Positions 1 to 64,000 of a stretch of DNA of 64,000 nucleotides are shown piece after piece (positions within the stretch are counted from its first letter, which is position 1; each line of letters begins with the position of its first letter). The translations under genes were made by a program, and so were the position numbers. Source of the DNA: a virus. The notes beneath the pieces are model-generated. The model was not told where the DNA came from. It did no database searches and worked only from the letters and a program-made list of their open reading frames with translations. Location: positions 1-64,000 of IMG/VR virus record IMGVR_UViG_3300010938_000006; one strand, 5' to 3'.

Positions 1-102
1 CCCATTAGCAACTAAAACAGCCAAGAAAGCAACAACAACCATAGTTAAGCTGACGCTTTTATCATTCGTTTCTTTATTAATCCATAGTTTATTTAAATCC
101 AT
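1..102 (-). CDS. membrane protein, N-terminal part only (gene runs off the window start)
   Basis: ATG at 102..100 preceded by an AAGGAG SD. Translation MDLNKLWINKETNDKSVSLTMVVVAFLAVLVANG contains a TM helix. No stop before position 1. Confidence 0.5.
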   Translation of the reverse strand, partial: MDLNKLWINKETNDKSVSLTMVVVAFLAVLVANG

Positions 103-111
103 GTTATCTCC

Positions 112-768
112 TTATTTTTTGATATATTCTTCTAACACTCCAACGTGCGGTTGAATTTCTAATCCGCTAAAATTGTAGTGTTTAATTCCTATTCGTTTAA
201 GAAACCCAATAGCTAAACCTAAAGCATCAAACAAATCACTAGGAGTGTTTCTTTGTCCCTTAGTGATATTACTAGTAACTTTATCAGGAATCTTTACGAA
301 TTCTAAAACTTTATCTTTAGTAGGCTTTTTATAATCGTCGTTTTTCTTTTTTATGCCTAATTCACTTCTCCAAGATTGTACTGGAAAGGTAACAACCTTA
401 GTTCCAATTTCAGAGCCAGCCGCTTTAAGAGCCCCATGAATCTCAGGAGAAACCAAGGAGCCCATTAGTTTCTTAGGATTAATCATGTAAGCTTCAGTGA
501 CAATATAATCAACTTTGTGAATAATGTTAAAATAGTTAACAATCATATCATAAAAGTAGCCGCACTTATCTTGTTGGTTCATCTTATCGTCAAACCAAAT
601 AGCTCCAGCATTAACTATTCGAGCCTTTTTAGTAGCAAAGTTAACCATTACACAGGAGAATCCAGTACAAGTACTACTAATATCTAGAAATAGTATTGTA
701 ACTTCTTCTATTCTTTGAGCTTTTTCATCAAGCTCATTCATTAAACTCTTTAAGTCTTTTTGTGACAT
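112..768 (-). CDS. RuvC-like Holliday junction resolvase
   Basis: ILFLDISSTCTGFS (N-terminal catalytic Asp), YIVTEAY (Glu) and C-terminal SDLFDALGLAIGF match the RuvC fold pattern. Confidence 0.7.
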   Translation of the reverse strand: MSQKDLKSLMNELDEKAQRIEEVTILFLDISSTCTGFSCVMVNFATKKARIVNAGAIWFDDKMNQQDKCGYFYDMIVNYFNIIHKVDYIVTEAYMINPKKLMGSLVSPEIHGALKAAGSEIGTKVVTFPVQSWRSELGIKKKNDDYKKPTKDKVLEFVKIPDKVTSNITKGQRNTPSDLFDALGLAIGFLKRIGIKHYNFSGLEIQPHVGVLEEYIKK

Positions 769-1034
769 TAATTAACCTTCTTATAAACTTGTTCTATAAA
801 AAACCTAGGATACCAGGCTTGTACTTTTCTTTCTGTACACTCAACTAAATAATATACTGATAATCCTTCAGCTTCCAATTGTTTAACTTCAATTTTAGTG
901 GCAAAAATATCAGAACCTAAAGCACTATCACTGTCAAACTCTAATACATCTCCAATACTAAACTTTGGGGAGTTTTGAGTTTCTTCGTTCTGCTCTAGCT
1001 TTTTCTCGTTTTTCTCTGTGCTTTCTGAGTTCAT
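768..1034 (-). CDS. hypothetical small protein (FSIGDVLEF SH3-like strand)
   Basis: 88-aa ORF whose stop/start overlaps its neighbours. Has the GD-hydrophobic motif shared with the LLY-tail family. Confidence 0.5.
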   Translation of the reverse strand: MNSESTEKNEKKLEQNEETQNSPKFSIGDVLEFDSDSALGSDIFATKIEVKQLEAEGLSVYYLVECTERKVQAWYPRFFIEQVYKKVN

Positions 1035-1419
1035 TATAATGACCTATTCTTTGTTCAATCATTTTAGCCATATCAGTATCATTTTTGATATCGGCATCTT
1101 TATATACATAGGCTTTTTTTAAAGCTTCTATGTAGTCTCTTTGTTCGTCATTTTCAGCAAATTGTATAAGATCTTCAGTTTCCTTTAGAACTTTATCATA
1201 TTCTTCTTTTGAAGTAAAGACTATTTTTTCATTTATAACTTTTTTTAGCTTTTTGATACCTTGTAGATACAACTCTTGTTGTCTATTAATTACTATTCTA
1301 GGCACATTTAATTGTTGTACAGTAATTTTACGCTCTATCTTTCTATCTCTCCATAGAAGATATTCAAAATATAAATTACCTAACCAACTTGTATAGAATA
1401 GCTTCTTTAGTTTATTCAT
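958..1419 (-). CDS. hypothetical protein
   Basis: ORF track. Likely start is ATG 1419, in an ATGA overlap with the phoH stop. Confidence 0.5.
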   Translation of the reverse strand: MNKLKKLFYTSWLGNLYFEYLLWRDRKIERKITVQQLNVPRIVINRQQELYLQGIKKLKKVINEKIVFTSKEEYDKVLKETEDLIQFAENDEQRDYIEALKKAYVYKDADIKNDTDMAKMIEQRIGHYNELRKHREKREKARAERRNSKLPKV

Positions 1420-2234
1420 AGGTTTTCTACCGCCCAATGAGCTAAGTCACTACGCAAGCTTTTACGCATAGTTATGTGACCAATTAAAGGAGAATCTTTA
1501 CCTTTTTCTACTATAGCTTCTAAGCCAGTAGTATTAATCTTTTCAAATACTTGACTAGGATCTCCTAAAATAATAACTTTCGTTCCTTCTCCAGCACGAG
1601 AAATAATCTGTTTTAAGATATTAGCTTCTAGATTCTGGGCTTCATCAATAATAATCACAGAATTACTAATAGAACGACCTTGAATAAAGGTAATAGGAGT
1701 TATTTCCAATTCATCATCTTGAATCATTTTTTCCATTTGATAGTATGGAATATCGCAATGAATGAAATTATCTTTAAATGGTCCTAACCAAGGCATCATC
1801 TTATCATTCATTGTGCCTTTAAGATATCCGATGTCTCTTCCTACAGGAGTTAAACTCTTAGCTATAACTATTTTAGCTATGTTATTCTTCTTATGCTGAT
1901 GAATAGCATACGCACAAGCTAGTAATGTTTTACCACTGCCAGCGGCTCCTAGAATAGTTACTAGTTTTATTGAATCGTCTCTAAGCAATTCTAAAGCTAT
2001 GGTTTGCTCAGTATTTTTAGGATAAATGTTGCACGGGCTATTAGAAGTGATTCTAACTATATAATCCCCCTTAACGATTCCATGTTCTTTGCAATCGTCT
2101 CCCTTTAACACTACTCCCATATTAGAATAGAACTTACACTTCTTATTTAAAGATTTTATCTCAATCTTTCCATCAGCATACCAAGCATTCCAATCGTGGA
2201 ACTCTATAACTTTAATTCCGCTATATTTTTCCAT
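1416..2234 (-). CDS. phoH: PhoH-like ATPase
   Basis: Walker A GAAGSGKT, Walker B IIIDEAQN, PhoH-like length and order. Confidence 0.85.
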   Translation of the reverse strand: MEKYSGIKVIEFHDWNAWYADGKIEIKSLNKKCKFYSNMGVVLKGDDCKEHGIVKGDYIVRITSNSPCNIYPKNTEQTIALELLRDDSIKLVTILGAAGSGKTLLACAYAIHQHKKNNIAKIVIAKSLTPVGRDIGYLKGTMNDKMMPWLGPFKDNFIHCDIPYYQMEKMIQDDELEITPITFIQGRSISNSVIIIDEAQNLEANILKQIISRAGEGTKVIILGDPSQVFEKINTTGLEAIVEKGKDSPLIGHITMRKSLRSDLAHWAVENL

Positions 2235-2520
2235 TTTTATCTTTATTTAGGTACTTGTGAAGAGTTTTAGCTGACATTACAAATACTTCTAGAAGATCAG
2301 AATAATACATTCTTTCTTCTTCTTTTTTCATGAAGTCAACCATTTGCTGCTTTCCAAATTTAATCATACGAGCAGCCATGCGCTTCTTTTCTTTACAAAT
2401 ATGGCAATCACACTTACCAGTTTCCATTTTCCTATCATAACAGGCTTGGAAACGTTCTTGATAAGATTTATGATCTTTTTTTAAAGGAAGGCCAGTATAA
2501 AAATCTATGATTTTTGACAT
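2221..2520 (-). CDS. hypothetical protein (CDCHIC motif)
   Basis: 99-aa ORF overlapping its neighbours in operon fashion. Confidence 0.5.
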   Translation of the reverse strand: MSKIIDFYTGLPLKKDHKSYQERFQACYDRKMETGKCDCHICKEKKRMAARMIKFGKQQMVDFMKKEEERMYYSDLLEVFVMSAKTLHKYLNKDKNGKI

Positions 2521-2741
2521 AATTGTGATTCCTCATTGTCCAACTTTTTTTTTAATCTGATAGCAATTTTAAAGGATTTTCCACAACCAGTATTCACTAT
2601 TTTGCCAAATTTTCTAACTAAATGCGGCTTAATTCTACGTTTGACACAGTAAGCCCCACTTGAAGTTCGATTTTTGAAATCTAACTCTATGACTATATTA
2701 GCGAAACTGTTGCAGTGCGGACAACTAATCTTGTTAAGCAT
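2505..2741 (-). CDS. hypothetical zinc-ribbon protein
   Basis: CPHC ... CGKS cysteine pairs in a 78-aa ORF. Confidence 0.45.
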   Translation of the reverse strand: MLNKISCPHCNSFANIVIELDFKNRTSSGAYCVKRRIKPHLVRKFGKIVNTGCGKSFKIAIRLKKKLDNEESQLCQKS

Positions 2742-3188
2742 TTAAGCTCCAGTTGAACCGTATCCATTCGTACCACGTTCTGATTCGGCCAACTCTGACG
2801 TTTCTTCTATTTCCACAGTTGGAAAAGGCATTACGATAAGTTGGCCCACCCTATCACCAACATTATATTCCATATCTTCATTATTATCATCATAACGAAA
2901 ACGAAAGCTAACTTCTCCACGATATCCAGAATCTATCACTCCAACGGAATTAGCTAAAGTGTGTGATGTCTTGCTTATACTAGAACGAGGAAAAATCAGT
3001 CCAACATAACCTTCAGGAATCTCAAAGGATAGCCCTGTCCCAAATTCAATATACTTATAGTCTCTATTTCTATATACATCAATAGCGGTTAGATCCATTC
3101 CAGCGTCCCCAGGCTTAGAATAAGAAGGGAGAACGGCATTAACTGCTAGTTTCTTTACTTTAACTTTAATCGGATTTTTTGGGTGCAT
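2742..3188 (-). CDS. dut: dUTP diphosphatase
   Basis: dUTPase motifs GDAGMDL, GVIDSGYRGE, ERGTNGYGSTG. Confidence 0.9.
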   Translation of the reverse strand: MHPKNPIKVKVKKLAVNAVLPSYSKPGDAGMDLTAIDVYRNRDYKYIEFGTGLSFEIPEGYVGLIFPRSSISKTSHTLANSVGVIDSGYRGEVSFRFRYDDNNEDMEYNVGDRVGQLIVMPFPTVEIEETSELAESERGTNGYGSTGA

Positions 3189-3432
3189 AGATCATACCTA
3201 GATTTTCTTTCAGTTTATTTTGGGTATTCTGCTTCAATTCTTTTGGAGCAGAGGTCTGCATAGTCATCATATGAGCTATAGCCTTAAGTTTACTAAACTT
3301 TCGACCAGCCTCAGTATCAAACTTAATATGGAGGTCAACTCCAAAAAGGACAATTTTATCACCCATTTTGACCAACAGATGACCGCCAACTAAAAAGATA
3401 TTTCCTATAAAATTCTTTATTTTCATAATCAT
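3166..3432 (-). CDS. hypothetical protein
   Basis: 88-aa ORF in operon context. Confidence 0.45.
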   Translation of the reverse strand: MIMKIKNFIGNIFLVGGHLLVKMGDKIVLFGVDLHIKFDTEAGRKFSKLKAIAHMMTMQTSAPKELKQNTQNKLKENLGMIYAPKKSD

Positions 3433-3464
3433 ATTATACCACTCTTTAAAAAGAATAACCAGAT

Positions 3465-4400
3465 TTATTCTTGTTCTTCATCGCCTTCTAATAAATCGAA
3501 ATCCTCTCCCCATTGATCTTTATGCGTATTTTTGTATTCTTGTATAGCATCTTTATCATTGGGAATGATAGCGTCCGCAGTAATAACAAATTCTCCAGAA
3601 TTAGTAGTATTTGAAATATGATTCTTATCTACTTGAATTTTTGAGATAATTCCGAATCCCATTTTCTGACCATTTACCGTAGCATACAACTTCTGTCTGC
3701 GAGAAGTTTTTATTACTAAGCTACTTCGGAACCAAATAGCATTACCGCCATAAGGAACCGTAGTGAAAGGTCCACCAGGAAACTGAGGAGGTTGAACATA
3801 AGCTTGGTTTAAAATAACTAATCCTACAGATTTAGGATACGAAATTTTCCGAGTATCGTTTATCTTTTTAGAGATAACCCGCATACGTTCTGAAATAACT
3901 TTAGCAGCTTTCATCATAGTGGACTTCTTTTCCCAAGTCCCGTCTTTTTGAACTTCTATTTCATCTTTACTTAGCGTATTGCCAACACTATCCCACATAA
4001 TAAGAACGTCAGTAGGTAAATCTCCCATACTAACGTCAGAGGTAATCTTATCAATAAAAGCAAAGGCATCTTCAAGAAAATCTAAACCTTCTTGGACAAT
4101 GGCACTATCTTTATCAAAATTCATTTGCTTAGCTCTATCCCAATCTACTTTTCCTTCTGTTATAATCATAACAGGCATAATACCCATCTTTTGGGCCTGA
4201 GCGGCGGCATGAAACATTAAACTGGTTTTTCCAGTATCACTTAGCCCATAGATTTGAGTAATATGACCTAGAGGTAATCCATGTATCCCAATAACTTGTT
4301 TTAAGCAATCATCTAATTCTACAAATACGTCTTGTTTTAGCGGAGTATCTGCTACTTTAATACTTTTTTTGTACGCATCTAAATCAAATTTCTTAGCCAT
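3465..4400 (-). CDS. RecA-fold recombination ATPase (UvsX/Sak4-like)
   Basis: Walker A GLSDTGKTS, Walker B LIMWDSVG, RecA-like core length. Confidence 0.6.
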   Translation of the reverse strand: MAKKFDLDAYKKSIKVADTPLKQDVFVELDDCLKQVIGIHGLPLGHITQIYGLSDTGKTSLMFHAAAQAQKMGIMPVMIITEGKVDWDRAKQMNFDKDSAIVQEGLDFLEDAFAFIDKITSDVSMGDLPTDVLIMWDSVGNTLSKDEIEVQKDGTWEKKSTMMKAAKVISERMRVISKKINDTRKISYPKSVGLVILNQAYVQPPQFPGGPFTTVPYGGNAIWFRSSLVIKTSRRQKLYATVNGQKMGFGIISKIQVDKNHISNTTNSGEFVITADAIIPNDKDAIQEYKNTHKDQWGEDFDLLEGDEEQE

Positions 4401-4409
4401 ACTAACCTC

Positions 4410-4700
4410 TTACCAAAAATGAACTATATTTTTTAATTCTTTGGGTTTATCAATTTTTACAATTTTAGGAAAATTGTCTAATTTTTCATCTAAATATATA
4501 GCTTTGTACCATGATTGAGTACCACTAAGAGAACAAACTTCCTTATATGCTTCTTCTACAACAGCATATTTATAATATCCGTGTTCAAACAAATCTGTCC
4601 AATTTTCTAATACGCATTTTTCTGCTGTTTCAAAATCAGAATACCATCCCCAAGTTCTACAACCTTTTGGACGAGTTATAGATTTCATACATACGACCAT
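4410..4700 (-). CDS. hypothetical protein
   Basis: 96-aa ORF. Confidence 0.5.
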   Translation of the reverse strand: MVVCMKSITRPKGCRTWGWYSDFETAEKCVLENWTDLFEHGYYKYAVVEEAYKEVCSLSGTQSWYKAIYLDEKLDNFPKIVKIDKPKELKNIVHFW

Positions 4701-4720
4701 GCATACTTTTTTTACGTTCT

Positions 4721-5143
4721 TTATCGCTCATAAGAATCTATTAGAAAATTATTATAGATGTATAAGTATCCAGGAACAAAGTTTTTTGGTTTTTCCGTTA
4801 TGGTTAAAGATGACGGAGCCAACTCAAAGCTAAAATATATTTCTTGTCTTTTAGCCATTTTTTTAGATATCCCATTAAATATATTTAGCCATTCTATCGT
4901 ATACAATCTTAACTTATTTAAGTCTTCTTCGCAAATACAAAATGCAGTAACATTTAAAGTTTTGCCTTTTGGAAGATTAAAAGATTTCTTATTTGAAGAC
5001 TTGTATAGAAGTTTTCCTATTGGAAGTAATTCATCTGTTGCCCAACTGTAAAACTTTTCATAAGGAGAATTCATTTTACTAGTGCCTCTAAATTTAGACA
5101 TTCTAGGAAGTTTAATAATCTTATGTATTTTCTGTCTAGCCAA
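4721..5143 (-). CDS. hypothetical protein
   Basis: 140-aa ORF. The track start is TTG, so the true start may be an internal ATG. Confidence 0.45.
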   Translation of the reverse strand: MARQKIHKIIKLPRMSKFRGTSKMNSPYEKFYSWATDELLPIGKLLYKSSNKKSFNLPKGKTLNVTAFCICEEDLNKLRLYTIEWLNIFNGISKKMAKRQEIYFSFELAPSSLTITEKPKNFVPGYLYIYNNFLIDSYER

Positions 5144-5483
5144 GCTTTTGTCCTATAGATTTACGTGCAGACTTTCCACCAGTAGCCAAAACAAGTAAGT
5201 ATCCTATACGAAATTCGTTAATATCATAGGCATCGGTTCTAGAAGAACGAAATTTCTTCATATATGCTCGAATAGAGTAAATTCCATAAGCTCGTTCTAG
5301 TCTACATCCTAAAGACCGATGACCTCGTTTATCGCTACTTTTTAGATAAGTAATTACTTAGTTAACGGTTAACACTCAATTGTTTTTAACTGAGTTTTTT
5401 ACTCGTCTCTTAACTAAATTAGTATTCGTTGTATTAATAAACGTTACCAAATCTCGGTAGAGTTGTTCGCTTTTAGTAATCAT
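5136..5483 (-). pseudogene. 115-codon reading frame with two internal stops (TGA 5376-5378, TAA 5358-5360)
   Basis: ATG 5483 sits in an ATGA overlap with the upstream stop. The frame stays open to TAG 5136 apart from the two stops, which flank the palindrome GTTAACGGTTAAC. It could also be two mini-ORFs. Confidence 0.35.
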
Positions 5484-5791
5484 ACTTCCTCTTTATTATA
5501 TAGTAAATCTGCTGATCGGCCATCATAAGGTATATTATGGATGTTCTTAAATGCATAAGTGCCAGTAATTTCTTCTTCAGAATCCTCTTTGTAAGCATTA
5601 ACTGATCCATTTATATCAGACACTAACTTATAACAAATAGCAGTGGGAGTATCTAAAAATGTTACATCTATAATAGATCCCTTTTTCTGATTAAAATAAA
5701 AATGGGTCACTTTAACTTTAACATTGGTTCCACGTATGTAAGCTTGTTTATTTAGAATTTCGTGAGGGTGTTTCATTTTTATATAGCTCAA
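5480..5791 (-). CDS. hypothetical protein
   Basis: 103-aa ORF. Confidence 0.5.
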   Translation of the reverse strand: MSYIKMKHPHEILNKQAYIRGTNVKVKVTHFYFNQKKGSIIDVTFLDTPTAICYKLVSDINGSVNAYKEDSEEEITGTYAFKNIHNIPYDGRSADLLYNKEEV

Positions 5792-6326
5792 ATAAGCTCT
5801 TCTTCATTCTACCTTGAGGAGTAATTCCTAAAGAAGAAAGTTTTTGTTCGTACTCTTTTAATATACCAAAAACTTGTTCAGTTGTAAAGTTGTTTACTTT
5901 ATCTTCTAAAAATTCAATTTCTAAATATCGAGCTTGTTCTTTTAATTCTGGATCATATACAATATAGTACACAATATCTACATTTTGATAGTAATAAATA
6001 AAACAATACTTAAAGATTTTAAAGTTTTGTTTGTATCCTTCTAAAGCTACAAAAGATTCGACTAAGCTTTCATCACTAGGTCTTAGTGGTAAATTTATTT
6101 CAATGCGATCTTGATTATTAGATTCAGTTGTTTTTCTTTTTATTGTAAGTTCTGGCTTTTCTTTACTATTTCTATACCTTATAAAATTACTTTCTTTATT
6201 AATATAGTATGTATCCCAACTAGATACTTCTAAATGTCGTAGTGGATTCAAAGTCTTAGCGACTTTATGAAAGTCACTCAACTTAATATCATTAGCATTG
6301 AATTTAAATTCGTATTCTTTATTCAT
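5748..6326 (-). CDS. CYTH-like (triphosphate tunnel metalloenzyme) domain protein
   Basis: N-terminal EYEFKF (ExExK signature) followed by alternating charged strands ELTIKRK and RIEINL. Confidence 0.45.
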   Translation of the reverse strand: MNKEYEFKFNANDIKLSDFHKVAKTLNPLRHLEVSSWDTYYINKESNFIRYRNSKEKPELTIKRKTTESNNQDRIEINLPLRPSDESLVESFVALEGYKQNFKIFKYCFIYYYQNVDIVYYIVYDPELKEQARYLEIEFLEDKVNNFTTEQVFGILKEYEQKLSSLGITPQGRMKKSLFELYKNETPSRNSK

Positions 6327-6543
6327 ACAGCATTTTAATTATAGCAGCATTGCCTTTTGTGATCAATATATATTTATCTAAATTACAAAAATCAGTTTTA
6401 TGGTAGAATCATTTATCGTAATTGAAGTCTTTGCAACGATAATAATAAGATTCATCAATTATATCTAAAATTTGTATTACAATAGATCCAGAAATTAAGC
6501 AATCATTTTTGTTAAACTTAGGGGCGTAAGCCTCTTTTTTCAT
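6319..6543 (-). pseudogene. LLY-tail family small ORF interrupted by in-frame TGA (6409-6411)
   Basis: ATG 6543. Reads MKKEAYAPKFNKNDCLISGS...NYDK*FYHK...AAIIKMLYE. The final TATGAATAA overlaps the start of the next gene. Confidence 0.55.
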
Positions 6544-7045
6544 ATAACACTCTCAAATAGTAGTCAATATTTTGTTCGGTGGGAGGTCTAGAACGAAGTA
6601 GAGGGTCCATTAAATCTCCTTGGTCCTCAATTTCTTTATCTACATGCGAAACATTATAACAGTGTAATAGTTCATGTAAAAGAACTATACGAATTTCATA
6701 GTCCTTAAGACTATCTGATAATTCTATATAACAGTACAAAGGATTGACATAGGAAGATCCTAATCGTACATAATCGTCAACATCTTGTGAAGAATCTACA
6801 ATATTTACAACAATAGGTCTTAATCCAAAGGTAAAACTAAATAATTTGCCATCTAACCTTTTATTGAATTCTGCAGCGTATTCTAAGGTTTTCATTCCTT
6901 CATAGTTATTGTCTAATACAGTAAATACTGGAGCGGGCATAAATATATCTCGCTCTCTAAGAATAGTTGATATTCTTATCCCAACGTACAGGTTTATAGC
7001 TATGGTCATTAAAATCATGCTTAAATTTTTAATGAATTTTATCAT
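6518..7045 (-). CDS. membrane-anchored zinc metalloprotease (HExxH)
   Basis: N-terminal TM helix and HELLHCYNVSH zinc-binding motif. Confidence 0.5.
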   Translation of the reverse strand: MIKFIKNLSMILMTIAINLYVGIRISTILRERDIFMPAPVFTVLDNNYEGMKTLEYAAEFNKRLDGKLFSFTFGLRPIVVNIVDSSQDVDDYVRLGSSYVNPLYCYIELSDSLKDYEIRIVLLHELLHCYNVSHVDKEIEDQGDLMDPLLRSRPPTEQNIDYYLRVLYEKRGLRP

Positions 7046-7046
7046 A

Positions 7047-9338
7047 CTATTTTGCTTCTGCCCAATTTCCTGCGGCTTTAGGTTCGGCTACTAGCGGAAC
7101 ACTTAGTTTAACTACATTTTCAGCACGCCTTCGCATAATTTCTTTAACTGTTTCAACAATATCAATAGCGCATTCTACAATGATTTCATCGTGAACTTGT
7201 AAAATAATGTGTGCATCTAAGTTCTTTTCTATAAACTCTTTTTGAATGTTAATCATTGCTCGGTTCACTATATGGGCTGCCAACCCTTGAATTTTAAAAT
7301 TTTTAGAATTATTAAGTAGATTTTTATACTCTCTTCGTTGCTTTAACATTCCTCTTTTTGCGGCCCATTTATAATTTAATAGTTCATCGCCATATAAATT
7401 ATACATCAACTTACATTCTTTAAGATGGCGAATCCTTCCAAATACGGTTCTTACCATTCCGTTATGTTTAGCTTCAAAATCACACGTTTTCATGTATCTG
7501 TGCAAATTAGGATAAGCTAAAAGATACTCACTAACTAGTTTAGCGCCCTCATCTTTATTTATTCCTAGTAGTTCTCCAATTCTATGACCTTCGGCACCAT
7601 ATGCTACTGCCAAAGCCATAGCTTTAAAGATATTTCTAATCTCTGGAAACAGATTTCCCAAAAAGGTTTCTTTATCTTTTTTAAAGGTAGAAACTTCTGG
7701 TCCATATTTTTTAACTTTTTTGGCAATTGAACTATAAAAGTCTTCGTTTTTTTCAAAAATTTCTTGTAAACCTTTATCTCCACTCATATGAGCAAAGCAC
7801 CTAGGCTCCAAACTACTATAATCCATATCTACTAATCGATACCCATCCCTACAAATAAATCCTTTACGAATAGCATTAGTATACTTACGTACTAAGGGTG
7901 AAATGTCAGCATCATCACCTTTAACTCTAGGCAAGTTTTGTAAGTTTGGATTACGACTACTAAATCTTCCTGAGGTTGTTCCAAATTGCAACATACTAGC
8001 GTAAATAATTCCATCTACTTGTCTTTCTAAAATACCTTCAATATAGGTACTGTGAAGTTTATTAAGTTTTTTGAATTCGATAATTTTTACTATCTCTGGA
8101 TATAAATTTTTAATGCTTTCTAAGAATTCATCATCAATCTTAGGTTTTCCAGTTTCAGTTTTTTCTAGTGAGCTTAAATTCCACTCAACACATAGTAATT
8201 GAGCCAAATGATCGTTACTTCTTAAATTGAATACGTTTCTTTGCTCTGGATTTCCTATAAAGAACAATTTTTCTTGTATTTGTCTTGTTACTTTACTATT
8301 AAATGGCGCTTTAGTTCCTGGTTCTGTTATCCAATCATAGAAGGCTTTAAATTGCGGAGTGACCTGTGCTTGCTGCAGTATTGCTTTTTTAGATAAAGTT
8401 ATCTTATTAGTTTTCTTATTAATAGGTAAAGGGATTCCTAAAACATCTGCCGCAGCTTTAGGAAAATTGCCAGTATTTTTTACTGGATAATCTTTATCCA
8501 ATAAACTTTGTTCAAAATCTTGTATATAATTCTTTATTGAAGTAATTACAGAATCTTCTAGTTTATCTATTTCTTTTTGAATAGTAGTACGCAATCTAGA
8601 GAAATACTCTACGTCTACTTTAAAACCCCTTCGCTTCATAGCTATAGTGACCGTTTTATATAATGGCATCACTTCTTCATCGTAAAAGAATTGTCTAAGT
8701 TCTTCTTCGTTTATTTTCTCTTCAAAGATCGTAAATAACATATAAGTAAGCATAACATCCCAACAACAGTACTCTCCTAGTATGTTTGTGTCAGCTTTAT
8801 GCATATCCATATGTTCTTTAGTTGCTCTACCACCATTAGCTTTGATATTTTCAACTAATTTTTCTTTAGCTTTGTCCGCCCACGGTCCTAGATAAGCAAC
8901 AGCTACCTCTTTTAATCCAAAAGGATTTTCTTCATCTAGGCAATGTTTTCCTAAAATAGTATCATGATATAGATAGTCTGCTATTTTAATTCCCCAATGA
9001 TGCTCAAGAACTAAAACGTCATAAATAATATTATGGCCAATAATTTTCTTAGTAGGAATGAAAGATTTTAACCAAGCCAAAATTTCTTGTTGTTGTTGGA
9101 CATCCCAAATTAAATTACCTTCTTTATCTCTCCAAACTAGATAAAAAGCTTTATGATTACTTAAACATAAACCAAGACCGTAAATATTGGCTGATTTTTC
9201 GATTAAAGAATCTGATTCAATATCAAGTACCAAATGTTCGGATTTTATAGCAGAGCAATAAGTCTTAAGTCTCTCAAAAAGAGCCCAATCATTAACTAGA
9301 TAGGTATCAAATTTAGGTTGAATATCAAATTTGTGCAT
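7047..9338 (-). CDS. polA: family A DNA polymerase with 3'-5' exonuclease domain
   Basis: Exo motifs LDIESDS and HNIIYDVLVL. Pol motif A DMDYSSLEPR, motif B FKAMALAVAYG, motif C QVHDEIIVE. Confidence 0.9.
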   Translation of the reverse strand: MHKFDIQPKFDTYLVNDWALFERLKTYCSAIKSEHLVLDIESDSLIEKSANIYGLGLCLSNHKAFYLVWRDKEGNLIWDVQQQQEILAWLKSFIPTKKIIGHNIIYDVLVLEHHWGIKIADYLYHDTILGKHCLDEENPFGLKEVAVAYLGPWADKAKEKLVENIKANGGRATKEHMDMHKADTNILGEYCCWDVMLTYMLFTIFEEKINEEELRQFFYDEEVMPLYKTVTIAMKRRGFKVDVEYFSRLRTTIQKEIDKLEDSVITSIKNYIQDFEQSLLDKDYPVKNTGNFPKAAADVLGIPLPINKKTNKITLSKKAILQQAQVTPQFKAFYDWITEPGTKAPFNSKVTRQIQEKLFFIGNPEQRNVFNLRSNDHLAQLLCVEWNLSSLEKTETGKPKIDDEFLESIKNLYPEIVKIIEFKKLNKLHSTYIEGILERQVDGIIYASMLQFGTTSGRFSSRNPNLQNLPRVKGDDADISPLVRKYTNAIRKGFICRDGYRLVDMDYSSLEPRCFAHMSGDKGLQEIFEKNEDFYSSIAKKVKKYGPEVSTFKKDKETFLGNLFPEIRNIFKAMALAVAYGAEGHRIGELLGINKDEGAKLVSEYLLAYPNLHRYMKTCDFEAKHNGMVRTVFGRIRHLKECKLMYNLYGDELLNYKWAAKRGMLKQRREYKNLLNNSKNFKIQGLAAHIVNRAMINIQKEFIEKNLDAHIILQVHDEIIVECAIDIVETVKEIMRRRAENVVKLSVPLVAEPKAAGNWAEAK

Positions 9339-10365
9339 TTACCCTATCCACTGCTTCTTTAAATTCTTGTGGTTCTAGACCTAGAGATATTCTAACATAT
9401 TCCGGCTTACCAAACAAGTCTCCATTAAGAACTTTTACTTTAGCAGCTTCAAAAGCTTTATCACATTTTGAACCTTTAGGAAGAAAAGCAAACATGCCAT
9501 TAGGAGACATAAACTTTACGTCTGCGATATCTTTATGCAGTGTTTTAAGTACTGTCCTATTCATAGCAAAATCTTTTTGACATAAAGTAACAAAATCATT
9601 GTATATTTCTGGTTTAGAATCAAACAGTTGTTCTAATTTTAATACTATTTGTTGGGAAGCAGAAGACACTCCAGTTGTTGTAATTTCCATATATTCAGAT
9701 GCTAATTCAGCATAAGTAGCATTATTAGTAGCTAAATATCCTATTCTAAGTCCTGATAATCCTAAGGATTTTGAATATGAGTGTATATACATTGAACAAC
9801 TATTCTCTAATCCAAATAAGGTTGGTAAATATATTTTAGAATTATAAGCTCCATCATGAATGAGAGGTAAGTTATCTGCTTGACAATCCATGTTAAAAGC
9901 ATCAAAATCTTGTTGATTCATCATATACCCATCTGGATTATTGGGTAGCGTTAATAAAATAGCTGTTTGATCATCTATCAGCGTATTACTATGAATTACA
10001 TTTAAATCCTCTTTTAAGGCTAGGGTGGGGAAACTTACCCAATAAGGTATTGGTATATATACAGAATCGTAACCTTGGGCCTTTACGGCAGCAAAGGAGG
10101 ATGATATAGCTTGCTTTGCACCATTTGTTATCACGATATATTTATAGCCCGTTTTGTTCTTTAAAAACTCTACTAATTCTGGTATTCCAGTAGAAGGTTT
10201 ATATTCGTGCGTAAGTATGTCATTATTACAGACAATATGGTTGTTTACCCCATGCTTATCTAATACAGATTTAAGGTTAATAGATACTAACTTAGGCTCG
10301 CCTACAGCTAAGTTAATCCAACCTGGAGCCAATTCTTTTCTTAACTGTAAATCAGGTTTACTCAT
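9325..10365 (-). CDS. PLP-dependent aminotransferase (class I/II fold)
   Basis: PLP-lysine motif YSKSLGLSGLRIGY and LPNNPDG, in a 346-aa fold-type I length protein. Its 3' end overlaps the polA ATG. Confidence 0.75.
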   Translation of the reverse strand: MSKPDLQLRKELAPGWINLAVGEPKLVSINLKSVLDKHGVNNHIVCNNDILTHEYKPSTGIPELVEFLKNKTGYKYIVITNGAKQAISSSFAAVKAQGYDSVYIPIPYWVSFPTLALKEDLNVIHSNTLIDDQTAILLTLPNNPDGYMMNQQDFDAFNMDCQADNLPLIHDGAYNSKIYLPTLFGLENSCSMYIHSYSKSLGLSGLRIGYLATNNATYAELASEYMEITTTGVSSASQQIVLKLEQLFDSKPEIYNDFVTLCQKDFAMNRTVLKTLHKDIADVKFMSPNGMFAFLPKGSKCDKAFEAAKVKVLNGDLFGKPEYVRISLGLEPQEFKEAVDRVNAQI

Positions 10366-10441
10366 ATAAGTGCTTGGTTACCTTTTTTGCTCGTTTTGCC
10401 CCTCTTTGTAACAAATATTCGTAAGTCCGTTCACCAGTCAT
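10358..10441 (-). CDS. 27-aa mini-ORF ending HLYE
   Basis: MTGERTYEYLLQRGAKRAKKVTKHLYE. Its TATGAGTAA end embeds the aminotransferase ATG. Confidence 0.3.
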   Translation of the reverse strand: MTGERTYEYLLQRGAKRAKKVTKHLYE

Positions 10442-10450
10442 AGGAACTGT

Positions 10451-10690
10451 TTATATATATTTAGCAAAGTCATTTAACATATTATGGTGTAACAATACGT
10501 CATATTTTATGTGTTTTGGGCTGTTCTTATTTTTAAGAACTTTGGCCTTTATTTTAAGAGCAAATTTTTTATTATTTTCTACTTGTAATATCATTCCATC
10601 TGATAGGATAAGAATATCTTCTATTTCACAATCTTGGATATCCTTATAAGTACCAGTTTTATACCAAATATTCAATACATCAGTTCCCAT
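10451..10690 (-). CDS. hypothetical protein
   Basis: 79-aa ORF. Confidence 0.5.
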   Translation of the reverse strand: MGTDVLNIWYKTGTYKDIQDCEIEDILILSDGMILQVENNKKFALKIKAKVLKNKNSPKHIKYDVLLHHNMLNDFAKYI

Positions 10691-10919
10691 ATAGAATTTT
10701 TATGGCTTTACCAGTCATTTTAGTTATTTGACCTTTATTGAACATTAATTGATTAAACATATAATGTTTACTATTAGAATTCTTTCTCTTTCCAAAAATT
10801 ATTTTGCCGTAGCCAAAAGCTTTATTTCTACCCCAAACTTTAATTATGATTGTGCCATTGATAGGGCTTTTAATTTGAATGATAGAGCCTTTCCTTATAC
10901 TCTTCCATTCTTGTTTCAT
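10680..10919 (-). CDS. LLY-tail family small protein
   Basis: Ends KAIKILYGN. Has an SH3-like GSIIQIKSP strand. Confidence 0.55.
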   Translation of the reverse strand: MKQEWKSIRKGSIIQIKSPINGTIIIKVWGRNKAFGYGKIIFGKRKNSNSKHYMFNQLMFNKGQITKMTGKAIKILYGN

Positions 10920-11479
10920 TTTATATAACCTTCTAAAAGCATAGCTAAAATGAAAGCATGACCCATTCGTCTTTCTTCATTATGAATTACATCATTAAAA
11001 GACATTCCTAAAGATTCATAATCATAACCATCTATGTCAAAAAGAGCTATATTTTTATGTTTGGAATAGAAATCTTTAAGAGTTTTAAAAGCTTCAGTTT
11101 TAACTACAGCTTCGGCATACAACGGAATATAAATTTTTTTTCTAGCCTCAATATATCCTAATTTCTGTTCATCCCAATAACTATATAATGGAATAGCATT
11201 TTTTCCTGATGGGTATCTATCTGCCCATTGTTTAGCCCAACCCTTTTCTGCCCATTTAAAATAATCAGGGGTTGGATTACCTTTTGAATCAGCATGACTA
11301 GGATATACTTTGGCGTATTGCCAAGCATTTTCAACATTTTGAGCACTAGTTCCATTATACAAAGGAACAGGGCCAACTAACATAGGGCTAAGATTTCTTC
11401 CCCAAGTGCTAGAAGTAGTGGTAGTATTTATAACAAAAAAGCCAGTAGCTCTTTTATCCCTTGGTCCTAGTATTTTCAA
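10916..11479 (-). CDS. hypothetical protein, possibly NADAR-related
   Basis: LSPMLVGPVPLY...NVENAWQYAKVY loosely resembles the NADAR SNF...EHYFQAxK pattern. The resemblance is weak. Confidence 0.25.
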   Translation of the reverse strand: MKILGPRDKRATGFFVINTTTTSSTWGRNLSPMLVGPVPLYNGTSAQNVENAWQYAKVYPSHADSKGNPTPDYFKWAEKGWAKQWADRYPSGKNAIPLYSYWDEQKLGYIEARKKIYIPLYAEAVVKTEAFKTLKDFYSKHKNIALFDIDGYDYESLGMSFNDVIHNEERRMGHAFILAMLLEGYIK

Positions 11480-11849
11480 GATTCACCTGCTTAGTAGAAA
11501 GGTCTGTATAAGCTGAGTTATTTTTACCTTCTTTTATTTCACGAAGTGCTCGTTTAATCTTTTGTTCTGAATTATGAAGTCGGGTAACATCTCTTTTATG
11601 ATTTTTCAAAAATTCGATTAGATCGTCAATCTTTTTTCCGCTTAAAAGACTACAATCATAATCTCCATATTGACTAGTGGGCTTACGAAATACATATTTA
11701 GCTGCGGTTATTAGTCTTTTTAACATACTATCATGGTTTACTAATCGAACTTCTGTGTACACTTCACGATTTTCTACATCTGACATAAATCGAATAGTGT
11801 GTGCCATACTATAGCAATCACATTCTATATATTTTGTCTTAATATTCAT
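11454..11849 (-). CDS. hypothetical protein
   Basis: 131-aa ORF. Confidence 0.5.
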   Translation of the reverse strand: MNIKTKYIECDCYSMAHTIRFMSDVENREVYTEVRLVNHDSMLKRLITAAKYVFRKPTSQYGDYDCSLLSGKKIDDLIEFLKNHKRDVTRLHNSEQKIKRALREIKEGKNNSAYTDLSTKQVNLENTRTKG

Positions 11850-12199
11850 TACTTTAGCTCCTTATAAATACGTTTACCTAAGATATCTTCGGCTTTTAAA
11901 TCATCACAGTAAAACAAAGGTTTACTCATAACTAAATCTACGTATTCTTCTAAACCGCAGATTTTAGCAGCTTTGGCCGCCCACGCACTTCCAGTAAGGC
12001 TCCAAATAACAACGCCATAACCTAACCACTTAAACTTCTTAATTAATTCGATATGATTAGTATTTAATACTACAGGTTGTTGCCAACCATTGTTATTTAT
12101 GTATATAACTTTATCATTCATTGATTCTGGCCAGTCATACATAAATAAAGTAGAATCAACATCTACCATTAAAAGTTTATCATTATCCAACTTTACCAC
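11849..12199 (-). CDS. small HAD-like phosphatase/nucleotidase
   Basis: HAD motif I MVDVDSTLF (DxDxT). Confidence 0.35.
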   Translation of the reverse strand: MVKLDNDKLLMVDVDSTLFMYDWPESMNDKVIYINNNGWQQPVVLNTNHIELIKKFKWLGYGVVIWSLTGSAWAAKAAKICGLEEYVDLVMSKPLFYCDDLKAEDILGKRIYKELK

Positions 12200-12220
12200 A
12201 CAACAATTCCTTTGTATCGC

Positions 12221-12415
12221 TCAAGGTTCACCATTTTCGTATAAATAATCTATATCAAAACACCATTCTATTTGTTATTCATCTTTTGGATGAAAAACTA
12301 AACAATCTACTTCATTATAATTATTACCTAATACTCTATAATAAGAGTCTTTAAGTTTAAATACAGTATCTTTAGAAAATTTGAATCCGTAAAAATGTAT
12401 TTCATGCAAACGCAT
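12221..12415 (-). pseudogene. small ORF interrupted by in-frame TAA (12275-12277)
   Basis: ATG 12415. Reads MRLHEIHFYGFKF...HPKDE*QIEWCFDIDYLYENGEP. The frame is otherwise open to TGA 12221. Confidence 0.4.
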
Positions 12416-12428
12416 TACGAATCTTTTC

Positions 12429-12842
12429 CTATAATTCTACTGTCCATTGATATTCTTCAGGACTATGAGCATATCCATTTTTAAACACATAATAATGCGT
12501 TAAGGGTAAAGTGCTTTTTAATAATAAATCTCTGACTTTGCCGTTTTGTTCTAACTTTGCTATATAAGCCATTTTAAGAAACTCTTGAGGAACTTGGTCT
12601 TCTATTCCATCTTGAAGAGATTCTTTACCTAAATTTTTAGCTTGAATTCCGCTGAGTGAACGTAAATTCTCATTACCTGTTAAGATATAATACCAAAAAG
12701 CTTCTACGCTGGCAAATTGTCCAAAATCTTCTAGTTCAAATGGTGTTCGAGGAAAATTAGATAATAAACGACCTAATTCAGTCTTTCCATTAGAATAGAC
12801 ATTAATGTGGTCTATTCCATCATTTTCAGGATTCCATTTCAT
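12429..12842 (-). CDS. NADAR (YbiA/DUF1768)-like protein
   Basis: INVYSNGKTELGRLLSNFPRTPF...GQFASVEAFWYY resembles the NADAR FYS..SNF..P...G..SxEHYFQ pattern. ATG 12842 is in an ATGA overlap with the macro-domain stop. Confidence 0.45.
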   Translation of the reverse strand: MKWNPENDGIDHINVYSNGKTELGRLLSNFPRTPFELEDFGQFASVEAFWYYILTGNENLRSLSGIQAKNLGKESLQDGIEDQVPQEFLKMAYIAKLEQNGKVRDLLLKSTLPLTHYYVFKNGYAHSPEEYQWTVEL

Positions 12843-13297
12843 AATTCCCAAACTGTCCAAGAATATCCAATCTCTTTAATTTTTTTACAGATAATTTCTT
12901 CAGTTTTACTCCAAAGAACTTTAAATAATCCAGCATTAATTTTTGGAGAATGTACTTCTATAGTATTATCTAAATTTCTAAGTAATTCTGATATTGCTTA
13001 CTCTATTGATTGTAGAATTACTCGTTCGGAACTTTTATTTTTACTGTAACTTATACTAGTAAACAAAAACCCTATATTTTGAGAAATGGCTTTGGGATAA
13101 TAATATATTCCTAAACCTAATAAAGCCTCTTTATGTGTATTACACAATCTTTTGTATTCTTTATAATGATTTGGATACTTAATCTTAAATTGAGCGGCTA
13201 TACCTGCTCCCCAAAACCCCGTACAATTGCCCGCATGTATCAATATCGTATTTGGTCCAGCCGCATTAAATAAATTTCCTTTACAATACTTTATCAC
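12839..13297 (-). pseudogene. macro domain (ADP-ribose-binding/hydrolase) gene with in-frame TAA at 12998-13000
   Basis: N-part is KGNLFNA...ILIHAGNCTGFWGAGIAAQF. After the TAA the same frame continues AISELL...VHSPKINAGLFKVLWSKTEEII, which is the conserved C-terminal macro motif. Confidence 0.7.
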
Positions 13298-13908
13298 TTC
13301 TTAGTTCCAAGAATTTCATCTGCTAATCCCATATCAACGGCTTCTTTAGCAGAAAAATAAGTATCAAACATTTGCATACTACGAACTTCTTTTCGTTTAA
13401 GCTTAGGATTTTTCTTGATCATTTGAGAATAAAAAATCTCATCAATCATATTAATAATACGTTTAATTTCTTTAGCTCGGCGTAGCACATTTTGAGTATG
13501 ATCTATTCCACCATCAACACCATCATGAACCATTAATGATGCATTAGGAGCTAAAACTCTTTTGTCTGCAGCTTGCAATATGATAGAACCCATAGACATA
13601 GCATAACCATATACTATAATAATGACTTGATTTTTACAGGATTTGATAGCATCATAGATAGCCATTCCATGATAAACATCTCCACCAGGATTATTCATAA
13701 TAATCGTAATGGGTTTATCTCCTTCTGGAGCTTGCATATCTAATATTGATAATGATTTAATGACTTTTTCTGCCATTAAATGATCGACCCCAGTTTCAGA
13801 ATCATCAAAAGTATAACTTACACTACCCATATAGATTATTCTATTAGTAACATCAATACCATAATCAAAATAATCAGATAATTCGCTAGTTATTCTTTTT
13901 TTAGCCAT
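13294..13908 (-). CDS. ClpP-family serine protease
   Basis: NNPGGDVYHGMAIYD, the GYAMSMGSIIL Ser motif and MVHDG His motif. Confidence 0.8.
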   Translation of the reverse strand: MAKKRITSELSDYFDYGIDVTNRIIYMGSVSYTFDDSETGVDHLMAEKVIKSLSILDMQAPEGDKPITIIMNNPGGDVYHGMAIYDAIKSCKNQVIIIVYGYAMSMGSIILQAADKRVLAPNASLMVHDGVDGGIDHTQNVLRRAKEIKRIINMIDEIFYSQMIKKNPKLKRKEVRSMQMFDTYFSAKEAVDMGLADEILGTKK

Positions 13909-13912
13909 AGTA

Positions 13913-14551
13913 TTACCCTATGCTAATGGTTGAAAACTGTGGGCGCATATCCATATCATTATTGATATTTTTGATTCGTTCGATCATTCGGACATAACAT
14001 AATGCTGTTAGATGAACATCATATAGTGCTTCATGAATATTTGACTTATCTACAGTTATTCCTAAAGTTTCTGCTAGGTTGGCTAGTCCTGATTTAAAAT
14101 TAGTGAATACTCCTGCGTCTGCTAAAAATTGTGCGATTACCGCCGTATCCTTAACTCGATGGCCGAATAAATCTTCAAAACCTTGAATACCGTAAGTATT
14201 AAACAACTCTTTTAGGAAGTTAATATCAAAGGTAACGTTATGTCCTAAAATAATCAAAGGTTTTCCAATAGAAAGGCAAAAATCCACAAATTCTACTAAA
14301 GCGTCATATTCTGATACTCGGCCTTTGGTTTCTTCTTTAATAACGGATAGAGGCGTTTTATTTACCTTTAAAGCACCTATACTAATTTTATTACCACTGG
14401 TATATATCTTCTTGTCAAAAGTTTTGACAGGAATTCCTTTTTCATAATATACAGCACCAATTTGAATAATAGAATGCTGTTTTGGATCTGTTCCAGTAGT
14501 TTCTAAGTCAATACATATAAAATCTAGGGATTTATCTTCAGTGGATTTCAT
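13913..14551 (-). CDS. DEDDh 3'-5' exonuclease (DnaQ-like)
   Basis: ICIDLETTG, GHNVTFDINFL, HEALYDVHLT. Confidence 0.75.
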   Translation of the reverse strand: MKSTEDKSLDFICIDLETTGTDPKQHSIIQIGAVYYEKGIPVKTFDKKIYTSGNKISIGALKVNKTPLSVIKEETKGRVSEYDALVEFVDFCLSIGKPLIILGHNVTFDINFLKELFNTYGIQGFEDLFGHRVKDTAVIAQFLADAGVFTNFKSGLANLAETLGITVDKSNIHEALYDVHLTALCYVRMIERIKNINNDMDMRPQFSTISIG

Positions 14552-14910
14552 TTTAACTCCTGTTTTTGATAGCTATCAAAGCCAGTATAGCATACTTCTA
14601 TTATACCAGCAACTCTTAATGCGTTTGTGCATACTGGGCACGGTTTACTCATACCCATAGTACCATCATTTTTTAAACGATATATATAAGCGGTGGCACC
14701 TTTCGTTTCGTTTATAGAAAGACCTAAAAGACTATGCAATTCTGCATGTAGATAATTACCATAAGTATTACACTTAGGGTGAGTCTTTTTCATATCATTA
14801 AAACCAAAACCTATTATTTTGTTCTTTTTAACGATACAACAACCTAGTTTAAATTTAGAACTAGATTTTTGTGCTAATCTTTTTGCTATGTCGAAATATT
14901 TAGTCTTCAC
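14548..14910 (-). CDS. CDA-fold zinc deaminase (dCMP-deaminase-like)
   Basis: HAE ... PCPVC zinc-binding signature in 120 aa. GTG start. Confidence 0.65.
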   Translation of the reverse strand: MKTKYFDIAKRLAQKSSSKFKLGCCIVKKNKIIGFGFNDMKKTHPKCNTYGNYLHAELHSLLGLSINETKGATAYIYRLKNDGTMGMSKPCPVCTNALRVAGIIEVCYTGFDSYQKQELK

Positions 14911-15130
14911 TTATCTTTCTAAGATTATTCAAGTACTCCTCATTCATTCCATCATAAATACTTCATTCAGAACTTCTATAATCTTTACTATCTTTAAAAG
15001 ATGTAATATTATTAGCTAGTTCTCTTAGAAAATAAGCACAGTCTTGAGGCGTACTAAAATAAAATTCTCCAGATTCCATTCTATCTTCGTTACCAAAAGA
15101 TAAATATAAGGCATTATGCTTTATCTTCAT
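14900..15130 (-). pseudogene. small ORF interrupted by in-frame TGA (14963-14965)
   Basis: ATG 15130 overlaps the upstream stop. Reads MKIKHNALYLSF...DYRSSE*SIYDGMNEEYLNNLRKISED, and the end overlaps the deaminase start. Confidence 0.45.
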
Positions 15131-15668
15131 AAATATCCTTTATATAATCGAATTTGAAAATTTCATGGGTTTTTAATTCAGTATAATTACCGCCCCATAA
15201 CTTCAAAAGTCTTTCAAATTCTTTGTCTACTTCCGCTCTAATTTCTATATTAGTATCTCGAAAGTTATCATTAGCAATGTACGCTCCTGGACTATCTGGG
15301 CGAACAAAGTATATTTTATGAAAAGTATTTAAATGATTAATAGCTAAAGAAAAATATTCTGATGGGAGTTTTAAATTGTAAACTAATCCATAAATAAGAG
15401 TATCCACAGCACTACGATCACAAATAACCACGTCATATAATTGCTCCGCTGAAAATTCCTGGGTTAAATGCTGTACCATACACAGCTTTTGGAATTCAGG
15501 AGTATTAATTTTTCCTCCAACCAATCGTGATACTTCTCGTACATTTTCTTCAATAATTTTAATAGACTTCGCAGGATTATTCTGTTTAAGAACTGCTCCT
15601 AGATGAGAAGCGGCACTGGACTTGCCGGTGCCGTGGCTGCCTATGAAAGCTATCTTAATTTTGCTCAT
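15114..15668 (-). CDS. P-loop NTPase/kinase (NadR-like AAA)
   Basis: Walker A GSHGTGKSS. Start moved to ATG 15668 because the track start overlaps the upstream gene. Confidence 0.55.
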   Translation of the reverse strand: MSKIKIAFIGSHGTGKSSAASHLGAVLKQNNPAKSIKIIEENVREVSRLVGGKINTPEFQKLCMVQHLTQEFSAEQLYDVVICDRSAVDTLIYGLVYNLKLPSEYFSLAINHLNTFHKIYFVRPDSPGAYIANDNFRDTNIEIRAEVDKEFERLLKLWGGNYTELKTHEIFKFDYIKDIYEDKA

Positions 15669-15969
15669 TATTAAGTCCAATCTCTTCGTAAAGACGGAAA
15701 GCAGGACGACGATTAATTCCATTTTGAAACTTATTAGTAAATCCAACCAAATTGATTTTAACTTTTCCGTCAACAACTTTACTAAGAAGTTCTTTTAGCT
15801 TATCTTCGCTAAGAGTAACTTCTACAGAAAGAAATTCATTGTTGTTTTTACGAGAAAGCTTTTTCCAAATAGCGCCAATTTCAGGTCGTTGATTACGACG
15901 TTCAATAACTTCATTTAGACGGTCTTGATTGATTGCAACTCCGAACGTAGGTTTTTGATTTTTACTCAT
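15655..15969 (-). CDS. DUF736-like protein
   Basis: EIGAIWKKLSRKNNNEFLSVEV and RRPAFRLYEE resemble the DUF736 pattern. Confidence 0.35.
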   Translation of the reverse strand: MSKNQKPTFGVAINQDRLNEVIERRNQRPEIGAIWKKLSRKNNNEFLSVEVTLSEDKLKELLSKVVDGKVKINLVGFTNKFQNGINRRPAFRLYEEIGLNNEQN

Positions 15970-16412
15970 TTTATATCTCCTTTTACTAATTTGACTAAAT
16001 CATTAGTAGTTTTCTTTAGTGGAACTTGAAAAAAACTTTCACCTTGATAAACATACTTATTTGGTATTTCTTTTAGAGGAGAAGAAAGTAAATCTTCTCC
16101 TTTTAAAGCCATGTGTTTAGTGCCATCATTATTAAACACGATATAATAAGTAGTTTTGTCAAGTTGGGCGTACTTGTATTTTCTTTGAGGAATTTGTAAA
16201 GTATCATACTCAAAATCTCCTGTCCAAACTCGCTTAAATTCGCACTCTACATAACCAACATGCTCTTCTCCCTTATAGAGAAGTAAGTCTACTGCTGTTT
16301 TCTTAGTGTTCTCTTTTACGGAGAATTTTGAGCCTTCAAAAAGTTTTGCTACAGCTTCTTTAGCTTTACGATCATTTTCTTCATACAATTTTCTATCAAA
16401 ACGCTTATTCAT
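15966..16412 (-). CDS. hypothetical protein, possible PD-(D/E)XK fold
   Basis: VDLLLY...GYVECEFK (D...ExK-like). Confidence 0.3.
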   Translation of the reverse strand: MNKRFDRKLYEENDRKAKEAVAKLFEGSKFSVKENTKKTAVDLLLYKGEEHVGYVECEFKRVWTGDFEYDTLQIPQRKYKYAQLDKTTYYIVFNNDGTKHMALKGEDLLSSPLKEIPNKYVYQGESFFQVPLKKTTNDLVKLVKGDIK

Positions 16413-17683
16413 TTTTTATCTTTCCTAAATCTGATAAATACTGGATGCCGCATAGAATTATCTTCTGTGACTTCCATATATTTTATCTCAATATAAGTAC
16501 CTAAATACTTATCTCTATTATTCCATACTTCTTTCCGTTCGTCAATTGTAAAGCCAGTACCTACATCCACTTTTACGCCATTAAAATCCACAGTAACTCC
16601 TCCTAAAGTACCCACAAAACTTTCTTCTCCTTCATAAAAACCAATGATTTTACCATCATAAGTTTCTATAGGTTTAACTTTCATAATAATATTAGCTTTA
16701 AGAGTAGGTCTTTTCCATTGATACTCTGCATCAGGATTTCTTAACATAAGACCTTCATAATTATTATTTAAATATTTTTTATATAGGTCTTTTACTTCTT
16801 TCGCATTATTGCATTTATCGGTTGCAACATCAATTATACGTTTATAATCTGCAACCTGGTCATTAAGAACTTCTCTTAGAATTTTAAGACGTTCTTCATA
16901 AGGAATAGTACATTTTTGCTTATCCCAGTCTTTAATAGGGATGCAGTCAAAAACTACATATTTTAGCCCTTTCGGGATTTCTGCGTCCTCTGTAGTAAGA
17001 GTAGAGGCTATGTTGTTAAAATTCTCATTATGAATGTATAGCTCACCATCTAATACATACTTATACATGCCTTCTAATGCTTTAAAATGCTCTAGGAGCT
17101 TAGGGTTCTCATAAACCTTACCCGCCCTAGTCAAAAACTTAGAAGCTCCTCGCTGAGGCCAATATATGGCCCTAAAACCATCCATTTTAGGACTAGCTAA
17201 GACAGGGTATTTAATGGCGCTCAAATTAGGCACATCATTAGGTGCTAAAAGTACTTTAAAATCTGTCACCTTAAAAAACTTTTCAGCAGATGTTCCTTTC
17301 AGTCCCTTATTAAAAGTAGTTACTCCTACACCTACTGCTGCTTTTCTTAATATAATCGAGTAGATACCTTCATCTTCAGGAGCCATATTACTAAAAACTC
17401 GTACAACCTCCTGTTTAGCCGCATTTCCTGTTATTTTTCTACTGCTTAGGTCTTGCGCCAGTTGATTAAAGCTTATATAGGATCGTCTAAAATCCCAAAA
17501 TTTTTCTATAGCTATTTCATAGTCTGGAATCTTTTTAATGTAAAATTGGGTATAAGGATCAAGATTGTAAAATAACAATTGAAGAAAATAATCGTTATCG
17601 CTATGCTTTTTAATAAAAGCTTCCTTTTCCGTATTGGAAGACATTTCCATTAATTCACTTATTAGTTTTGTTGGATTCGTCAT
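16409..17683 (-). CDS. ATP-dependent DNA ligase
   Basis: Adenylation motif SPKMDGFR (KxDG), EGLMLR, C-terminal OB-like region. Confidence 0.85.
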   Translation of the reverse strand: MTNPTKLISELMEMSSNTEKEAFIKKHSDNDYFLQLLFYNLDPYTQFYIKKIPDYEIAIEKFWDFRRSYISFNQLAQDLSSRKITGNAAKQEVVRVFSNMAPEDEGIYSIILRKAAVGVGVTTFNKGLKGTSAEKFFKVTDFKVLLAPNDVPNLSAIKYPVLASPKMDGFRAIYWPQRGASKFLTRAGKVYENPKLLEHFKALEGMYKYVLDGELYIHNENFNNIASTLTTEDAEIPKGLKYVVFDCIPIKDWDKQKCTIPYEERLKILREVLNDQVADYKRIIDVATDKCNNAKEVKDLYKKYLNNNYEGLMLRNPDAEYQWKRPTLKANIIMKVKPIETYDGKIIGFYEGEESFVGTLGGVTVDFNGVKVDVGTGFTIDERKEVWNNRDKYLGTYIEIKYMEVTEDNSMRHPVFIRFRKDKK

Positions 17684-17837
17684 ACAAAATTTCTTTCATT
17701 TTAGTGTTTTCTAAAGAAGCGATTTTAATTTTAGTCATTAAATCTATCCCATAGATTGCAAAAATTTTCTGTAAATCATCAATGTCAGTGATTTTAACAA
17801 TTTTGGCAGGCTTATAATACTTGCTAACCAAGTACAT
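17655..17837 (-). CDS. hypothetical protein
   Basis: 60-aa ORF. Confidence 0.4.
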   Translation of the reverse strand: MYLVSKYYKPAKIVKITDIDDLQKIFAIYGIDLMTKIKIASLENTKMKEILYDESNKTNK

Positions 17838-17885
17838 GCCTTTTTTATACGGAAAATTTTTTTTTCAATCTGCTCATATTCAAAT

Positions 17886-17922
17886 CAGGGACCAGCCGTA
17901 GGAGGCTTACGACTGATCCCTG
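17886..17922 (-). terminator. 13-bp stem-loop after the primase-helicase gene
   Basis: On the minus-sense RNA, CAGGGAUCAGUCG/CGGCUGGUCCCUG pairs perfectly with two G-U wobbles. The plus sense would have A-C mismatches. Followed by AUUUG. Confidence 0.5.
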
Positions 17923-17970
17923 CCTTATTAGCTTTAGCGCAGATATTAATCCGACGCTAAGTCTAACAAA

Positions 17971-20046
17971 CTATCTACTATATTTGCTCTTAAGAATCTC
18001 TTTTTCTTGTTCTTCTCGTTCAATCTTATATATTTGGAGTTCTTCAAAAGTCATGTCAGAAACATCACTTTTAGCTCCATTCCATTTAAGAATGCCCTCA
18101 ACCTCAGGGCCAAGACGATTCTTAGCAATGTATAATCGTGCAACATCATCTAAATCTGGATATCCCATAAAAGGACGCCACATAGTGATTACTGCATCAG
18201 CCATCTCTTCCCAATCACCGGCTTCTTTAGCTGCTCGCTTAGTTCTAAGCGGTACAGAACCATCACCAGTATTGCGAGAAATTTGACACAAGTAAATCCA
18301 AGCAGCTTCGGTATCTGCAGCTACTTCGGGTGCTTTTAAAGCATTATACTTAGCATTAGCGTGGGCGTCTGTTTTATCACTAGTAATACGACCAGCATAG
18401 TCAACAACCACTAGCTTAACCTTTTCACCAGTTTTTTGTTCTACTGCTTGCACTCGCTCTTTCATTTGGTCCATAGACAAAGTAGAACTAAAATCAAACG
18501 TAGTTTTATTAAAGGTTTTAGCTACAATTTGACGAATTTCTGCTATCTTTGCTGCATCTTTATTTTTATAGAAAGACATAATCTCATGCTTGCTATAATT
18601 AGTGCATTTTTGAGCAATTTTTTGAAATACAAGATTCTTATACATATCCATTGAAAAGAATACTGTACGTTGATTAAGTTCATTAGCTCTTTCCATGATA
18701 TTAAGAGCTAGAGAAGTCTTTCCTACTCCTGTTGCAGCAATTAGTAGGGTTTTTGTACCGATAGTAAGGTCTACGTTGGCATCAATAAAATCAATTCCAG
18801 TAAACACTCTATTACTATCATAGTTTTCAGCAAAATTACTAAAACTATCAGATACTTCTTCAATTTGAACTAAAGAAGAATCAGAAGAAATCTTATTGTG
18901 CAAAATACACGGAGGACCATTTTTTACTGCTGCACAATATTTATGCAACAATTCATTATCTTCCGTAGTTCCTGGTCCACCTGCTTTAGGTTTGGCATGT
19001 GGACTATAAGCACTAGCGATATGCTGTGTCCAAATCTCATCTTTATCAATAATCTTATCTTCTGGATAAAGTCTACTGTTAAGTTCTGCGATGCCCTTTA
19101 GAACTCTATGGGCTAGCTCTTTTTCCATCCCTTGATTGCGGTAATAGGCCGCCAATCGAAAGAATACCCTAGAACGCTCCCCAGGTATCATTATACCCTT
19201 AGAAAGGGCATATATGCATCGTGGCATATGTCTAGGCATTTTCTTAAAATCAATAGTATTCAATCCACGAATGCCTTCAGTTTCTTCAACATTAACAATA
19301 ACTGAGCGTGGCTTAATGTTTCCACGATACTTATCTAAAAACTTAATATCGCTTAAAGGTTTGACAGTAATAGTAGCCTGAGGTTTGGTAGCTAAAGATT
19401 TAATTTGTTCTATAGAGAGCTTAACTAAATCATTAGGAGTTAAGGCTATCTTATATAGCCCACTTACTTTATGTTTAGTATTAACTATGCGAAATATACG
19501 GTTTACGTTATAAATAGTAGTATCAAAAGTCTTGATGCCGTGTGCAAAGTTGGAGCAAATAATCTTCAATTCCTCAGGCGTATACTCTCCAGTAGTATCT
19601 ACTTCAACATGAAACCCTTTATTTCCAGAGAAGTAAACTATTGTATGCATAGATACGTTAATTCCTTGATCCTTCAATTTTCTTAAAAGGGAACGCACAT
19701 CTGACTTGATATCATCTAAAGATGCAGAAGTATTCTTTTTAATATCAAAATCAAATATTAGTTTATTGGTAGTAACTTTGCCAGCATAACCCGCTACAGA
19801 ACCATAGCCTACAACGGTATCATTGGCATCGTATCGTGGAGTTTTATTGTAATAATCTATTACATCTTGATTATAAGTATATAAAGAAATATACCAATCA
19901 GATTTAGTATCACTATCTAAAATTTTTTGTAGTTCTAAAGGATTGCTAGCAATTTCTGCTGGAATTAACGTACCCCAGTCATTAACGTGCTTGCAAATTC
20001 TGTAATACTTAGATGAAGACTTAGGTTGTAATGCAGTATGGGACAT
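17971..20046 (-). CDS. bifunctional AEP primase (prim-pol) / DnaB-like helicase
   Basis: N-half has FDFDIK and SGNKGFHVEV. C-half has Walker A ATGVGKTS and Walker B LVVVDY. Confidence 0.8.
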   Translation of the reverse strand: MSHTALQPKSSSKYYRICKHVNDWGTLIPAEIASNPLELQKILDSDTKSDWYISLYTYNQDVIDYYNKTPRYDANDTVVGYGSVAGYAGKVTTNKLIFDFDIKKNTSASLDDIKSDVRSLLRKLKDQGINVSMHTIVYFSGNKGFHVEVDTTGEYTPEELKIICSNFAHGIKTFDTTIYNVNRIFRIVNTKHKVSGLYKIALTPNDLVKLSIEQIKSLATKPQATITVKPLSDIKFLDKYRGNIKPRSVIVNVEETEGIRGLNTIDFKKMPRHMPRCIYALSKGIMIPGERSRVFFRLAAYYRNQGMEKELAHRVLKGIAELNSRLYPEDKIIDKDEIWTQHIASAYSPHAKPKAGGPGTTEDNELLHKYCAAVKNGPPCILHNKISSDSSLVQIEEVSDSFSNFAENYDSNRVFTGIDFIDANVDLTIGTKTLLIAATGVGKTSLALNIMERANELNQRTVFFSMDMYKNLVFQKIAQKCTNYSKHEIMSFYKNKDAAKIAEIRQIVAKTFNKTTFDFSSTLSMDQMKERVQAVEQKTGEKVKLVVVDYAGRITSDKTDAHANAKYNALKAPEVAADTEAAWIYLCQISRNTGDGSVPLRTKRAAKEAGDWEEMADAVITMWRPFMGYPDLDDVARLYIAKNRLGPEVEGILKWNGAKSDVSDMTFEELQIYKIEREEQEKEILKSKYSR

Positions 20047-20075
20047 TAGAGTGCCTCCCTAATTTTAGACTCTAA

Positions 20076-20330
20076 TTAATTCGTGGGTTCGTCAAAAAAC
20101 GAAAGACGAACATCGGGCGAATTTTCCGAACGCTTCTCAGCATTCCAATACAATTGGAAATTAGTGAGAGCGACGGTGCGACCATCAGGAAGTTCTGCAA
20201 AAAGCTTAATGCCTTGCGGATAGCTCTTTTCAGGGTTACTAGAAATACTAATGTATTCCGTTCCTTGTTTGGACGTTTTAACCCAACCGTTCGCAAACGT
20301 CAAAGACTTATTTTGATTACCTTGATTCAT
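20076..20330 (-). CDS. hypothetical protein (DUF736-like tail NSPDVRLSF)
   Basis: 84-aa ORF with an AAGGAG-type SD. The overlapping 20072..20296 ORF is judged spurious. Confidence 0.45.
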   Translation of the reverse strand: MNQGNQNKSLTFANGWVKTSKQGTEYISISSNPEKSYPQGIKLFAELPDGRTVALTNFQLYWNAEKRSENSPDVRLSFFDEPTN

Positions 20331-20358
20331 TGTTTCTCCTTACAATTAAATATATCAG

Positions 20359-20787
20359 TTATTTGGTTTCTTGTCCAGCGGGAACTTCAGTTTTACCTTC
20401 TTGTTCTTTAGCCGCTAATTCTGCTGCGATTCGTTTACGCTCTTCATTAATATAGTGTTGAGTCAAAATGAATCGGTCAGAAATCACTCGTTGTCCTAAA
20501 GCGAAGCAAAGCTTCTCTTCATCTTCTTTAAGATTAACAGGAATGCCATCAGTCGGCAAATCTAAAATAGCTAGCAGCACTCTATTTTTAGCTCTTGAAG
20601 ACAATTTAGGGAAAAGCTCGGCCAAATACTTTTTATTGGTGATAAAAGATCCGCCAGCACGAGAAACTAGTTCTTCTGCAGAGGGCACATTAATCTTTTG
20701 ACCAGTTTTTTCTTCTTCTTTTTGAATAGAAGTTACTTCTGTTTGAGTTACTTCATTAGTTTTGTTTTCTTGCATTTTATTCTCCAT
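20359..20787 (-). CDS. hypothetical acidic protein
   Basis: 142-aa ORF. Confidence 0.5.
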   Translation of the reverse strand: MENKMQENKTNEVTQTEVTSIQKEEEKTGQKINVPSAEELVSRAGGSFITNKKYLAELFPKLSSRAKNRVLLAILDLPTDGIPVNLKEDEEKLCFALGQRVISDRFILTQHYINEERKRIAAELAAKEQEGKTEVPAGQETK

Positions 20788-21404
20788 TAAAATTCAACAT
20801 CTTCCACGTTATTAGATGCTACTGGTGCCTCTTCCGTAGTAAGAGGTTGGGCCGGTTTAGCCACAACTTGTGCCCTTTGAAAGGTAGAAGGACGAATAAC
20901 CTGAGACGGTTGTCGTGACTGATAAGTAGGTGTCGGCCTATTGCTAGCTACGGGAGCAGTGGTAGCAGTAGTCACTGGAGGCTTATGACTTGCAACTGGA
21001 GCCACCGTAGTAGAACGTGACACTGGAGCACTCTTTTGATGATGTACAGCATTCTCATCTGGAGCATCCAATTCTTCGATAGCAGTCATATCAATATTGC
21101 AAGCAAAACGAAGAGCACGAGCTATTGCACGAGTCTCAGCCATACGAAGAAGGGCTCCAGCCACTTTCTTAGCCACATTGTTAGTATTGGCGTCTCCGTA
21201 TCCTGTAAAAGTCTTTTCTTGTCCATTATCAGAGATAGTCACGGTGGCTTTAATAACAGGAGAAGTCAAATCTTCATTAACCAATTCAGTATTAACTGAT
21301 TTTAGTCCTTTAGCATGGGCTTCCTGCAACAATCCAGGAAAAGTAATAAAGTCTTTTCCTTGAACGTTGACTATATATTTACTGATATCAGTTTTGGTTT
21401 GCAT
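20787..21404 (-). CDS. putative single-strand annealing/ssDNA-binding protein with Pro/Thr-rich tail
   Basis: GYGDANTNNV...AETRAIARALRFACNI resembles the Rad52/Sak-type helix. Low certainty. Confidence 0.3.
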   Translation of the reverse strand: MQTKTDISKYIVNVQGKDFITFPGLLQEAHAKGLKSVNTELVNEDLTSPVIKATVTISDNGQEKTFTGYGDANTNNVAKKVAGALLRMAETRAIARALRFACNIDMTAIEELDAPDENAVHHQKSAPVSRSTTVAPVASHKPPVTTATTAPVASNRPTPTYQSRQPSQVIRPSTFQRAQVVAKPAQPLTTEEAPVASNNVEDVEF

Positions 21405-21702
21405 CTTTATTCTCCTCTTCAGAAGAATCTGTTTTATTTTTTTCTAACTCTACGCCAAAATATTTTTCGATGGTTTCCACTGGAATGCCCATTTCGTCCT
21501 TAATAGTAAAGGCGATTAGGTTTTTAGTCAATAAGAAAAAGAATTGGTCTATAATTAAGCACATTGGTATAAATGCTTTTAGACTCATTTTAGTATCAAA
21601 ACCGAGGTATGAAAATACGTGATATATAGCAAAAGCATAGAAACTTCGCACAATAAAATTTCCTATTGTAGCGAAAATTGATGCTAAAATGATACTAAAC
21701 AT
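21388..21702 (-). CDS. small multi-pass membrane protein
   Basis: Start moved to ATG 21702 because the track start runs through the tRNA. Has hydrophobic segments. Confidence 0.45.
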   Translation of the reverse strand: MFSIILASIFATIGNFIVRSFYAFAIYHVFSYLGFDTKMSLKAFIPMCLIIDQFFFLLTKNLIAFTIKDEMGIPVETIEKYFGVELEKNKTDSSEEENKDANQN

Positions 21703-21716
21703 ATATCTCCTAAAAA

Positions 21717-21792
21717 TGGTTGCAGGCCAAGGACTCGAACCTTGTATCTCCACGTTATGAGCGTGGCGAGATAACCCATTCTCCAGCCTGCT
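21717..21792 (-). tRNA. tRNA with CAT anticodon (Met, initiator-like, or Ile2)
   Basis: 76-nt cloverleaf folded by hand. D stem GAGA/TCTC, anticodon stem CCACG/CGTGG, loop CTCATAA, T arm CAAGG-TTCGAGT-CCTTG, encoded CCA. Has an A1-A72 mismatch and an A11:U24 pair. Confidence 0.85.
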
Positions 21793-21808
21793 AAAACTAA
21801 TTATAGCA

Positions 21809-22912
21809 CTATCGTTTTATAAGTCCAGTCAAATCATTTTTGTGACAAGCATTATAATACGGACAACGACCACCATACCAATTTTCACATTTATCCGTAT
21901 TCTTGTACACAATTCCTTCCTTCATCGCATGAATAATATTGCTATAATCTTTAAATAGGTCTTGAATTTGTTCTTGTGTTTTACGTTGAGTTAACAGTTG
22001 TACTTCTGGCTTAAGTTTTTTGGTAACTTTCCAGGTACCTCCACACCGGCCATTATTTATCTCAGCATTACAAGTGTGATGTCGGCTATCTTTAATATTG
22101 CCACAATTATTACAAGTGGCTATTTCTTCTTTTTGAATGTTTTTACACAACACCACATACCCTACTAGGTCTGTTTGATGTACAGCACCCTCAAGAGCTA
22201 AATATAGGGTTAGTTGTTCTGTTAAATCAATGTGCTCTTGAGTGTATGGTTGTGAAGAGGTTTTTAAGTCTAAAATTAAAGGCTTATCATATCCTTCTAA
22301 TTCTACAATCATATCTACCATTGCTACTATGCTATCTCCAGTTTGTGAATCTAGGATGCTGCTTTGCTTTTGAGTAGATAATACTTTAGTAATTTTTGGA
22401 TAGAATTGGTCTACAAAGGCTTCAATTAAAATTCTACCCTTGTTATCTAAAGAGAGCCAACTCGCTCTATTAAAGAATATTAACTGATTTGCGGTAGTTT
22501 TGATATAGGGATTCTTCTTAATCTTAGTGACTTCTTTTTGAATCTCTACGCCAGTTTTACCTAAACCAGTTAAACCTAGCTGGATTGCCCAATCCATCAA
22601 CACTTGATGGTCTTGTGGTTGTAAAACATATTCATCAAAATCAGCATTAGAAAATGCTATGTTGGGATTATCAAAAATTTGATGGGTTTTATTGTTTACG
22701 TTGGATTGCTTCCAATTATCATGAAACAACTTCATGTAGTTAGAGGTTAATCCGTTCTCCAACAAATGCATTACAGCCATGTCTACAGCCGAACCAAAAT
22801 ATGTTGAAGCTCCTTCTACGGGAGATTTTAGTCTTTGATTATAACTCCAGTCCCAAAATTTAGGGCACTGAATATAAGTACTATTTTGACTATATGATGT
22901 TTTGTGCGACAC
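21809..22912 (-). CDS. Cas4-like PD-(D/E)XK exonuclease with Fe-S cysteines
   Basis: N-terminal YIQCP Cys plus C-terminal CENWYGGRCPYYNAC. Inserted CNNCG...CNAEINNGRCGG ribbon. GTG start. Confidence 0.7.
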   Translation of the reverse strand: MSHKTSYSQNSTYIQCPKFWDWSYNQRLKSPVEGASTYFGSAVDMAVMHLLENGLTSNYMKLFHDNWKQSNVNNKTHQIFDNPNIAFSNADFDEYVLQPQDHQVLMDWAIQLGLTGLGKTGVEIQKEVTKIKKNPYIKTTANQLIFFNRASWLSLDNKGRILIEAFVDQFYPKITKVLSTQKQSSILDSQTGDSIVAMVDMIVELEGYDKPLILDLKTSSQPYTQEHIDLTEQLTLYLALEGAVHQTDLVGYVVLCKNIQKEEIATCNNCGNIKDSRHHTCNAEINNGRCGGTWKVTKKLKPEVQLLTQRKTQEQIQDLFKDYSNIIHAMKEGIVYKNTDKCENWYGGRCPYYNACHKNDLTGLIKR

Positions 22913-22996
22913 TAAATCCTTTTCCGTCTCATTATCAAATCCGTTAGCAATGACTAGTATAATTTTTATTAGTATATCAGGTATAGTATCAAAAGT

Positions 22997-23434
22997 CTAT
23001 TTTATTTCTGTAGTGTCTGTAAGTAGGTCTAATGTAAGCATTACTACTTTGTTCATATCTTTAGCGCCGTATTTTGTATAGTCTTTTCCGCCATCAATAA
23101 AAGTGTCGTTGGGACATCCACAATAAATAAAATGATGTCTATTTATACTGTATAAGACAGTATCACATTCATGACAATACAAAGCATCTTGAAATCTCCA
23201 TTTATCCATTTCTTCTTGAGTCATTCCTCTAACACAATTGAGTGGTGGGCCATTTAACAATAAATAATCTTTGTGGCCTTTTTTTCTATTGGGTTTGGCT
23301 ACTTTATAAACAGCTACAGGATGATATTCATTATTAACGCAGAATTCATTAAGAAACGTAAGTCCACCTTCAAACATTTTGTTTACTTTTTTGTGATCAA
23401 ATCCGTAATATTCAGCTTTTTTAATTTTACTCAT
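22997..23434 (-). CDS. hypothetical zinc-finger protein
   Basis: CHECD...HHFIYCGCPN. Start set to ATG 23434, in an ATGA overlap with the upstream LYG stop. Confidence 0.5.
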   Translation of the reverse strand: MSKIKKAEYYGFDHKKVNKMFEGGLTFLNEFCVNNEYHPVAVYKVAKPNRKKGHKDYLLLNGPPLNCVRGMTQEEMDKWRFQDALYCHECDTVLYSINRHHFIYCGCPNDTFIDGGKDYTKYGAKDMNKVVMLTLDLLTDTTEIK

Positions 23435-23676
23435 CCGTATAAATCCTGAGATATAGGAGTACAACCAGTGTGCATTATTTTAGAGAATTGTTCTCCAGTA
23501 TAATTGAGTACTTTATACTTTTGCGTGTCAAACATAAATACTACGTAGGGTTCTCTGTTATAATTCATAAGTCCCCAAGCGGCGACAGCCATTGGATTTA
23601 CATTAATATACAGGTCATTAGTTTGCTGCCCGTATTCTGTATCTATCTTTCTAAGTTGTAGCTCTATAAATTTCAC
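23431..23676 (-). CDS. LLY-tail family small protein
   Basis: Ends ISQDLYG. Confidence 0.55.
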   Translation of the reverse strand: MKFIELQLRKIDTEYGQQTNDLYINVNPMAVAAWGLMNYNREPYVVFMFDTQKYKVLNYTGEQFSKIMHTGCTPISQDLYG

Positions 23677-23903
23677 AATTGTCTCAATTCTTCTAATAGA
23701 TCGTGTAACGCTAGCATTGCTGCCTTGTGAAAAATCACCTTATCTTTAAGAATAACTTTTTTAGAGGCGTTTATCAATTGAGCAGACCTTCTTTGTCCTT
23801 CTGGACCAGAAAGCTTAGATATATCTTTAGTGGCACCATTAACTTCAGCTTGGTGTTCTTGAATTTTAGTTTCTATAAGACTAATAACTTTATGTTTATC
23901 CAT
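23673..23903 (-). CDS. hypothetical coiled-coil protein
   Basis: Start set to ATG 23903 (MDKHKVISLIE...), embedded in the upstream TATGGATAA. Confidence 0.45.
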   Translation of the reverse strand: MDKHKVISLIETKIQEHQAEVNGATKDISKLSGPEGQRRSAQLINASKKVILKDKVIFHKAAMLALHDLLEELRQL

Positions 23904-24075
23904 ATATAAGTCCAGCAATATTTCCTTTAAATGGTAAAATAGCCTCTTGTGATCGGGAATTATTACTTCTAATCGTATGCGTTTCCCCAACAGTAGGTCT
24001 AGCCAATACCAATAAGGTAATAGAATCAAAATTGTGCCAAGTAACCTTACAAGGAATATTTTGTGGTATCATCAT
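23896..24075 (-). CDS. LLY-tail family small protein (59 aa, below the track cutoff)
   Basis: MMIPQNIPCKVTWHNFDS...KGNIAGLIYG. The stop overlaps the next ATG. Confidence 0.5.
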   Translation of the reverse strand: MMIPQNIPCKVTWHNFDSITLLVLARPTVGETHTIRSNNSRSQEAILPFKGNIAGLIYG

Positions 24076-24155
24076 TTTTTTTGCCGATATGAGTTTTAAC
24101 GTCTTTTATTAAGTAGACTATATCGTCAATTTTTGGACTATATCTTATATCTTTA

Positions 24156-24386
24156 TTACTTCGCATATAAACCTTCTGCCACTGAAGATCGTCCCACAAT
24201 AAATTTCATAATAGGTTCTCCAGATTCATAAAATTCATAATATGTGCTTCCATTTGGAGAATATTTCGTATGGCTAGAATATTGCTTTTTAGCGTACACG
24301 TATAATACATTATACCCTTCTTTTAACGCTCCTAGTAAATTATACTCGTCTACACTTTTAACATCTGTCCAATATTGTTGTATCAT
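24156..24386 (-). CDS. LLY-tail family small protein
   Basis: Ends VAEGLYAK. Confidence 0.5.
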   Translation of the reverse strand: MIQQYWTDVKSVDEYNLLGALKEGYNVLYVYAKKQYSSHTKYSPNGSTYYEFYESGEPIMKFIVGRSSVAEGLYAK

Positions 24387-24703
24387 ACGCTAAATGAAGT
24401 CCCACACCCACAGCTTTTTGTAGTATTTGGGTTAAAAAAACTAAAGCTTGTACCATTAAGGCCGCCATTATAGTCTAACACAAGTCCTTTAAGAAATAAA
24501 GCACTCTTAGCATCTATCAAAAACTTGATTCCTTCTTGCTCTACTATTTTGTCTGCAGGGGTGGCTTCTTCTGTAAAATCTAATTTATAACTTAAGCCAC
24601 TGCATCCACCGCCAATAACAAATACTCTCAAAAATGCTTCGTTTGAATATTCTACAGATAGTAACTTTATTTGTTTTAAAGCAGATTGTGTAGCAGACAT
24701 CAT
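24383..24703 (-). CDS. IscA/HesB-type iron-sulfur cluster assembly protein
   Basis: GGGCSGLSY ... SCGCGTSF signature. Confidence 0.85.
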   Translation of the reverse strand: MMSATQSALKQIKLLSVEYSNEAFLRVFVIGGGCSGLSYKLDFTEEATPADKIVEQEGIKFLIDAKSALFLKGLVLDYNGGLNGTSFSFFNPNTTKSCGCGTSFSV

Positions 24704-25324
24704 CTAACACCACCACGAACGCATATTCTTATTTAAATGTTTCCAAAGATCATTCCAATCTTTTTGATGCAATCTGTGAGATTTATTCATTGAAGCACGA
24801 GCTTCTTTATGAATTTGGTCACTATTTTTATTAGTTTCTTTCTCGTACTTGCTAATAGAGCTACGATATGGACGATTTAGCACTTCTTTGGAATTTAAAA
24901 CGTCACATTCAGTGTATCTAATATGCTTGCCATATTTTTCTTCTAAAGGCTTCATACAAGCGTCCCAATGATACATATCATCTTTAGCTCTATTAATCAA
25001 TTCCAAGGCTTTATCCATATTTTTTACATCTTTTTTCCAATGTAAATGGTGATGGTGTTTTTCAACGTGGTCACGAAGACGTTTGATTTTAAATTCCATA
25101 AAATTCAAAATATCGTTATAATCAAAGTCATTCTCCCACCATAGCAAAGAGCGAAATTTCCATATCGTAACAATAAACCTTTTCAAGTCCTTAGCAAAAT
25201 CTAAAGGAATAACTAATACTTCTTTAATATCGTGAGTTAAATCACCAAAAAATTCTTTGCCATTTTCTTTAGCTCTTGAACCTAAACGCTCAAATCGCCA
25301 TTTTAAATCATGTAAGTGAGCCAT
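24704..25324 (-). CDS. hypothetical protein (His-rich HHHLHW)
   Basis: 206-aa ORF. Confidence 0.5.
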   Translation of the reverse strand: MAHLHDLKWRFERLGSRAKENGKEFFGDLTHDIKEVLVIPLDFAKDLKRFIVTIWKFRSLLWWENDFDYNDILNFMEFKIKRLRDHVEKHHHHLHWKKDVKNMDKALELINRAKDDMYHWDACMKPLEEKYGKHIRYTECDVLNSKEVLNRPYRSSISKYEKETNKNSDQIHKEARASMNKSHRLHQKDWNDLWKHLNKNMRSWWC

Positions 25325-25589
25325 AAAGCATCTCCGATATGTTGGTTAAAGGGAAAAATATTCCTGTTTTATCATTAATTCTTTGATATTGTTTTCCGTA
25401 TGGTATATGTCTTACAGATGTATACCCTTCTACGTCTTCAAAAGTTATAGGTTCTCCAGCTAAAACATCCATAGTTTCATTAACAACAATACCTCTTAAC
25501 CAATGTCCATAACTAAAGTCTGGGCCATCTTTTTTAGGACATCCTAATTGATGCCAGAATATTACTTTTGTCCCTAAAGGATATTTCAT
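25308..25589 (-). CDS. LLY-tail family small protein
   Basis: Ends ISEMLYGSLT. Confidence 0.5.
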   Translation of the reverse strand: MKYPLGTKVIFWHQLGCPKKDGPDFSYGHWLRGIVVNETMDVLAGEPITFEDVEGYTSVRHIPYGKQYQRINDKTGIFFPLTNISEMLYGSLT

Positions 25590-26458
25590 CGTATTCTATC
25601 TAAATTAGTATAAATCGGCTTACCCTTTACTTTTTTTACGAAAGTAGGCCAAACTATACCATATTTCTTAATAACTCTATTTATAACGGCCCACACTGCA
25701 TCTTCACTCATTTTAAGGCTTTTTGCTGCATCAGTCAATTGCATATTTTGTATAAAAACTTTGTTCAATATTTTCAATTGCTTCTTATTTAAATTATTTT
25801 CATTCTCTTCAATAAACTTACGCATGATAGCGAATTTACTTAGTTTTGTTAAAGCATAGTATATAGTGTACTTGGCTTTGTCTTCATTAAGGAGTCCGAA
25901 TTTGTCTGCTACATATTTAAAATCATTACCTTTAAAGAAATACTGTTGTACCATATCTTGCTTTCGCTTACTCAAACAATCCCAAGGTAATTCTAAATTA
26001 GAATTTGGAAATAGGCTTATAATTTCAGCCCCTTCAGTGTACTCTTCTGAGGAATATTCCAGGTTCTCTTTATACATAAGATAAGGCTCTTCTATCTTAT
26101 TCCTGTGCATAAAATCGTTTATTTGTCCACAGGGGGAATCGCAAGTGGCTTTTATGGGACAAGTGTCACACCTACTAATAAAAAGTTCGCCTTGGGCAAT
26201 ATTTTGAGTTTTAGCTAATTCGTCAAGATAAGGTTTAGCCGTAGGGCTTTTCCAAGGTAAAGGCCGACCAATACACTCTTTACCTATACATACGGCTCTT
26301 TTAGGGCATTCATCATAACTTTGACCATAAATATCTATACATTCTTGCTTAATTTGTCTAAGAATTTCAAAGCGTTTATCAAATGGAATAAGAGAATACC
26401 AAGGAGGTAAACTACAAGCAGGAGGCTTATTTTGTTCTTTCCATTTTTTTTCATCCAT
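25586..26458 (-). CDS. Cys-rich protein with C-terminal HTH (sigma region-4-like)
   Basis: LTDAAKSLKMSEDAVWAVINRVIKKYG helix-turn-helix plus several N-terminal Cys pairs. Confidence 0.3.
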   Translation of the reverse strand: MDEKKWKEQNKPPACSLPPWYSLIPFDKRFEILRQIKQECIDIYGQSYDECPKRAVCIGKECIGRPLPWKSPTAKPYLDELAKTQNIAQGELFISRCDTCPIKATCDSPCGQINDFMHRNKIEEPYLMYKENLEYSSEEYTEGAEIISLFPNSNLELPWDCLSKRKQDMVQQYFFKGNDFKYVADKFGLLNEDKAKYTIYYALTKLSKFAIMRKFIEENENNLNKKQLKILNKVFIQNMQLTDAAKSLKMSEDAVWAVINRVIKKYGIVWPTFVKKVKGKPIYTNLDRIR

Positions 26459-26753
26459 AAAGTAACTTCAAAAACTTTATTTTTTTATTGGTTTTTTGTT
26501 TACTTATACTAGTGAAGATTCTAGTATCATTATCAATTTCATAACAAAATACTGTAGTGTAATGATTACTAATATCTAACTTACTTGTATAGATATTAGT
26601 ATATACTAAATTTACAGAATATCTAGTAATTTTATGTGGCCTAGTTTCCCAAGTAGAATCAGAAATGTCATCTTCTAAAATAGAAGTGACTATGTAATAG
26701 TTTAAATCTCGTATATTCTTTAAAATATCACCTATCTTTAGATTCTTGTTCAT
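26451..26753 (-). CDS. LLY-tail family small protein
   Basis: LKIGDILKNI near the N-terminus. Ends KFLKLLYG. Confidence 0.55.
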   Translation of the reverse strand: MNKNLKIGDILKNIRDLNYYIVTSILEDDISDSTWETRPHKITRYSVNLVYTNIYTSKLDISNHYTTVFCYEIDNDTRIFTSISKQKTNKKIKFLKLLYG

Positions 26754-27483
26754 ATTGTTTAATCAGTCGATTAGTGAATATCGCCGTGCTTTGACTAGTT
26801 CCTGACATCTTAATACCAAATCCTTCAACATTTAGTCCATTTTCACATTGTCTAACTGGGCCACCGTAATTAGAACTAGCAACATATTTACCATCTTTGC
26901 AATTACCTACTGCATAAAGATTACCAGTTGTGTCTGGTACACATGCAGGATAGTATTGGCATTTAGCAGTCAAATTATTACCATCATTGCCAGCAGCTAC
27001 AGCAATTTTAATGCCTTTCTTAAGAGCTACAGTAACTATTTCTGTTTCTTTTTTAGAAGGGTCTAAGCCACCGCCACTAAAATTAATAAATTTGACATCT
27101 TGTTTAACTGCTTCTTCAAAAGAAGCGATTTCGTTATTGAGATTACTAAATGCTTGACTACCGTTACTGTAATATCTATATATAACTAAACAGAATTTTG
27201 TTGTATCTAGATTTCTAGATACTATACCTGCGATATTGGTGCCATGCCCATGTTTATCTTCTATCCCACCGCCCACAAAATCTTTATGCCCAGTTTTACA
27301 TAGAAATTTGGTTGTAGTATCATTTAGAGTTATGCCTGTATCAATAATAGCCACTTTAACTCTAGTTTCAAGAATAGCAGGCTCACGATTGATAATCGTT
27401 TCTTTATAGGCATCTTCTTTTCTACAAGAAGTAAAGCAAAGTAATAAACTTATTTTGAATATTAGTAACTTTTTCATAGGCAT
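26728..27483 (-). CDS. subtilisin-like (S8) serine protease, lipoprotein
   Basis: Triad contexts AIIDTGI, HGHGTNIAG, SGTSQSTA. Signal peptide with lipobox LLLCFTSC. Confidence 0.8.
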   Translation of the reverse strand: MPMKKLLIFKISLLLCFTSCRKEDAYKETIINREPAILETRVKVAIIDTGITLNDTTTKFLCKTGHKDFVGGGIEDKHGHGTNIAGIVSRNLDTTKFCLVIYRYYSNGSQAFSNLNNEIASFEEAVKQDVKFINFSGGGLDPSKKETEIVTVALKKGIKIAVAAGNDGNNLTAKCQYYPACVPDTTGNLYAVGNCKDGKYVASSNYGGPVRQCENGLNVEGFGIKMSGTSQSTAIFTNRLIKQYEQESKDR

Positions 27484-27658
27484 TCTCCAAATGTTTTATT
27501 GGTACGCTTATAATACCATTTTGAATTGTTTTTGCTCTAGTAAAAACGTGTACATAATAAGGATCTTCTATCTTATCTATTATCATTAAATAATCTATTG
27601 GACTTTTAAAATCTTTATATTGTATTATATCTCCGTATTTAAACTTGCTATTTTCCAT
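27422..27658 (-). CDS. LLY-tail family small protein
   Basis: FKYGDIIQYK near the N-terminus. Ends ITLLYFL. Confidence 0.5.
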   Translation of the reverse strand: MENSKFKYGDIIQYKDFKSPIDYLMIIDKIEDPYYVHVFTRAKTIQNGIISVPIKHLENAYEKVTNIQNKFITLLYFL

Positions 27659-27878
27659 AAAGTTGTTTAGCTATTTCAGAATTTGCTGGTAGTTTGTCCC
27701 AATTGGCTCGCATTTCATTTTGATTGCACCAACCATTTTTTCTACCAGTTGTGGGATTTTGCAATATGAATCTACCCCAATTTCTATTGCCTTCTCTATG
27801 AATAATTCTAAACTATTTAGTTCTTTTGTTTTGGACTAAATCTCCAACATTTAAGCTAATTAGCTCTTCGTGTGTCAT
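27648..27878 (-). pseudogene. LLY-tail family ORF interrupted by in-frame TAG (27813-27815)
   Basis: ATG 27878 in an ATGA overlap. Reads MTHEELISLNVGDLVQNKRTK*FRIIHREGN...EIAKQLYGK. The stop overlaps the next ATG. Confidence 0.6.
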
Positions 27879-28366
27879 TTCATAGCCTTTCTGACCTTAC
27901 GAATATAGCTCCTATTCCAAATCTCACCTTTAGCATTAAATTTAAGATGCCCTAAATTATAAGCAGCAAGGGCATGGTCTTCATTTTTGTATTTCTTTAA
28001 AAGCTTGGCTAAGTGTGCCGCAGCACAGATGGCATTAATAGAGGGGTTAAATAGCTCTTTGTAGTTTCCTTTAAAGAGGCATGGAAACCCTACAGAACGA
28101 GCTGTAGAGGGCTCAATTTGACATAACCCTACCGAAGGTCTACCCGCTTTGCTCCAATTAATTGCAGACGGTTTTAGACCACTTTCTACAGTATATAAGG
28201 CTATCATTAGCTTTTCTGGTACACCTTGAACGTAGGCAGCAGTTTTAATCATACCAGTGTGATAAGCATCTTTGTATGCTTTAGACTGCAAAGTACACAC
28301 CTTATCAGCACAATCAGCATAGCTTATGCAAGTAAAGATAGTAAATATGTATATGATATACTTCAT
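27875..28366 (-). CDS. lytic transglycosylase (SLT domain), secreted
   Basis: Signal peptide, VESGLKPSAIN, GLCQI, AYNLG. Confidence 0.8.
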   Translation of the reverse strand: MKYIIYIFTIFTCISYADCADKVCTLQSKAYKDAYHTGMIKTAAYVQGVPEKLMIALYTVESGLKPSAINWSKAGRPSVGLCQIEPSTARSVGFPCLFKGNYKELFNPSINAICAAAHLAKLLKKYKNEDHALAAYNLGHLKFNAKGEIWNRSYIRKVRKAMK

Positions 28367-28618
28367 TAATTAGTAGGCCATAGCACTACAGCATTAGCTT
28401 TAAATTTATTAGCTCCTAAGTTAGCTTCCGTTGACCAATCCTCAAATGATTCTTTAGAATAAAGCTTGACCACTTCAAGTGGTATCAGCAATATACATCA
28501 TATCAGGATTATAGTCAGCTAATAGAGAAAAATCATTTCCTTCACCATCTTTAGCTATAACTACTTCATGCTTAGGATTAAGCTTAAATAAAATTTCAAT
28601 AAGTTCTTTTACTTTCAT
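28366..28618 (-). pseudogene. small gene split by a frameshift near 28475
   Basis: N-part MKVKELIEILFKLNPKHEVVIAKDGEGNDFSLLADYNPDMMYIADTT then TGA. The +1 frame continues LEVVKLYSKESFEDWSTEANLGANKFKANAVVLWPTN and ends at a TAATG junction with the next gene. Confidence 0.5.
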
Positions 28619-29160
28619 GAACGATCTCCATATTGATATTCATAAATCTTTTTTATTTGCGCTAAAAATTCTTTTCTGCTTTGCTTATATTTAGCTAAAT
28701 TACAAAATTTACAACAGGTTACTACATTTTTTACAGAATATCCAAATTCATTCTTTACTTTATCAATACCATTATACACGCAATCTCCATTACGTTCAGA
28801 AACTTTTGTTAAAGGTGAGTTTTCACAATAATGACAATTATTTATTGTAAGTTCCTTAAAAACCTTTTTGGAAAGTCTAAAACTTATGTTTCTGTATTTT
28901 GCTTCTTTTTTATACCTTCCATATAAGGTATTAAAAGCAGATTGTCCAAAAGCTAAAGAATTTCTTTTTATGGACGATTCTATAGAATAGCAGCCACAAC
29001 TCTTACTTAATCCATTCACTAAGCAAGTGCCTCTAACTATTTTAGTTTTACCACAAATATACTTACAATGTCAAAAACTAATATTAGCTGTAATATTCGC
29101 TTTTGATAAAACTGTCCATCTACCAAATGTTTTGTTTAGTAAATTAAGAGGTTTGCACAT
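28615..29160 (-). pseudogene. HNH homing endonuclease with in-frame TGA (29071-29073) at a conserved Trp position
   Basis: ATG 29160. Reads MCKPLNLLNKTFGRWTVLSKANITANISF*HCKYICGKTKIV...SCGC...CHYCE...CCKFCNLAK. The track ORF (GTG 29019) covers only the C-terminal part. Confidence 0.75.
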
Positions 29161-29716
29161 TTTTCATCTTTTCTATAAAATAATTAAAAAAGTGGGCTGT
29201 AGCTAAGGCATCGGCCAAAGCATTATGTTTTTGTAATGTAGTAGGCCATTTTAAACCACATTTAGCCATAGATTTACTCAAACCGCTTTGGGTTTTAAGT
29301 CCATTAGCCAGTTGATAAGTCTGATATAAGGTTTTTACATCAAAGAATCTACGGCCAAAGATACTTCTATCTCCTGGATTTCCATCAGCTTTTACCTTAT
29401 CCCACAAATAAGAACTATCTCCACCACCCCAAGTAACTGGATAACTTTCAGCATTATGTTTAATCTTTAGTTCACATAATTTACCATAAGCTGATTGCAA
29501 ATCAATACCAAGGTCAGCTTGTGCTTGCGTAATCCCTGTTAATTTAGTAATAAATGGATCTATTGGCTCATTCGGGTTAACGATTACAGATAACTCCTCA
29601 ACAATGGTGAAGGGTTCTATATGAAAGGCTACGGCTCCAATTTGGATTACTTTATCTACTTCACCTTTAGCATTTTTATTCATTTCTAAATCTAGACTGA
29701 TAAATACTTTACCCAT
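29144..29716 (-). CDS. DEDDh 3'-5' exonuclease
   Basis: ISLDLEMN ... HNALADALATAHFF. Confidence 0.7.
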   Translation of the reverse strand: MGKVFISLDLEMNKNAKGEVDKVIQIGAVAFHIEPFTIVEELSVIVNPNEPIDPFITKLTGITQAQADLGIDLQSAYGKLCELKIKHNAESYPVTWGGGDSSYLWDKVKADGNPGDRSIFGRRFFDVKTLYQTYQLANGLKTQSGLSKSMAKCGLKWPTTLQKHNALADALATAHFFNYFIEKMKNVQTS

Positions 29717-29969
29717 ACAACTCTTTTTCTATAGCTCCAAATTGAACTATAATAAATTTAATATTTTCGTCTTCTGCATATAAGCCATCGTGTATACCTA
29801 AATCATTAATACACCAAAAATATACTCCACCATCATCTTTTGCTATCTTATATATTTTATAAGGCTTTCCTTTTTTAAAGGCATCATAATAACAGTCAGT
29901 GATTGGCAGTATAAACTAACCTACATAGTGTCTATAGTTTTTTATTAATTTGAACTTTCTCGGTAGCAT
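29709..29969 (-). pseudogene. LLY-tail family ORF interrupted by in-frame TAG (29916-29918)
   Basis: ATG 29969 is embedded in the upstream ILYA codons. Reads MLPRKFKLIKNYRHYVG*FILPITDCYYDAF...GAIEKELYG. The stop overlaps the exonuclease ATG. Confidence 0.55.
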
Positions 29970-30159
29970 AAAGTATTTCTACTATTTTAGTTCTTTTAAG
30001 ATACCACTCATTTAATTGTTCGTAGGTTAGATTCATACTCCAACCTTTATCATTATCTTCGTTATCTACTTTATAATAGCAATCATCTGTTAAACTAACT
30101 CTGCCGTTTACTATTAATGAGCCATCATTAAATGCTGGTTTTAACCTATAACGTACCAT
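29932..30159 (-). CDS. LLY-tail family small protein (extended tail)
   Basis: ...KIVEILYATEKVQINKKL. Confidence 0.5.
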   Translation of the reverse strand: MVRYRLKPAFNDGSLIVNGRVSLTDDCYYKVDNEDNDKGWSMNLTYEQLNEWYLKRTKIVEILYATEKVQINKKL

Positions 30160-30167
30160 AACGTGAA

Positions 30168-30452
30168 CTATTCATACTTAATGATAATCTCTTCCATAGG
30201 AAGAAACACGTCAAAACTATTATCATCTTCGGGATGATTTATACTTTCTTCAAATATGGCTCCAAATTTACTACGTAGGTAATAGAATACATTTTTCTTA
30301 GCATCCCATATAGCTATATTAGCATTTCGACAAGTGCCTAAATAATAAGCTCCGTGTTTTAGGTCAGACTTACGAATAAGTCCTTGTTTATAAGCTTCTT
30401 CTAGTTCTTCTGGTTTAACAGGATTACTTAGGTTAAAATTAAGAATTTTCAT
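30168..30452 (-). CDS. hypothetical protein
   Basis: 94-aa ORF. Confidence 0.5.
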   Translation of the reverse strand: MKILNFNLSNPVKPEELEEAYKQGLIRKSDLKHGAYYLGTCRNANIAIWDAKKNVFYYLRSKFGAIFEESINHPEDDNSFDVFLPMEEIIIKYE

Positions 30453-30658
30453 TCTACCGCTATTCCTTCGCTACCCGAATATTTTTTATCTATTTTGCCT
30501 TTAATCAAGAAATCTACCCAATTATCGTCTGTATTATCTTCATAAGTATAAAGAAATTCTTTAGCAAATGTAATAGCTGCTTTCTTTGATTTAAATTGTT
30601 TTACGTGCGGAATACAACTCTTACTATAGAATAGTAGATACATTACTTTCTCTTCCAT
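30449..30658 (-). CDS. hypothetical protein
   Basis: 69-aa ORF. Confidence 0.45.
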   Translation of the reverse strand: MEEKVMYLLFYSKSCIPHVKQFKSKKAAITFAKEFLYTYEDNTDDNWVDFLIKGKIDKKYSGSEGIAVE

Positions 30659-31287
30659 ATCATCATATCATAACCATCATTAAATTCAATGATAGTCGGC
30701 TTCATATCTTTTTTAAAGATATCATACCAATCAGATGGTTTCAATAGTCTTTCATCTCCAAAAGATGAGGTAGTGTACTTATAAGTAGGTACATAGTTAA
30801 TTGCTATCTCTGCTTGGCTTAATTGACAAGTTACTAATGCTTTAATAGCTGCGTCGTCAAAATGCTCTAAAAATCCATGAGAATACGCTATTACATGCCC
30901 TGCGGGTACTAATTGTGGACGTTTTCCTTGCCTCACAGTTTGCATATTTACATTCATACAATGATTATGAAACTGTAAAGACAATAAATTAACTGATTCT
31001 AATCTTACTTCCCTACATAATTCTCCAAGATTTTCCACTGCCAAATCAGTAATTTCTTTACTTCTTTCAAAGAGAGTAAGTTTTGCATCAGGTATTTGAT
31101 TTAGAAGAATTTTAGCACACGTACCAATATCAGAACCGTATTCCACTAATTTTGGAGTATTGATAGTTTCTAGTAAAATTGCTTGACTAATAAGATTAAA
31201 AAATGGAGCGTATTTGTTTGCAAACTTAGTTTCATAAACAATGTTGTTTACTCTAGGTCTACGAAATAAATACCATTTGTTTAGCAA
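30643..31287 (-). CDS. class I SAM-dependent methyltransferase-like protein
   Basis: Motif I-like VEYGSDIGT and acidic loop LTLFERS. Confidence 0.45.
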   Translation of the reverse strand: MLNKWYLFRRPRVNNIVYETKFANKYAPFFNLISQAILLETINTPKLVEYGSDIGTCAKILLNQIPDAKLTLFERSKEITDLAVENLGELCREVRLESVNLLSLQFHNHCMNVNMQTVRQGKRPQLVPAGHVIAYSHGFLEHFDDAAIKALVTCQLSQAEIAINYVPTYKYTTSSFGDERLLKPSDWYDIFKKDMKPTIIEFNDGYDMMIWKRK

Positions 31288-31297
31288 TTATCTATCA

Positions 31298-31615
31298 TTA
31301 CTGTCCATACAATGTAGTTCCTAATTCTGCAATAGTAAATTTATTGAGTTTGTTTATATCATACAAAGTATCGAATCCTTTAGGATTATCAATAAACTGT
31401 AGCGGAACTAATTTTAAATTGATGTGATTTTTATAGCCTAAAGAAGGAATATCAATAAGAACGTCAGAAACATAAAATATTTTTGTCCAGAAAGTTTCAT
31501 CTTTATTAGGGTAGTTAAATTTAGTAACGTATCTTTCTTCTTCAAAGATAATTACTTTATATAAGTACGTATTTGCTAATTTCAAAGTATTTAAACTTAA
31601 TACAACACTATTCAT
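31298..31615 (-). CDS. LLY-tail family small protein
   Basis: Ends ELGTTLYGQ. Confidence 0.5.
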   Translation of the reverse strand: MNSVVLSLNTLKLANTYLYKVIIFEEERYVTKFNYPNKDETFWTKIFYVSDVLIDIPSLGYKNHINLKLVPLQFIDNPKGFDTLYDINKLNKFTIAELGTTLYGQ

Positions 31616-31625
31616 TCATAAGAGT

Positions 31626-32522
31626 TTACACGAAACCTTCGGGGAATACAACCTGGGGAATTCTCACTTTATTCGCACCTTTTTTGTACCTGTCTGAATA
31701 CCTGCCTTGGTATTGCCACAATTCTTTCTCGTTAAACTTCTCTTCTTCGGTTAATTCTCTACCTAATGAGCGTTCTATTGCCTTTATAAGCAAGGGATCT
31801 GGAATACTAAGGCGATACCGGCTAATAGGATTAAAGATGCGGTTAGAATAGCCACAAGTAAAGTTTGGGCGCTGTCCTTTTTTATCAATAATACTCCACT
31901 TTTCATATAAATCTATGAACATATCTCTATTACTAATACCAATGAGATATTTATTTCGTTGTTCTTGATTTAACTTATTGAATTTTAAAAACTCTACTTC
32001 CCATATCCTTAACTTATCACCAGTACATTCTAACACTTTAACTTCGTTAGATTTTAAAAAACTTAGACAATAAGGACAAGTCGTGGGCTCTTTCTTAACT
32101 AGCTTAAATTCTTTCTTTTTCTTATACTTTAGCTTTTTCACTTTAACGTTTGAAGTATAAATTGCATCTCCAACTTTACCTTCTGCAAAGTTTTTAATGC
32201 TTTCATCTAAAGTATCTAAAGTTTGAGTACTTATATTAAGGTACTCAAAATCTTCACGAATTTGATCTTGAATAGAGTAGTTTATGGAACTAACCCCATG
32301 AGCTTTTTCTAGTCTTTTAGACTCAGCGTCAGCTACACTTTGACCAACAGAGCCATTTATCCAATTAGGCTTAGCATAAGCATATACAGTACTTACGTAA
32401 TTGTCGTAAGTTTTATACTGTTCTATAAGATTTGGATTTTGTAAGAAAAATTCCTTAGCAGTAGGACGTTTTAACCATCCTAGATTCTCAAGTTCTTCTG
32501 TACTTCTATACCTTTTTTCCAT
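31626..32522 (-). CDS. hypothetical protein
   Basis: 298-aa ORF. Confidence 0.55.
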   Translation of the reverse strand: MEKRYRSTEELENLGWLKRPTAKEFFLQNPNLIEQYKTYDNYVSTVYAYAKPNWINGSVGQSVADAESKRLEKAHGVSSINYSIQDQIREDFEYLNISTQTLDTLDESIKNFAEGKVGDAIYTSNVKVKKLKYKKKKEFKLVKKEPTTCPYCLSFLKSNEVKVLECTGDKLRIWEVEFLKFNKLNQEQRNKYLIGISNRDMFIDLYEKWSIIDKKGQRPNFTCGYSNRIFNPISRYRLSIPDPLLIKAIERSLGRELTEEEKFNEKELWQYQGRYSDRYKKGANKVRIPQVVFPEGFV

Positions 32523-32709
32523 TGTAGTTCTTATAAATTTGTCCGTTTTCTACATTATATCCGTTTTTAGCTGTAAATTCAAGAAAAGATTCAAGAATAC
32601 ACTCTACTAGGAAATTCCTGTCTCTATTCATGCTGTTATGGCTAAACTTCTTCGCAGCTTCGCTGTGAATATCATTAAGCTCTTTAATTGTAAGCTTAAT
32701 CTCACTCAT
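32506..32709 (-). CDS. hypothetical protein
   Basis: 67-aa ORF. Confidence 0.5.
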   Translation of the reverse strand: MSEIKLTIKELNDIHSEAAKKFSHNSMNRDRNFLVECILESFLEFTAKNGYNVENGQIYKNYNGKKV

Positions 32710-32763
32710 TAATAGTCCGATCTACTGCCGCCTCCGCCAAAATCGCCACCATCTCTACTATAA

Positions 32764-33228
32764 TCACTTCCAAGAATCGTAACTGCTACTATCACTTGAA
32801 TCATAATTACTAGATTCATGAGAATTATGAGAAGGGGTAGAATAATCCATTAGATGACTGGCAACGCCTACAGCTATAGCCGTATTCAATAAGCTGTCAT
32901 CAGTACTTTGGTTATCATATCTACGGCTATTAGAATAGTGGCGTCTAGTAGTAAAGGGTTTGCTCGATTTTCGAGCCTTTCTAGTTGTTTTCTTCTTTGA
33001 AGTCTTTCGTTTAGTGGTTTTCTTTTTCTTTATAGAAGTTTTTATGGGAGCGTTTAATCTTTCTACATAAGAATCTGCATCTTCTTTACTGAAAGAATTA
33101 TAAATAATATCAGCATGATACCATCCATAATCCTCTACAGCATAATAACTCTTAAACCAAGTCCATTCTTCAGTCGAATGAATGAATGTAGGCAGAATTG
33201 CATACTTTTTAATTACTTGTTGAGACAT
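32764..33228 (-). CDS. hypothetical protein with basic K/T-rich linker and S/D/Y-rich tail, possibly with a 3' frameshift
   Basis: 154-aa ORF. The +1 frame from 32771 reads GSDYSRDGGDFGGGGSRSDY and ends at a TAATG junction (32709-32711) with the next gene. Confidence 0.5.
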   Translation of the reverse strand: MSQQVIKKYAILPTFIHSTEEWTWFKSYYAVEDYGWYHADIIYNSFSKEDADSYVERLNAPIKTSIKKKKTTKRKTSKKKTTRKARKSSKPFTTRRHYSNSRRYDNQSTDDSLLNTAIAVGVASHLMDYSTPSHNSHESSNYDSSDSSSYDSWK

Positions 33229-33230
33229 AA

Positions 33231-34619
33231 CTACCTTTTTTTATTAATCTTAATTCTAGTAACCCATCCCCACTTAGCGGGAGGATTTTGATTGCCGTAA
33301 ATTGCCCATAGAACGGGATATTTGGGTTTCTTAGGATGATCGGCCATATCCATATCACCGAAGTAAATTAGACCGTCTACGTCCAATTCTGCGGCCTTAT
33401 CCAAGGCAGGTTGATATGCTGTTCCACCACGACCATTAACTTTAATAGGCTTTTTTGGGTCAAATTTGTACACTTTATGCACAACACAGTCAGCTTCGAT
33501 AACAGTTATTTCTACTCCCATATTGTGAATTTTTGCACACTCTGCCCAAATTTGTTCTAAAGATTCGTCTGGCATACTACCAGAAGTATCCCATGCCGTA
33601 GCCAAATGCATTTTAGGATAAACTTTTATACCAGGAAATAATACCCCAAATCGACGATTACGAATTTTTCTCGAAGATTCAAGAATAATTTCAGAGGTTT
33701 TAGCAACAAAACGTTGCAAGTCCGCTCGCCAATCCTTAGGCTTATAGTACAAAGCGTTAATCATTTGAGCTAAATCCCCAGGTAACGTTCCAATACCCAT
33801 ATTGGATTGCTCCATAGCCTTGCCTACAGTTTGCTTAATCTTTTCTGCTACGTATTCTGCATCTGGATTGCCTTCATACCAAATGCTATGGTCATCTACT
33901 GTACTGTTTCCTTGACCATCTTTGCCTTGACTTTGGCTCTTTCCTTTTTGAGTTTGGCCTTCATCACCATCACCGCCACCTTTACGTTTCTTTTGTAAAA
34001 TATCATAATAATATTCCATATTTTGGCGACGTTCTAATCCTGGATGTTGTTTAGCAAGATTATCCACTAGCAAAGGTTGTGCCTCAAGAGGTTTTCCAGC
34101 GTCAGGATTGTCAATAACGTTTCCTTGATTGTCCATCATTTGGTCAGGTTGAACAATCATATCACCTTGTTCGTTAAACAAGTGAAACTTCTTAGGCAAA
34201 TTAGGCAGATACTCGTTAATGGCGTAGTCTGCCGCTTGGTTTAACGTACTGGCCTTCATCATGTCTTGAACAACTTCTTTAAGTTGTCGCTTTTCACCGT
34301 AAAACATATTAGGTTCTAAGTCTTTATATCGACCGATGTGATTGTTAAGAACGTGATAAACTTCATGTTTAAGTAATTCGATTCGTTCTGGTTGTTTCAA
34401 ATCATTCCAGAAGAATGGATTAACGTAAAGATTAACCGTATCAGTCACATTTACCCCCAAAGTTGGGAGTCTGGTAACAAAATTTCTAGTCATATTTAAT
34501 AACATTGCCGCAAAAAACGGCTCATTTTGAATAAGCTTCATAATTGCAGCTTGCAGATTCTCTGCAGCTTCCGATTCTGCTCGCTTAAGTCTATCGTTAA
34601 TTTGATTATTTTGTTCCAT
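33231..34619 (-). CDS. VWA-domain protein with N-terminal HExxH metallopeptidase-like domain (DUF2201/CobT-like)
   Basis: HEVYHVLNNH in the N-half. MIDAS-type AWDTSGSMPDE in the C-half. Confidence 0.7.
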   Translation of the reverse strand: MEQNNQINDRLKRAESEAAENLQAAIMKLIQNEPFFAAMLLNMTRNFVTRLPTLGVNVTDTVNLYVNPFFWNDLKQPERIELLKHEVYHVLNNHIGRYKDLEPNMFYGEKRQLKEVVQDMMKASTLNQAADYAINEYLPNLPKKFHLFNEQGDMIVQPDQMMDNQGNVIDNPDAGKPLEAQPLLVDNLAKQHPGLERRQNMEYYYDILQKKRKGGGDGDEGQTQKGKSQSQGKDGQGNSTVDDHSIWYEGNPDAEYVAEKIKQTVGKAMEQSNMGIGTLPGDLAQMINALYYKPKDWRADLQRFVAKTSEIILESSRKIRNRRFGVLFPGIKVYPKMHLATAWDTSGSMPDESLEQIWAECAKIHNMGVEITVIEADCVVHKVYKFDPKKPIKVNGRGGTAYQPALDKAAELDVDGLIYFGDMDMADHPKKPKYPVLWAIYGNQNPPAKWGWVTRIKINKKR

Positions 34620-34642
34620 ACACTTATTTTATTCAAAACAAA

Positions 34643-34687
34643 GGCGGATAGCTAGTACTATTTTAAATTTTGTACTAACTACCCGCC
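34643..34687 (-). terminator. 16-bp stem-loop plus U-tract between the MoxR and VWA genes
   Basis: On the minus-sense RNA, GGCGGGUAGUUAGUAC/GUACUAGCUAUCCGCC pairs with two G-U wobbles and is followed by UUUGUUUUG. Confidence 0.6.
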
Positions 34688-34719
34688 GTTGACGACGTTA
34701 TAATGGGGGCGTCTAAGTC

Positions 34720-35820
34720 TTACTTTGCATTCATTTTAGCTTTGGCTTTAGTAAGCAAAGCTTCAAATTCCTTATCATTCTCAAAGAATGTTCGGAGGTT
34801 ATCTTGTAGATATAGCTCTCGTGCAGAACTATAACATAAGTCTGCAGGGATTGCCTTAAGAAACTTCATAAGGTTATCACCTTCGACTGCAGTAAACTTA
34901 GTCTTATCCTTAGCCTTTACATACTTAAGGATATTATCTGACGTAGCTTTTAGAAGGTCCATACGACCACCAGTAGCATGGTCAGAATATTGCTCAATAC
35001 GCTTCTTATGCTTATTGAAGTGCTTGAGAATATCCTCTGCACTCAACGGTTTATCGGTATTCTTAATAGATTCGATAAACGCCGTAGTGGCAGCCATTCC
35101 AATAAGGCCGTAGCTTAGCTCTTGGAGCAAGCTAAGAGGCATTTTTTGCTTTTTCAAGCGGTCCAGAGACTTATAGCTACGACGAGAGGGCTTTACTTCT
35201 TCATAGTTAAAGTCTTCGGTTTTATTCTCCAGTAATTCAGGTTGAGTGCGAATAAACTCAATGATATCTGGATCGGTGTCTGATTTTTCAGCATAATCTA
35301 ACCATTCCGAAACAGTGGGATCAAGTTTAATGTGACAAAAGCGATCCATGAAAGCTTTATCAGCGATATCAGTAACGATATAATCTTCAGTATTAGGATT
35401 ACTCATTGCCATGATGTAGCAATTGTTGGGCAAATATGTCGTATGCATACGTCCTTCGAGAACCAACGGGAATACCGCTTGAAGTACGTCACGACGAGCA
35501 CGATTCATTTCGTCAAGAGCTAGAATAGCTCCAGACTTAGGATTATTCGTGCAGTAATCAATAATCTCTTTGAGCCAGTTCGGAGTAAAGTGTTTAGTAG
35601 CAATCTTACGGCCTTTATCATCCGTATCAAAATCTGGAAGACCTAGCAAGTCTCCTATATCTTGAGTACCGAGATTGAGATACATAAACTTATATCCCAA
35701 TTCATCAGCGAATTGTTTCGCCGTTTCAGATTTGCCAATTCCGTGTCGGCCCCATACCAAGCTAGCTACCTTAGCCTTCATGAGGTAAGGTAGAGCCTTT
35801 TTAAATGTCTTGATATCCAT
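34720..35820 (-). CDS. MoxR/CobS-like AAA+ ATPase
   Basis: Walker A GRHGIGKSE, Walker B ILALDEMNRA, 366 aa. Paired with the VWA gene. Confidence 0.8.
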   Translation of the reverse strand: MDIKTFKKALPYLMKAKVASLVWGRHGIGKSETAKQFADELGYKFMYLNLGTQDIGDLLGLPDFDTDDKGRKIATKHFTPNWLKEIIDYCTNNPKSGAILALDEMNRARRDVLQAVFPLVLEGRMHTTYLPNNCYIMAMSNPNTEDYIVTDIADKAFMDRFCHIKLDPTVSEWLDYAEKSDTDPDIIEFIRTQPELLENKTEDFNYEEVKPSRRSYKSLDRLKKQKMPLSLLQELSYGLIGMAATTAFIESIKNTDKPLSAEDILKHFNKHKKRIEQYSDHATGGRMDLLKATSDNILKYVKAKDKTKFTAVEGDNLMKFLKAIPADLCYSSARELYLQDNLRTFFENDKEFEALLTKAKAKMNAK

Positions 35821-35957
35821 TATCTTACTATTCTCCTTTATTAATTAGAAGTTTGTTCCTGAATCTTATTTTGCATATTTTGATTATAAACATCAATAAC
35901 TTTTTTCTGCCACCGTTTAAGTGGATATTTACTTTTAATATTAGCCTTTTGAAGCTT

Positions 35958-36815
35958 TCAATACAATTCAAGTAGTGAATCATAGGAATTTTCTAAAGCT
36001 TTAACTAGCTTAACCATCTCTTGCGCATCTTTAATGCCAAAATCATTAGCATCAAGTCCAGCTAAGGCAATATGTATTTTATATACAGAGTTGCTCTTAG
36101 AGAGTTTTTTGCCGTACAAGTATTCTATTAAAAATAAAACAGAATTTTTGCGTTTTTTGGCAATATGCTTATTTATTATACCATTAAATTCTAACCTGTT
36201 TTTTCTCCAACGATGTTGAGTAGCTCCAGAGGCAATAATAGAAGAAAACCACTTCTCTAAATCTTTGTGCTCAGGTTTAACAGTAGTATTACTAGTACTA
36301 TATCCTACTGCTTGTACTCTACGATTAGTATAGACTAGTCGTCGATATTCTTCATTATTATATCTAGTAACTACTACATCAATTACAGGATTAATGAGAA
36401 ATTTATCAAAATTTATACAAAGATTTACATACTCAACAAATAAATGGTCTAAAGTAGTAGCATTGGTTTTTTTGCTTGTTACGACTTTAGTGTCTATTTT
36501 AAAACATAGGTCAAAATCATATTTTTCAGGACTGTGATTACTGTATCTATCCGTTGTTACGTAAAAATCTTCTACGAAGTTATTTAGGAAGGGCAGTAAT
36601 TCGTTTGAGCTATAGGTGTTGCGCTGAAATTTGTGCTCTTTAGCATTATGGATTGCTAACCAATCATACGTTAGATTCCCATTTTGAGCACCAAGCAACT
36701 TACCTTTTAATTGAAAACTAATAGTAGTAGGAATAGTTTCAATTTTTTTGTCAGTAGAATCGTAATAGATTTCCAATAAATTTCTTAAAGCCTCAGACAT
36801 AAACGCCCCCAACAT
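35958..36815 (-). CDS. hypothetical protein
   Basis: 285-aa ORF ending in TGA. The frame stays open for 39 more codons, to TAA 35841-35843. Confidence 0.55.
   Translation of the reverse strand: MLGAFMSEALRNLLEIYYDSTDKKIETIPTTISFQLKGKLLGAQNGNLTYDWLAIHNAKEHKFQRNTYSSNELLPFLNNFVEDFYVTTDRYSNHSPEKYDFDLCFKIDTKVVTSKKTNATTLDHLFVEYVNLCINFDKFLINPVIDVVVTRYNNEEYRRLVYTNRRVQAVGYSTSNTTVKPEHKDLEKWFSSIIASGATQHRWRKNRLEFNGIINKHIAKKRKNSVLFLIEYLYGKKLSKSNSVYKIHIALAGLDANDFGIKDAQEMVKLVKALENSYDSLLELY
36023..36038 (-). promoter_or_regulatory. candidate sigma-54-type promoter motif
   Basis: Minus strand reads TGGCATTAAAGATGCG (GG-N10-GC), about 190 nt upstream of the MoxR ATG and inside the 3' end of the upstream ORF. 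Confidence 0.35.
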
Positions 36816-36828
36816 TTATATCTTAATG

Positions 36829-37014
36829 CTATTTTAAAAGCTTTGCAATTTTTTTTAGTGTGCTTTCTTTTAATAGCATTTCTTCTTTACAATTTGTATG
36901 GATAAAACCATAAATCTTTTCAGGTAAATCTACACCTTCATTAAATATATCGTATATATGGATAGTCAATTTCTTGTCGATTTTCTCAATGATTTGTGGT
37001 TTTTCTAGTTCCAT
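36829..37014 (-). CDS. hypothetical protein
   Basis: Start set to ATG 37014 (MELEKPQIIEK...). Confidence 0.45.
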   Translation of the reverse strand: MELEKPQIIEKIDKKLTIHIYDIFNEGVDLPEKIYGFIHTNCKEEMLLKESTLKKIAKLLK

Positions 37015-37015
37015 A

Positions 37016-37237
37016 TTACATCCTATACTTATCAGCATTAAACTTACCCATAGGTATGAGCATCCAGCCTTTACGACCATCCTCTAGTTCAATAAATCCG
37101 CAATTATAGTATCCATTGCTTTCTGCTTCTGCGGGGATTTCCTTATCATGCATATACTTTTTATTATCAAGTATATTGACAACTTTAGGAAAAGGCATTT
37201 CTTTCTTACCGAATAACTTATTAAAAATATTAAGCAC
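37016..37237 (-). CDS. hypothetical protein
   Basis: 73-aa ORF. Confidence 0.45.
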   Translation of the reverse strand: MLNIFNKLFGKKEMPFPKVVNILDNKKYMHDKEIPAEAESNGYYNCGFIELEDGRKGWMLIPMGKFNADKYRM

Positions 37238-37466
37238 TTTGTTTGTCCTTCTTTTCTTTAGCTATGCTCCAAATATACTTTTTACCTTGCGCTGCAGCGG
37301 CGGCATCTTGAGCGTATTTAAATTTAAGAATACTGATAGCTCTAGTTTCTTTTTTATTAGCATACTTATTGTCAAGTATAACTGCGCAGATAGCTCCATC
37401 TGCTTTAATAAAGCGCCAACGAGTACCATTACCATCTTTACGTTTTTCAACGGTAAATTTAGGCAT
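37230..37466 (-). CDS. DUF1508 (YegP-like) domain protein
   Basis: MPKFTVEKRKDGNGTRWRFIKADGAI... and a second half ISILKFKYAQDAA. Confidence 0.45.
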   Translation of the reverse strand: MPKFTVEKRKDGNGTRWRFIKADGAICAVILDNKYANKKETRAISILKFKYAQDAAAAAQGKKYIWSIAKEKKDKQSA

Positions 37467-37470
37467 TATT

Positions 37471-37767
37471 TTATCCTTTAAAATCAAAATTGATATTCAA
37501 ATCTCCATCAACTTGAACATTGTTGTCTTCAACAACAGATTGGGTACTTGATTCTTCTTCATTAGAACCATCGACGCTAAAGAACGTCAATTCTTTAAGC
37601 ATGGTCACAACACTAATGATTTGTACTCCATACGTTAGACCGTACACTCCATTAGCTTGTTCAAGAAACTCGGCAGACTTAGAATAAGCACGAGCTTCAC
37701 GAAGAGTATTAAACTCTGCAAAGACATCATCATTAACACGGACTTGATAATTAACAGTGCGATTCAT
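37471..37767 (-). CDS. hypothetical acidic protein
   Basis: Start set to ATG 37767, after a TTGGAGG SD. Confidence 0.5.
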   Translation of the reverse strand: MNRTVNYQVRVNDDVFAEFNTLREARAYSKSAEFLEQANGVYGLTYGVQIISVVTMLKELTFFSVDGSNEEESSTQSVVEDNNVQVDGDLNINFDFKG

Positions 37768-37799
37768 AGGAACCTCCAATATGTTTATTATAGCAATTC

Positions 37800-38015
37800 T
37801 TACTCATTATACAAGAGTTTTATCATTTTTTTATTTGTCACTGGTAAACACAATGTTTCCAGCTTTTCAGTGTAGTAAGCTTTGTATTCTTCTGTATTTT
37901 TATTATACAGACTATAAAGATTGCCTTTAGTGGTTTTTCTAACTGACCGTATTTCCCACGTAGTTTTATCTCTTAAATGAAAGTAAACTTACCCTATTTT
38001 ATGCGTCTTAGCCAT
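37800..38015 (-). pseudogene. LLY-tail family ORF interrupted by in-frame TAA (37989-37991)
   Basis: ATG 38015 is embedded in the upstream TATGGCTAA. Reads MAKTHKIG*VYFHLRDKTTWEIRS...NKKMIKLLYNE. Confidence 0.55.
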
Positions 38016-38286
38016 ATAACTTTTGTACCGTATCTTTACTAACACTTCTATCAAAAACTTTCCAGCTATTGATAGTGTCTCTTAATGTGATAAAATCTAT
38101 AGTAATAATCAACCAGTTATATTGTTCGTTATTAACTAGTTTTCGTTTTACTACTATTGCTCCCATTTGTATAGCAGATATAGTATATATCCCACTTGCG
38201 GGTAACTTAAATCCTAAAACACTACCTTTATCGTTTGATATTACTAGATAGTGTCCTATTTTAAATTGTGATATAAATTCACTCAT
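38008..38286 (-). CDS. LLY-tail family small protein
   Basis: FKIGHYLVISN near the N-terminus. Ends TVQKLYG. Confidence 0.55.
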   Translation of the reverse strand: MSEFISQFKIGHYLVISNDKGSVLGFKLPASGIYTISAIQMGAIVVKRKLVNNEQYNWLIITIDFITLRDTINSWKVFDRSVSKDTVQKLYG

Positions 38287-38494
38287 TATTAAGCATTGAC
38301 CAATCTTCTATTAGCTCTTGGTCTTCTTGCTCTCCCATTTCATACTCAAGTTGCTCAATCTTTTCTTCAACACTAGCTAATTCTATCTCAAGGTCAAGAA
38401 TTTCATAACTATCAGCTTCAATGAGCCTATAGCTAATATCCTCTGCCTTTTTGTATAGTTTCTTTAGCTCTATCGCAATCTCTACAGAAGTCAT
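38279..38494 (-). CDS. hypothetical acidic coiled-coil protein
   Basis: 71-aa ORF. Confidence 0.5.
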   Translation of the reverse strand: MTSVEIAIELKKLYKKAEDISYRLIEADSYEILDLEIELASVEEKIEQLEYEMGEQEDQELIEDWSMLNNE

Positions 38495-38677
38495 TTTAGT
38501 GTCTCTTTAAATCTAATGTAACTTAAACAAGTAAAGCTGTCAACACTCCACTAGACAATAATATTAATTCTAGTTCTGATTGTGTTAACTTTCTATTTAG
38601 AAAAGCGTGAACAGCTTTTAGCTGCTTGCTCTCGAAGAATAGCCAATCTATAAACTTGAGGGTTAAGTATATACAAT

Positions 38678-38693
38678 CGCATATATCATGCCA
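38678..38693 (-). promoter_or_regulatory. candidate sigma-54-type promoter motif
   Basis: Minus strand reads TGGCATGATATATGCG (GG-N10-GC), in the gap after the receiver-like gene. Confidence 0.35.
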
Positions 38694-38709
38694 AAGAATG
38701 CTAATAGCT

Positions 38710-39036
38710 TTATTTGTGGTTTGTGTACAGCTTGTCAATAACCTGATTAATACGTGACCTACCAACAGGATTAGAGCTAACGCAGTATATCCCATGGATA
38801 GGCAGGTATTCAGTATTTTCTTCAAGCCAACAAATGACATCATATCCAGTCTTTTCTTTGTCGCCCTCAAAAGACGCCAAATCGTGGTCCAGATACAAAA
38901 TGTCCCAAGGACCTTCTTCTTTTAAAAGTCTAATGCCTTCAAAATAATCTCTAGCTATCGTATGAGATTCATTCTCTTGTTGTTTGTGTACTTGTTCAAA
39001 GTTGCGAGCATCATCAATTAGTAGTATACGCTTTAT
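38710..39036 (-). pseudogene. receiver-like domain protein lacking a canonical start (ATA at 39034-39036)
   Basis: The frame reads (ATA)KRILLIDDARNF...WDILYLDHDLA...VSSNPVGRSRINQVI. There is no ATG/GTG/TTG before the TTG at 38898, which lies inside the domain. Confidence 0.55.
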
Positions 39037-39051
39037 ACTGCTAGTATAGCA

Positions 39052-39399
39052 TTATTTATATTCGCAAACAATAGGACCAGGCAAATATATGCAAGATTCT
39101 AAGTGTCCTTTATGTTTACAAACCTTAATCTTAGTCTCCTTGCACACTTTCTTAGGTGTCGGCTTAGACGTAGGAGTAGGCGGACAAGGTGTTGGAGTTG
39201 GAGGCACAGGCGTTGGGGTAGGAGCTACGCAACACAAAGGAGGCGTAGGTTTGGGCGTAGCAACAGGAGGAGTAGGACACGGTGTAGAAGACGGTGTAGG
39301 ATTAGAGTATACACTATTGTCTGAGCTACAATCTTCACAACGACCACAACCAAACAATCCCATCAAAATAATTACAAAAAATACATAAAACAGTTTCAT
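39052..39399 (-). CDS. Pro/Thr-rich lipoprotein
   Basis: Signal peptide with lipobox GLFGC, followed by PTPxP repeats and Cys pairs. Confidence 0.65.
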   Translation of the reverse strand: MKLFYVFFVIILMGLFGCGRCEDCSSDNSVYSNPTPSSTPCPTPPVATPKPTPPLCCVAPTPTPVPPTPTPCPPTPTSKPTPKKVCKETKIKVCKHKGHLESCIYLPGPIVCEYK

Positions 39400-39413
39400 T
39401 ACAGTCTCCTTAA

Positions 39414-39941
39414 TTAAAATTCTACCTCAACGCCACCAGTAGTCAAGCCATTTGTAAACATTTGTCCAGTAATCCAAACTGGACTTAGCACACGAACAGA
39501 CAAAGAACCACCAATAACAAGACCATCTCTAAGATTATAATTGGTAAGTGATGGGTTGATCTGTAACTGTTTAACTCTAATAGGGCCACAACCTGCGTGT
39601 GCGCCCACTCGAAAACGAGCACGAGTTGGTACATGAATAACTTTAGCACGAGCCTGTGCATCAGCATTATTATTGATATATACATTAACGTTTTGTTTTT
39701 GTTGTTGGTCCTGTTCTTAGTCTTGCTTTTGTTGAGGTTCTCGTTGAACTATTGTTTTAATAACAACCTGTTTTTTAACAGCAGATTTAGACTTTGGCTT
39801 TGGGGTAGCAGGACATAGTTTAACACACTTAGGTTCTTCTGATTATGGTACAGAATCTCCCTTAGCTAGTTTGCTAAACAATACCGAACTGACTACAATC
39901 ATTGCTAAAAACAAGAAAAAATAACCAATAAACGTTTTCAT
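39414..39941 (-). pseudogene. secreted beta-rich (outer-membrane-protein-like) gene with two in-frame TAA (39843-39845, 39717-39719)
   Basis: Strong SD TAAGGAGATAT then ATG 39941. One frame runs to 39414: signal peptide MKTFIGYFFLFLAMIVV..., ...GDSVP*SEEPK..., REPQQKQD*EQDQQQKQ..., C-terminal ...GGVEVEF. Confidence 0.65.
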
Positions 39942-39956
39942 ATATCTCCTTAAAAA

Positions 39957-40103
39957 TTAAGTGTAGCACACTTTCTTTACCAAGTAATCAATAAAAGTTT
40001 TTGCTTCATCAAGATTACAACAAAACATTTTACCTTGTTCGCCTAAGCTTACAAAATAAGCACCAGCGCCATAAGTTTCTATTGTGTATCCTTTATAATT
40101 CAT
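39957..40103 (-). CDS. 48-aa hypothetical protein
   Basis: MNYKGYTIETYGAGAYFVSLGEQGKMFCCNLDEAKTFIDYLVKKVCYT. ATGA overlap with the HNH stop. Confidence 0.45.
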   Translation of the reverse strand: MNYKGYTIETYGAGAYFVSLGEQGKMFCCNLDEAKTFIDYLVKKVCYT

Positions 40104-40291
40104 AATTTTAATAAACCTTTATCATATTCCCAGTGATGATTCGGACATAAATATACCATATTTTGTTTAGTATTTACAACTTTTATCTTAGTATTTTTAG
40201 GAAATTCACTTATACCTTTAAGATGACATACTTCTACATGTTTAGAGTAAGAACATACTTTACATTATTTAGGGATATTCAATCTGTTCAT
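40100..40291 (-). pseudogene. minimal HNH endonuclease with in-frame TAA (40265-40267)
   Basis: MNRLNIPK*CKVCSYSKHVEVCHLKGISEF...NMVYLCPNHHWEYDKGLLKL. ATGA overlaps at both ends. Confidence 0.65.
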
Positions 40292-40593
40292 ATAGGTACG
40301 TAAGCATTAGGACTACCTTTATGTTTATTCCAATAGTATCTTATTGTTCTATTTAAAGTTTTATCTATAATTATTTTTTTAGTACATTTCATGCAAGTTT
40401 TTGAATATTTATGTTTAAATACTCCACACTCACATTTAAATAGTTCAATAGGACTAGAACTATCTTTAATATAACATTTACGACAAGTAATCGAAACTAC
40501 TTGTTTTTTGCTACTGCATCGGCATTTATCGTATTCTATTAATCTTGACATAAAATTGGTACGGGCTGGAAAAGTTGAATTTCTTAGCACCAC
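40288..40593 (-). CDS. Cys-rich (multi zinc-ribbon) hypothetical protein
   Basis: CRC...CRKC...CEC...CMKC pairs in 101 aa. Confidence 0.5.
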   Translation of the reverse strand: MVLRNSTFPARTNFMSRLIEYDKCRCSSKKQVVSITCRKCYIKDSSSPIELFKCECGVFKHKYSKTCMKCTKKIIIDKTLNRTIRYYWNKHKGSPNAYVPI

Positions 40594-40641
40594 CTTATAA
40601 GAGTGGAATACGCCCGGCGATATTAAGCTTCAGCCCGTTAT

Positions 40642-40878
40642 TTAATTATACAGAATAAAGTCCATCTTGGATGCTTTTTTTATTAGCTTACATCTCATAT
40701 CTATACTCTCACAACTAATCCTAGCTTTTTTCCCAGTACTGTAACAATATAGTTCGTATTGAGCGTATTTGATAGCTAATTCATTAATTACTTTACATAT
40801 CAAAAAGATTTGAGATTGCGCTAGTGGGCGGGGTGCGACTGTAACTTGAATTATATCTCCAGCTTTAAACTTAGTCAT
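40642..40878 (-). CDS. LLY-tail family small protein
   Basis: FKAGDIIQV near the N-terminus. Ends MDFILYN. Confidence 0.55.
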   Translation of the reverse strand: MTKFKAGDIIQVTVAPRPLAQSQIFLICKVINELAIKYAQYELYCYSTGKKARISCESIDMRCKLIKKASKMDFILYN

Positions 40879-41155
40879 AAAGTAATTGTAGTAGTTTTTG
40901 TGAAACTAAAATACTATTTTTATTTAAAGATAAAACAGGGTAATCACAATTAAACCCATTAAGGCTATTAATTCCTGTATGCCGTACTAGTAACCCATTG
41001 TCACTTTTAGGATATCTGTTCTCATATATCAAAGTGATGTTATAAAAAGACTTTTCTTTATAGAGAATAGCTTCAATTCTGTAGACTTCTATGTTGCCTT
41101 CTTCATCATATAGTAACACATGGTCGCCACAATAAAAATTTCCTTTACTCTCCAT
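40871..41155 (-). CDS. LLY-tail family small protein
   Basis: FYCGDHVLLY near the N-terminus. Ends LLQLLYD. Confidence 0.55.
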   Translation of the reverse strand: MESKGNFYCGDHVLLYDEEGNIEVYRIEAILYKEKSFYNITLIYENRYPKSDNGLLVRHTGINSLNGFNCDYPVLSLNKNSILVSQKLLQLLYD

Positions 41156-41386
41156 ATAGCAATGGTCCTAGTTTACCTGCAGGCATAACTAGTTCTGATT
41201 TTGGATCAAATCTTTCTGCGCTCCACTCATAAACCTTTGGTTTCTTTGCATTAACAAACTTAACTTTATACTTAGCATATCCACTAGCAGTAAACAAGAC
41301 ACATTCAATAATAGCTTTAGACTTACCAAATTGCCCTTTGGTAAGAACAATATCGCCCGCATTAAATTTATAAGTTTTATTCTCCA
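41145..41386 (-). CDS. LLY-tail family small protein
   Basis: Start set to ATG 41386 (MENKTYKFNAGDIVL...). Ends LGPLLYGE. Confidence 0.55.
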
Positions 41387-41571
41387 TATAAATCTTCAAC
41401 CATTATACTCTCTCGTATTTTAAATGCAATACCATCTACCCAATTAACAAAAGCTGTTGCCTGATTATCTTGTTTATACAGCTTATGTATTTTAAATCAG
41501 TTTTTAAAAAATAGATTGTCAATTCAATAAACATTAGATACAATCCTCTCCGTCTTTGTGCCCCACATCAT
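41377..41571 (-). pseudogene. LLY-tail family ORF with two in-frame TGA (41524-41526, 41497-41499)
   Basis: MMWGTKTERIVSNVY*IDNLFFKN*FKIHKLYKQDNQATAFVNWVDGIAFKIRESIMVEDLYGE. The end embeds the next ATG. Confidence 0.5.
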
Positions 41572-41758
41572 ACCCATCACTATAGCCTTCATCGTATCCT
41601 AAAGTATATCCTTCTGAATGTATCTCGTCAAACAATTCACTTATCTGTGAATCATTTACATTGTAAAGTAATATAAGCTATGGATGTTTTTTTATTAGTT
41701 GTTCTAATTTAATATGTAAATTATCTGTTTGATTTACTTTAGAGTTTCTATCTCTTAT
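41534..41758 (-). pseudogene. small acidic ORF with ATA in place of ATG (41756-41758) and in-frame TAG (41678-41680)
   Basis: (ATA)RDRNSKVNQTDNLHIKLEQLIKKHP*LILLYNVNDSQISELFDEIHSEGYTLGYDEGYSDGYDVGHKDGEDCI. The junction CTATAAGAG would be a canonical CTATGAGAG (ATGA) overlap after a single A-to-G change. Confidence 0.45.
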
Positions 41759-42096
41759 AGGTATTCCCCTCTATCAGACTTCTTACAGTCCGTATTCATA
41801 ACGAAATACTTAGGTATAGTGAACATCAATACACCATCACCATCCCAATAATAACACATAAGAGTAACTGTTTCAAAATTCAAGTAGGTATTATCTTTAA
41901 TATCATCGTAGCTACAATCCATTAGCACGGCAGCACTGTGAATTAAATCATATCCATCAAGCGTGCTATCATCAATGCGCTTGTAGTCTCTATGAACAAG
42001 AAAGGTACTATAACAACCGTAATCGTCTTCTCTTAGCTTAACAAAAGCCTCATCTCTTAACTGTTCACCTAAAAAATTTGGACTAGTCTTACTCAT
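41755..42096 (-). CDS. hypothetical protein
   Basis: Start set to ATG 42096 (MSKTSPNFLGE...), embedded in the upstream TATGAGTAA. Confidence 0.5.
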   Translation of the reverse strand: MSKTSPNFLGEQLRDEAFVKLREDDYGCYSTFLVHRDYKRIDDSTLDGYDLIHSAAVLMDCSYDDIKDNTYLNFETVTLMCYYWDGDGVLMFTIPKYFVMNTDCKKSDRGEYL

Positions 42097-42295
42097 ACAG
42101 TTGTTTAGCCATAGCAGTATTAGGTATTGCTTCAAATATGTAACCGTAGTTGCGAGCCTGAGCTAAAGTGTCCAAATCTTTCTGTGTAGCGTGTTTAGTT
42201 ACTATATAACCATATATTTCAGTTGCGTCTTTAGCTTCTTTAAGACCAAAATTAAAGACAGTACGTAATTCTTTAATGTAATTAAAATCAATCAT
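42089..42295 (-). CDS. LLY-tail family small protein
   Basis: Ends TAMAKQLYE. Confidence 0.5.
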   Translation of the reverse strand: MIDFNYIKELRTVFNFGLKEAKDATEIYGYIVTKHATQKDLDTLAQARNYGYIFEAIPNTAMAKQLYE

Positions 42296-42584
42296 TGTCA
42301 GTTAAATATAGCATAGAGCCTAGTTTGGTATCAATAGGCATTATTGTATCTAGTGGTGTCCACATTCCCATTTTATATTCTTCAATGAAGTGGTCCATCT
42401 CTCTCCAAAATTCATACTTCTTATGCTTACGGCTACGTATTACTGTATAGCTATCGGCTCCCACTAATTTCTTTAAACTTATAGATACAATAGGCCCACT
42501 TCCATTTTTACGGCGCACTTTAGTAACTAGAACATTAAACCTATCTCCAAACGCATTAAATTGCATCATGCGTCCTTTTACCAT
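42288..42584 (-). CDS. LLY-tail family small protein
   Basis: Ends LGSMLYLTDND. Confidence 0.5.
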   Translation of the reverse strand: MVKGRMMQFNAFGDRFNVLVTKVRRKNGSGPIVSISLKKLVGADSYTVIRSRKHKKYEFWREMDHFIEEYKMGMWTPLDTIMPIDTKLGSMLYLTDND

Positions 42585-42591
42585 AAAAATA

Positions 42592-42846
42592 TCAATGAAT
42601 TACTTGAGGCTTAAATGTGCTAGTTGAACTATCATCCCACTCATCCTTTAATGAACAACCGTCCCAATCTATTGGGTAGAATACGTGAGCATTATTTAAA
42701 TCCCACATGGGATCAGTTTTAACAATACCAACGTGTCGTTTCCATACTTGGTATGCTACCACTGTACGTGTACCAATATCAATAACTTTCCACGCTCCAC
42801 TATCAGTGTAAAAGTATTTGCCTATTTTAAATTCTACAAGCTTCAT
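42592..42846 (-). CDS. hypothetical small protein (FKIGKYFYTDSG strand)
   Basis: 84-aa ORF. Confidence 0.5.
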   Translation of the reverse strand: MKLVEFKIGKYFYTDSGAWKVIDIGTRTVVAYQVWKRHVGIVKTDPMWDLNNAHVFYPIDWDGCSLKDEWDDSSTSTFKPQVIH

Positions 42847-43078
42847 CTGTATATATCTCCAAATCCCATTTCTTTGGTTTCTTATTTACAAACCTGTGGC
42901 TGGTTAAATAATCATCAAAATCACAATCGTGAGAACGCTCCATTCTTTCGAATAGGTATATGGTATCCTCACTAAGAGGAGCGGCACGATAACTAAGCAT
43001 TCTAATAGGGTATTCTGTAACCGTATCATTTAAACCCATCGCTTTAACACGGCCTAATTCTTTAACTTTAAAGGGCAC
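42827..43078 (-). CDS. hypothetical protein
   Basis: 83-aa ORF with a GTG start. Confidence 0.45.
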   Translation of the reverse strand: MPFKVKELGRVKAMGLNDTVTEYPIRMLSYRAAPLSEDTIYLFERMERSHDCDFDDYLTSHRFVNKKPKKWDLEIYTDEACRI

Positions 43079-43187
43079 TTATAAGTCCGTTAGTTGTTTT
43101 TATAGCATCATCAATAGTAGAGGTAATGATTGTATTTTTATTCCAACTCATAATATATTTTCTTCTATAAATTTTTTTGAATTCATA

Positions 43188-43469
43188 TTACTCTCCGTAT
43201 AATTATAGCAATATCTTATCATTTCGCAATATCTTTTTAGTATATTTTACTAAAGTCTTTTGTCTAAATGTTGTGGTTTGTCCACTAAATGATTTATTTA
43301 AAGCCATTACTTGCCACTCTTGTCTATTCTTATCTCTTGATTTCTTCAATTGTTTCAATATTAATAGTTCTGGTAGACTTGCAAAATTGCCTTCTAGAAT
43401 ATCGCCAACTTTTATATGATTAATTGACTCCATATAATAATCGTCCAAATTTTGAACCGATAATTTCAT
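43188..43469 (-). pseudogene. LLY-tail family ORF whose conserved tail lies beyond an in-frame TAA (43203-43205)
   Basis: ...IKVGDILEGN...KKILRNDKILL*LYGE, then TAA at 43188-43190. The family C-terminus LYGE is only reached by reading through the first TAA. Confidence 0.6.
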
Positions 43470-43626
43470 AATTCTCTAGTAAAATAGACCTTTCTACACG
43501 ATGTGCAAAACCTTGCCTATCCAAAATAATATATTGATCTCCATCCTTTAAGATGATTACAAATACGTTTTTAGTGCGTTTATTTATTGCAAAGTTGCCG
43601 ATTGTAATTGACATGATACTACCCAT
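43420..43626 (-). CDS. LLY-tail family small protein
   Basis: Ends KFGRLLYGVN. Confidence 0.55.
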   Translation of the reverse strand: MGSIMSITIGNFAINKRTKNVFVIILKDGDQYIILDRQGFAHRVERSILLENYEIIGSKFGRLLYGVN

Positions 43627-43864
43627 GTGCTCGAAATGATTCTATTTCATCAATACGTGAACGTCCATCAGCTATTAGCCCACCAAACTTAATAGGTTTT
43701 TTCATATATACTTTATCCGCATCTCGTAAATTCTTTAAACGCATATCAATACCAGTCAATAATTCAGAATAGGGCATGTCCAATTTACGTCTTTTTATAG
43801 AGAGGGCATGGTCGATTTTCGCTCTTTTAGAGGAAGGGGCATGTCCGATTTTTCTTCCTTTCAT
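43619..43864 (-). CDS. basic repeat protein (first gene of the leftward arm)
   Basis: Start set to ATG 43864, after a TTGGAG SD. Has RKIGHAPS/AKIDHALS/RKLDMPYS repeats. Confidence 0.5.
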   Translation of the reverse strand: MKGRKIGHAPSSKRAKIDHALSIKRRKLDMPYSELLTGIDMRLKNLRDADKVYMKKPIKFGGLIADGRSRIDEIESFRAHG

Positions 43865-43934
43865 TTTCAAAACTCCAATTTTTCTGATTTTTCTAATTGT
43901 GTTGATTATGTGATTTTCTTCACAATTCAAAAGT

Positions 43935-43950
43935 TGGCATAGTTTATGCT
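43935..43950 (+). promoter_or_regulatory. sigma-54-type promoter motif P1
   Basis: TGGCATAGTTTATGCT (GG-N10-GC). Confidence 0.45.
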
Positions 43951-43952
43951 AA

Positions 43953-43968
43953 TGCAATCTTCATGCCA
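43953..43968 (-). promoter_or_regulatory. sigma-54-type promoter motif facing the leftward arm
   Basis: Minus strand reads TGGCATGAAGATTGCA, about 75 nt upstream of ATG 43864. Forms an inverted pair with P1. Confidence 0.5.
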
Positions 43969-44116
43969 ATACACTAGCACGCTTATTGCAATTGCAATAC
44001 TGATACCACGGTAACAGTACGGTTCTTGCTATAGAATACTCCAAGCCTAATCTAGGCTAAATATATATCTAAACCTAGACTAGGCTCGATTGGAGTAAAT
44101 TAATAATTATAGCACT

Positions 44117-44132
44117 TGGCATTTATATTGCA
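44117..44132 (+). promoter_or_regulatory. sigma-54-type promoter motif P2
   Basis: TGGCATTTATATTGCA. Full match to TGGCAY-N5-TTGCW. Confidence 0.55.
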
Positions 44133-44250
44133 ATTACTATTAATCGTATAAGAACTTTACATGTTGATATAGTATACATTAGCCTCACTTGCAGCCTAAT
44201 ACTGTATACAATTAATACTAAATTCATAATTGCATTGTGCCTAAATCACT

Positions 44251-44266
44251 TGGCATCGACGTTGCA
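44251..44266 (+). promoter_or_regulatory. sigma-54-type promoter motif P3
   Basis: TGGCATCGACGTTGCA, 57 nt upstream of ATG 44323. Confidence 0.6.
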
Positions 44267-44322
44267 TCTAATACTAATCGAACGTTGCACTAAATGCAAC
44301 TTAACTAATGGAATAAATCACA

Positions 44323-44595
44323 ATGCAAGCTAATCAAGTTAACCGTAAAGAGTCTAAAGAATCGGCGTATAGTCAAGTTAAACGGCTATATAAGTCTGTT
44401 ATCAATACCGCTAATATTAAAGACAACGGTTATAGTGCGTCTCATACCGCTCTATTTGTGTGTTCTAATAAGAGTATTGAGGCTAAGAATATTGATACTA
44501 ATGCATTCTGTACTTGGGTACATGCATTGACGGGTATTAAGAATACCACAACGGAACGGTATCTTAGACTGTTTAAATCTATTGACGTTAAGTAA
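44323..44595 (+). CDS. hypothetical protein (island)
   Basis: 90-aa ORF after a TGGAATAAA SD-like motif. Confidence 0.55.
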   Translation: MQANQVNRKESKESAYSQVKRLYKSVINTANIKDNGYSASHTALFVCSNKSIEAKNIDTNAFCTWVHALTGIKNTTTERYLRLFKSIDVK

Positions 44596-44650
44596 CGTTC
44601 GGCTTGGGTTAAGTTGAACGTATGCTGATAACCCTAAACTTGAGGTATAT

Positions 44651-44803
44651 ATGTAGACCGTGTTAAGGAATGTACAGGAATTCAATATTAACAATGTATT
44701 GAATACGCATGCTGAGACACACGACGTTGTAACTATTATACCGTCGCATAAAGACACTGAGACAGAGTGTATTATATATCTAATTGTGTTAAAGATTAAA
44801 TAG
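44651..44803 (+). pseudogene. small ORF with TAG as codon 2 (44654-44656)
   Basis: SD TTGAGGTATAT, then ATG TAG, then 48 open codons TVLRNVQEFNINNVLNTHAETHDVVTIIPSHKDTETECIIYLIVLKIK. Confidence 0.35.
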
Positions 44804-44811
44804 AGGTGCTT

Positions 44812-45201
44812 ATGCAAGAATTCTGTATTGGAGACATCGTACAACTTAGAGATGGTAACGTTTATAAAATTGAGAACATTCGATATATTCCTCGTGGCCA
44901 TGCTAAAGACGGTATAGGTGGTAATCTGTATACGTTGCATTGCATTACATTTCCCGAAGAATATAAAAGTTATTATGAGACTAGGATGCGTAATGAGGCA
45001 TTAGTTGTGCAATTCTCAAATCAAGTTGACGATAAGTTTATTGAGACTATTAGCGATCCAATGCCTGCAATCGGCGTACCCGCATTAGATAAAAGTGTTA
45101 AGAGTACCTCTAAACTTAAACCTATTGACACTAGGCCGCTTGCTAAAGTTTATATCCTAGCAGAATATAGACAACGTAAACAACTTAGACGCCGTGCCTA
45201 A
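44812..45201 (+). CDS. hypothetical protein with SH3-like FCIGDIVQLRDG strand
   Basis: SD TAGAGGTGCTT then ATG 44812. Confidence 0.55.
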   Translation: MQEFCIGDIVQLRDGNVYKIENIRYIPRGHAKDGIGGNLYTLHCITFPEEYKSYYETRMRNEALVVQFSNQVDDKFIETISDPMPAIGVPALDKSVKSTSKLKPIDTRPLAKVYILAEYRQRKQLRRRA

Positions 45202-45271
45202 TTAGGCTTAAAGTATTGCTTAGCTGTATATAAGTTACACAATATGCTTATTAATAGCAAGCCTAGTATTG

Positions 45272-45287
45272 TGGCATTGACGTTGCA
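45272..45287 (+). promoter_or_regulatory. sigma-54-type promoter motif P4
   Basis: TGGCATTGACGTTGCA, 15/16 identical to P3, 38 nt upstream of ATG 45325. Confidence 0.6.
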
Positions 45288-45324
45288 TTTAATAACAGTG
45301 TAACTCAATATGGAGTAAAGTACA

Positions 45325-45567
45325 ATGAGTGTATACGTAACAATTAGCTGTAACGAATGTAAATCAGACTTAGGATATGGTAACGCCGTTGCATCGGTAA
45401 CTATTCGAGACGGAATAGAGTACCACATACACCACACGTTTAATTGTGGCTGTAAAGATAACATGCAAGCGTGTACTAAAGTGTATAACCCTAAAGAGTA
45501 TGATATAACCGTATGTAAATACTGTAATAGTAAAGATTTATATAGTTCATACGAATGCGACGAATAG
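45325..45567 (+). CDS. Cys-rich zinc-finger protein
   Basis: CNEC...CGC...C...CKYC in 80 aa. SD ATGGAGTAAAG. Confidence 0.55.
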   Translation: MSVYVTISCNECKSDLGYGNAVASVTIRDGIEYHIHHTFNCGCKDNMQACTKVYNPKEYDITVCKYCNSKDLYSSYECDE

Positions 45568-45785
45568 GAATGCATATGGTAACATGGTGTTATAAATGCC
45601 GTAAATTTATATGGGAATGCAAGTGTGCTAAACACAATTGCAATTATTGTAAAGATACTGGAATACAATGGTATTCTATTAGAATTAAAGACGGTATCGA
45701 CGCTGACAGAGACATATGCGACTATTGCAACGCATTCGATAAGAGTATTGAGGCTAATAAACATAAGATTGGAGTGTGCAAATAA
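45555..45785 (+). CDS. Cys-rich zinc-finger protein
   Basis: CYKC..CKC..CNYC...CDYC in 76 aa. Confidence 0.5.
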   Translation: MRRIGMHMVTWCYKCRKFIWECKCAKHNCNYCKDTGIQWYSIRIKDGIDADRDICDYCNAFDKSIEANKHKIGVCK

Positions 45786-45786
45786 C

Positions 45787-46440
45787 ATGCCTAAACCTAA
45801 GATTTACAATTGGCTTAGTATCAATTCTAAACTTGCTAAGATTAGCGGTGTTAAGACGTTTAACTTCGGTATTCCAGCGTATAAGTCTAAGACGGGGTTT
45901 AGTATGTGCCCTAATGCTGCAGCGTGTGCAATTGGCTGTTATGCAACTATGAGGGCATATACATTCTCGAACGTTGCTAAAGTATTCGAAGCAAGGCTAA
46001 AGTTTACCCAATTTGCAGAATTTATACCAACTATGAATGCTGAATTGCAACGCCGTAAAGTACAACGTTTACGGATACATGACAGCGGTGATTTTTATAG
46101 TCGAGAATATTTAGACGCTTGGCTAAGTATTATTAGACTTAATCTCGCCATACAATTCTATGTATATACTAAGATGGTATCAATGTTCAAGTCAATTGTA
46201 GATATCATGCCAAGTAACTTTAATGTGGTGTACTCATACGGCGGTATAGAGGATAAGTTGATTAACCGTGAGACTGACAGGCATTCTTATGTATTCCCAA
46301 GCCTTGACGCATTGCAAGCCAAGGGTTATGCCGATGCATCTAAAGACGATGCCGTGGTATTGGGTACTAATCCTAAGATTAGCTTAGTATATCATGGTAC
46401 TAAGAATTATACTAATACGTATTGGAATAGAGTTAAATAG
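45787..46440 (+). CDS. GP88-like protein (Cys-cluster SMCPNAAACAIGCYA)
   Basis: Start set to ATG 45787 (MPKPKIYNW...). Motifs CPNAAACAIGCYA and RIHDSGDFYS recall the GP88 family. The assignment is from memory only. Confidence 0.45.
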   Translation: MPKPKIYNWLSINSKLAKISGVKTFNFGIPAYKSKTGFSMCPNAAACAIGCYATMRAYTFSNVAKVFEARLKFTQFAEFIPTMNAELQRRKVQRLRIHDSGDFYSREYLDAWLSIIRLNLAIQFYVYTKMVSMFKSIVDIMPSNFNVVYSYGGIEDKLINRETDRHSYVFPSLDALQAKGYADASKDDAVVLGTNPKISLVYHGTKNYTNTYWNRVK

Positions 46441-46448
46441 AGGTAAAT

Positions 46449-46586
46449 ATGCAATTCCATTGTTATAAAGATAAGTATCAAGGGCACGCATTCAAGTATC
46501 CTAATGGTATTGAGGTAAATTGTTACAACGGCAACGTATCATATAGCAACGTGTGTGTGCCAAGCCTTGGAGTAACTAATGTCTAA
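46449..46586 (+). CDS. 45-aa hypothetical protein
   Basis: SD AGAGGTAAAT then ATG. MQFHCYKDKYQGHAFKYPNGIEVNCYNGNVSYSNVCVPSLGVTNV. Confidence 0.4.
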   Translation: MQFHCYKDKYQGHAFKYPNGIEVNCYNGNVSYSNVCVPSLGVTNV

Positions 46587-46686
46587 GATTAAATCATTGA
46601 TTAATAGTTCTACAACTACAACTATTAAATCTAGAATACAATTAGTTGCGGTATATGCTACGGCACTATTGTTAAGACTTATATAG
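46579..46686 (+). CDS. 35-aa hypothetical membrane peptide
   Basis: SD TTGGAGTAACTA then ATG. MSKIKSLINSSTTTTIKSRIQLVAVYATALLLRLI. Confidence 0.35.
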   Translation: MSKIKSLINSSTTTTIKSRIQLVAVYATALLLRLI

Positions 46687-46727
46687 TAGTTATACATAAT
46701 TCTAATTCTATTCAAGGCTAATGCCCT

Positions 46728-46743
46728 TGGCATAGCCAATGCA
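46728..46743 (+). promoter_or_regulatory. sigma-54-type promoter motif P5
   Basis: TGGCATAGCCAATGCA, immediately upstream of ORF 46756. Confidence 0.5.
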
Positions 46744-46755
46744 TTAGGATACAGT

Positions 46756-47373
46756 ATGATACATGATTTAAAGTGTGAATATAGAGGTAACAGAATTAGC
46801 GTGCAACTACTAAGCCAATATAGCGTTGTTAAAGTCAATGATACTTGGGTTAAGTCTGTTATCAATAGTAAATTAAAGTCTTTAATCAATGATATTAAGA
46901 ATGTTATAGATACTGAACATAGAGGTAAACATATGAAGTTAAATAACCGTAGTGTAACGTTACTAGAAGTCTTAGTTACGGGTATCATTATGGGAATGCT
47001 ATGCATGTTTACTATTCCCACTATTAAACTAATGGTAAAGTTGACCAAGCGTGCCGAAAATGCAAGCGTGCAATTAGCACACTAATCTGTAAATACCACG
47101 GTAACGGCAACGGCATTAGACCAAGTTAAGACTAGATGGGTATACGTATATGTACCTAATACTACAGACTGTAAACCCGTTGACATACAATATTGGATTA
47201 AACGCACGGCTAATAGAGTTATCACGTTGTATAAAGACGCACAATGTACCCAATCGTTTGGTACACTAAATGCATTGGATAACTTACGGTATGCTAATGA
47301 TACTACTAAGACGCTATGGGAGGTATCAGGGGATATCGCAACGTTACGTGTTCTATTAATCATATTCCCTTAA
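46756..47373 (+). pseudogene. type IV pilin-like protein interrupted by in-frame TAA (47083-47085)
   Basis: Internal SD AGAGGTAAACAT then ATG 46933. MKLNNRSVTLLEVLVTGIIMGMLCMF resembles a prepilin N-terminus. After the TAA, 95 further open codons contain a Cys pair (TDCKP...AQCTQ) but no start codon. Confidence 0.45.
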
Positions 47374-47416
47374 CAATTGAGTATTAAACTATAAACTATA
47401 GATTGGAGTAAATACA

Positions 47417-47728
47417 ATGAGTATCTCTAAAGTGTATAATATTAGACTTGATTTATATGAATTAGTTGACAACGGATACGGTGAACCGGCAACTTTAGAT
47501 ACACACGGTGAATCTATTGGTGAACTAATTGAGAATGTATTCTTCGAATATATCGGTAACAATGGAGACGATGCCATGTATGGTAACGGCGTGGATAACC
47601 TTGCAGAATTAGACGCTGCAACTAGGATTAAGGTTATTAATCTATTAGTTAAGACGTATAATGATTTAGTTGAACACGGTATCACTGACAGCGTATTCCT
47701 AAAGTATAAACAGACGGTTAAGGTGTAA
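47417..47728 (+). CDS. hypothetical acidic protein
   Basis: SD GATTGGAGTAAATACA then ATG. 103 aa. Confidence 0.6.
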   Translation: MSISKVYNIRLDLYELVDNGYGEPATLDTHGESIGELIENVFFEYIGNNGDDAMYGNGVDNLAELDAATRIKVINLLVKTYNDLVEHGITDSVFLKYKQTVKV

Positions 47729-47729
47729 C

Positions 47730-47939
47730 GTGTTACGTTCGGAATGCATATACTGTAACGGTATGGGTATATATTCTATTCAACTTGACACTGAGACTTG
47801 GCATACTGAATTGTGTAAACATTGCATTCCTAATTGCAATACGTGTGCCGATACTCGACGTGTAGAGTATGAGACTAGTAAACCGTGGCGGCCTAATGAA
47901 CGGTTTATAGAGCATAAACAGTGTCCAAATTGTAAATGA
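47730..47939 (+). CDS. DnaJ-type zinc-finger-like small protein
   Basis: CIYCNGMG ... CKHC ... CNTC ... CPNC. GTG start after AAGGTG. Confidence 0.5.
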   Translation: MLRSECIYCNGMGIYSIQLDTETWHTELCKHCIPNCNTCADTRRVEYETSKPWRPNERFIEHKQCPNCK

Positions 47940-47945
47940 GGATAT

Positions 47946-48086
47946 ATGCTTAATATTATTAATACAATTGTTATTGGAATGCTATTCAGCATATGGAGTA
48001 ACGAAGGATTAGTTAATGTTATCCTAAAGTTATCGTTCTTAGTTCTATTAGTTGTGAATATTTTAAACATTGCAGGTAAACTTTAA
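47946..48086 (+). CDS. 46-aa membrane peptide
   Basis: SD TGAGGATAT then ATG. MLNIINTIVIGMLFSIWSNEGLVNVILKLSFLVLLVVNILNIAGKL. Confidence 0.45.
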   Translation: MLNIINTIVIGMLFSIWSNEGLVNVILKLSFLVLLVVNILNIAGKL

Positions 48087-48099
48087 TTGAGATAAATAT

Positions 48100-48336
48100 A
48101 TGATTTTAAAGATCAATGCTAAATGCTCCGATTTATTTAGTGCGACTATTGAGCATAACAACGGCGACGTGCTATTGGAATATGATGGGTACGTACTTGA
48201 TTTTATGCCTAATGAGCATTATGGAGACTATATAGAATTGAGTATTGACACTGAGACAGGCAAAATTGTAGACTGGCCTAAGAATGCTGATAAGTTGATT
48301 AAACAGTTTATTGCTAAGCATAATGCTAAAGAATAG
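48100..48336 (+). CDS. hypothetical protein
   Basis: 78-aa ORF. Confidence 0.55.
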   Translation: MILKINAKCSDLFSATIEHNNGDVLLEYDGYVLDFMPNEHYGDYIELSIDTETGKIVDWPKNADKLIKQFIAKHNAKE

Positions 48337-48513
48337 ATGTAATCGACGTGCCAAGAATTGTTTAATTAACTTCATAATTCAATACTTTATCTAGATAATA
48401 CTCATTGCTATTATTAGTCTATGAGTATTAAACATAGAGACGGTACGGCTAATCTTAATAAAGTACAGCCTAATAATATTATATATAAGATTGCAGTATA
48501 ATTGAGGTAAATT

Positions 48514-48642
48514 ATGTATTCTGTAAATCAAGACGCTAATAATGCTTAATTGTGGCATGTTATTAACCTTGACACGTTTACAATTGTAAAGACTTTTAAT
48601 AGTAAAGACGATGCAACTAAGTATATGAAGTCTCTTAACTAA
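48514..48642 (+). pseudogene. small ORF interrupted by in-frame TAA (48547-48549)
   Basis: SD ATTGAGGTAAATT then ATG. MYSVNQDANNA*LWHVINLDTFTIVKTFNSKDDATKYMKSLN. Confidence 0.45.
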
Positions 48643-48654
48643 TGGAGTAAACAT

Positions 48655-49044
48655 ATGGATAACCTAATGGATAAGATTGCCCTTGAACGTTTACAGGCTG
48701 AATTAATCCAGCGTCGTGATAAGTTACAGGCTGAGACTAATACTATCGGTCTATTCCCGCCTAGTGAATTAAAAGTGTTAAAATCAGACTTGCAAGTTAC
48801 GTGCTATTTTATTGACCAAATTGACGCTGAATTAGAATACGTCGAACGTCAATTAGGTACCTATGCTAATCCTTTTATTGGCAATTATAGTGCCAAGTCT
48901 GGCATTGACGCCGCTAATAAAGATAGCATTCGAGACGCCCTGCAGAATGCGGGCATAGATAAGAATACTTTAACAACGGATAATGCTGATAATGATAATA
49001 TTGGCTTAGTTGATATTATTGACTTCGAGACTGGCCAAGGATAA
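48655..49044 (+). CDS. hypothetical protein
   Basis: SD ATGGAGTAAACAT then ATG. 129 aa. Confidence 0.6.
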   Translation: MDNLMDKIALERLQAELIQRRDKLQAETNTIGLFPPSELKVLKSDLQVTCYFIDQIDAELEYVERQLGTYANPFIGNYSAKSGIDAANKDSIRDALQNAGIDKNTLTTDNADNDNIGLVDIIDFETGQG

Positions 49045-49599
49045 CTTATATAGTTAACATTTACAGTAAAGGCACAATTAGTTAAGGGTTTAGGTATAGG
49101 CATATACATAGATAAGGGTTTATACTTGTAATTCCTATGCCTAGTTATCAATATAACCTAGTATAGTCTTAGTTGAATACTAGTTACTAGATATATTTAT
49201 ATAGTAACTGTTAAGTATTAATACACTAGTGGCAATTAATCACACTAGATATATAGATAAGTATTTAATAAGATTAGATAATAAGACTGTTATTGTATAG
49301 TATTTATATGGTATATAGCAACTATATTCACCATATCATACCCTCTGTATATTTATAATTAATCATTATCACTATTAAATCTGTCTCATACGCACTCATT
49401 ATATCACACTATTTACAATAAGTCAATACATTATTTAGATAATGTACCTAGTATACTACTACTATACTAGTTAATTATGTACTAATTATGGGGTGAGTGT
49501 GCTAACAATAGCATATTATACTTATTTACTATTATCATTATATGATATAAGTATATTATTATTTAATTATTATATTGCGCTTCTTATGCCGACAGATTT

Positions 49600-49610
49600 C
49601 CCCCCCCCCC
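49600..49610. repeat. C11 homopolymer
   Basis: Run of 11 C followed by TATATACCCC. Confidence 0.9.
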
Positions 49611-49971
49611 TATATACCCCTTAAGAATTAGCATTATATTATATAAGTATAATAGTATTATACGATATTAGTATTTAATCATTATATCATAATAGTATAT
49701 TATTACAATTCTTGTGCCGAGTGAGTGTGGCCCGATTTTTGCAATATAATCATTATAGTATAATATCATAATTTAATACTTTACTATTATTAGAATATAG
49801 TAGTATATACACTTTAGCTAATAAGTTAATATATTTGTATATGTTATGAAGTATGCAATAGGTGTGTAAGGATTATATATAGATAAGTAGTTGATATAAT
49901 TGAGAAAGGGGTATACGGTGGGAAATTTACCTCCTCCCCACACCCCTAGAGGTACAAAGACCTTGCAAACA

Positions 49972-50027
49972 GTTTTGAAATTTTTAAAAAAATTGAAAAA
50001 CGGGCATAGATATGGTACTATCTAGAC
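49972..50027 (+). promoter_or_regulatory. repeat element R1 (A-tract / CGGGC / GGTA / CTAGAC)
   Basis: TTTTGAAATTTTTAAAAAAATTGAAAAACGGGCATAGATATGGTACTATCTAGAC, similar to R2. Confidence 0.4.
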
Positions 50028-50306
50028 ATGCACGAGCTCTATATAGTAACTAAGTGCCTACAAGCTTTGAACCTAGACTTAATAGGATTCCCTCAAATGA
50101 TTATGATTATTAAGGTAGGAAGTATAGTCAAGGTTAATAGAGAACATACTATCATAGATACAGTAAATAAAGAAAACAAAATACATAATATATACATAGA
50201 CTTAATCCATCCTAGCTTAGCTAATAATCTATTAGTAAATAGAAAATCCTTCTACGAGTATACAGAGAAGTTCAAAGGACCAATGGTAGACCTCCTATAC
50301 AAATAA
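50028..50306 (+). CDS. LLY-tail family small protein
   Basis: IKVGSIVKVNREH strand. Ends MVDLLYK. The true start may be the internal MIMII. Confidence 0.5.
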   Translation: MHELYIVTKCLQALNLDLIGFPQMIMIIKVGSIVKVNREHTIIDTVNKENKIHNIYIDLIHPSLANNLLVNRKSFYEYTEKFKGPMVDLLYK

Positions 50307-50316
50307 GGGGGGGGGG
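50307..50316. repeat. G10 homopolymer
   Basis: Run of 10 G directly after the stop of the 50028 ORF, followed by AGTATACCC. Confidence 0.9.
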
Positions 50317-50352
50317 AGTATACCCTAATAAAATCGCAGGTTTGAGATAGGC

Positions 50353-50406
50353 CCTTTCAAAATTTAAAAAAAAATAAAAATCGAGCCTACGGTATATTCC
50401 CTAGAC
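50353..50406 (+). promoter_or_regulatory. repeat element R2
   Basis: CCTTTCAAAATTTAAAAAAAAATAAAAATCGAGCCTACGGTATATTCCCTAGAC, 32 nt upstream of ATG 50439. Confidence 0.4.
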
Positions 50407-50438
50407 TTAAGCAAAGAACATAGATATAATATTAACAA

Positions 50439-50798
50439 ATGGATTACCATATGCAACAAATAGCAGAATATATCTATATAGCCTTAAGCAGTAAATACTG
50501 CCATACTCCTTTACTTACTAGTGATCAACCTAAGCCTATATACTTATCTAAGCATAGATTCAAAGTAGCTATGAATAAATTAGTAGATAAGCCTGGATAT
50601 GAAATTATATTACAAATTGAAGTTCCTGATATACGAAAGTTCTATAATATCAAGTATATATTATCTAATATCTATGATATAGTATGCGTAGATTATACTA
50701 TTATTAAGACAGCTATATATTACTTTGAGAATGAACTAAAGAAGGTATTTGTAAGAGTACAAGATACTGAAATGACTAGAGTATTATATGAATTGTAA
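50439..50798 (+). CDS. LLY-tail family protein
   Basis: Ends MTRVLYEL. Confidence 0.5.
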   Translation: MDYHMQQIAEYIYIALSSKYCHTPLLTSDQPKPIYLSKHRFKVAMNKLVDKPGYEIILQIEVPDIRKFYNIKYILSNIYDIVCVDYTIIKTAIYYFENELKKVFVRVQDTEMTRVLYEL

Positions 50799-50818
50799 AG
50801 TAATGTAAAGAGTTGTAA

Positions 50819-50884
50819 ACCGTTCGAATCGAACGTGAGTTCGATGACGGGAACCTGGCGGCCTGCGGCGGGCTTCGCCTTTTC
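50819..50884 (+). terminator. GC-rich stem-loops after the 50439 gene
   Basis: CGTTCG-AAT-CGAACG hairpin, then GGCG-GGCTT-CGCC followed by TTTT. Confidence 0.4.
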
Positions 50885-50995
50885 GACTACCCTATTGACA
50901 CCATTTCGCTTTTCTGTTAAACTATAATAGTGAGCATAAAAATCTTTAATTACTCCGGCCTTATAGTTTCTAGCCCGTAATGGAACACATGGAGT

Positions 50996-51199
50996 ATAGA
51001 TAATTGTAGTTTTAAATTTGACCAACGAGTTGTAGTTACAGGTCAATATTTAAACGACCAAATAGTTCACGTTACTATTCATTGCCCTGAAACTGCTGCC
51101 CTTTCAGCTATGCAGATAGTCATGACTGAAGAACAACTTTATAAGATGGTATTACCTATAAATACTAATATTTCCAAGACTTTATATGCTTCCGAGTAA
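50996..51199 (+). pseudogene. LLY-tail family ORF without a canonical start (ATA at 50996)
   Basis: Frame is open from 50981: (ATA)DNCSFKFDQRVVVTGQYLNDQIVHVTIH...ISKTLYASE. No ATG/GTG/TTG until late in the frame. The end embeds the next ATG. Confidence 0.45.
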
Positions 51200-51467
51200 T
51201 GATTGGATAGATACGGCTGGTGTTAGTTGTTATCAATATAAAGCTGTGGTTGTTAATCAGTCTATAGAACAGTTTATGCATTTTGAGGTTGGGACTAAGG
51301 TTATAATCCATTATATACTTAAGGATAATAAAGTAATTAGTATATTAGTACTCAATCCTAAAACTGGTGTACAAATGATATTTGATTCTGTTTTTTCCAG
51401 CATTGAAGAAATTAATAAGACTTTCCTTAATATAAACATTAGGTTAGCGAAGAAACTATATGAGTGA
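51186..51467 (+). CDS. LLY-tail family small protein
   Basis: Ends RLAKKLYE. Confidence 0.55.
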   Translation: MLPSNDWIDTAGVSCYQYKAVVVNQSIEQFMHFEVGTKVIIHYILKDNKVISILVLNPKTGVQMIFDSVFSSIEEINKTFLNINIRLAKKLYE

Positions 51468-51954
51468 TAAATATAAGATTTTTCCTGAAGACTCTAAGGC
51501 TTGGCCCTTTGAGGCTAAAAGTGGTTTAGTAGAAGAATTACAAAAACAACAATACGAAACTAAATTACGGAAAATGGAACACATTATTCGTGCCTATCCA
51601 GGCTCTATAGATAGCACTATTAAGCCTAATCTAAATTCTAAAGAACGTATTAAAGAACGATTAGAGCAACAATTAACTAATATTGAAAAAGATTTAGAGA
51701 ATATAAAACAAAATTTAGATAGAATTCCTAATATTAAATACGACGTTGGTATGGCAGTATTTCATAAAAGTATGGGTAATGCCATTATTACTAATATTTA
51801 TTTGAATGAAATGGACGGTATTAATTTGCCAGTCCAGGCCGACTTTACTGATGGTTATGTATACGAGATCGTTGGCGTACAAGGCAAATTTAAGGCTAGA
51901 GAGCATGAGCTAATACCAATAACCGAACTTACTACTAATCTTTACTGCAAATGA
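51460..51954 (+). CDS. LLY-tail family protein (longer, coiled-coil N-half)
   Basis: Ends LTTNLYCK. Confidence 0.5.
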   Translation: MSDKYKIFPEDSKAWPFEAKSGLVEELQKQQYETKLRKMEHIIRAYPGSIDSTIKPNLNSKERIKERLEQQLTNIEKDLENIKQNLDRIPNIKYDVGMAVFHKSMGNAIITNIYLNEMDGINLPVQADFTDGYVYEIVGVQGKFKAREHELIPITELTTNLYCK

Positions 51955-52244
51955 GCGTAAATTGCTTATATGAACCAGGCGAATTAGTAAAGCTAATTAC
52001 GCACGAAATTCATGAAGAAGGTAGAGCTATTTCTGAATATTGGGAATATTGGATAGTTACTGGAGTTTATTTAGTTACGGAAATTGATACTTATGAATAC
52101 TCTTCTAGAACTCCTTGTTTTACTTATACTTTAGTAAGCATAGCTGACAGACAAAGAAAAACGATAAATATACCGGAACATAAGCTAATCCCCTTAACCG
52201 ATTCAGAGGAGTCTTATATAAGGCTATTATATGGCCAGAAATAG
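51951..52244 (+). CDS. LLY-tail family small protein
   Basis: YEPGELVKLI strand. Ends YIRLLYGQK. Confidence 0.55.
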   Translation: MSVNCLYEPGELVKLITHEIHEEGRAISEYWEYWIVTGVYLVTEIDTYEYSSRTPCFTYTLVSIADRQRKTINIPEHKLIPLTDSEESYIRLLYGQK

Positions 52245-52482
52245 GTCTAGGTTCGCTTTGGGTGACTTTGTTGGGTTCAGAGATCCAAATGCACTCAATT
52301 ATCAAATACAGGGCGAAATATTCAAAATTACAGGCATATGGGAATACAATCCTGCATCTAAACTTTATACATATAGAATAGAGCACGTAGCTTTGCGCCA
52401 CCTCTCTTTCATAACAAGTGAGAATAACTTATTAAAAGTAAAGAAGAATCAAGCTAAAATCATACATCTAATATATGGGTAA
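52231..52482 (+). CDS. LLY-tail family small protein
   Basis: FALGDFVGFRD strand. Ends KIIHLIYG. Confidence 0.55.
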   Translation: MARNRSRFALGDFVGFRDPNALNYQIQGEIFKITGIWEYNPASKLYTYRIEHVALRHLSFITSENNLLKVKKNQAKIIHLIYG

Positions 52483-52759
52483 ACGTAGATTTAAAGAAAA
52501 TGATATTGTTTTATTTAAGGCTCCTCCTACAGCTAAACAGGCTGGAATGACCTTAAAACATTCACTTTTATATAAACGTTATGGTCTATTCCAAATTATA
52601 ACCCTTCGAGATAGTGATTGTTTAGTAGTTCCGTATACTTCTGAAATGACTAAAGATTCAAAAGAAAAGATTTTAGGTATATGGATATCTTATAATAAAA
52701 TTAAATACTTAGGCAATCCCCAATCCAACCATCTAGTAGAAATCCTCTACAAAAAGTAA
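52475..52759 (+). CDS. LLY-tail family small protein
   Basis: FKENDIVLFK strand. Ends LVEILYKK. Confidence 0.55.
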   Translation: MGKRRFKENDIVLFKAPPTAKQAGMTLKHSLLYKRYGLFQIITLRDSDCLVVPYTSEMTKDSKEKILGIWISYNKIKYLGNPQSNHLVEILYKK

Positions 52760-52838
52760 AGAAAAACGTAGGTTTAGGGGGTATATTATATATAGAGGCA
52801 CGGCCCTCCTCTAAAAGTTCTCAACAAAAAGGATTTTT

Positions 52839-53153
52839 ATGCACGATGATTACGACGAGGATAGCTTTATAGAAGTCGATAAAGAGGATGTGCATGAGGA
52901 ACATGAATACGAGAGTCTTTTTTATAGAGTTCTAACAGGCTCTGACAATTTTGAAATTGTACCATTACCTAACATCTATGGCGAAAACCTAACTCAGAAA
53001 GAATTGCGACAAATTGAAAGTCAATGCAAAGCTGAAGGTATAGCGTTAGTTTATAGAGTGTCTCATGGTACCAAGGTAGCTACGATATTTAACTCAAAGA
53101 CGATGGTTACAGGGGTAGTTCCCGAAGATAATAATGAAGGGTTTTTTTGTTAG
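52839..53153 (+). CDS. hypothetical acidic protein
   Basis: 104-aa ORF. Confidence 0.5.
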   Translation: MHDDYDEDSFIEVDKEDVHEEHEYESLFYRVLTGSDNFEIVPLPNIYGENLTQKELRQIESQCKAEGIALVYRVSHGTKVATIFNSKTMVTGVVPEDNNEGFFC

Positions 53154-53376
53154 TTGCAGAAATTAAGAAACTAAACACACTAATTAAATTTATAAATATT
53201 TAGATAAAATGGTTTAAGCTTTCTAAATTTGCACGAGTTTCCTGCAGAAACTATATAGCCCATTTTTGAAGGTCGGGACTTCAATGGGATTGTTTCTGTA
53301 CGGTGTCCCGGTAAAACTCTCAACACTTAATGTCCAATTGGCTACACCGCCTCGTGGCCTATTATATGAGAGTATG

Positions 53377-53407
53377 GGGGAGGGTAGACTTTGAATCTAC
53401 TCTCCCC
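53377..53407 (+). terminator. 12-bp stem-loop plus T-rich tail
   Basis: GGGGAGGGTAGA-CTTTGAA-TCTACTCTCCCC (one G-U pair) followed by TTCTAAATTTTT. Confidence 0.55.
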
Positions 53408-53431
53408 TTCTAAATTTTTACGAGGAAAAAT

Positions 53432-53686
53432 ATGTTAGAAAAAGTTACATACACTTGTGGCAAATGTGGTTGGAGTAAATCTCTTACCGCTATGTGGCAA
53501 GATATAAAGCCTAAAAAATGTCCCAGAAGTAAATGTAAAACGAGTTTTGTAAAAGATCCTCAAATACTTCAAATTTCTCTTTCTAAACAAGAAACTCCGG
53601 TTATTGTAGAAGAAACTGAAATGAAAGAGGAAGAAGTTCTTGAAGAAAAAGTTGTCTTCAAAGAATATAAAAAGAAGAATAAATAA
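53432..53686 (+). CDS. zinc-ribbon protein with acidic tail
   Basis: CGKCGW ... CPRSKC. 84 aa. Confidence 0.5.
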   Translation: MLEKVTYTCGKCGWSKSLTAMWQDIKPKKCPRSKCKTSFVKDPQILQISLSKQETPVIVEETEMKEEEVLEEKVVFKEYKKKNK

Positions 53687-53688
53687 AT

Positions 53689-54282
53689 ATGGGTGACGAG
53701 CAAAATAAAAATAATGATGAAAAATTTGCTCACCTTTCTGATGAACAGAAAGAAAAGGCTGAAAAGTCTATTGCTAAGTTAAATAGTGTCAGGGCTCTCA
53801 AAAAAATTAGTAATGAGGGTTCTAAGTGGACATTGCTACAAGAAATCTTTCAAGAAATTGTAGCAACTCACACAATAAGTAATCCTGATAAATTACCTCC
53901 AGTTAAGCAGATGGTACAGGAATTACGTAATGAAATTAGTATTCGATACCAAGATGAGGAAGAATTAAAAACCCTTCTTTTAGAAGGTATTCCTACTGAC
54001 GCTTCTGTAAGAAAATGGTTACAAAAAGATGGTTGGAATGATGCTGTTTGGACTAAGGTTCGATTAAATGGTCTTTTCACAAAAGAGAAGAGGGCCCAAA
54101 TGATTGATTCTTTATGGAAACGGGGCATGGAAAAATCAGACACAGCCGCCAAGATTTGGCTCACTATTTCTGGAGACTATGCTGAAAGTGCTCCTGAGGC
54201 CAACAATAAAACCGCAGACATGTACAGAGAGATTAATAAGATACTCCATGGACAAAATGGCGGTTCAGAAAACAAAGGCTAA
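53689..54282 (+). CDS. putative terminase small subunit
   Basis: 197-aa helical protein directly upstream of, and coupled to, terL. Assigned by position only. Confidence 0.4.
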   Translation: MGDEQNKNNDEKFAHLSDEQKEKAEKSIAKLNSVRALKKISNEGSKWTLLQEIFQEIVATHTISNPDKLPPVKQMVQELRNEISIRYQDEEELKTLLLEGIPTDASVRKWLQKDGWNDAVWTKVRLNGLFTKEKRAQMIDSLWKRGMEKSDTAAKIWLTISGDYAESAPEANNKTADMYREINKILHGQNGGSENKG

Positions 54283-54286
54283 GTAG

Positions 54287-55906
54287 ATGATTCCTGATAC
54301 AATAAAGGAACATAATACTGAAGGTAGGCCACTACGAATACATGAACTTGATATTGAAGCGCTTGCTAAGTGGTTACACGATAATAAAATACGTACCACG
54401 CAAGGTAAGCTAATACAACCTTTGCATGAAGGACATATTGAAGTAATTACAGATCCAGCAAGATTTAAAGTTTTAGCGTGTGGAAGACGTTGGGGTAAAA
54501 CACTTTTAACATCTTTAATGGCATTAGCAGTACTAATGCAAATGAATAGACGTGTTTGGATTGTTGCTCCAGATTATAGTCTATGCGAAAAAGTATTTAG
54601 AGAATTATATAATATTCTGGTAAACCAGTTGAAAATTATTCAACCTGGAAAACCAGGAGGCGGTAGAGCCCGCAATCAAAAAGGCGATTATTATTTGGAA
54701 ACGCCGTGGGGCTCTGTTCTAGAAGCTAAATCAATGGAAAGTCCAGATTCACTTGCGGGTGAAGCGAACGACTTAGTTATTGTTGATGAAGCTGCACTAG
54801 ACTCAAAACTAGAAGATATTTGGGTACAGATGTTGCAGCCTACCTTGATGGATAAGCAGGGCAGTGCAATTTTTATTTCTACCCCTCGTGGAAAAAATTC
54901 TTTTTACAAATTATTTCTTTTCGGAAACTACGGTCGTCGTCAAAGAGATGGTAAATTATCTATTACTATAGACGAAGAGACTGGAGTTTCTAATGACATG
55001 CAAGAGTGGAGTTCTTTTCAAAGAACTAGTTATGATAATCCCCTACTTGCAACAACTCCTGAAAAATCTAAGGAAGAAATTGACTCAGCGTACCGAAGGG
55101 CAATCCTTTCAGGTAAGCTTCAAAAATTCAAACAAGAATACCTAGCTGATTTTGAATCAATCCCCGATACTTGTTTTCCTGGATTTAGAGTAGAAGAAAC
55201 AGAAAAGAAGAAATTTCCTCATGTTATTGATTATAACTGGCATCCATTATCTGGACCAGTGTTTGCTGCTTGCGATCATAACTATGCAAAACCAGCTTCA
55301 ACTATTTTTGCACAGATGAATATAAATGGAGATATTGTAATCTTTGATGAAAAGTTTACTAAAAATACCACCTCATATATGCAAGCGCAACAGATTCTTG
55401 ATAAAGAAAAAGAATTAAATAAAACTGCTATGCAGATTTATCAAGCAGAATGTGTTGAAAGCAAATTTAGAAATCACATTAAGTTTAAAAGTATTGTTGC
55501 AGATATTAGCGGCGATCAACTTCAACTTAATGGTAGAACAGCGTGGGATGATTTTGAATCAGTTTTGGGAAGAAGACCAGTTGGACTAAGACAAGATAGA
55601 GAAACTGGATGTAATATAATTAGATTGTGGTTAGAATATCCACAATTTGATCAAAAAGGTAGTCCAGTATTTGATTCTAATAAAGATCAAGTCACTTTCC
55701 CTAAAATATTCATCACAAGAAATTGTGTAAATCTTATTTATGCTTTAAGTACCGCTACGTTTAAGAAAACAAAAGGCGGAGCATTAAAAGAAGATTATGA
55801 TGAAACTCCAGAAGGTTATGAAGGGCTAATTGATGCTCTCAGATACTTAATGGTTTATTTGTTTCATGATAAAGGAACTCATTTTACGGTTATGAAGGGA
55901 TTCTAA
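54287..55906 (+). CDS. terL: terminase large subunit
   Basis: Walker A ACGRRWGKT, Walker B LVIVDEAA, C-terminal nuclease-size domain. Confidence 0.85.
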   Translation: MIPDTIKEHNTEGRPLRIHELDIEALAKWLHDNKIRTTQGKLIQPLHEGHIEVITDPARFKVLACGRRWGKTLLTSLMALAVLMQMNRRVWIVAPDYSLCEKVFRELYNILVNQLKIIQPGKPGGGRARNQKGDYYLETPWGSVLEAKSMESPDSLAGEANDLVIVDEAALDSKLEDIWVQMLQPTLMDKQGSAIFISTPRGKNSFYKLFLFGNYGRRQRDGKLSITIDEETGVSNDMQEWSSFQRTSYDNPLLATTPEKSKEEIDSAYRRAILSGKLQKFKQEYLADFESIPDTCFPGFRVEETEKKKFPHVIDYNWHPLSGPVFAACDHNYAKPASTIFAQMNINGDIVIFDEKFTKNTTSYMQAQQILDKEKELNKTAMQIYQAECVESKFRNHIKFKSIVADISGDQLQLNGRTAWDDFESVLGRRPVGLRQDRETGCNIIRLWLEYPQFDQKGSPVFDSNKDQVTFPKIFITRNCVNLIYALSTATFKKTKGGALKEDYDETPEGYEGLIDALRYLMVYLFHDKGTHFTVMKGF

Positions 55907-56218
55907 ATGGCATACGATAAAACGCAATCTAGAGTACCTAGAAGGGCTATGTTAGCCGGTGATAAACATATGACCACAGAGCTAAGTGCCAGCGTCACTG
56001 TACAAGTCATTCAACTAACTATGGTAGCGCAAAAAGTAACTTGGCAATCTACAGGAACTTTAGCGGGCAATGTTGAATTTTCTTCTAACGGCACAGATTT
56101 TTACACTTCTACGGCATTTACAGCGAATGTTGCAGGTTCATATAATACCCATAATGTTGTTGCAGTTCGAGTCACTAGAACGGGTGGAATTGGAAAGCTC
56201 GCTGTATTGGCGGTCTAA
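55907..56218 (+). CDS. hypothetical protein
   Basis: 103-aa ORF abutting the terL stop. Confidence 0.5.
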   Translation: MAYDKTQSRVPRRAMLAGDKHMTTELSASVTVQVIQLTMVAQKVTWQSTGTLAGNVEFSSNGTDFYTSTAFTANVAGSYNTHNVVAVRVTRTGGIGKLAVLAV

Positions 56219-56445
56219 TGAAACAATATTTTAACAGATATAATCATAAATTTGTATTAGATGCTGAGCAATTAAAACCTACTGCTAGAACTATAGAAGT
56301 AATGAATGGACTTTATACAGCCATTTATGAAGAGTTTTCTGGAGCAGTATATAATCGCAAATATAAAGATATGTCTGTACAGCAAAGAATAGATAAAGTA
56401 AATGAATTTGCTGAAAATTGGTTAAAGCTTAGAGGTTTAGAATAA
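56218..56445 (+). CDS. hypothetical protein
   Basis: 75-aa ORF with an ATGA-type overlap. Confidence 0.5.
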   Translation: MKQYFNRYNHKFVLDAEQLKPTARTIEVMNGLYTAIYEEFSGAVYNRKYKDMSVQQRIDKVNEFAENWLKLRGLE

Positions 56446-56714
56446 TGAAAACTACAATTAAAACTGGGAAAGCCAGTGATAAGCAATCCAAAAAAGTTCA
56501 AGGTGACTCTGCTAGATTTGCTGCACTTTCAGATATGAATATGCAACAGGCGCCTGCAATCGCTCCTCGTGGACTTGGTTCTTCTTATGCTCACGCTGTT
56601 GGAAACATCATGCATCAAGCTAAAGAAGTTAAGGGTAGTAAAAACGGATTTTTAGGGCAAGAGAAAAAAACTCTAGACCCTAAAGAACATGCGCATAGTT
56701 TACTTAAAAAGTAA
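56445..56714 (+). CDS. hypothetical protein
   Basis: 89-aa ORF. Confidence 0.5.
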   Translation: MKTTIKTGKASDKQSKKVQGDSARFAALSDMNMQQAPAIAPRGLGSSYAHAVGNIMHQAKEVKGSKNGFLGQEKKTLDPKEHAHSLLKK

Positions 56715-56784
56715 ATTTATTGCTAAAGGCAAGAAATAGTCAACCAAAAGTTGAACGTTTCAACCTTAATATTAAGGAGTAACA

Positions 56785-56985
56785 ATGGCTAAATTAGGAA
56801 AAACGAACGCTGGTGCGGTGCCTGAATCAGTCCCGCATCTTAAGTCTCGTGGTATGAAGAATCCTATGCCTGCCTCTCTTCCCCTAAACTCTTCAGGTAA
56901 ACCTGAGTGGAGCATGGGAAATGATGGTCCTGGTAAGAAGGCTTCACCTCCGGCTTCTGGTAAGAAAGCTCCGGGCGAGATGTAA
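56785..56985 (+). CDS. hypothetical small basic protein
   Basis: SD TAAGGAGTAACA then ATG. 66 aa. Followed by a terminator. Confidence 0.55.
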   Translation: MAKLGKTNAGAVPESVPHLKSRGMKNPMPASLPLNSSGKPEWSMGNDGPGKKASPPASGKKAPGEM

Positions 56986-56991
56986 AATTTA

Positions 56992-57025
56992 GGGAGAGGG
57001 AGTAATATCTCTCTCCTTATTTTTC
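56992..57025 (+). terminator. GA/CT inverted repeat plus T-run
   Basis: GGGAGAGGGAGTAATATCTCTCTCC followed by TTATTTTT. Confidence 0.5.
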
Positions 57026-57079
57026 AACTTAAAATTCACTGACAGAGGTTAGTGACTTTTTCCTTTGAGAGGAAAATGC

Positions 57080-58921
57080 ATGTCATTTAATTTAGGAATT
57101 AGTAGTCATCCTACAAATCGTCTAGGCGGAATGAGTTCTGTCGGTGTATATTTGTATGAAGATGTTTACTATAGACAATGGATTACTGAAATAGCTCTTG
57201 CATTTTATGAAGGGCGACAAGATGAATTCGTTTGGTTAGATCTAGTCAAGCAATTCAGAAATCCTGAAAAGCAACAGATTCTCCCTATTAACTTAACTAA
57301 AGAAATAGTTGATGAAACCTCTATTTTATATAGAGAAGATCCGATTTATCAAGTCGTTGATGAAAACGGGAAACATTTACCTGAAGACCAGAAACTCTGG
57401 GAACAAATTCAGGAAGATTGCCGTTATAAAATGACTATGGATAAACTGGATAGATGGGTAAAGCTTTTAGGTACTGTGCTAGTTAAGGTTAGTTTCGTTG
57501 ATCCAAAAACTGGACAATTAGTAAAGAAAACTGAGGGCGGCCAAGTTCAATTAGATATACTTCATGGTGGAGTATATGATATTCGATATGGCGCATCGCC
57601 CTATTATATCACCGAACTAATGATAGGTTTCGGTACAAAGTTTGGAGGATTCAGCAGAAACCCTATTGGTGGTGGTTTAGCTGGAACACTCCCAAGCGCT
57701 GGAGATTTAGGCGCTGCATCCGTTAGTGCAAAACAAAAAATTAGCAATCCAGAACATTTAGCTTCAGTAGATCGTATTTATTGGAGCGCAAATGACCATA
57801 AGATAATTGACAAAAACGACAATGAATATATCGTTAAAAATCCTTATGGTATTATTCCTGCGGTTCCTTTTTTCAATCAAGATCCAGCTCATTACTTTTT
57901 TCTACCGATTAATGAGCCCCTTATTTATGCAAACCATGCGATAAATATGAGAATCACGGATCTTAACCATATCGCTAAGTTCCAATCATTTGGAGTGCCG
58001 GTAGTAAGTGGCGTTGAAAGACCTACTTCTACTCGTCAAGGTCGTCCTGTTGATGATTTTAATATCCTTAAAAGCGGAATGGCTCAATCTAAATTTGGTG
58101 GTTTAGTCGGATTTGGTGGACTAGGTGCTGGCGGAGTTTATAGAAATTTCGATGTAGGATTTGGTACTTTTCGTGATGGAAATGCTGATGCTAATGCTCT
58201 TGGAGTGTCTATTGGCCCTGATACTGCAATAGCGGTTGGTGAAAAGGGAGACTTTAAGTTTGCCCATCCATCAGCGGATATTAAGGGACTAATTGCTGTG
58301 ATTGAATCTGTCACTGACATGATTCGTATTAATCATGGTTTACGTCCTAAGTACAAAGATACTTTACCAAGTTCAGGCTTCGCTCTTTTAATGGAAAAGA
58401 TTGGTGTGATTGAAGAAAATCGTCGCCGAGCTAAACTATTTAAAGAAAGAGAACAACAATTATTCCAGGTTATTAAAACACTTTGGAATACTCACAATTC
58501 AAAAAGTGGGCAAAAAAAGTTCTCAGAAAAAGCTACTTTACGAGTAAGTTACGTCCAACCTGAGTTTCCTGTTGATCCTAAGACCAACATTGAAACTATT
58601 ATGATGGAAAATAAATTACTTGAACAAGGTTATAAAGATGCTTATCGCAAGCTTTATCCTCACTTAGATGATTCAGAAATCAATAAGCGAATTAAAACTC
58701 GTAGAAAAGAAAAACTCGATCAAACTGTTGAAGACGCCAAAATTATAGCCGCTGGCGCTAAAGAGTTTGAAAGTGCTGGTTTAGATGCCGCTTTATATTT
58801 CGGTGGAAAACCACAGAAAGAAAAAGAAGACGGAGTGACTAAACCTAAAATAGACAATAAAACTAAACACTCCGAGGATAGTTCTAAGCAGGGGGATAAG
58901 AACTCTGATCCTCGTAAATAA
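57080..58921 (+). CDS. putative portal protein
   Basis: 613 aa, start ATG 57080 after an AGAGGAAAA SD. Lies between the terminase block and the scaffold/capsid genes. Confidence 0.6.
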   Translation: MSFNLGISSHPTNRLGGMSSVGVYLYEDVYYRQWITEIALAFYEGRQDEFVWLDLVKQFRNPEKQQILPINLTKEIVDETSILYREDPIYQVVDENGKHLPEDQKLWEQIQEDCRYKMTMDKLDRWVKLLGTVLVKVSFVDPKTGQLVKKTEGGQVQLDILHGGVYDIRYGASPYYITELMIGFGTKFGGFSRNPIGGGLAGTLPSAGDLGAASVSAKQKISNPEHLASVDRIYWSANDHKIIDKNDNEYIVKNPYGIIPAVPFFNQDPAHYFFLPINEPLIYANHAINMRITDLNHIAKFQSFGVPVVSGVERPTSTRQGRPVDDFNILKSGMAQSKFGGLVGFGGLGAGGVYRNFDVGFGTFRDGNADANALGVSIGPDTAIAVGEKGDFKFAHPSADIKGLIAVIESVTDMIRINHGLRPKYKDTLPSSGFALLMEKIGVIEENRRRAKLFKEREQQLFQVIKTLWNTHNSKSGQKKFSEKATLRVSYVQPEFPVDPKTNIETIMMENKLLEQGYKDAYRKLYPHLDDSEINKRIKTRRKEKLDQTVEDAKIIAAGAKEFESAGLDAALYFGGKPQKEKEDGVTKPKIDNKTKHSEDSSKQGDKNSDPRK

Positions 58922-58932
58922 AAGAGGAATAC

Positions 58933-59301
58933 ATGAATAATGTACAAAAACCTCAAGCCCCTAAGTTGTCATATATGGTCTTAATTCAAAAAAAGAATCA
59001 AGATCACTTAGTGGCAATTGAGACTGAAAACTATGACGAAGCCTTCGAGCGCTGGATGCAGTTAACTGACAGTTGGAAAGTTTCTATTAAGGAACAAGTA
59101 CCTTTCACATTAGCTACACCAATAGTCACAGCTTTCGATCCAGGTTTAATACTAGAAATTAACATAGTACCAGTACCTGTACAAACCAAAGAAGTTAATA
59201 ATAATCCCTATCGACGTGATATGCTAGATAGAGGTTTAACAGAAACATTAAATAATTACACTAGAGGAACCGAAATGCTTGATTCAGGGCTTAAACGTTA
59301 A
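58933..59301 (+). CDS. hypothetical protein (head module)
   Basis: 122-aa ORF. Confidence 0.5.
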   Translation: MNNVQKPQAPKLSYMVLIQKKNQDHLVAIETENYDEAFERWMQLTDSWKVSIKEQVPFTLATPIVTAFDPGLILEINIVPVPVQTKEVNNNPYRRDMLDRGLTETLNNYTRGTEMLDSGLKR

Positions 59302-59348
59302 GTCCTGTTATTGATCCATAATCTAGAAGAGCTAGTTAAGGAGAACAA

Positions 59349-60308
59349 ATGTCCGATCTATTAAATAAATTAGGAAATAAAGAATCTTCAGCAAAAGGAA
59401 CTGGAAGTCCAGGGCCAAACCAAAGTACTGAAGGTAAGTCGACTACTCAATCTGCTCCAGTGCAAACTGGCGGCGGATTAGAACTAGGAACTGACCTTAT
59501 AAAGAACGTTGGTAATAGTAAGCCAGAAGCTGCTGCCACGGCTAAGGCCGAAAGTGCTGGAGAAAAAGAAACACCCGTCGCTACGAAGAGTGAGTCTGAG
59601 GGCGAGAATGTAGTTAAAGATCCTGATAGCTGGACAAAAGACAGCGCATTGAAAGAAATCAAGCGCCTTAGGGAAGAAAATAAAATCTACAGACTCAAAC
59701 ACGAAGAAAAAATTGGTATTTTAAGGACAGAGATGGAAGCTCGCCTCCGACAAAAAGAGGAAGAAGTGAAATCTGCTGAAGCTTATAAACAAGAACTCGA
59801 AGAATTGAAAGCTAAAGAAGCTGACAAAAAGCGAGATCTTAATGAGAAATTAGCTCATAGGGAAGCATTACTTGCTGAACTAAAAGCTAAGGAAGAAGCT
59901 ACAGCAAAAATTCACAGAGAAGAAATTGAAAGTCTTAAAAAGAAGATCAATGCTTACGAAGCTGATTACGAAGCTCAACAAGCTGTTTATAAGCAGCGCC
60001 TTAATTCTGAATTGGAAGTAATTCCAGAGAAGTTTAAAGAAATTGCTGAGTATATCGTAAAAGGTGCGGGAGATCCTCGTGAAGCTGTGGTTGCTTTAAA
60101 TGAAGCAAAATTAAAGGGAGTTTTTGAGGATAAGACTGTTGTAGTAAACCATAGTGTTCCTGGTGCCAAAGACGGTGCTCGTAGCACAAATGAACGACTA
60201 CAAGAAGTTGCCAAAGAGGAACGCTCAAAACTTACCCCGCAACAAAAAATTGCAATGGGCCTCAAGAGCATTCGCTCTGGAGAACCCAATACAATGTTTA
60301 GAAAATAA
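59349..60308 (+). CDS. putative scaffolding protein
   Basis: K/E/A-rich coiled coil directly upstream of the capsid gene. SD TAAGGAGAAC. Confidence 0.55.
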   Translation: MSDLLNKLGNKESSAKGTGSPGPNQSTEGKSTTQSAPVQTGGGLELGTDLIKNVGNSKPEAAATAKAESAGEKETPVATKSESEGENVVKDPDSWTKDSALKEIKRLREENKIYRLKHEEKIGILRTEMEARLRQKEEEVKSAEAYKQELEELKAKEADKKRDLNEKLAHREALLAELKAKEEATAKIHREEIESLKKKINAYEADYEAQQAVYKQRLNSELEVIPEKFKEIAEYIVKGAGDPREAVVALNEAKLKGVFEDKTVVVNHSVPGAKDGARSTNERLQEVAKEERSKLTPQQKIAMGLKSIRSGEPNTMFRK

Positions 60309-60326
60309 TTAAGGAGAGTTACATAA

Positions 60327-61649
60327 ATGGCTCAGGTAATTTCATTAGCTGATGCGGCAGTACTTTCTAATAATATCCTTGTTGAAGGTATTATTGCTGA
60401 CATCATTAGCGTTGACGAATGGTTTCGTTATCTACCGTTCGTCGTATTTGAAGGTCTTTCATATACCTTCAGTCGTGAAAACGCAATTGGTTCTGCGGAC
60501 TTCGCTTCTCCTGGAACGAACTTAAACCAGTCTAAATATCAGGCTGGTGCGACGTTTGTTCCGGTGAATGTGAATCTCGCTGCGATCATCGCTGACATCA
60601 TCCTAGATGGTCAAATCGAAGATCAATTTAGCGAATCCAATGACCAACTTCAGGTTCAAATTTCATCAAAAGCGAAGAACATTGCTCGTATTTATATGAA
60701 TGCGATTGTCAATGCTCGCCGCCTTTCTGCTCTATCAACGAGCAACAACGGCCCCGTCGGAATTGCTGACCGTTTTAACGGTATGGCGTCTATTCTTGAT
60801 GCGGAACAAGGCAATGCGGCTGATGTGAACCACCCGTTCTATAACAACGGCGCTTCTACTCAGAGCCTTGCTCTAGTTGAAGATGATCCTTCTAGCGCCC
60901 GTGTCGGTCGTCCTGGCCGTGTTTACACGCTTGAAGATCTTGACGATCTAATAGACCGTGTTACTGGTGCGAAGCCGGATTTCCTCATGATGCACTCACG
61001 AGATATCCGAACGCTACGAGTTCTACTCCGCAATACTGGCGGTGGAACGGATGCGCAAGCGATCCAACAGCAAGGTCTTGGCAATGCTAAGCCCATGCTT
61101 TATTATCAAGATATTCCTGTGTTCCGTAATGACTTTATCAGTCGTTATGAGCCGGTGAACGTCTCTTCAGGTCTAACTATTTCCTCAGTTACCGATGCGG
61201 ATACTGTAGTTCTTTCAGGTTCTACGTCTGCCCTCGCTACTCAGCTTCTACTTCGTGGAAGTGATGGCGTGATGTATCGTTATCCGATTGTTTCTGGTGC
61301 GGGAACTGCTACGATTGATGTTATGAACTCTGGTTCGTTCTTCGATCCTGAGCAAAATAAGCTCGTTGCTCGTCAACCCCTAAATACGTCAGGTCTATTC
61401 CCGGTGTCTTCAGTGGCTGTTGCGGCTGAGCGTTTAGATGGCTCTGCGATTTATTGCGGATGCTGGGGCGAATATAAAGGCGTGGTCGGCTTCACGTCAG
61501 CGAATAACGCTGGTCTAAAGCTTGAATACGTCGGTCCTCGTGAAGATGAGAATGCGTATCAATATCGCCTTAAATGGTATTGCGGATTCGATCTTTATAA
61601 TCGTCTAAATCTTGCTCGCATGAAAGACGTATTACCGCTAGGTGCATAA
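60327..61649 (+). CDS. putative major capsid protein
   Basis: 440 aa, SD TAAGGAGAG. Markedly GC-richer, CGT/GGT/GCT-biased codons. Followed by a perfect 10-bp terminator. Position after the scaffold gene. Confidence 0.65.
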   Translation: MAQVISLADAAVLSNNILVEGIIADIISVDEWFRYLPFVVFEGLSYTFSRENAIGSADFASPGTNLNQSKYQAGATFVPVNVNLAAIIADIILDGQIEDQFSESNDQLQVQISSKAKNIARIYMNAIVNARRLSALSTSNNGPVGIADRFNGMASILDAEQGNAADVNHPFYNNGASTQSLALVEDDPSSARVGRPGRVYTLEDLDDLIDRVTGAKPDFLMMHSRDIRTLRVLLRNTGGGTDAQAIQQQGLGNAKPMLYYQDIPVFRNDFISRYEPVNVSSGLTISSVTDADTVVLSGSTSALATQLLLRGSDGVMYRYPIVSGAGTATIDVMNSGSFFDPEQNKLVARQPLNTSGLFPVSSVAVAAERLDGSAIYCGCWGEYKGVVGFTSANNAGLKLEYVGPREDENAYQYRLKWYCGFDLYNRLNLARMKDVLPLGA

Positions 61650-61670
61650 TCTAGTAAGGTAAAAGATATG

Positions 61671-61698
61671 GTAGGGAGAGAATTACTCTCTCCCTACT
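61671..61698 (+). terminator. rho-independent terminator after the capsid gene
   Basis: GTAGGGAGAG-AATTA-CTCTCCCTAC followed by TTT. Confidence 0.7.
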
Positions 61699-61732
61699 TT
61701 CCTTCCAATTAGGTGAGCCGAAAGGATACACA

Positions 61733-62314
61733 ATGTCTGTGTGGACTACTAAAGCATTAGTTAATAATAGTAAAGAGTACGTATTATTAAAACATACCTT
61801 GCCTGGTATCAATTATATTGTAAAAGGCGTTAGATTTCGTAATGGCTATGCGGTTGTTGAAAAGGGTAGTAAAATCTACTCGGAATTAAAAAAAATTCCC
61901 GTATTAAGAAAAGCCAAAGAATATCCCTTGACCGATCTACGTAAATTATCATTTATTACTCGTAGTATTGACGTTAAAACGATTTATGGTCAAGATGTAT
62001 ATACAAAATTTTTAAGTGATGAACAAGCTCTCAATACTGTTCTAGAGGCAGAACATAAGGCTAAAGAAGAAGCTGAGCATCTATCAGATGTAACAAATTG
62101 TACGTATAGAAATATAGCCAATGACGAACTTTGTTCACATGTTGCTTTAGAAGAAAGTCCAAGTCACTATTGTAAAGTTCATATTCTAAAAGAACCTTTA
62201 CTCCAAAAACTAGGCATTGAAGTGCCCAAGTTTATTCCTAAAAACGAGAAAAAGGAATGGCGAGAAATCGTCATTAACGAACTTGCTAAACTAAAAAAAG
62301 AAGGCAAATTCTAA
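61733..62314 (+). CDS. hypothetical protein (head module)
   Basis: 193-aa ORF. Confidence 0.5.
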   Translation: MSVWTTKALVNNSKEYVLLKHTLPGINYIVKGVRFRNGYAVVEKGSKIYSELKKIPVLRKAKEYPLTDLRKLSFITRSIDVKTIYGQDVYTKFLSDEQALNTVLEAEHKAKEEAEHLSDVTNCTYRNIANDELCSHVALEESPSHYCKVHILKEPLLQKLGIEVPKFIPKNEKKEWREIVINELAKLKKEGKF

Positions 62315-62474
62315 TATGGCTAAATTTGGATCAAGAGAAAATAAACCAGGATTAAACTTGGTTAAATTTCCTTCAGGTAATAAATTTGATGTAGTTAAGA
62401 TTCTATACTATATAAATATAATTGTATCAATACTTATTTTATTGAAATTGTATAACGTACTATAAGAGTTCTTA

Positions 62475-63152
62475 ATGAGTACTAAAGGTGATCGTTCCTC
62501 AGGAACGCAGCATAATCCGAGGGGAGCCACGCAAGGTAATACGCTGGTTGACCCAAATACAGGGTATCCTATTAGCGTAATTACGGACGATCAAGGCGTT
62601 CGTAGATTGGCTGTAGATGCGAACCTTACTGTGAAAAATGCTAATCTAGAAGTTAATTTAGATTCAGCCGATGACCAGGTAGCAGTAGAAGATCCAGATA
62701 CTGGGGCACATATAAGAGTCGAGACAAACGGCTCTATAAATGTCAATGTAGAAATGGATGCCGCAGATGGCGATAATGCCTTTGCAGTAGGCTCTGAAGA
62801 TGGCACGGTAACTGGTACCCGCCACGTAGTACAAGTAAATCCAGATTTAGAATTAGTTACTAGAGAAGCTAGTACAGCATCGATACCTACAATATATAAC
62901 GTATCTGCTCCCTTAGCTAACACAGAAGTATCTCAGGCATTACCGAGTAATACTAAAAAATTCTCGATAAAAGTTCGTAATCATAGTGCTATTCTGAAAC
63001 TAGCATTTGTTTCAGGTCAATCTGGCACTAATTATATCACGGTAGACCGAGGAAATACACATGAGGTAGAAGGTATAAAGGCTAATGCATTAACTTTATA
63101 TTTTCAAGTGAATAATCCAAGCCAAACTATAGAAATTTTAGCTTGGAGTTAA
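62475..63152 (+). CDS. putative virion structural protein (paralogue of the next gene)
   Basis: 225 aa. Segments DANLTVKNANLEVNLDSADD, NGSINVNVEMDAADGD and the C-terminal beta-rich region recur in ORF 63175. Confidence 0.45.
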   Translation: MSTKGDRSSGTQHNPRGATQGNTLVDPNTGYPISVITDDQGVRRLAVDANLTVKNANLEVNLDSADDQVAVEDPDTGAHIRVETNGSINVNVEMDAADGDNAFAVGSEDGTVTGTRHVVQVNPDLELVTREASTASIPTIYNVSAPLANTEVSQALPSNTKKFSIKVRNHSAILKLAFVSGQSGTNYITVDRGNTHEVEGIKANALTLYFQVNNPSQTIEILAWS

Positions 63153-63174
63153 TTGATTAATCAAAGGAAAAATA

Positions 63175-64000
63175 ATGAAACAACAGTTAATATTCGATGT
63201 TACAGATGCTACTACGATTCTCGCAAGCGATAGCGTTGGTGCATTTGTAAGAGCGGGTGATGGTACGTTGATCGGTCACGTATCTGATGCATTGAAAGTA
63301 AGTCTTACTAATGCTTCAATCGCAGTGACTGCTACGGACTTAGACATCCGAGATTTAAATTCAGCTACTGATAGCGTAACTGCAATTCAAGGAACTAGTC
63401 CTTGGGTAGTTGGTGATGGGGGTGGTTCCCTAACTGTGGATGCCGTTGATCTAGATATTCGTAATTTAAGTCATGCTCAAGATAACGTCGCTATTGCTCA
63501 AGGTGGCAATACGATGGTTGTTAATGCTGATGGATCTATTAATGTAAATGCTGATATTAGCGTAGTTAATGGGCACGAAAAAGCTGAAGATGCCGCTCAT
63601 GCTTCTGGAGCGATTGGTTCTTATGTTCTAGCTGTTCGTCAAGATACGCTAGCTTCTAGTACTGATGCTGATGGAGACTATGCTTCATTAAAAGTGAACG
63701 CTACTGGTGCTTTATATACGTATATCACTGGTTCAAATCCACTAACAATGGATGACGCTGCACTAGCTAATACTGCTATTGCCAATGCGGCAAATGTACT
63801 AACAGCGGCAAATACTGCTGAAAATGTGGTAACTTCTCCGCTATCTAATCGTAAATATCTTTATATTTACAATAACGGAAATTTAAAGGCTTATATTGGT
63901 GCTTCTGGTGTTTCCGCTGCCAACGGTTTTCCGCTTCCTCCTGGTTCCATGATAGAATTACGTGCTGGTGCTGCGGTTGATATCGAATGGGTAGCCGCTA
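63175..64000 (+). CDS. putative virion structural protein, 3'-truncated by the window end
   Basis: ATG 63175 after an AAAGGAAAA SD. 275 codons open to position 64000. Not in the ORF track because there is no stop inside the window. Confidence 0.55.
   Translation, partial: MKQQLIFDVTDATTILASDSVGAFVRAGDGTLIGHVSDALKVSLTNASIAVTATDLDIRDLNSATDSVTAIQGTSPWVVGDGGGSLTVDAVDLDIRNLSHAQDNVAIAQGGNTMVVNADGSINVNADISVVNGHEKAEDAAHASGAIGSYVLAVRQDTLASSTDADGDYASLKVNATGALYTYITGSNPLTMDDAALANTAIANAANVLTAANTAENVVTSPLSNRKYLYIYNNGNLKAYIGASGVSAANGFPLPPGSMIELRAGAAVDIEWVAA

Follow-up and report, generated by a model that had tools for sequence, protein, structure and literature searches.

The window, by which we mean the whole stretch of 64,000 nucleotides (64 kb) analysed here, is phage DNA, encoding a family A DNA polymerase, a DnaB-like helicase, an ATP-dependent DNA ligase and the large subunit of the terminase. 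On the minus strand, positions 28615..29160 hold the ancestral full-length frame of a nuclease gene, 181 codons plus a stop, which is broken once, at codon 30, by an in-frame TGA (29071..29073, minus strand). Read from the ATG at 29160-29158, the frame specifies MCKPLNLLNKTFGRWTVLSKANITANISF, then the TGA (29073-29071), then HCKYICGK...SCGC. The terminal TGA (28615..28617, minus strand) shares an ATGA with the start codon of the small ORF that follows (28475-28618). Within this frame the gene finder calls a residual ORF of 134 amino acids (28615..29019, minus strand), which starts at GTG 29019 and contains the whole of the nuclease core. The original prediction had described a frame running from ATG 29160 through a TGA to SCGC, with the ORF from GTG 29019 as its C-terminal part only; when checked against the sequence both its coordinates and its reading of the frame were correct, and the residual ORF is in frame with ATG 29160.

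The start of the nuclease gene overlaps the end of an RNase_T exonuclease gene by 17 nt. The same overlap occurs in L002 (2884-3453 and 3437-3973) which, together with a second contig, L003, derives from a related phage; both contigs encode an intact orthologue, P0002, in the gene order RNase_T exonuclease, nuclease, SLT transglycosylase. Both phage lineages compared thus carry the nuclease at the same junction. In the window approximately 250 bp (28371-28629) lie between the nuclease and the SLT gene and harbour two tiny ORFs of 47 (28475-28618) and 41 amino acids (28366-28491). L002 has neither, the stop of its nuclease gene overlapping the start of the SLT gene directly. Two other, weak paralogues of the nuclease domain are present in L002 (1-117 and 6354-6596; 30–44% identity) and none was detected in the window at E < 1, which suggests that the load of nuclease genes varies between related phages. 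No match to positions 27000-31000 was found among GenBank phages by megablast. The more distant phages L053 and L054 possess the RNase_T neighbour without the nuclease; synteny is not conserved there, and they are hence uninformative as empty sites. No empty site for the gene was found among IMG/VR and metagenome contigs.

Searching 5.8 billion proteins yielded three relatives of the nuclease protein: P0001, identical to the shortened 134-aa product; P0002, full length at 178 amino acids and 70% identical over 98% of the query; and P0003, likewise full length at 179 amino acids and 37% identical. Residues 1-177 of P0002 match positions 29160-28630 without a gap (tblastn; 70% identity, E = 1e-76). 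The 47 codons upstream of the GTG are, therefore, of homologous origin, rather than a frame that happens to be open, and the similarity to relatives that the predicted frame would entail is present here, in the form of homology to the N-terminal module of the family. P0002 and P0003 can be aligned from their first residue onwards, and where the window has the TGA they carry Trp (SFWYCKCDCG and MVWICKCECG, respectively); in a codon alignment of the DNA the triplet facing the TGA of the window is TGG in L002 and L003. The TGA at codon 30 is, accordingly, a G-to-A change from an ancestral TGG (Trp). Among 507 copies of the N-terminal module, drawn from the top 152 proteins of the family, this column holds Trp in 80%, Tyr in 8% and Phe in 2% (aromatic in 90%), and in an alignment of 60 sequences with similar architecture it belongs to the columns conserved at 90% or more. 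The motif which the original prediction had named, FG-x-L/W-T-V ... W-x-C-x-C-x-CG ... SCGC, was confirmed, with the TGA falling on its strongly conserved Trp column. The description of that Trp as invariant goes too far for a residue present in 80% of 507 copies; its strong conservation, and the TGG in the relatives, stand.

The N-terminal Cys-rich module occupies codons 9-57 (28990..29136, minus strand) and has the column profile G..FG.WTV ... [W]-x-C-x-[C]-x-CG ... L..G...SCGC. In the AlphaFold2 model of P0002 (mean pLDDT 94.5) it is predicted to form strands at residues 15-21, 29-34 and 39-43, followed by a helix. Many relatives contain 2–11 tandem copies of this module of approximately 55 residues, from which a modular role in DNA recognition can be deduced; it is presumably a zinc-binding DNA-recognition module. 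Across the relatives P0004-P0153 the architecture is an array of zinc-type modules (G..FG.LTV ... W.C.C.CG ... L..G...SCGC) preceding a PacI-like core. The family is large, with 86,549 members at E ≤ 1e-3 among 1.84 billion cluster representatives (HMMER; 50%-identity representatives), and has neither a Pfam nor an NCBIfam model. In a full-text search of the papers covered, none contained the motif string FGRLTV. A PacI-like family with a repeatable Cys module might merit description independently of the gene discussed here.

The C-terminal part of the conceptual protein contains a His-Me finger (beta-beta-alpha-metal) core of the PacI type at codons 109-157 (28690..28836, minus strand), as judged by the profile, by Foldseek and by the table of conserved columns. 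Its motif is C109-x-x-C112 ... G-I-D133-K134 ... G-Y141 ... N145 ... C-C150-x-x-C153-N154-x-x-K157. PacI (3ldy) is the sole solved structure with significant similarity to the family profile (hmmsearch; E = 1.4e-6 over 83 profile positions). Foldseek matched the P0002 model to PacI and the Gme HNH enzyme, the top match being 3ldy_A [E = 7.9e-4; probability 1.00], at a TM-score of only 0.38/0.46. The core of the model comprises strands 118-122, 125-129, 131-134 and 146-149 and then a helix at 152-159. As the type member of its His-Me finger group, PacI has no catalytic histidine and employs a tyrosine of the omega loop instead; an Asp and an Asn bind its metal ion (PMC5714182, PMC4081073). In the profile alignment, from which the PacI residue numbers used here are taken, the family has no His at the canonical catalytic position; G-Y141 falls on PacI G99-Y100, G-I-D-R on G-V-D92-R93, and C-x-x-C-N on N113. 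Y141 is 98% conserved, and C109, C112, C150, C153, D133 and N154 are each conserved at 99.5% or above; all seven are retained in the window copy. The predicted beta-beta-alpha-metal core, with its Asp/Asn ligand and flanking CxxC...CxxC site, places the protein in the His-Me finger superfamily. The replacement of His by the omega-loop Tyr, along with significant similarity in sequence and fold, points to the PacI-like group (His-Me finger group 20). From the profile and the model, the putative nuclease is a distant relative of PacI and not a close member of its group.

The original prediction had assigned the gene to homing endonucleases of the HNH_3/AP2 type. This assignment did not hold, no Pfam family reaching threshold and PacI being nearest by both sequence and fold. 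Scanned against Pfam (hmmscan), the conceptual 181-aa protein matched no family at E ≤ 1, and the NCBIfam scan gave nothing usable. None of the intact relatives P0002, P0003, P0005, P0009, P0025, P0026 and P0046 matched HNH_3 or AP2; membership of HNH_3 (PF13392) or AP2 was rejected, no profile match above the gathering score occurring in the protein or in these seven relatives. The C-terminal half of close relatives gives only marginal matches to the Pfam families HNH and HNH_5, and in one member of the family, P0026, HNH exceeds its threshold (33.2 bits versus 21.4). Among the phage protein families, PHROG 374 and PHROG 3118, both annotated as HNH endonuclease, match the nuclease protein, and the PHROG matches include an endonuclease VII annotation.

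The TGA is not the only lesion in the gene. Codon 34 (29059..29061, minus strand), in the same module, is TAT (Tyr) where L002 and L003 have TGT, again a G-to-A change; each of the 509 aligned copies of the module has Cys in this column, the Tyr of the window having a frequency of 0.000. Reading the TGA as Trp had been expected to restore the motif. It does not, since the Cys four codons further on is itself replaced. Two more lesions lie in the C-terminal part. Codon 113 (28822..28824, minus strand), a Gly in 81% of the family and GGA in L002, is GAA (Glu; frequency 0.005), and codon 134 (28759..28761, minus strand), an Arg in 98% and AGA in L002, is AAA (Lys; 0.5%). The latter stands in the G-I-D-R motif, beside the metal-ligand Asp, and aligns with R93 of PacI. 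The window copy has kept its metal-ligand residues, the tyrosine and every residue of the core zinc site. On the coding strand all four lesions are G-to-A (TGG to TGA, TGT to TAT, GGA to GAA, AGA to AAA), a pattern consistent with AT-biased or deamination-type mutation acting upon an unconstrained gene.

At conserved columns the window copy is alone in departing from the family majority five times, apart from the stop, and the sister copy once; the excess has the direction expected of a decaying gene and is not significant in a relative-rate comparison (5 versus 1, p = 0.22). The family HMM scores the window copy at 178.5 bits and the sister at 203.2 bits. In the pairwise comparison with L002, dN/dS comes to 0.24 for the whole gene; codons 1-47 have 0.43 and codons 48-181 have 0.19, a difference between the two ends that rests on few sites. 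As these values are everywhere below 1, most of the divergence took place under purifying selection and the decay can only be recent. The TGA can be bracketed as younger than the split from L002/L003. When closer relatives were sought for dating it, in IMG/VR with P0002 and among metagenome contigs with P0001, the best showed 42% identity.

The same TGA is found in L001, another contig of this phage, which represents a different assembly or population: across 12.4 kb it departs from the window in three indels and in no more than two aligned mismatches. With the TGA present in two contigs, a one-off error of assembly is not the explanation. Each of the indels lies inside a gene: a 17-bp insertion at about 34414 splits a 462-aa DUF2201 gene into pieces of 79 and 389 amino acids; a 152-bp deletion (31311-31462) cuts a 105-aa gene to 60; and a 22-bp insertion at about 23292 falls within a 155-aa ORF (22997-23464). 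They represent either defective population variants or assembly artefacts.

The phage uses the standard genetic code, and recoding of TGA is rejected within the window. TGA terminates 32 of its 116 ORFs (28%), nine of them in four-nucleotide ATGA-type overlaps with the next start. In the DNA ligase gene (16409-17683) the TGA comes one residue after the last position of the Pfam profile, and in an aminotransferase gene (9325-10365) four residues after it. Two 100-aa orthologues of equal length end with TGA in the window (26451-26753) and with TAA in L002 (5547-5849). The nuclease orthologue in L002 itself terminates with TGA, as an ATGA overlap with the SLT gene; and in the window the nuclease gene encodes Trp15 as TGG and has TGA as its terminal stop. 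A scan of the 64-kb window revealed no other frame on a gene strand that is split by TGA into two coding-looking pieces, so that the in-frame TGA of the nuclease gene is the only one in 64 kb. The frequency of TGG in the window, 12.1 per 1000 codons, is normal. ARAGORN detected only a tRNA-Met in the 64-kb window and no suppressor tRNA with the anticodon UCA. Phages are regarded as recoded when coding density rises by more than 5–10% under an alternative code, and such phages concentrate their in-frame stops in structural and lysis genes (bioRxiv 10.1101/2021.08.26.457843). Greedy coding density in the window is 86.2% under code 11, 88.1% under code 4 (TGA coding) and 88.9% under code 15 (TAG coding); the gains, 1.9 points for code 4 against 2.7 for code 15, are non-specific and below that level. 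The structural genes at 53-63 kb are free of in-frame stops and all close with TAA. By its count of in-frame TGA codons, its density gain and its lack of a UCA tRNA the 64-kb window does not belong with the stop-codon-recoded or code 4 phages.

Stop codon usage differs along the window. In the terminase/structural block (53432-63152, plus strand) 13 of 13 genes stop with TAA, and among the replication and early genes (1-45000, minus strand) TAA, TGA and TAG are mixed. The TAA-only block probably reflects the common bias of highly expressed genes towards TAA.

The original prediction had allowed that the TGA corresponds to Trp either ancestrally or in translation. The ancestral half is verified by the TGG of the relatives; the translational half fails the genome-level tests. 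The correspondence of TGA with Trp is ancestral and not translational, the Trp codon TGG being one transition away from TGA. By the same token, a TGA at a Trp column is what a nonsense mutation is expected to look like and is not in itself a sign of recoding. Our preferred explanation, which we consider probable, is that this is a recently inactivated and decaying phage nuclease gene, struck by a TGG-to-TGA nonsense mutation in a phage of standard code. According to this scheme a free-standing nuclease gene, with a PacI-like core behind a single Cys-rich recognition module, would have been knocked out by the transition at codon 30; under the standard code ribosomes would halt at the TGA after 29 residues; and Cys34Tyr, Gly113Glu and Arg134Lys would have accumulated in an early phase of decay. 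Presumably no full-length nuclease is made, and the gene would be either dispensable or selfish.

Four other explanations need to be weighed against a nonsense mutation. It is extremely improbable, and the least credible of these, that TGA is read as Trp in the phage or its host, by code 4 or by stop-codon recoding, and that the gene is intact. Low-GC genomes such as this one (34%) would suit that explanation, as would the existence of TGA-to-Trp recoded phages, in only about 35% of which suppressor tRNAs have been detected (bioRxiv 10.1101/2021.08.26.457843); moreover, the 64 kb examined belong to a genome of about 115 kb or more, and a suppressor tRNA could lie outside them. It is contradicted by conserved genes that stop at TGA at their natural ends, by the nine ATGA overlaps, by the failure to find a second in-frame TGA in any gene of the window, structural genes included, and by a normal TGG frequency and a non-specific gain in density. 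An error of sequencing or assembly, or a minority allele in the consensus, the real gene having TGG, is highly unlikely. The source is a metagenomic assembly represented by its consensus only, and L001 may come from the same or a related sample, so that the two contigs are perhaps not independent; they nevertheless share this base while differing by three indels, and an error in one base does not account for three further rare substitutions at conserved sites. Low-level readthrough deserves slightly more credit, though it too is very unlikely. UGA is the leakiest of the bacterial stop codons, and a C in the next position is reported to weaken termination in E. coli. The tRNA-Trp is near-cognate for UGA, Trp being the natural product of UGA miscoding. 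The host tRNA-Trp might thus reinsert Trp at codon 30, the stop throttling a potentially toxic nuclease to a few percent of its usual output. The codon is exactly the one whose miscoding gives Trp, the base after it is C (a UGA-C context), and the 29 codons upstream are still open and conserved. Tyr34, Glu113 and Lys134 make a working enzyme an unlikely outcome of such readthrough, however; the orthologues are intact and need no throttle; no Rfam element or SECIS-like structure lies downstream, and the local fold does not stand out (z = -2.3). One nonsense transition explains the finding more simply. There is a similarly slim chance that the TGA has been kept as a leaky stop yielding traces of nuclease, or that the phage is only starting to recode TGA as Trp, by means of a suppressor tRNA encoded outside the window. 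Positions 28400-29400 gave no SECIS or other Rfam match at E ≤ 1. Two specialised forms of readthrough were rejected: a selenoprotein (UGA read as Sec), as there is no SECIS and homologues have Trp or a different aromatic residue in this column, and not Cys; and structured readthrough, as there is no Rfam match and a predicted hairpin is, by eye, not conserved in L002.

A shortened gene is unlikely, albeit less so than the foregoing. By initiation at GTG 29019, or by reinitiation 52 nt past the TGA, it would yield a PacI-like nuclease of 134 amino acids; having lost most of the recognition module, the product might be non-specific, act in trans with another protein or serve as an inhibitor. 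The dN/dS of 0.19 for codons 48-181 is in its favour, as is the retention of C109, C112, D133, Y141, N145, C150, C153, N154 and K157, and gene callers do report the ORF, with an AGAGG 10 nt upstream of the GTG; SD-like cores precede 13 of the 29 large genes in the window. The dN/dS value, however, integrates a long period before the mutation. Arg134Lys and Gly113Glu strike core columns that are 98% and 81% conserved, every close member of the family listed has at least one complete N-terminal module, and the product would begin in mid-module, keeping only the SCGC half. The SD spacing of 10 nt is long, and the GTG is enclosed by a predicted 10-bp hairpin (28995-29035, minus strand; cuugcuuagu / auuaaguaag). 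The local fold of 96 nt has an energy of -22 kcal/mol. We would consequently retain the nonsense mutation as the explanation and annotate P0001, the 134-aa call, as what is left, at the 3' end, of a pseudogene of 181 codons.

When a dispensable nuclease gene of a phage is struck by a TGG-to-TGA nonsense mutation, the event is routine and of little biological importance. What this case does illustrate is that an in-frame TGA at a Trp column is not evidence of recoding unless it recurs across genes.

The TGA-to-Trp phages of the Jade and Agate clades resemble the phage described here in that the window, too, is low in GC and has an in-frame TGA at a Trp position. They have many in-frame stops in structural and lysis genes, whereas the window has one in 64 kb, uses TGA as the stop in 28% of its ORFs, and shows neither a suppressor tRNA nor a specific gain in density. 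Readthrough of UGA by tRNA-Trp yields the A1 protein of phage Qbeta, and were readthrough to occur at codon 30, Trp would likewise be the residue expected. Unlike in Qbeta, there is no sign here of selection for readthrough, and the downstream substitutions are disabling.

Like the free-standing HNH or homing endonuclease genes of phages, this is a small nuclease gene wedged between unrelated genes (RNase_T and SLT). Invasion, decay and loss are the usual fate of homing-type endonuclease genes, and the life-cycle model predicts inactivating mutations such as the window copy carries (PMC13405050). The gene occupies the same locus in both lineages compared, and neither presence/absence polymorphism nor a target site was seen.

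The family has in common with PacI (PDB 3LDY/3M7K) the core C-x-x-C ... G-(I/V)-D-R-x-D-S-x-x-G-Y ... N ... C-x-x-C-N-x-x-K. The catalytic His is missing here too, a Tyr of the omega loop aligns with Y100, and the Asp/Asn metal ligands and the Cys4 site are conserved. Identity to PacI amounts to only about 21%, and a Cys-rich module, often in tandem, takes the place of the N-terminal part of PacI. The copy in the window differs further in being interrupted and in having Lys at the position of R93. Finally, PacI is specified by a bacterial restriction gene, while its distant relative lies in a cluster of early phage genes.

Follow-up and report, generated by a model that had tools for sequence, protein, structure and literature searches.

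On the minus strand of the window (the whole 64,000-nucleotide stretch of DNA analyzed here), a single reading frame runs from ATG 39941-39939 to TAA 39416-39414 and comprises 176 codons, including the stop. A Shine-Dalgarno sequence precedes the ATG, and the only interruptions of the frame are two TAA codons, at 39843 and 39717 (Table 1). The first-pass annotation of this DNA had described the frame, its start, its two TAA codons, and a product ending in VEVEF, and reading the sequence confirmed all of these (the product ends ...GGVEVEF). Mechanical ORF calling at the locus yields just one product of 32 aa (39843-39941) and another of 64 aa that starts with GTG (39414-39608), which are the two short fragments noticed earlier in the ORF track. 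When the 528 nt of the target were shuffled with matched composition, the shuffles contained a mean of 12.4 in-frame stops, and just 0.075% of them had three stops or fewer, so that the rarity of stops in this frame is beyond chance. The remaining five frames over the same region contain 7 to 25 stops each.

TABLE 1 Features of the target locus and other window genes carrying premature stops
Feature	Position	Strand	Evidence or comment
Target gene, nonsense disrupted; family of uncharacterized exported phage proteins	39414-39941	-	Sequence, homologues, alignment
Shine-Dalgarno AAGGAG	39946-39951	-	Read from the sequence; 4 nt 5' of ATG 39941
Putative N-terminal hydrophobic export signal, MKTFIGYFFLFLAMIVVSSVLFSKLAKG/D	39858-39941	-	By inspection; aligns with the AxA-type signal peptides of homologues
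Premature TAA number 1, codon 33	39843-39845	-	GAG (Glu) in L001, L002, and L003; Gln in P0123
Premature TAA number 2, codon 75, within QQKQD(TAA)EQDQQQKQ	39717-39719	-	CAA (Gln) in L001, L002, and L003
Conserved C-terminal domain of predicted beta strands, end ...TTGGVEVEF	39417-39629	-	Alignment and AF2 on homologue P0001
Promoter-like TTGACT-16-TAGAAT	39419-39446	-	Within the 3' end of the target; 100% identical in all three DNA sequences
Intact downstream partner, Pro/Thr/Cys-rich lipoprotein with lipobox LFGC	39052-39399	-	Pairing with the family kept in L001, L003, and the more distant L010
115-codon gene	5139-5483	-	TGA 5378-5376 (relatives CGA) and TAA 5360-5358 (relatives CAA)
∼110-codon gene	10361-10690	-	TAA 10453-10451 (L007 CAA, L009 ACA)
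Small gene	12224-12415	-	TAA 12277-12275 (relative CAA)
146-codon gene	12405-12851	-	TAG 12431-12429 (relative TGG); last 8 codons lost
Macro-domain gene	12842-13297	-	TAA 13000-12998 inside the domain (relative CAA); Pfam profile 1-118 spans the stop
76-codon gene	14903-15130	-	TGA 14965-14963 (relative CGA)
Gene with a 319-aa L001 homologue	35844-36815	-	TGA 35960-35958 (relative GGG), 38 codons early
71-codon gene	37803-38015	-	TAA 37991-37989 (relative CAA)
HNH endonuclease pseudogene	40103-40551	-	TAA 40267-40265 (relatives CAA) and a frameshift near 40295
∼205-codon gene with a pilin-like N terminus	46756-47370	+	TAA 47083-47085 (relative CAA); JGI copy has a second TAA at window position 47188

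We then looked into the surroundings of the target gene. Besides the lipoprotein gene, it has an HNH gene and small genes of unknown function as neighbors; neither a holin nor an endolysin gene was seen nearby, and the sole lytic transglycosylase match (SLT, 27875-28366) lies 11 kb away. The promoter-like element at the 3' end of the target hints that the lipoprotein gene may be driven independently; such promoter-like sites are no more numerous in the region than expected by chance.

The window is phage DNA of ∼33% GC, with genes on the minus strand to ∼44 kb and on the plus strand thereafter, and it encodes PolA, RecA, PhoH, dUTPase, dCMP deaminase, terminase, and structural genes. Contigs of 100 to 119 kb carry relatives of the window's PolA and terminase, and a terminase identical to that of the window (P0130) is carried by a 114,940-bp JGI contig. 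The nearest isolate phages share <30% terminase identity with the window. A second JGI contig, Ga0063162_1004386 (51,325 bp, metagenome 3300003890), is 99.7 to 100% identical to the window over the fetched region, 24585 to 47639; the two differ by N-gaps and two single-nucleotide polymorphisms (SNPs), and the contig carries the same TAA codons. The Logan contigs L001, L002, L007, and L008 represent a sister phage (PolA 97% identical), and L009 (PolA 83% identical) was used as the outgroup.

Searching 5.8 billion proteins with the conceptual product of the target returned two uninterrupted matches, P0001 (181 aa) and P0002 (182 aa), which cover 99% of the query at 61% identity (E = 6e-71 and 2e-67). 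Five more came from a profile search of 1.84 billion representatives, namely, P0123, P0124, P0125, P0127, and P0128 (152 to 174 aa), all likewise uninterrupted, which brings the family to seven uninterrupted homologues of 152 to 182 aa. Two further candidates were rejected, P0126 as a 2,693-aa repeat protein and P0129 as a low-complexity match. The locus gave no match by blastn and tblastn against GenBank phages or in scans of IMG/VR, the JGI metagenome, and GTDB with protein-derived and degenerate DNA patterns, and sequence searches of Pfam, PHROGs, and the PDB gave no significant match for the family.

None of the relatives ends at the first TAA; they run uninterrupted through both sites, of which the first is occupied by Gln or Glu and the second mostly by CAA/Gln. 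The DNA alignment shows GAG at the first site and CAA at the second in L001 and L003, and L002 carries this same pair of codons. The presence of CAA at both sites in homologues, proposed earlier as a check, was thus found at the second site, in all three sequenced close relatives, but not at the first, where these have GAG and P0123 has Gln. The frame 3' of both TAA codons is strongly conserved. A crude estimate of pN/pS between the window and L001 gave 0.24 before, 0.31 between, and 0.23 after the two TAA codons. These values, similarly low in all three segments, indicate that the whole frame was under purifying selection for most of the divergence and that the stops of the target are young relative to that divergence. 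Together, the uninterrupted homologues and the conserved downstream frame show that the locus is one gene.

We then analyzed the architecture of the family. By inspection, all eight members have an N-terminal hydrophobic segment, mostly followed by an AxA-type site. The signal of P0001 and P0002 resembles the class III/Flp type (G/QTVIEY), and one family member has a weak match to PF04021 (E = 0.0033); an assignment to type IV pilin-like proteins with a class III signal was rejected, the motif (G at -1 and Glu at +5) being absent from the window copy (MKTFIGY) and from members other than P0001 and P0002. After the signal, the family shows in order a CVKLC or CC motif, a Lys/Pro-rich stretch, a Gln/Glu-rich stretch, the motif NVN[VI][YH]I, and a C-terminal domain of ∼70 aa. 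In the alignment, Phe is the last residue of every member, within [VLF]-E-F in six of them and L-G-F in one, and a Gly mostly stands 6 to 7 residues upstream. The C-terminal beta-signal of outer-membrane proteins is a motif that ends in an aromatic residue.

AF2 prediction with three sequences was useless (pLDDT of 40), and with the eight-sequence alignment just the C-terminal domain was modeled with confidence: residues 111 to 181 of P0001 had a pLDDT of 75 to 91 (pTM of 0.33), with strands predicted at 116-134, 139-158, 161-168, and 173-179 and a disordered linker. A Foldseek search of the PDB with this model found no significant match (best E = 0.5), and porins were among the weak matches. 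The first-pass annotation had called the product a secreted protein resembling outer-membrane proteins. Its export signal, its low-complexity K/P/Q linker, and a beta-rich C terminus with a terminal Phe in every member agree with that description, but four strands in ∼70 aa, where a closed barrel would take at least eight transmembrane strands, and the lack of a significant match in Foldseek, PDB, Pfam, and PHROG searches leave the barrel assignment tentative. An intact family member would be a small envelope protein exported by the Sec route, in which a signal peptide, a CxxxC motif, and a linker rich in Lys, Pro, Gln, and Glu precede a four-strand beta domain of ∼70 aa, and it would presumably have a role in the envelope. 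With low confidence, we suggest that it may form oligomers or become inserted into the outer membrane and that it may work together with the lipoprotein in a process such as surface modification, exclusion, or lysis.

The poly-Gln context of the second TAA had suggested that TAA might be read as Gln in this phage. We examined how the genome uses its stop codons. The coding strands hold 94 ORFs that reach 80 aa or more; of these, 53 terminate with TAA, 25 with TGA, and 16 with TAG. TAA is used at tight junctions, for example, where the terminase TAA (55904-55906) is directly followed by ATG 55907, and at natural protein ends, such as that of the dUTPase (...GYGSTGA). ARAGORN and Rfam searches revealed no suppressor tRNA in ∼68 kb of the ∼115-kb genome; the window holds tRNA-Met(CAT) alone, and no tRNA was found in the 4 kb beyond its left end (L006). 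The structural genes at 53.4 to 64 kb contain no internal stops when compared with L011, a relative that is 44 to 79% identical. In known recoded phages, TAG or TGA is recoded and the recoded codon piles up in late genes; such phages often carry suppressor tRNAs, and their relatives avoid that codon as a terminator (bioRxiv 10.1101/2021.08.26.457843). TAA reassignment is unreported among the recoded phages surveyed there, which concern TAG and TGA only (bioRxiv 10.1101/2021.08.26.457843). We rejected a global reassignment of TAA to Gln on terminator usage, in which TAA predominates; in addition, TGA and TAG also occur as premature stops in the same genome (see below), and the premature stops avoid long and structural genes. 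Reading the second TAA as CAA fits the codon found in L001 to L003, but the decoding of TAA as Gln that it implied is not supported by the terminators of the 94 ORFs, by the tRNA search of ∼68 kb, or by the premature TGA and TAG codons.

In-frame stops were then sought across the window by tblastn with the proteins of the sister and outgroup phages. The regions 15.5 to 33 kb and 47.4 to 53.4 kb have no close relative for this comparison, which spans ∼29 kb of sequence and ∼8,000 compared codons. It revealed at least 14 premature stops in 11 of the ∼52 compared genes, including the two of the target; the 12 further ones are distributed over ten other genes (Table 1). Premature TAA codons stand opposite Gln in eight cases and Glu in one, TGA codons opposite Arg in two and Gly in one, and TAG opposite Trp in one. 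Outside the target, all stops but one are opposite CAA, CGA, or TGG in relatives, and most of the premature stops are one GC-to-AT transition away from a Gln, Arg, or Trp codon of the relatives (CAA to TAA, CGA to TGA, TGG to TAG). Ten of the 11 broken genes are free of frameshifts. Four other candidates were left out of the count of solid cases: TAG 22999-22997, where no homologue spans the site; TGA 41499, at an alignment edge; TAG 44654, which has an alternative GTG start three codons downstream; and TGA 6411, in a weak alignment. The reciprocal search for in-frame stops in the true frames of the relatives found none. Judging from these comparisons, such premature stops are a feature of the window lineage alone, and TAA, TGA, and TAG are all among them.

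To characterize the underlying mutations, single-nucleotide codon changes were polarized with L009 over 3,799 codons. The window branch carries 118 synonymous, 40 nonsynonymous, and 2 nonsense changes, compared with 165, 15, and 0 on the sister branch. The transition:transversion ratio is ∼8 to 9 on both branches, and GC-to-AT transitions account for 27/40 of the nonsynonymous changes on the window branch and for 1/15 on the sister branch. GC at the first codon position is 0.426 in the window, 0.446 in L007, and 0.441 in L009. We saw no flanking-base or dinucleotide context, no strand bias, and no clustering of the GC-to-AT changes, and the idea of a methylation or deaminase motif around the mutated C/G positions was dropped for want of any such context.

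The distribution of these changes among genes is uneven. Stops amount to 2 of 271 nonsense opportunities in genes of at least 190 codons and to 12 of 241 in shorter genes (Fisher p = 0.005), and the window-branch GC-to-AT nonsynonymous changes to 1.1% of opportunities in long genes of known function versus 4.6% in small genes of unknown function (p = 2e-4). The nonsynonymous/synonymous rate ratio in long genes is 0.048 for GC-to-AT and 0.033 for AT-to-GC changes, and it reaches 0.23 for GC-to-AT changes in small genes. In the 35 genes with at least 90% amino acid identity, GC-to-AT nonsense and missense changes took up 1.3% and 2.6% of their opportunities, respectively; per opportunity, nonsense is roughly as frequent as GC-to-AT missense, a degree of tolerance that is unusual for a replicating phage. 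Both SNPs between the window and Ga0063162_1004386 are GC-to-AT in the JGI copy as well, one causing Asp to Asn at 35981 and the other CAA to TAA at 47188, in an already broken gene. The GC-to-AT excess could stem from a deamination burst, from relaxed selection under AT-biased mutation, or from an artifact.

We propose that the target is probably a copy of a phage gene that nonsense mutations inactivated recently, in a lineage that bears a GC-to-AT mutation load and uses the standard code. This proposal builds on direct observations of homology, codon ancestry, genome-wide stops, terminator usage, and lineage asymmetry, and the presence of the same stops in the second assembly (Ga0063162_1004386) speaks for it. 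With standard decoding, translation from ATG 39941 would stop at TAA 39843, and the remaining product would consist of the signal peptide plus four residues, so that the target protein would be lost. GC-to-AT transitions specific to the lineage would have generated both the premature stops and the missense excess, selection would keep the long, essential, and structural genes open, and the lipoprotein gene would stay intact, perhaps with its own promoter. The loss of function of the target gene and the recency of its mutations are the steps that we infer. Several points speak against inactivation: the tRNA search covered ∼68 kb of the ∼115-kb genome, and a suppressor tRNA may lie in the other ∼47 kb; frameshifts are absent from ten of the 11 broken genes; eight of the nine premature TAA codons are opposite Gln, as suppression of TAA to Gln would also predict; nonsense is, per opportunity, about as frequent as GC-to-AT missense; and an excess restricted to GC-to-AT changes is also the signature of cytosine-deamination damage, the two assemblies possibly sharing reads.

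Such damage could have affected the template, if cytosines deaminated in damaged, ancient, or amplified low-input DNA were fixed into the consensus while the gene of the living phage is intact. Most of the excess changes are indeed C to T or G to A, on both strands and in no sequence context; GC-to-AT nonsense and missense occur at similar per-site rates, as unselected errors would give, and both SNPs between the assemblies are again GC-to-AT in the JGI copy, one of them making another TAA. We nevertheless consider this sequencing or template artifact unlikely, since two assemblies with different gaps and SNPs show identical stops, long genes of known function have 3- to 7-fold fewer stops and GC-to-AT missense changes (p = 0.005 and 2e-4), ∼10 kb of structural genes is free of them, and the nonsynonymous/synonymous ratio of long genes is similar for GC-to-AT (0.048) and AT-to-GC (0.033) changes. 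Random damage would not give such a depletion in long and structural genes. As a separate reading, the double-stranded DNA phage lineage may itself have gone through a GC-to-AT burst of the cytosine-deamination type, either enzymatic (a DNA deaminase of the host or a competitor) or environmental, in which CAA-to-TAA, CGA-to-TGA, and TGG-to-TAG changes knocked out many accessory genes, the target among them, and selection left only the essential ones open. We regard such a burst as conceivable but not very likely; in a more novel variant, its stops would be tolerated through leaky termination in the host.

Leaky decoding could also act on its own, an ochre suppressor of the phage or host, or weak termination, reading TAA as Gln at a useful frequency, so that the full-length protein is still made, maybe as an early, ambiguous reassignment. 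The frames 3' of the stops are intact, with a pN/pS of ∼0.25, premature TAA codons lie opposite Gln codons in 8/9 cases, and a tRNA cluster could lie in the ∼47 kb of genome outside the ∼68 kb scanned. However, CAA to TAA is the commonest stop-creating transition in an AT-rich genome with a transition:transversion ratio of ∼8, so that a TAA opposite Gln cannot discriminate mutation from recoding. Several observations make us hold this reading very unlikely: TAA is the main terminator (53/94 ORFs) and also closes genes at tight junctions, where their products would be fused by read-through; the search of 68 kb yielded no suppressor tRNA; one ochre suppressor could not rescue the premature TGA codons, which face Arg and Gly, or the TAG codon, which faces Trp; the sister lineage is without such stops; and the stops are confined to short accessory genes and not to late genes, opposite to recoded phages (bioRxiv 10.1101/2021.08.26.457843). 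A last alternative is that the locus has been split into functional pieces expressed separately, for instance, as just the hydrophobic peptide of 32 aa or as a C-terminal domain of 64 aa that starts at GTG 39608. Each piece is formally an ORF, and the JGI annotation calls the 64-aa ORF as a gene, but GTG 39608 lacks a Shine-Dalgarno sequence and reads GTT in both relatives, on which grounds re-initiation at this codon was dropped. Moreover, the C-terminal piece would be without an export signal, no family member has such an architecture, and the same kind of interruption affects ten other genes, which makes a functional split hardly credible.

Recent inactivation by nonsense mutation is in itself ordinary. 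The protein family was previously unannotated, and the density of transition-derived stops is unusual but explicable. At this one locus, TAA reassignment was a tempting lead, given a poly-Gln run, the CAA of relatives, and the conservation of the frame 3' of the stops, but a false one; the whole-genome comparison traces the TAA pattern to transition mutations instead. As a potentially useful by-product, the analysis defined a small, previously unannotated phage family whose exported proteins are encoded in linkage with a Pro-rich lipoprotein gene. With its unusually heavy, lineage-specific load of GC-to-AT nonsense and missense changes, this environmental phage genome could also serve as a test case for telling mutational decay, DNA-damage artifact, and recoding apart in metagenomic viral genomes.

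Several known systems invite comparison. Phages encode outer-membrane proteins and lipoproteins such as Lom and Bor of lambda and Llp of T5. The likeness to these consists in a small exported protein with a C-terminal aromatic residue, encoded beside a small lipoprotein gene in a nonstructural region of a large lytic-type phage; the target family has ∼4 predicted strands and no significant sequence or fold match in Pfam, PHROGs, the PDB, or Foldseek. Two-component spanins pair an Rz/Rz1-type i-spanin with a Pro-rich o-spanin lipoprotein, and the i-spanin has an uncleaved N-terminal transmembrane domain and a coiled-coil periplasmic domain and is encoded beside the holin/endolysin gene. The target locus resembles them in that the gene of a membrane-targeted protein is followed by that of a Pro-rich lipoprotein with a lipobox. 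We rejected a spanin identity in view of the cleavable-looking AxA signal, the beta-rich C terminus, the disordered linker, and the lack of a holin or endolysin gene nearby.

With regard to the mutations, APOBEC-type cytidine deaminases cause G-to-A/C-to-T hypermutation of retroviral genomes, and the window shares with this process a lineage-specific GC-to-AT excess that gives many missense and nonsense changes. It differs by the absence of dinucleotide context, strand bias, and clustering and by the low overall intensity, and no APOBEC-type process is known to be established for double-stranded DNA phages. Stop-recoded phages, which read TAG as Gln (code 15) or TGA as Trp (code 4) (bioRxiv 10.1101/2021.08.26.457843; PMC9523058), are similar to the window in being AT-rich phages with in-frame stops opposite Gln of homologues. 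Unlike them, the window has TAA as its main terminator, its premature stops comprise TAA, TGA, and TAG, they affect short early or accessory genes and not late or structural ones, at a tiny density (14 in ∼8,000 compared codons), and no suppressor tRNA was found in ∼68 kb. The closest parallel is offered by classical amber, ochre, and opal nonsense alleles and young pseudogenes, which likewise combine substitutions of Gln, Arg, or Trp by a stop with an intact, conserved frame and a sense codon in close relatives. Compared with these, the window is unusual in accumulating at least 14 stops in 11 genes over the ∼29 kb compared of an environmental phage genome, nearly all of them GC-to-AT and with almost no frameshifts.

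Over the gene of the exported-protein family, whose frame is broken by two TAA codons (39414-39941, minus strand), nucleotide identity between the window and L001, a sister-phage contig, is ∼70% in the 5' two-thirds of the gene and ∼98% in its last ∼130 nt. The shift, which forms a mosaic boundary, falls around 39530 and suggests a recombination junction within the gene. The final ∼50 nt are 100% identical among the window, L001, and L003 (a further relative carrying the gene), while synonymous sites elsewhere have diverged. A promoter-like element lies within this invariant stretch and immediately precedes the Shine-Dalgarno sequence of the downstream lipoprotein gene (39052-39399, minus strand); it could be an embedded promoter, its site count being not above chance.

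Coordinates of the additional features annotated in the window
Feature	Coordinates	Strand	Location or remark
tRNA-Met(CAT)	21717-21792	minus	sole tRNA found in the window
In-frame TAG	22997-22999	minus	between a 155-aa DUF7695 ORF and a 367-aa PD-(D/E)XK nuclease ORF, same frame
Promoter-like TTGACT-16-TAGAAT	39419-39446	minus	within the final ∼50 nt of the exported-protein gene

The HNH endonuclease gene (40103-40551) is interrupted by a TAA and, near 40295, is also shifted out of frame; the tRNA-Ile(GAT) located directly upstream of the intact HNH gene in relatives (2548-2621 in L001) is absent from the window. A LAGLIDADG homing-endonuclease gene of the sister phage (3372-3818 in contig L007) is likewise without counterpart in the window; judged from the contigs, selfish elements are polymorphic here, present in one phage and absent from the other. 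The DUF7695 and PD-(D/E)XK nuclease ORFs, split by the in-frame TAG, may represent another broken gene, for now a candidate, and the 28 codons that separate them appear to be coding. The tRNA-Met(CAT) is placed between the nuclease gene and a 121-aa ORF (21388-21753), with which it overlaps by ∼37 nt.

Over the part compared (window 24585-47639), only two SNPs, at 47188 and 35981, distinguish the window from its near-identical second assembly, JGI contig Ga0063162_1004386; both are GC-to-AT with the changed base in the JGI copy, and one creates an extra TAA in an already broken gene (46756-47370). Within positions 1 to 15.5 kb of the window, synonymous transitions on the sister (L007) branch comprised 120 AT-to-GC versus 34 GC-to-AT changes, a bias opposite to that of the window branch, so that the two lineages are diverging in base composition.

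Terminase relatives with 79% identity were found on three contigs from assemblies ERZ1292626 and ERR3858111/2, labelled Hain_H43_01um. Going by this label, we take the sample to be a 0.1-µm filter sample from a groundwater well, which gives a hint of where the phage lives and perhaps of hosts that are ultra-small.

The product of the gene at 46756-47370 (plus strand) carries an N-terminus (...NNRS/VTLLEVLV...) that looks like a type IV pilin/class III signal, and the uninterrupted sister-phage versions of the exported protein begin similarly (G/QTVIEY). The phage may encode pilin-like proteins.

Follow-up and report, generated by a model that had tools for sequence, protein, structure and literature searches.

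ATA codons at the start positions of two small accessory genes in an uncultured phage probably arose from ATG by single G-to-A changes

Given that an ATA triplet occupies the place of an ATG at a stop-start overlap in the genome of an uncultured phage, we asked whether AUA serves there to initiate translation or whether the start codon was lost by a G-to-A change. The stretch analysed, hereafter the window, comprises the first 64 kb (positions 1-64000) of a 114,940-bp IMG/VR virus record. The record has direct terminal repeats and a GC content of approximately 35%, and it encodes a PolA-type DNA polymerase, a primase-helicase, a ligase, a large terminase and a major head protein; the minus strand carries the genes from 1 to 44 kb. 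The first-pass annotation had posed the same two alternatives for ATA codons at 41758, 39036 and 50996. Comparison with one close orthologue per site, made at the protein level, makes it likely that the small accessory genes with ATA at 41758 and 39036 once started with ATG, and that one G>A transition changed each start within the phage lineage. The cases are an ordinary kind of G-to-A knock-out and no new way to start translation.

At the reported site, the minus-strand junction reads ...GAA TAC CTA TAA GAG..., in which the ATA in start position (41756-41758, minus strand) overlaps the TAA stop (41755-41757) of an upstream 113-codon gene (41758-42096, minus strand) that gave no match in family searches. 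The resulting ATAA (41758-41755), which is what we read on the minus strand, had been described as one change away from ATGA, and the ATGA overlaps cited as the habit of this genome (1416, 10916, 12839, 27875, 28615 and 40288) were seen at all six junctions; our crude gene map contains twelve 4-nt overlaps genome-wide. In view of these overlaps elsewhere, the upstream gene probably ended in TGA until the G>A change. A Shine-Dalgarno-like GAGGGG precedes the ATA by 7 nt (41766-41771, minus strand), similar to the GGAG/GAGG motifs used by structural genes of the phage, and the retention of such a well-placed motif is a point against start loss.

The ORF that begins with this ATA spans 74 codons (41534-41758, minus strand, including its TAA stop at 41534-41536) and, as had been pointed out, also contains an in-frame TAG at 41678 (41676-41678). 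It specifies an acidic GY-repeat protein resembling phrog_4785 (E = 2e-5). A match to Yae1_N fell below the Pfam cut-off, and the nearest Atlas clusters are hypothetical proteins, two of them with recorded taxa, both viral, with all scores below the level at which they would count as more than leads. Among 5.8 billion proteins searched, a single relative was found, P0049, encoded on a 3,856-nt Logan contig; it is 74 aa long and aligns over its full length, ungapped, at 89% identity. In this alignment Met1 stands opposite the ATA and Trp27 opposite the TAG, which breaks the frame at codon 27. Since Trp is encoded by TGG alone, the TAG would have arisen by G>A (changed base 41677), and since ATA is one step from ATG only, the start would likewise have been lost by G>A (changed base 41756). 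From the orthologue proteins compared, we infer ATG as the ancestral start codon at both sites and TGA as the ancestral stop of the upstream gene. The GY gene thus carries two inactivating lesions, one in the start and one nonsense; with its start gone and a stop after 26 codons it is, as judged against its orthologue, a dead gene, a pseudogene produced by ATG>ATA and TGG>TAG. The comparison supports start loss at this site and leaves AUA initiation unneeded for the GY gene.

The GY pseudogene is followed directly, with an overlap at its 3′ end in a different frame, by an ORF with an LLY-type tail ending in DLYGE (41377-41580, minus strand), which has two in-frame TGA codons (41497 and 41524) and no usable start beyond them. 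The GY gene and this ORF together hold four lesions within approximately 360 bp (41400-41760).

Expression of the GY gene could nonetheless be imagined through recoding, with readthrough of the TAG and decoding of AUA as an initiator by a dedicated tRNA, for example a lysidine-modified, initiator-like tRNA(CAU). The phage and two relatives do carry a tRNA(CAU) in which position 1:72 is unpaired and which has G2:C71, C3:G70 and A73; however, this tRNA is common to relatives for which no ATA starts have been documented, and it is the sole tRNA of the phage, which therefore lacks a suppressor tRNA. Furthermore, 18 large ORFs and 21 small ones end in TAG, ATA occurs commonly as a sense codon (2.2% of the codons of large genes), and P0049 has plain Met and Trp at the two positions. 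On this evidence we regard the chance of recoding as close to negligible. Reassignment of a stop codon was likewise rejected: no alternative code improved the ORF structure, and ORFs of at least 100 aa terminate in TAA (71), TGA (22) and TAG (18), so that all three stops end large genes, which argues against recoding. As for the tRNA itself, the gene in the window (21717-21792, minus strand) has A/A at 1:72 and A11:U24, and its features are those expected of an initiator tRNA in bacteria, except that the three anticodon-stem G:C pairs are absent. Its counterparts in two related genomes (G002:34965-35039 and G012:18498-18572) have a U/U mismatch at 1:72. Given the frequency of ATA codons, a lysidine-modified tRNA-Ile2 is also a possible identity.

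The second site is the start of a receiver-like gene of 108 codons plus stop (38710-39036, minus strand) whose first codon is ATA (39034-39036). The annotation had placed this ATA exactly where the N-terminal Met is expected, with no other start codon available, and both statements held: ATA at 39036-39034 is followed by KRILLIDDARNF, the stop-to-stop frame reads C-Y-T-S-S-I-K-R-I-L-L-I-D-D..., and between the upstream stop and a TTG 46 codons into the gene this frame contains no ATG, GTG or TTG. The product belongs to the cREC_REC family (PF20274), which it matches with 69.7 bits against a curated cut-off of 27 (E = 3.5e-19; profile positions 2-87 of 88, gene positions 38713-39036). PF20274 was present in all 46 database hits of the cREC query, and removal of the window's own fragment left 45 homologues. 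In the closest of these, P0001 (81% identity), which a 1,794-nt Logan contig encodes, MKRILLIDD sits on IKRILLIDD of the window, so that the ATA faces Met1 and the changed base is 39034. Met is the first residue in 45/45 homologues; 34 of them start one codon downstream of the ATA column and two in the same column. The fragment set aside, P0002, is the protein database's own gene call for this locus, a 62-aa piece with a TTG start.

Comparison with orthologues had been proposed as a check, and at both testable sites it returned the Met that start loss predicts: in the aligned column P0049 and P0001 have Met, and so, as read from the proteins, neither conserves ATA as a start. The presence of ATA in the Met1 column at 41758 and at 39036 indicates that these are homologous start positions and not coincidental ATA codons. 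Accordingly, of the two alternatives offered for the three codons, loss by G-to-A change was upheld at 41758 by Met1 and Trp27 of P0049 and was also upheld at 39036, there with some room for leaky use of AUA; the codon at 50996 had been misread, as described below.

The cREC gene differs from the GY gene in that its body is fully intact: it keeps all 29 columns that are conserved in at least 90% of the other homologues, with no deviations, and is thus at most a very young pseudogene. A body without decay implies either that the start was lost recently or that the gene is a leaky knock-down with useful residual expression, and the absence of any decay except the ATA therefore weighs against start loss to the extent that it would also be expected if AUA gave useful expression. 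The competing proposal is that AUA is a working but attenuated start of an intact cREC_REC gene, used directly or by re-initiation after the in-frame TAA that closes the upstream gene 15 nt (5 codons) before the ATA, and kept for its low level. Initiation at AUA is real in other systems. AUA supports 1-2% of AUG-level expression in E. coli reporters (10.1101/063800), and in phage T4 an AUG>AUA change in rIIB cuts translation by approximately 85%, leaving approximately 15%, according to the account of Belin et al. 1979 given in PMC5499595. Moreover, infC, ccpN and citZ of S. aureus have natural AUA starts that are conserved across strains, are supported by ribosome profiling and yield 10-30% of AUG levels with the aid of extended Shine-Dalgarno motifs (PMC13009471). 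In contrast, no Shine-Dalgarno motif was seen upstream of 39036, the ATA is private to this genome while the closest relative and all 45 homologues start with Met, and the identical change is present in the demonstrably dead GY gene of the same genome. We consider an attenuated AUA start unlikely on balance. Loss of the ATG start is indicated by the alignment and is the more parsimonious view, with a low probability that AUA initiation leaks from it; and it is similarly doubtful that the phage translates cREC_REC from AUA and keeps its level low on purpose, whether by re-initiation 15 nt past the in-frame stop or with the initiator-like tRNA(CAU).

Immediately upstream of cREC, in the same frame and separated from it by the TAA and five codons, lies a lipoprotein-like gene (39055-39399, minus strand) with a signal peptide ending in Cys, followed by Pro/Thr-rich and Cys-rich repeats.

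The A residues at 41756, 41677 and/or 39034 might instead be base-call or assembly errors, or minority alleles captured in the consensus of a population that carries ATG and TGG. Two facts suit this explanation: one metagenomic assembly underlies the record, and every change involves a single base. The distribution of the changes does not: two inactivating changes fall in one 74-codon gene and the large genes are all intact, a pattern that fits relaxed selection rather than random error. In addition, P0002 begins at TTG, the automated caller having found no ATG there either, although its contig is listed as 51,325 nt and possibly comes from the same assembly. We therefore hold error or a minority allele to be very unlikely, and the preferred explanation continues to be that the two ATG starts were lost in the phage lineage.

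The third codon, ATA at 50996 (50996-50998, plus strand), had been presented as another start with no alternative, and this claim did not survive. A word-indexed search did not find a homologue of the ORF, and an exhaustive HMMER search did: P0051, of 88 aa with an LYG tail, is 39% identical over 64 aligned residues, and its N-terminus is 22 residues longer than the ORF counted from ATA 50996. When the window is read through an in-frame TAA (50978-50980), the alignment extends to 85 residues at 33% identity and places Met1 of P0051 on an in-frame GTG at 50930; this upstream extension adds little score, so that the N-terminal part is the weaker evidence. The 50996 ATA is probably not an N-terminus, and most likely represents an internal Ile, codon 23 of an LLY-tail family gene (50930-51199, plus strand; end TAA 51197-51199) with a probable GTG start. 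The lesion in this gene is the TAA, which probably breaks it downstream of the start. A GGAG motif is merely 1 nt from the ATA.

Ahead of this gene, a GC-rich island (50817-50925, plus strand) stands inside a region of 31% GC. Within it, a terminator-like hairpin with TTTT behind it follows the gene at 50439-50798; next come TTGACA, 17 nt and TAAACT just ahead of GTG 50930. An Rfam search of the island gave no match, and its folding energy was not significant.

Searches for wider relatives of the affected genes gave little beyond the orthologues described above. Peptide patterns for cREC and the upstream gene found no orthologues in IMG/VR, the 6-kb region had no megablast match among GenBank phages, and scanning JGI metagenomes with P0049 yielded distant GY-repeat matches only. 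We gathered 58 related loci via the major capsid protein. The GY protein was found in none of 21 kin records, and local tblastn of the cREC, GY, upstream and lipoprotein-like genes against eight kin records (five near-complete and three partial) and all loci produced self hits only; these four accessory genes are absent from those kin records.

The kin records did allow lesions in other genes to be polarised. In the gene at 28645-29145 (minus strand), a TGA (29073-29071) lies opposite a Trp of a 210-aa Cys-rich, HNH-like protein of the relative G012. In a small gene at 5211-5444 (minus strand), TGA 5378 lies opposite an Arg and TAA 5360 opposite a Gln of a 116-aa ORF of the relative G002. These three hand-checked lesions (29073, 5378 and 5360), together with those at 41756, 41677 and 39034, are all compatible with GC>AT transitions. 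From the codon usage of 79 small genes, we calculated that ATG>ATA changes should account for approximately 13% of knock-outs with GC>AT transitions as their sole source, and for 2-6% under generic substitution models. A genome-wide lesion census, attempted by tblastn of kin ORFs and by codon log-odds, was abandoned, both versions being swamped by antisense-frame artefacts, and the three hand-checked lesions were retained. In the kin-ORF tblastn table, 68/68 recorded ATG codons lay opposite a relative's first residue; 22 ATA codons also did so, none of them at a credible conserved start, and we attribute these to spurious antisense ORFs or to positions internal to other genes. Hypermutation in this lineage was rejected as well, for want of support. 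Single-step amino-acid differences between the window and P0001 plus P0049 (38713-39036 and 41537-41758) comprise nine with A in the window and G in the relative against one in reverse, in a small, unpolarised sample, and the cREC outgroups suggest that several of these arose on the relative's branch.

The course of events under start loss can be set out gene by gene. A G>A change at 41756 would have made ATAA of the ATGA stop-start overlap. In the upstream gene the effect would have been silent and without cost, TGA becoming TAA; in the downstream GY gene AUG would have become AUA, reducing initiation to a small fraction of the AUG level. A second G>A change, at 41677, would have converted Trp27 from TGG to TAG, such that any product would end after 26 residues. 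In cREC_REC the start change stands alone, and the gene may have been knocked out very recently or may be a leaky allele whose expression is strongly tuned down. In the gene around 50996, the in-frame TAA would follow the GTG start, and the ATA would be an ordinary isoleucine codon.

The closest parallel is the T4 rIIB AUG>AUA mutant, which likewise carries a single G>A change in the start of a dispensable phage gene, and its strong but leaky drop in translation, as reported in the source that cites it, may resemble the outcome here. Unlike the rIIB mutation, the changes described here come from a metagenomic genome and were not selected in the laboratory; the one at 41758 lies on an ATGA overlap and also alters the upstream stop from TGA to TAA, and the GY gene adds a nonsense mutation. 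With infC, ccpN and citZ of S. aureus, the likeness concerns cREC only, in which AUA stands at the start position of an otherwise intact gene; unlike those starts, the ATA at 39036 is private to one genome and is without a Shine-Dalgarno motif. The situation also resembles that of pseudogenes in small phage accessory arrays, in which ORFan genes undergo birth and death: small, fast-evolving early genes are inactivated by point changes beside an intact core, and the lesions we could polarise agree with GC>AT transitions in a genome rich in AT. Unlike in such arrays, several lesions crowd into 360 bp (41400-41760).

The main value of these findings lies in annotation. We recommend labelling the 74-codon GY gene a pseudogene, annotating all 108 codons of cREC, mutated start included, in place of the 62-aa TTG fragment of automatic callers, and treating 50930-51199 as a gene that starts at GTG and is interrupted by a TAA. 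Nothing new would follow for translation initiation unless AUA-dependent expression of cREC were shown, in which case its translation would constitute a natural AUA start in a phage. For the biology of the phage, the GY and cREC genes add two polarised cases to the decay of its small accessory genes by GC>AT point mutation.

Follow-up and report, generated by a model that had tools for sequence, protein, structure and literature searches.

A small gene of an uncultured tailed phage most likely ends at a genuine TAA stop codon, and the four codons that follow it in frame, L-Y-G-E, are probably what is left of a C-terminal tail that many other small genes of this phage still carry. We put at about 70% the probability that the stop is real and that the vestigial tail has been retained as regulatory and junction DNA at a mosaic boundary. 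The initial annotation of this locus had proposed instead that the first TAA is read as a sense codon, so that the conserved tail is made. The DNA analyzed, which we call the window, is a 64,000-nucleotide stretch (positions 1 to 64,000 of IMG/VR record IMGVR_UViG_3300010938_000006) of a 114,940-bp contig from a phage with a G+C content of 34%. Under the standard code, 85 to 91% of the DNA is coding, and the genes form two blocks, one reading leftward from about 44,000, the other rightward from about 49,900. The large terminase is at most about 28% identical to that of any deposited phage, and a search of the locus DNA against 50,697 phage records returned no match; contigs of related phages were fetched via the neighboring GP88-like gene. 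Between the divergent gene blocks lies about 1 kb of gene-free, very AT-rich DNA (49050 to 50030, with 50303 to 50317) that contains many direct and inverted repeats of 16 to 47 nt, several TGATATAAT sites on both strands, and a C11 tract (49600 to 49610) complementary to a G10 tract (50307 to 50316). This stretch may be an origin or a regulatory region.

The target gene occupies positions 43203 to 43433 on the minus strand (76 codons plus stop; MESINHIKVGDILEG...KKILRNDKILL). Its 3' end reads AAT GAT AAG ATA TTG CTA TAA (N-D-K-I-L-L-stop), with the TAA at 43205 to 43203, and the codons beyond it (43202 to 43188, minus strand) are TTA TAC GGA GAG TAA, that is, L-Y-G-E and a second stop at 43190 to 43188; both the reading and the coordinates in the initial annotation were confirmed. 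Its 88-residue length for the open reading frame was not, although the stop position was correct: the listed frame simply begins at the first ATG after a stop. The true start is almost certainly the ATG at 43433 to 43431 (MESINHIKVGD...), giving a 76-residue protein, because the JGI gene call (P0001) begins there, the codon lies inside the TATG of the upstream family member (43420 to 43626, minus strand, ending ...GRLLYGVN), and the alignment with the only known orthologue (P0002, described below) starts at the same residue. A second contig (L001; JGI Ga0063162_1004386), 99.7% identical to the window over 14 kb, carries identical bases across the stop and the LYGE codons. The two contigs differ elsewhere by three SNPs and two N-containing gap regions, all away from the stop, and the stop site is not a homopolymer. 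Since the second contig carries the same bases, an assembly slip at this position is unlikely, and the chance that the TAA reflects any sequencing or assembly error seems to us close to nil.

The tail to which LYGE would belong is a feature of the phage as a whole. L-Y occurs within the last seven residues of 26 of the 116 likely genes, against about 3 expected, and in 19 of these only one or two residues follow the Tyr; counting Ile as well as Leu before the Tyr, the phage has 29 such tails. The enrichment claimed in the initial annotation therefore stands, but its figure of more than 30 paralogues ending in L-L-Y-G/E does not, as only 9 genes end in L-L-Y and 16 have Gly or Glu after the Tyr. 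Nor does the word paralogues hold for the set: in an all-against-all BLASTP comparison of the window's open reading frames, the tail-bearing genes had no detectable overall similarity. The same endings are found in 15 of 51 open reading frames of the related contig L004 and in 8 of 43 of L014, and a further related contig, L028, has nine L-Y endings along with many in -AIYE or -AIYGE. From 76 true tails in four phages, we derived a position matrix and the consensus [GTS] at position -7, [EK] at -6, [LIM] at -5, any residue at -4, [KE] at -3, [ALVI] at -2, [LI] at -1, the Tyr, [GE] at +1, and then zero to two residues. Roughly one in four small genes of this phage have such an ending. Examples lie at 10680 to 10919, 26451 to 26753, 40642 to 41387, and 51186 to 52759 in the window and, among the relatives, at 1476 to 5867 in L004, in L014, and at 1092 to 9120 and 15679 to 17698 in L028. 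Pfam and PHROGs scans of 10 family members gave nothing at or above threshold, and a literature search for "LLYG" in phage found nothing relevant.

The codons of these tails indicate that the motif is real and that selection on it acts on the protein. Position -1 draws on all six Leu codons without favoring any one of them, and TAT and TAC both encode the Tyr at the genome-wide ratio; a near-terminal Tyr is preceded by Leu or Ile in 78% of cases compared with 17% for internal Tyr residues, with Phe, Val, and Met essentially absent. We also considered a purely nucleotide-level motif, such as a start-codon context or a -10-like element, which is excluded by this codon diversity and by the specificity for Leu or Ile. 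In 17 of the 29 tails, the Tyr codon is TAT followed by G, creating an ATG, and about 13 of these ATGs are the start of the next gene. Such overlap is insufficient on its own to account for L-Y, because other starts that overlap in the same frame use Asn, Asp, or His, none of them preceded by Leu, and tails without an overlapping ATG still carry L-Y. In the related contig L083, a DenV-like gene (Pfam Pyr_excise; 3986 to 4528, 180 residues) ends in ...TVKLLYEQV and runs over the start of the family member that follows; a protein from a known and unrelated enzyme family can thus carry the LY ending too.

A subset of the tail genes shares, besides the C-terminal motif, an N-terminal h-x-x-G-D-h-h motif. 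Seven of the nine genes in which this motif is clear (read from 12 regular-expression hits) bear the tail, the two exceptions being the gene at 44806 to 45201 and the target. The target has h-x-x-G-D-h-h within its first 20 or so residues (MESINHIKVGDILEG), as does that subset of the LY-tail group, whereas its reading frame stops at position -2 of the C-terminal motif, and the motif can be completed only by counting the stop as one of its residues. By these two motifs, we take the target to be a member of the LY-tail group of small proteins that is without the tail.

Taken alone, LYGE behind a stop is a weak observation, since a loose pattern of [LI]-Y and then a stop follows the stop codon in 27 of 2,330 control open reading frames (1.2%). 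The context is more telling. When the stop is treated as a residue, the virtual read-through peptide DKILLxLYG scores 9.8 bits against the matrix, first among the 722 scorable open reading frames of the window and 80 related loci; true tails score from 2.1 to 21.1 bits, with a median of 14.7. Lys at -6, Ile at -5, Leu at -1, the Tyr, and Gly at +1 all fit, and the stop itself occupies position -2, normally the place of Leu, Ala, Val, or Ile. An intact tail on a paralogue at 41145 to 41387 (minus strand), ...GKLGPLLYGE-stop, lies in the same register, its K-L-G-P-L-L-Y-G-E matching K-I-L-L-stop-L-Y-G-E in the target. At the nucleotide level, the 15 bases after the target stop match the tail/start junction of that paralogue, CTATATGGAGAGTAA, at 13 positions; in the target, TAC in place of TAT removes the overlapping ATG, and the next ATG, at 43186, comes after the second TAA. 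The view of the initial annotation that LYGE is no coincidence is thus supported by the register across the stop, the matrix rank, and the N-terminal motif, and we consider that the match is probably not due to chance. A 6-nt insertion (ATTATA) was also considered as the origin of the stop; the register fits better with a stop that replaces one codon.

Nothing that we found suggests sense decoding of the TAA. This phage uses TAA more than any other stop, at the end of 60 of the 116 genes, and TAA followed by T, as here, is a joint commonest stop context (21 cases); in E. coli, UAA-U is among the most efficient terminators. ARAGORN found only a tRNA-Met, and no suppressor tRNA, in the 64-kb window of the 114,940-bp contig; the predicted RNA structure of the 121 nt from 43120 to 43240 was no better than that of shuffled sequences (z = 0.57); an Rfam search at the target stop gave no match; and no second case of a tail-like extension beyond a stop was seen in this phage or in the 80 related loci. 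In a survey of phage stop-codon recoding, TAG and TGA are reassigned and TAA is kept as the terminator (10.1101/2021.08.26.457843, PMC9523058). The homologue check suggested in the initial annotation also goes against read-through, in spirit if not to the letter, as the sole orthologue ends elsewhere, in ...RYSQTNIS, with no in-frame tail; it has an LLY tail in another frame, so the TAA and its downstream extension are not conserved, and reaching that tail would take a frameshift, for which no in-frame slippery heptamer was seen. Programmed or leaky read-through that yields a minor isoform, ...KILL-x-LYGE, with the family tail would explain why the tail is in frame, in register, and closed by a second TAA, and why the relic has no in-frame lesion besides the first TAA. 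Set against the stop usage and the null results above, we regard it as very unlikely, and the gene is best annotated as encoding a 76-residue protein that ends at the TAA.

HMMER, run exhaustively against 1.84 billion representative proteins, returned one homologue, P0002 (71 residues, 51% identity, E = 8e-15), which aligns with residues 1 to 66 of the 76 in the target. Scans of IMG/VR and JGI metagenomes with the target found no relatives, and word-indexed protein searches with the target, P0002, and the paralogue at 41145 returned only the query itself or one near-identical orthologue. AlphaFold2 models of the target and its orthologue are beta-rich, with a mean pLDDT of 57 that is too low to rely on. 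P0002 is carried by two Logan contigs, L082 and L083, of a syntenic related phage whose DNA is 75 to 89% identical to the window on both sides of the locus: L083 positions 1731 to 3724 correspond to window positions 45626 to 43598, and 4681 to 7236 correspond to 41495 to 39050. The segment between window positions 43597 and 41496 is replaced in the related phage. P0002 ends in ...QKTLCRYSQTNIS TAA. Just past this end, within L083 positions 3900 to 3990 (L082 positions 908 to 998), another frame reads KQILANCGPVANLLYSKE and a stop, an LLYSKE tail that forms an ATGA overlap with the next gene, the DenV-like one, which is absent from the window. This out-of-frame tail could reflect a 1-nt indel that cut it off from P0002, or it could be a recombination scar. 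A one-base offset would align KQILAN of P0002 with KKILRN of the target, a similarity that is only suggestive, as the resemblance between the 3' ends of the two genes at the DNA level is not significant (479 of 2,000 shuffles scored as high). What the two known orthologues share is the absence of an in-frame tail, tail-like codons just before the next gene, and unrelated genes downstream. On these points, the 3' end of the target is a mosaic boundary. With only two orthologues, neither of which has an intact tail, we infer the ancestral state rather than observe it.

A proven vestige of an LYGE tail lies 1.8 kb from the target. At 41377 to 41495 (minus strand), 39 codons with no usable start end in ...IMVEDLYGE-stop; they correspond to the 3' end of an L083 gene (4515 to 4799), an intact 94-residue counterpart, and the homology between the two phages breaks at window position 41495. 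No intact gene is present around this fragment, between 41400 and 41755. As judged from this comparison, this genome does contain vestigial tails that survive through their overlap with the start codon that follows. Nearby, the product of the gene at 40871 to 41155 is 43% identical overall to that of L083 positions 5021 to 5278, with the last 12 residues (LVSQKLLQLLYD) identical and the next gene 97% identical, which places a mosaic boundary inside this gene, upstream of its tail, on the evidence of the alignment. The relic and this gene are two further cases of a boundary in the 3' part of a family gene, and they lend some weight to another account, in which recombination with another phage brought in the last 10 or so codons of the target along with the remnant and the genes downstream, so that LYGE would be the tail of another member fused in frame, with the stop already there or acquired later. 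That the target resembles the orthologue only as far as residue 66 of 76 and that everything downstream is unrelated between the two phages would also be expected if this were so. With two genomes, such an event is inseparable from in situ truncation, and its outcome would be the same, a vestigial tail behind a real stop; as a separate explanation, we consider it distinctly unlikely.

If the stop is genuine, the bases that form it may have acquired a second role. The target stop lies inside TGCTATAAT (43210 to 43202), a perfect consensus extended -10 element, and in both contigs the TAA forms positions 3 to 5 of the TATAAT hexamer. A sequence scan identified the whole as a sigma-70-type promoter-like site (43202 to 43229, minus strand) with a -35 element, TTGCGA, at 43229 to 43224, a 16-nt spacer, TG at 43210 to 43209, and the -10 hexamer at 43207 to 43202. 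With 10 of 12 matches and the TG, it had the highest score of a 10-kb scan, one reached by 15 of 49 sites, five of which have the TG extension; taken together, promoter-like matches show no enrichment in this AT-rich region (49, against 48 expected). Exact copies of TGCTATAAT number 7, compared with 2.1 expected. Five are on the coding strand, at 6346, 21808, 37795, 43210, and 44114, and manual placement puts all five at a gene end or between two gene ends, with a gene start or a tRNA downstream. TTGnnn is found 16 to 17 nt upstream in four of the five, the site at 21808 having TGGACT, and the two opposite-strand copies are without such a -35 element. The copy at 37795, upstream of the gene at 37471 to 37779, is conserved in L082. 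At 21717 to 21808 (minus strand), the tRNA-Met comes immediately after an exact TGCTATAAT promoter-like site adjoining the stop of the gene at 21809 to 22912. Near the target stop, no terminator-like site was found between 43100 and 43260, and no stable fold between 43120 and 43240.

Downstream of the stop, GGAGAG (43196 to 43191, minus strand) serves both as the Gly and Glu codons of the remnant and as a Shine-Dalgarno-like sequence 4 nt before the ATG at 43186. This ATG opens a 12-codon mini-ORF, MNSKKFIEENIL (43148 to 43186, minus strand), which passes through an ATGA overlap into a 27-codon open reading frame (43068 to 43151, minus strand) that leads in turn into an 83-residue gene with a GTG start (42827 to 43078). 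The mini-ORF is in the same frame as the 83-residue gene, with three stops between them, and by eye its T-E-S-N-M-N-S-K-K-F... is plausible as the decayed N terminus of a paralogue.

These elements allow LYGE to be explained in part without ancestry, and chance is the rival that they serve best. TTA follows the -10 hexamer in four of the five coding-strand TGCTATAAT sites, and GGAGAG is a plausible Shine-Dalgarno sequence, so that a promoter discriminator (TATAAT-TA), a TAC triplet, GGAGAG, and an AT-rich spacer (TAA) might together spell LYGE where no tail had ever been present; the 1.2% background among control open reading frames and the likewise tail-less annotated product of the orthologue are compatible with this. 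Coincidence would also have to account for the Lys-Ile at -6 and -5, which is in register as well and brings the combined score to the top of the 722, for the tails borne by seven of nine genes with the clear N-terminal motif, for the 13 of 15 bases shared with the junction at 41145, and for the out-of-frame LLY tail immediately downstream of the orthologue. We judge it unlikely, if still to be reckoned with.

Under the reading that we prefer, a genuine stop followed by a vestigial tail, the ancestor probably read ...D-K-I-L-L-L-L-Y-G-E, and a single change, most simply TTA to TAA, would have introduced a stop at position -2 of the tail. Whichever one-step ancestor is assumed (TTA, CAA, AAA, or GAA), the hexamer has five of six matches, so the change that created the stop would also have perfected the -10 element, completing TGCTATAAT, which together with the TTGCGA 16 nt upstream makes a near-consensus extended -10 promoter. 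The remnant would then most likely persist as regulatory DNA for the next module, contributing the -10 element, the start region, and the GGAGAG before the ATG at 43186, and probably not as coding sequence. The direction and nature of the mutation, the activity of the promoter, and the absence of read-through are all points that we infer from the DNA sequence.

The family as a whole, more than the single truncated copy, merits experimental attention: it offers an uncharacterized motif that dozens of small proteins, in other respects dissimilar, have in common across at least five contigs of related phages. One speculative idea is that the LY ending is a portable C-terminal signal, a docking site or degradation tag for a host factor. 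The target and its orthologue would then be two independent cases in which access to the signal was cut off or made conditional, by an in-frame TAA in one and a +1 offset in the other, and rare recoding could yield a minor tailed isoform. The E. coli protein SulA ends in ...NLYH, and Lon protease recognizes that end. We hold the whole of this proposal to be improbable; if it were true, roughly one in four small genes in a clade of uncultured phages would carry the signal, in bases that also encode the start of the gene behind it.

Several described systems resemble parts of this locus. A short extension that makes sense, in frame behind a stop, recalls programmed read-through, of which the Q-beta A1 protein, made by read-through at UGA, is an example, and the reassigned codes of some phages. 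The target differs from these: its TAA stands in the usual terminator context, it is a single case, the window has no suppressor tRNA, and the arrangement is not conserved in the orthologue. As a recoding candidate it does not hold up. As in translationally coupled phage operons, the TAT-G of the tails is often the ATG of the next gene, but plain stop/start overlap leaves the Leu or Ile before the Tyr unexplained. For shuffling junctions marked by a promoter, the closest described analogue is the PeSL cassette of T4-type phages (PMC2839356; PMC4122927). Like it, the target site has a strong sigma-70-like match at the boundary of a replaced module between close phages (the window and L082/L083), in a region of small ORFans. 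PeSL couples its promoter to a stem-loop terminator, and there is no stem-loop or terminator at the target site; PeSL is a noncoding cassette, whereas the element repeated at these junctions is coding, a tail overlapping the start codon of the following gene; and these phages, with a terminase only about 28% identical to known ones, are not T4-type. The target also resembles the paralogues truncated by a nonsense mutation, or vestigial gene ends, of phage ORFan arrays that evolve by birth and death in hyperplastic regions, where the last residues are likewise lost to a stop and the old codons stay legible. The truncated copy is in itself ordinary. It differs from the usual vestigial gene end in that its stop coincides exactly with a consensus extended -10 hexamer, and the stop-creating change may have been kept for promoter function rather than by neutral decay. 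The locus shows cleanly how a stop codon and a consensus -10 element can share bases at a mosaic junction, which suggests one route by which new transcription starts could arise inside packed phage ORFan arrays.
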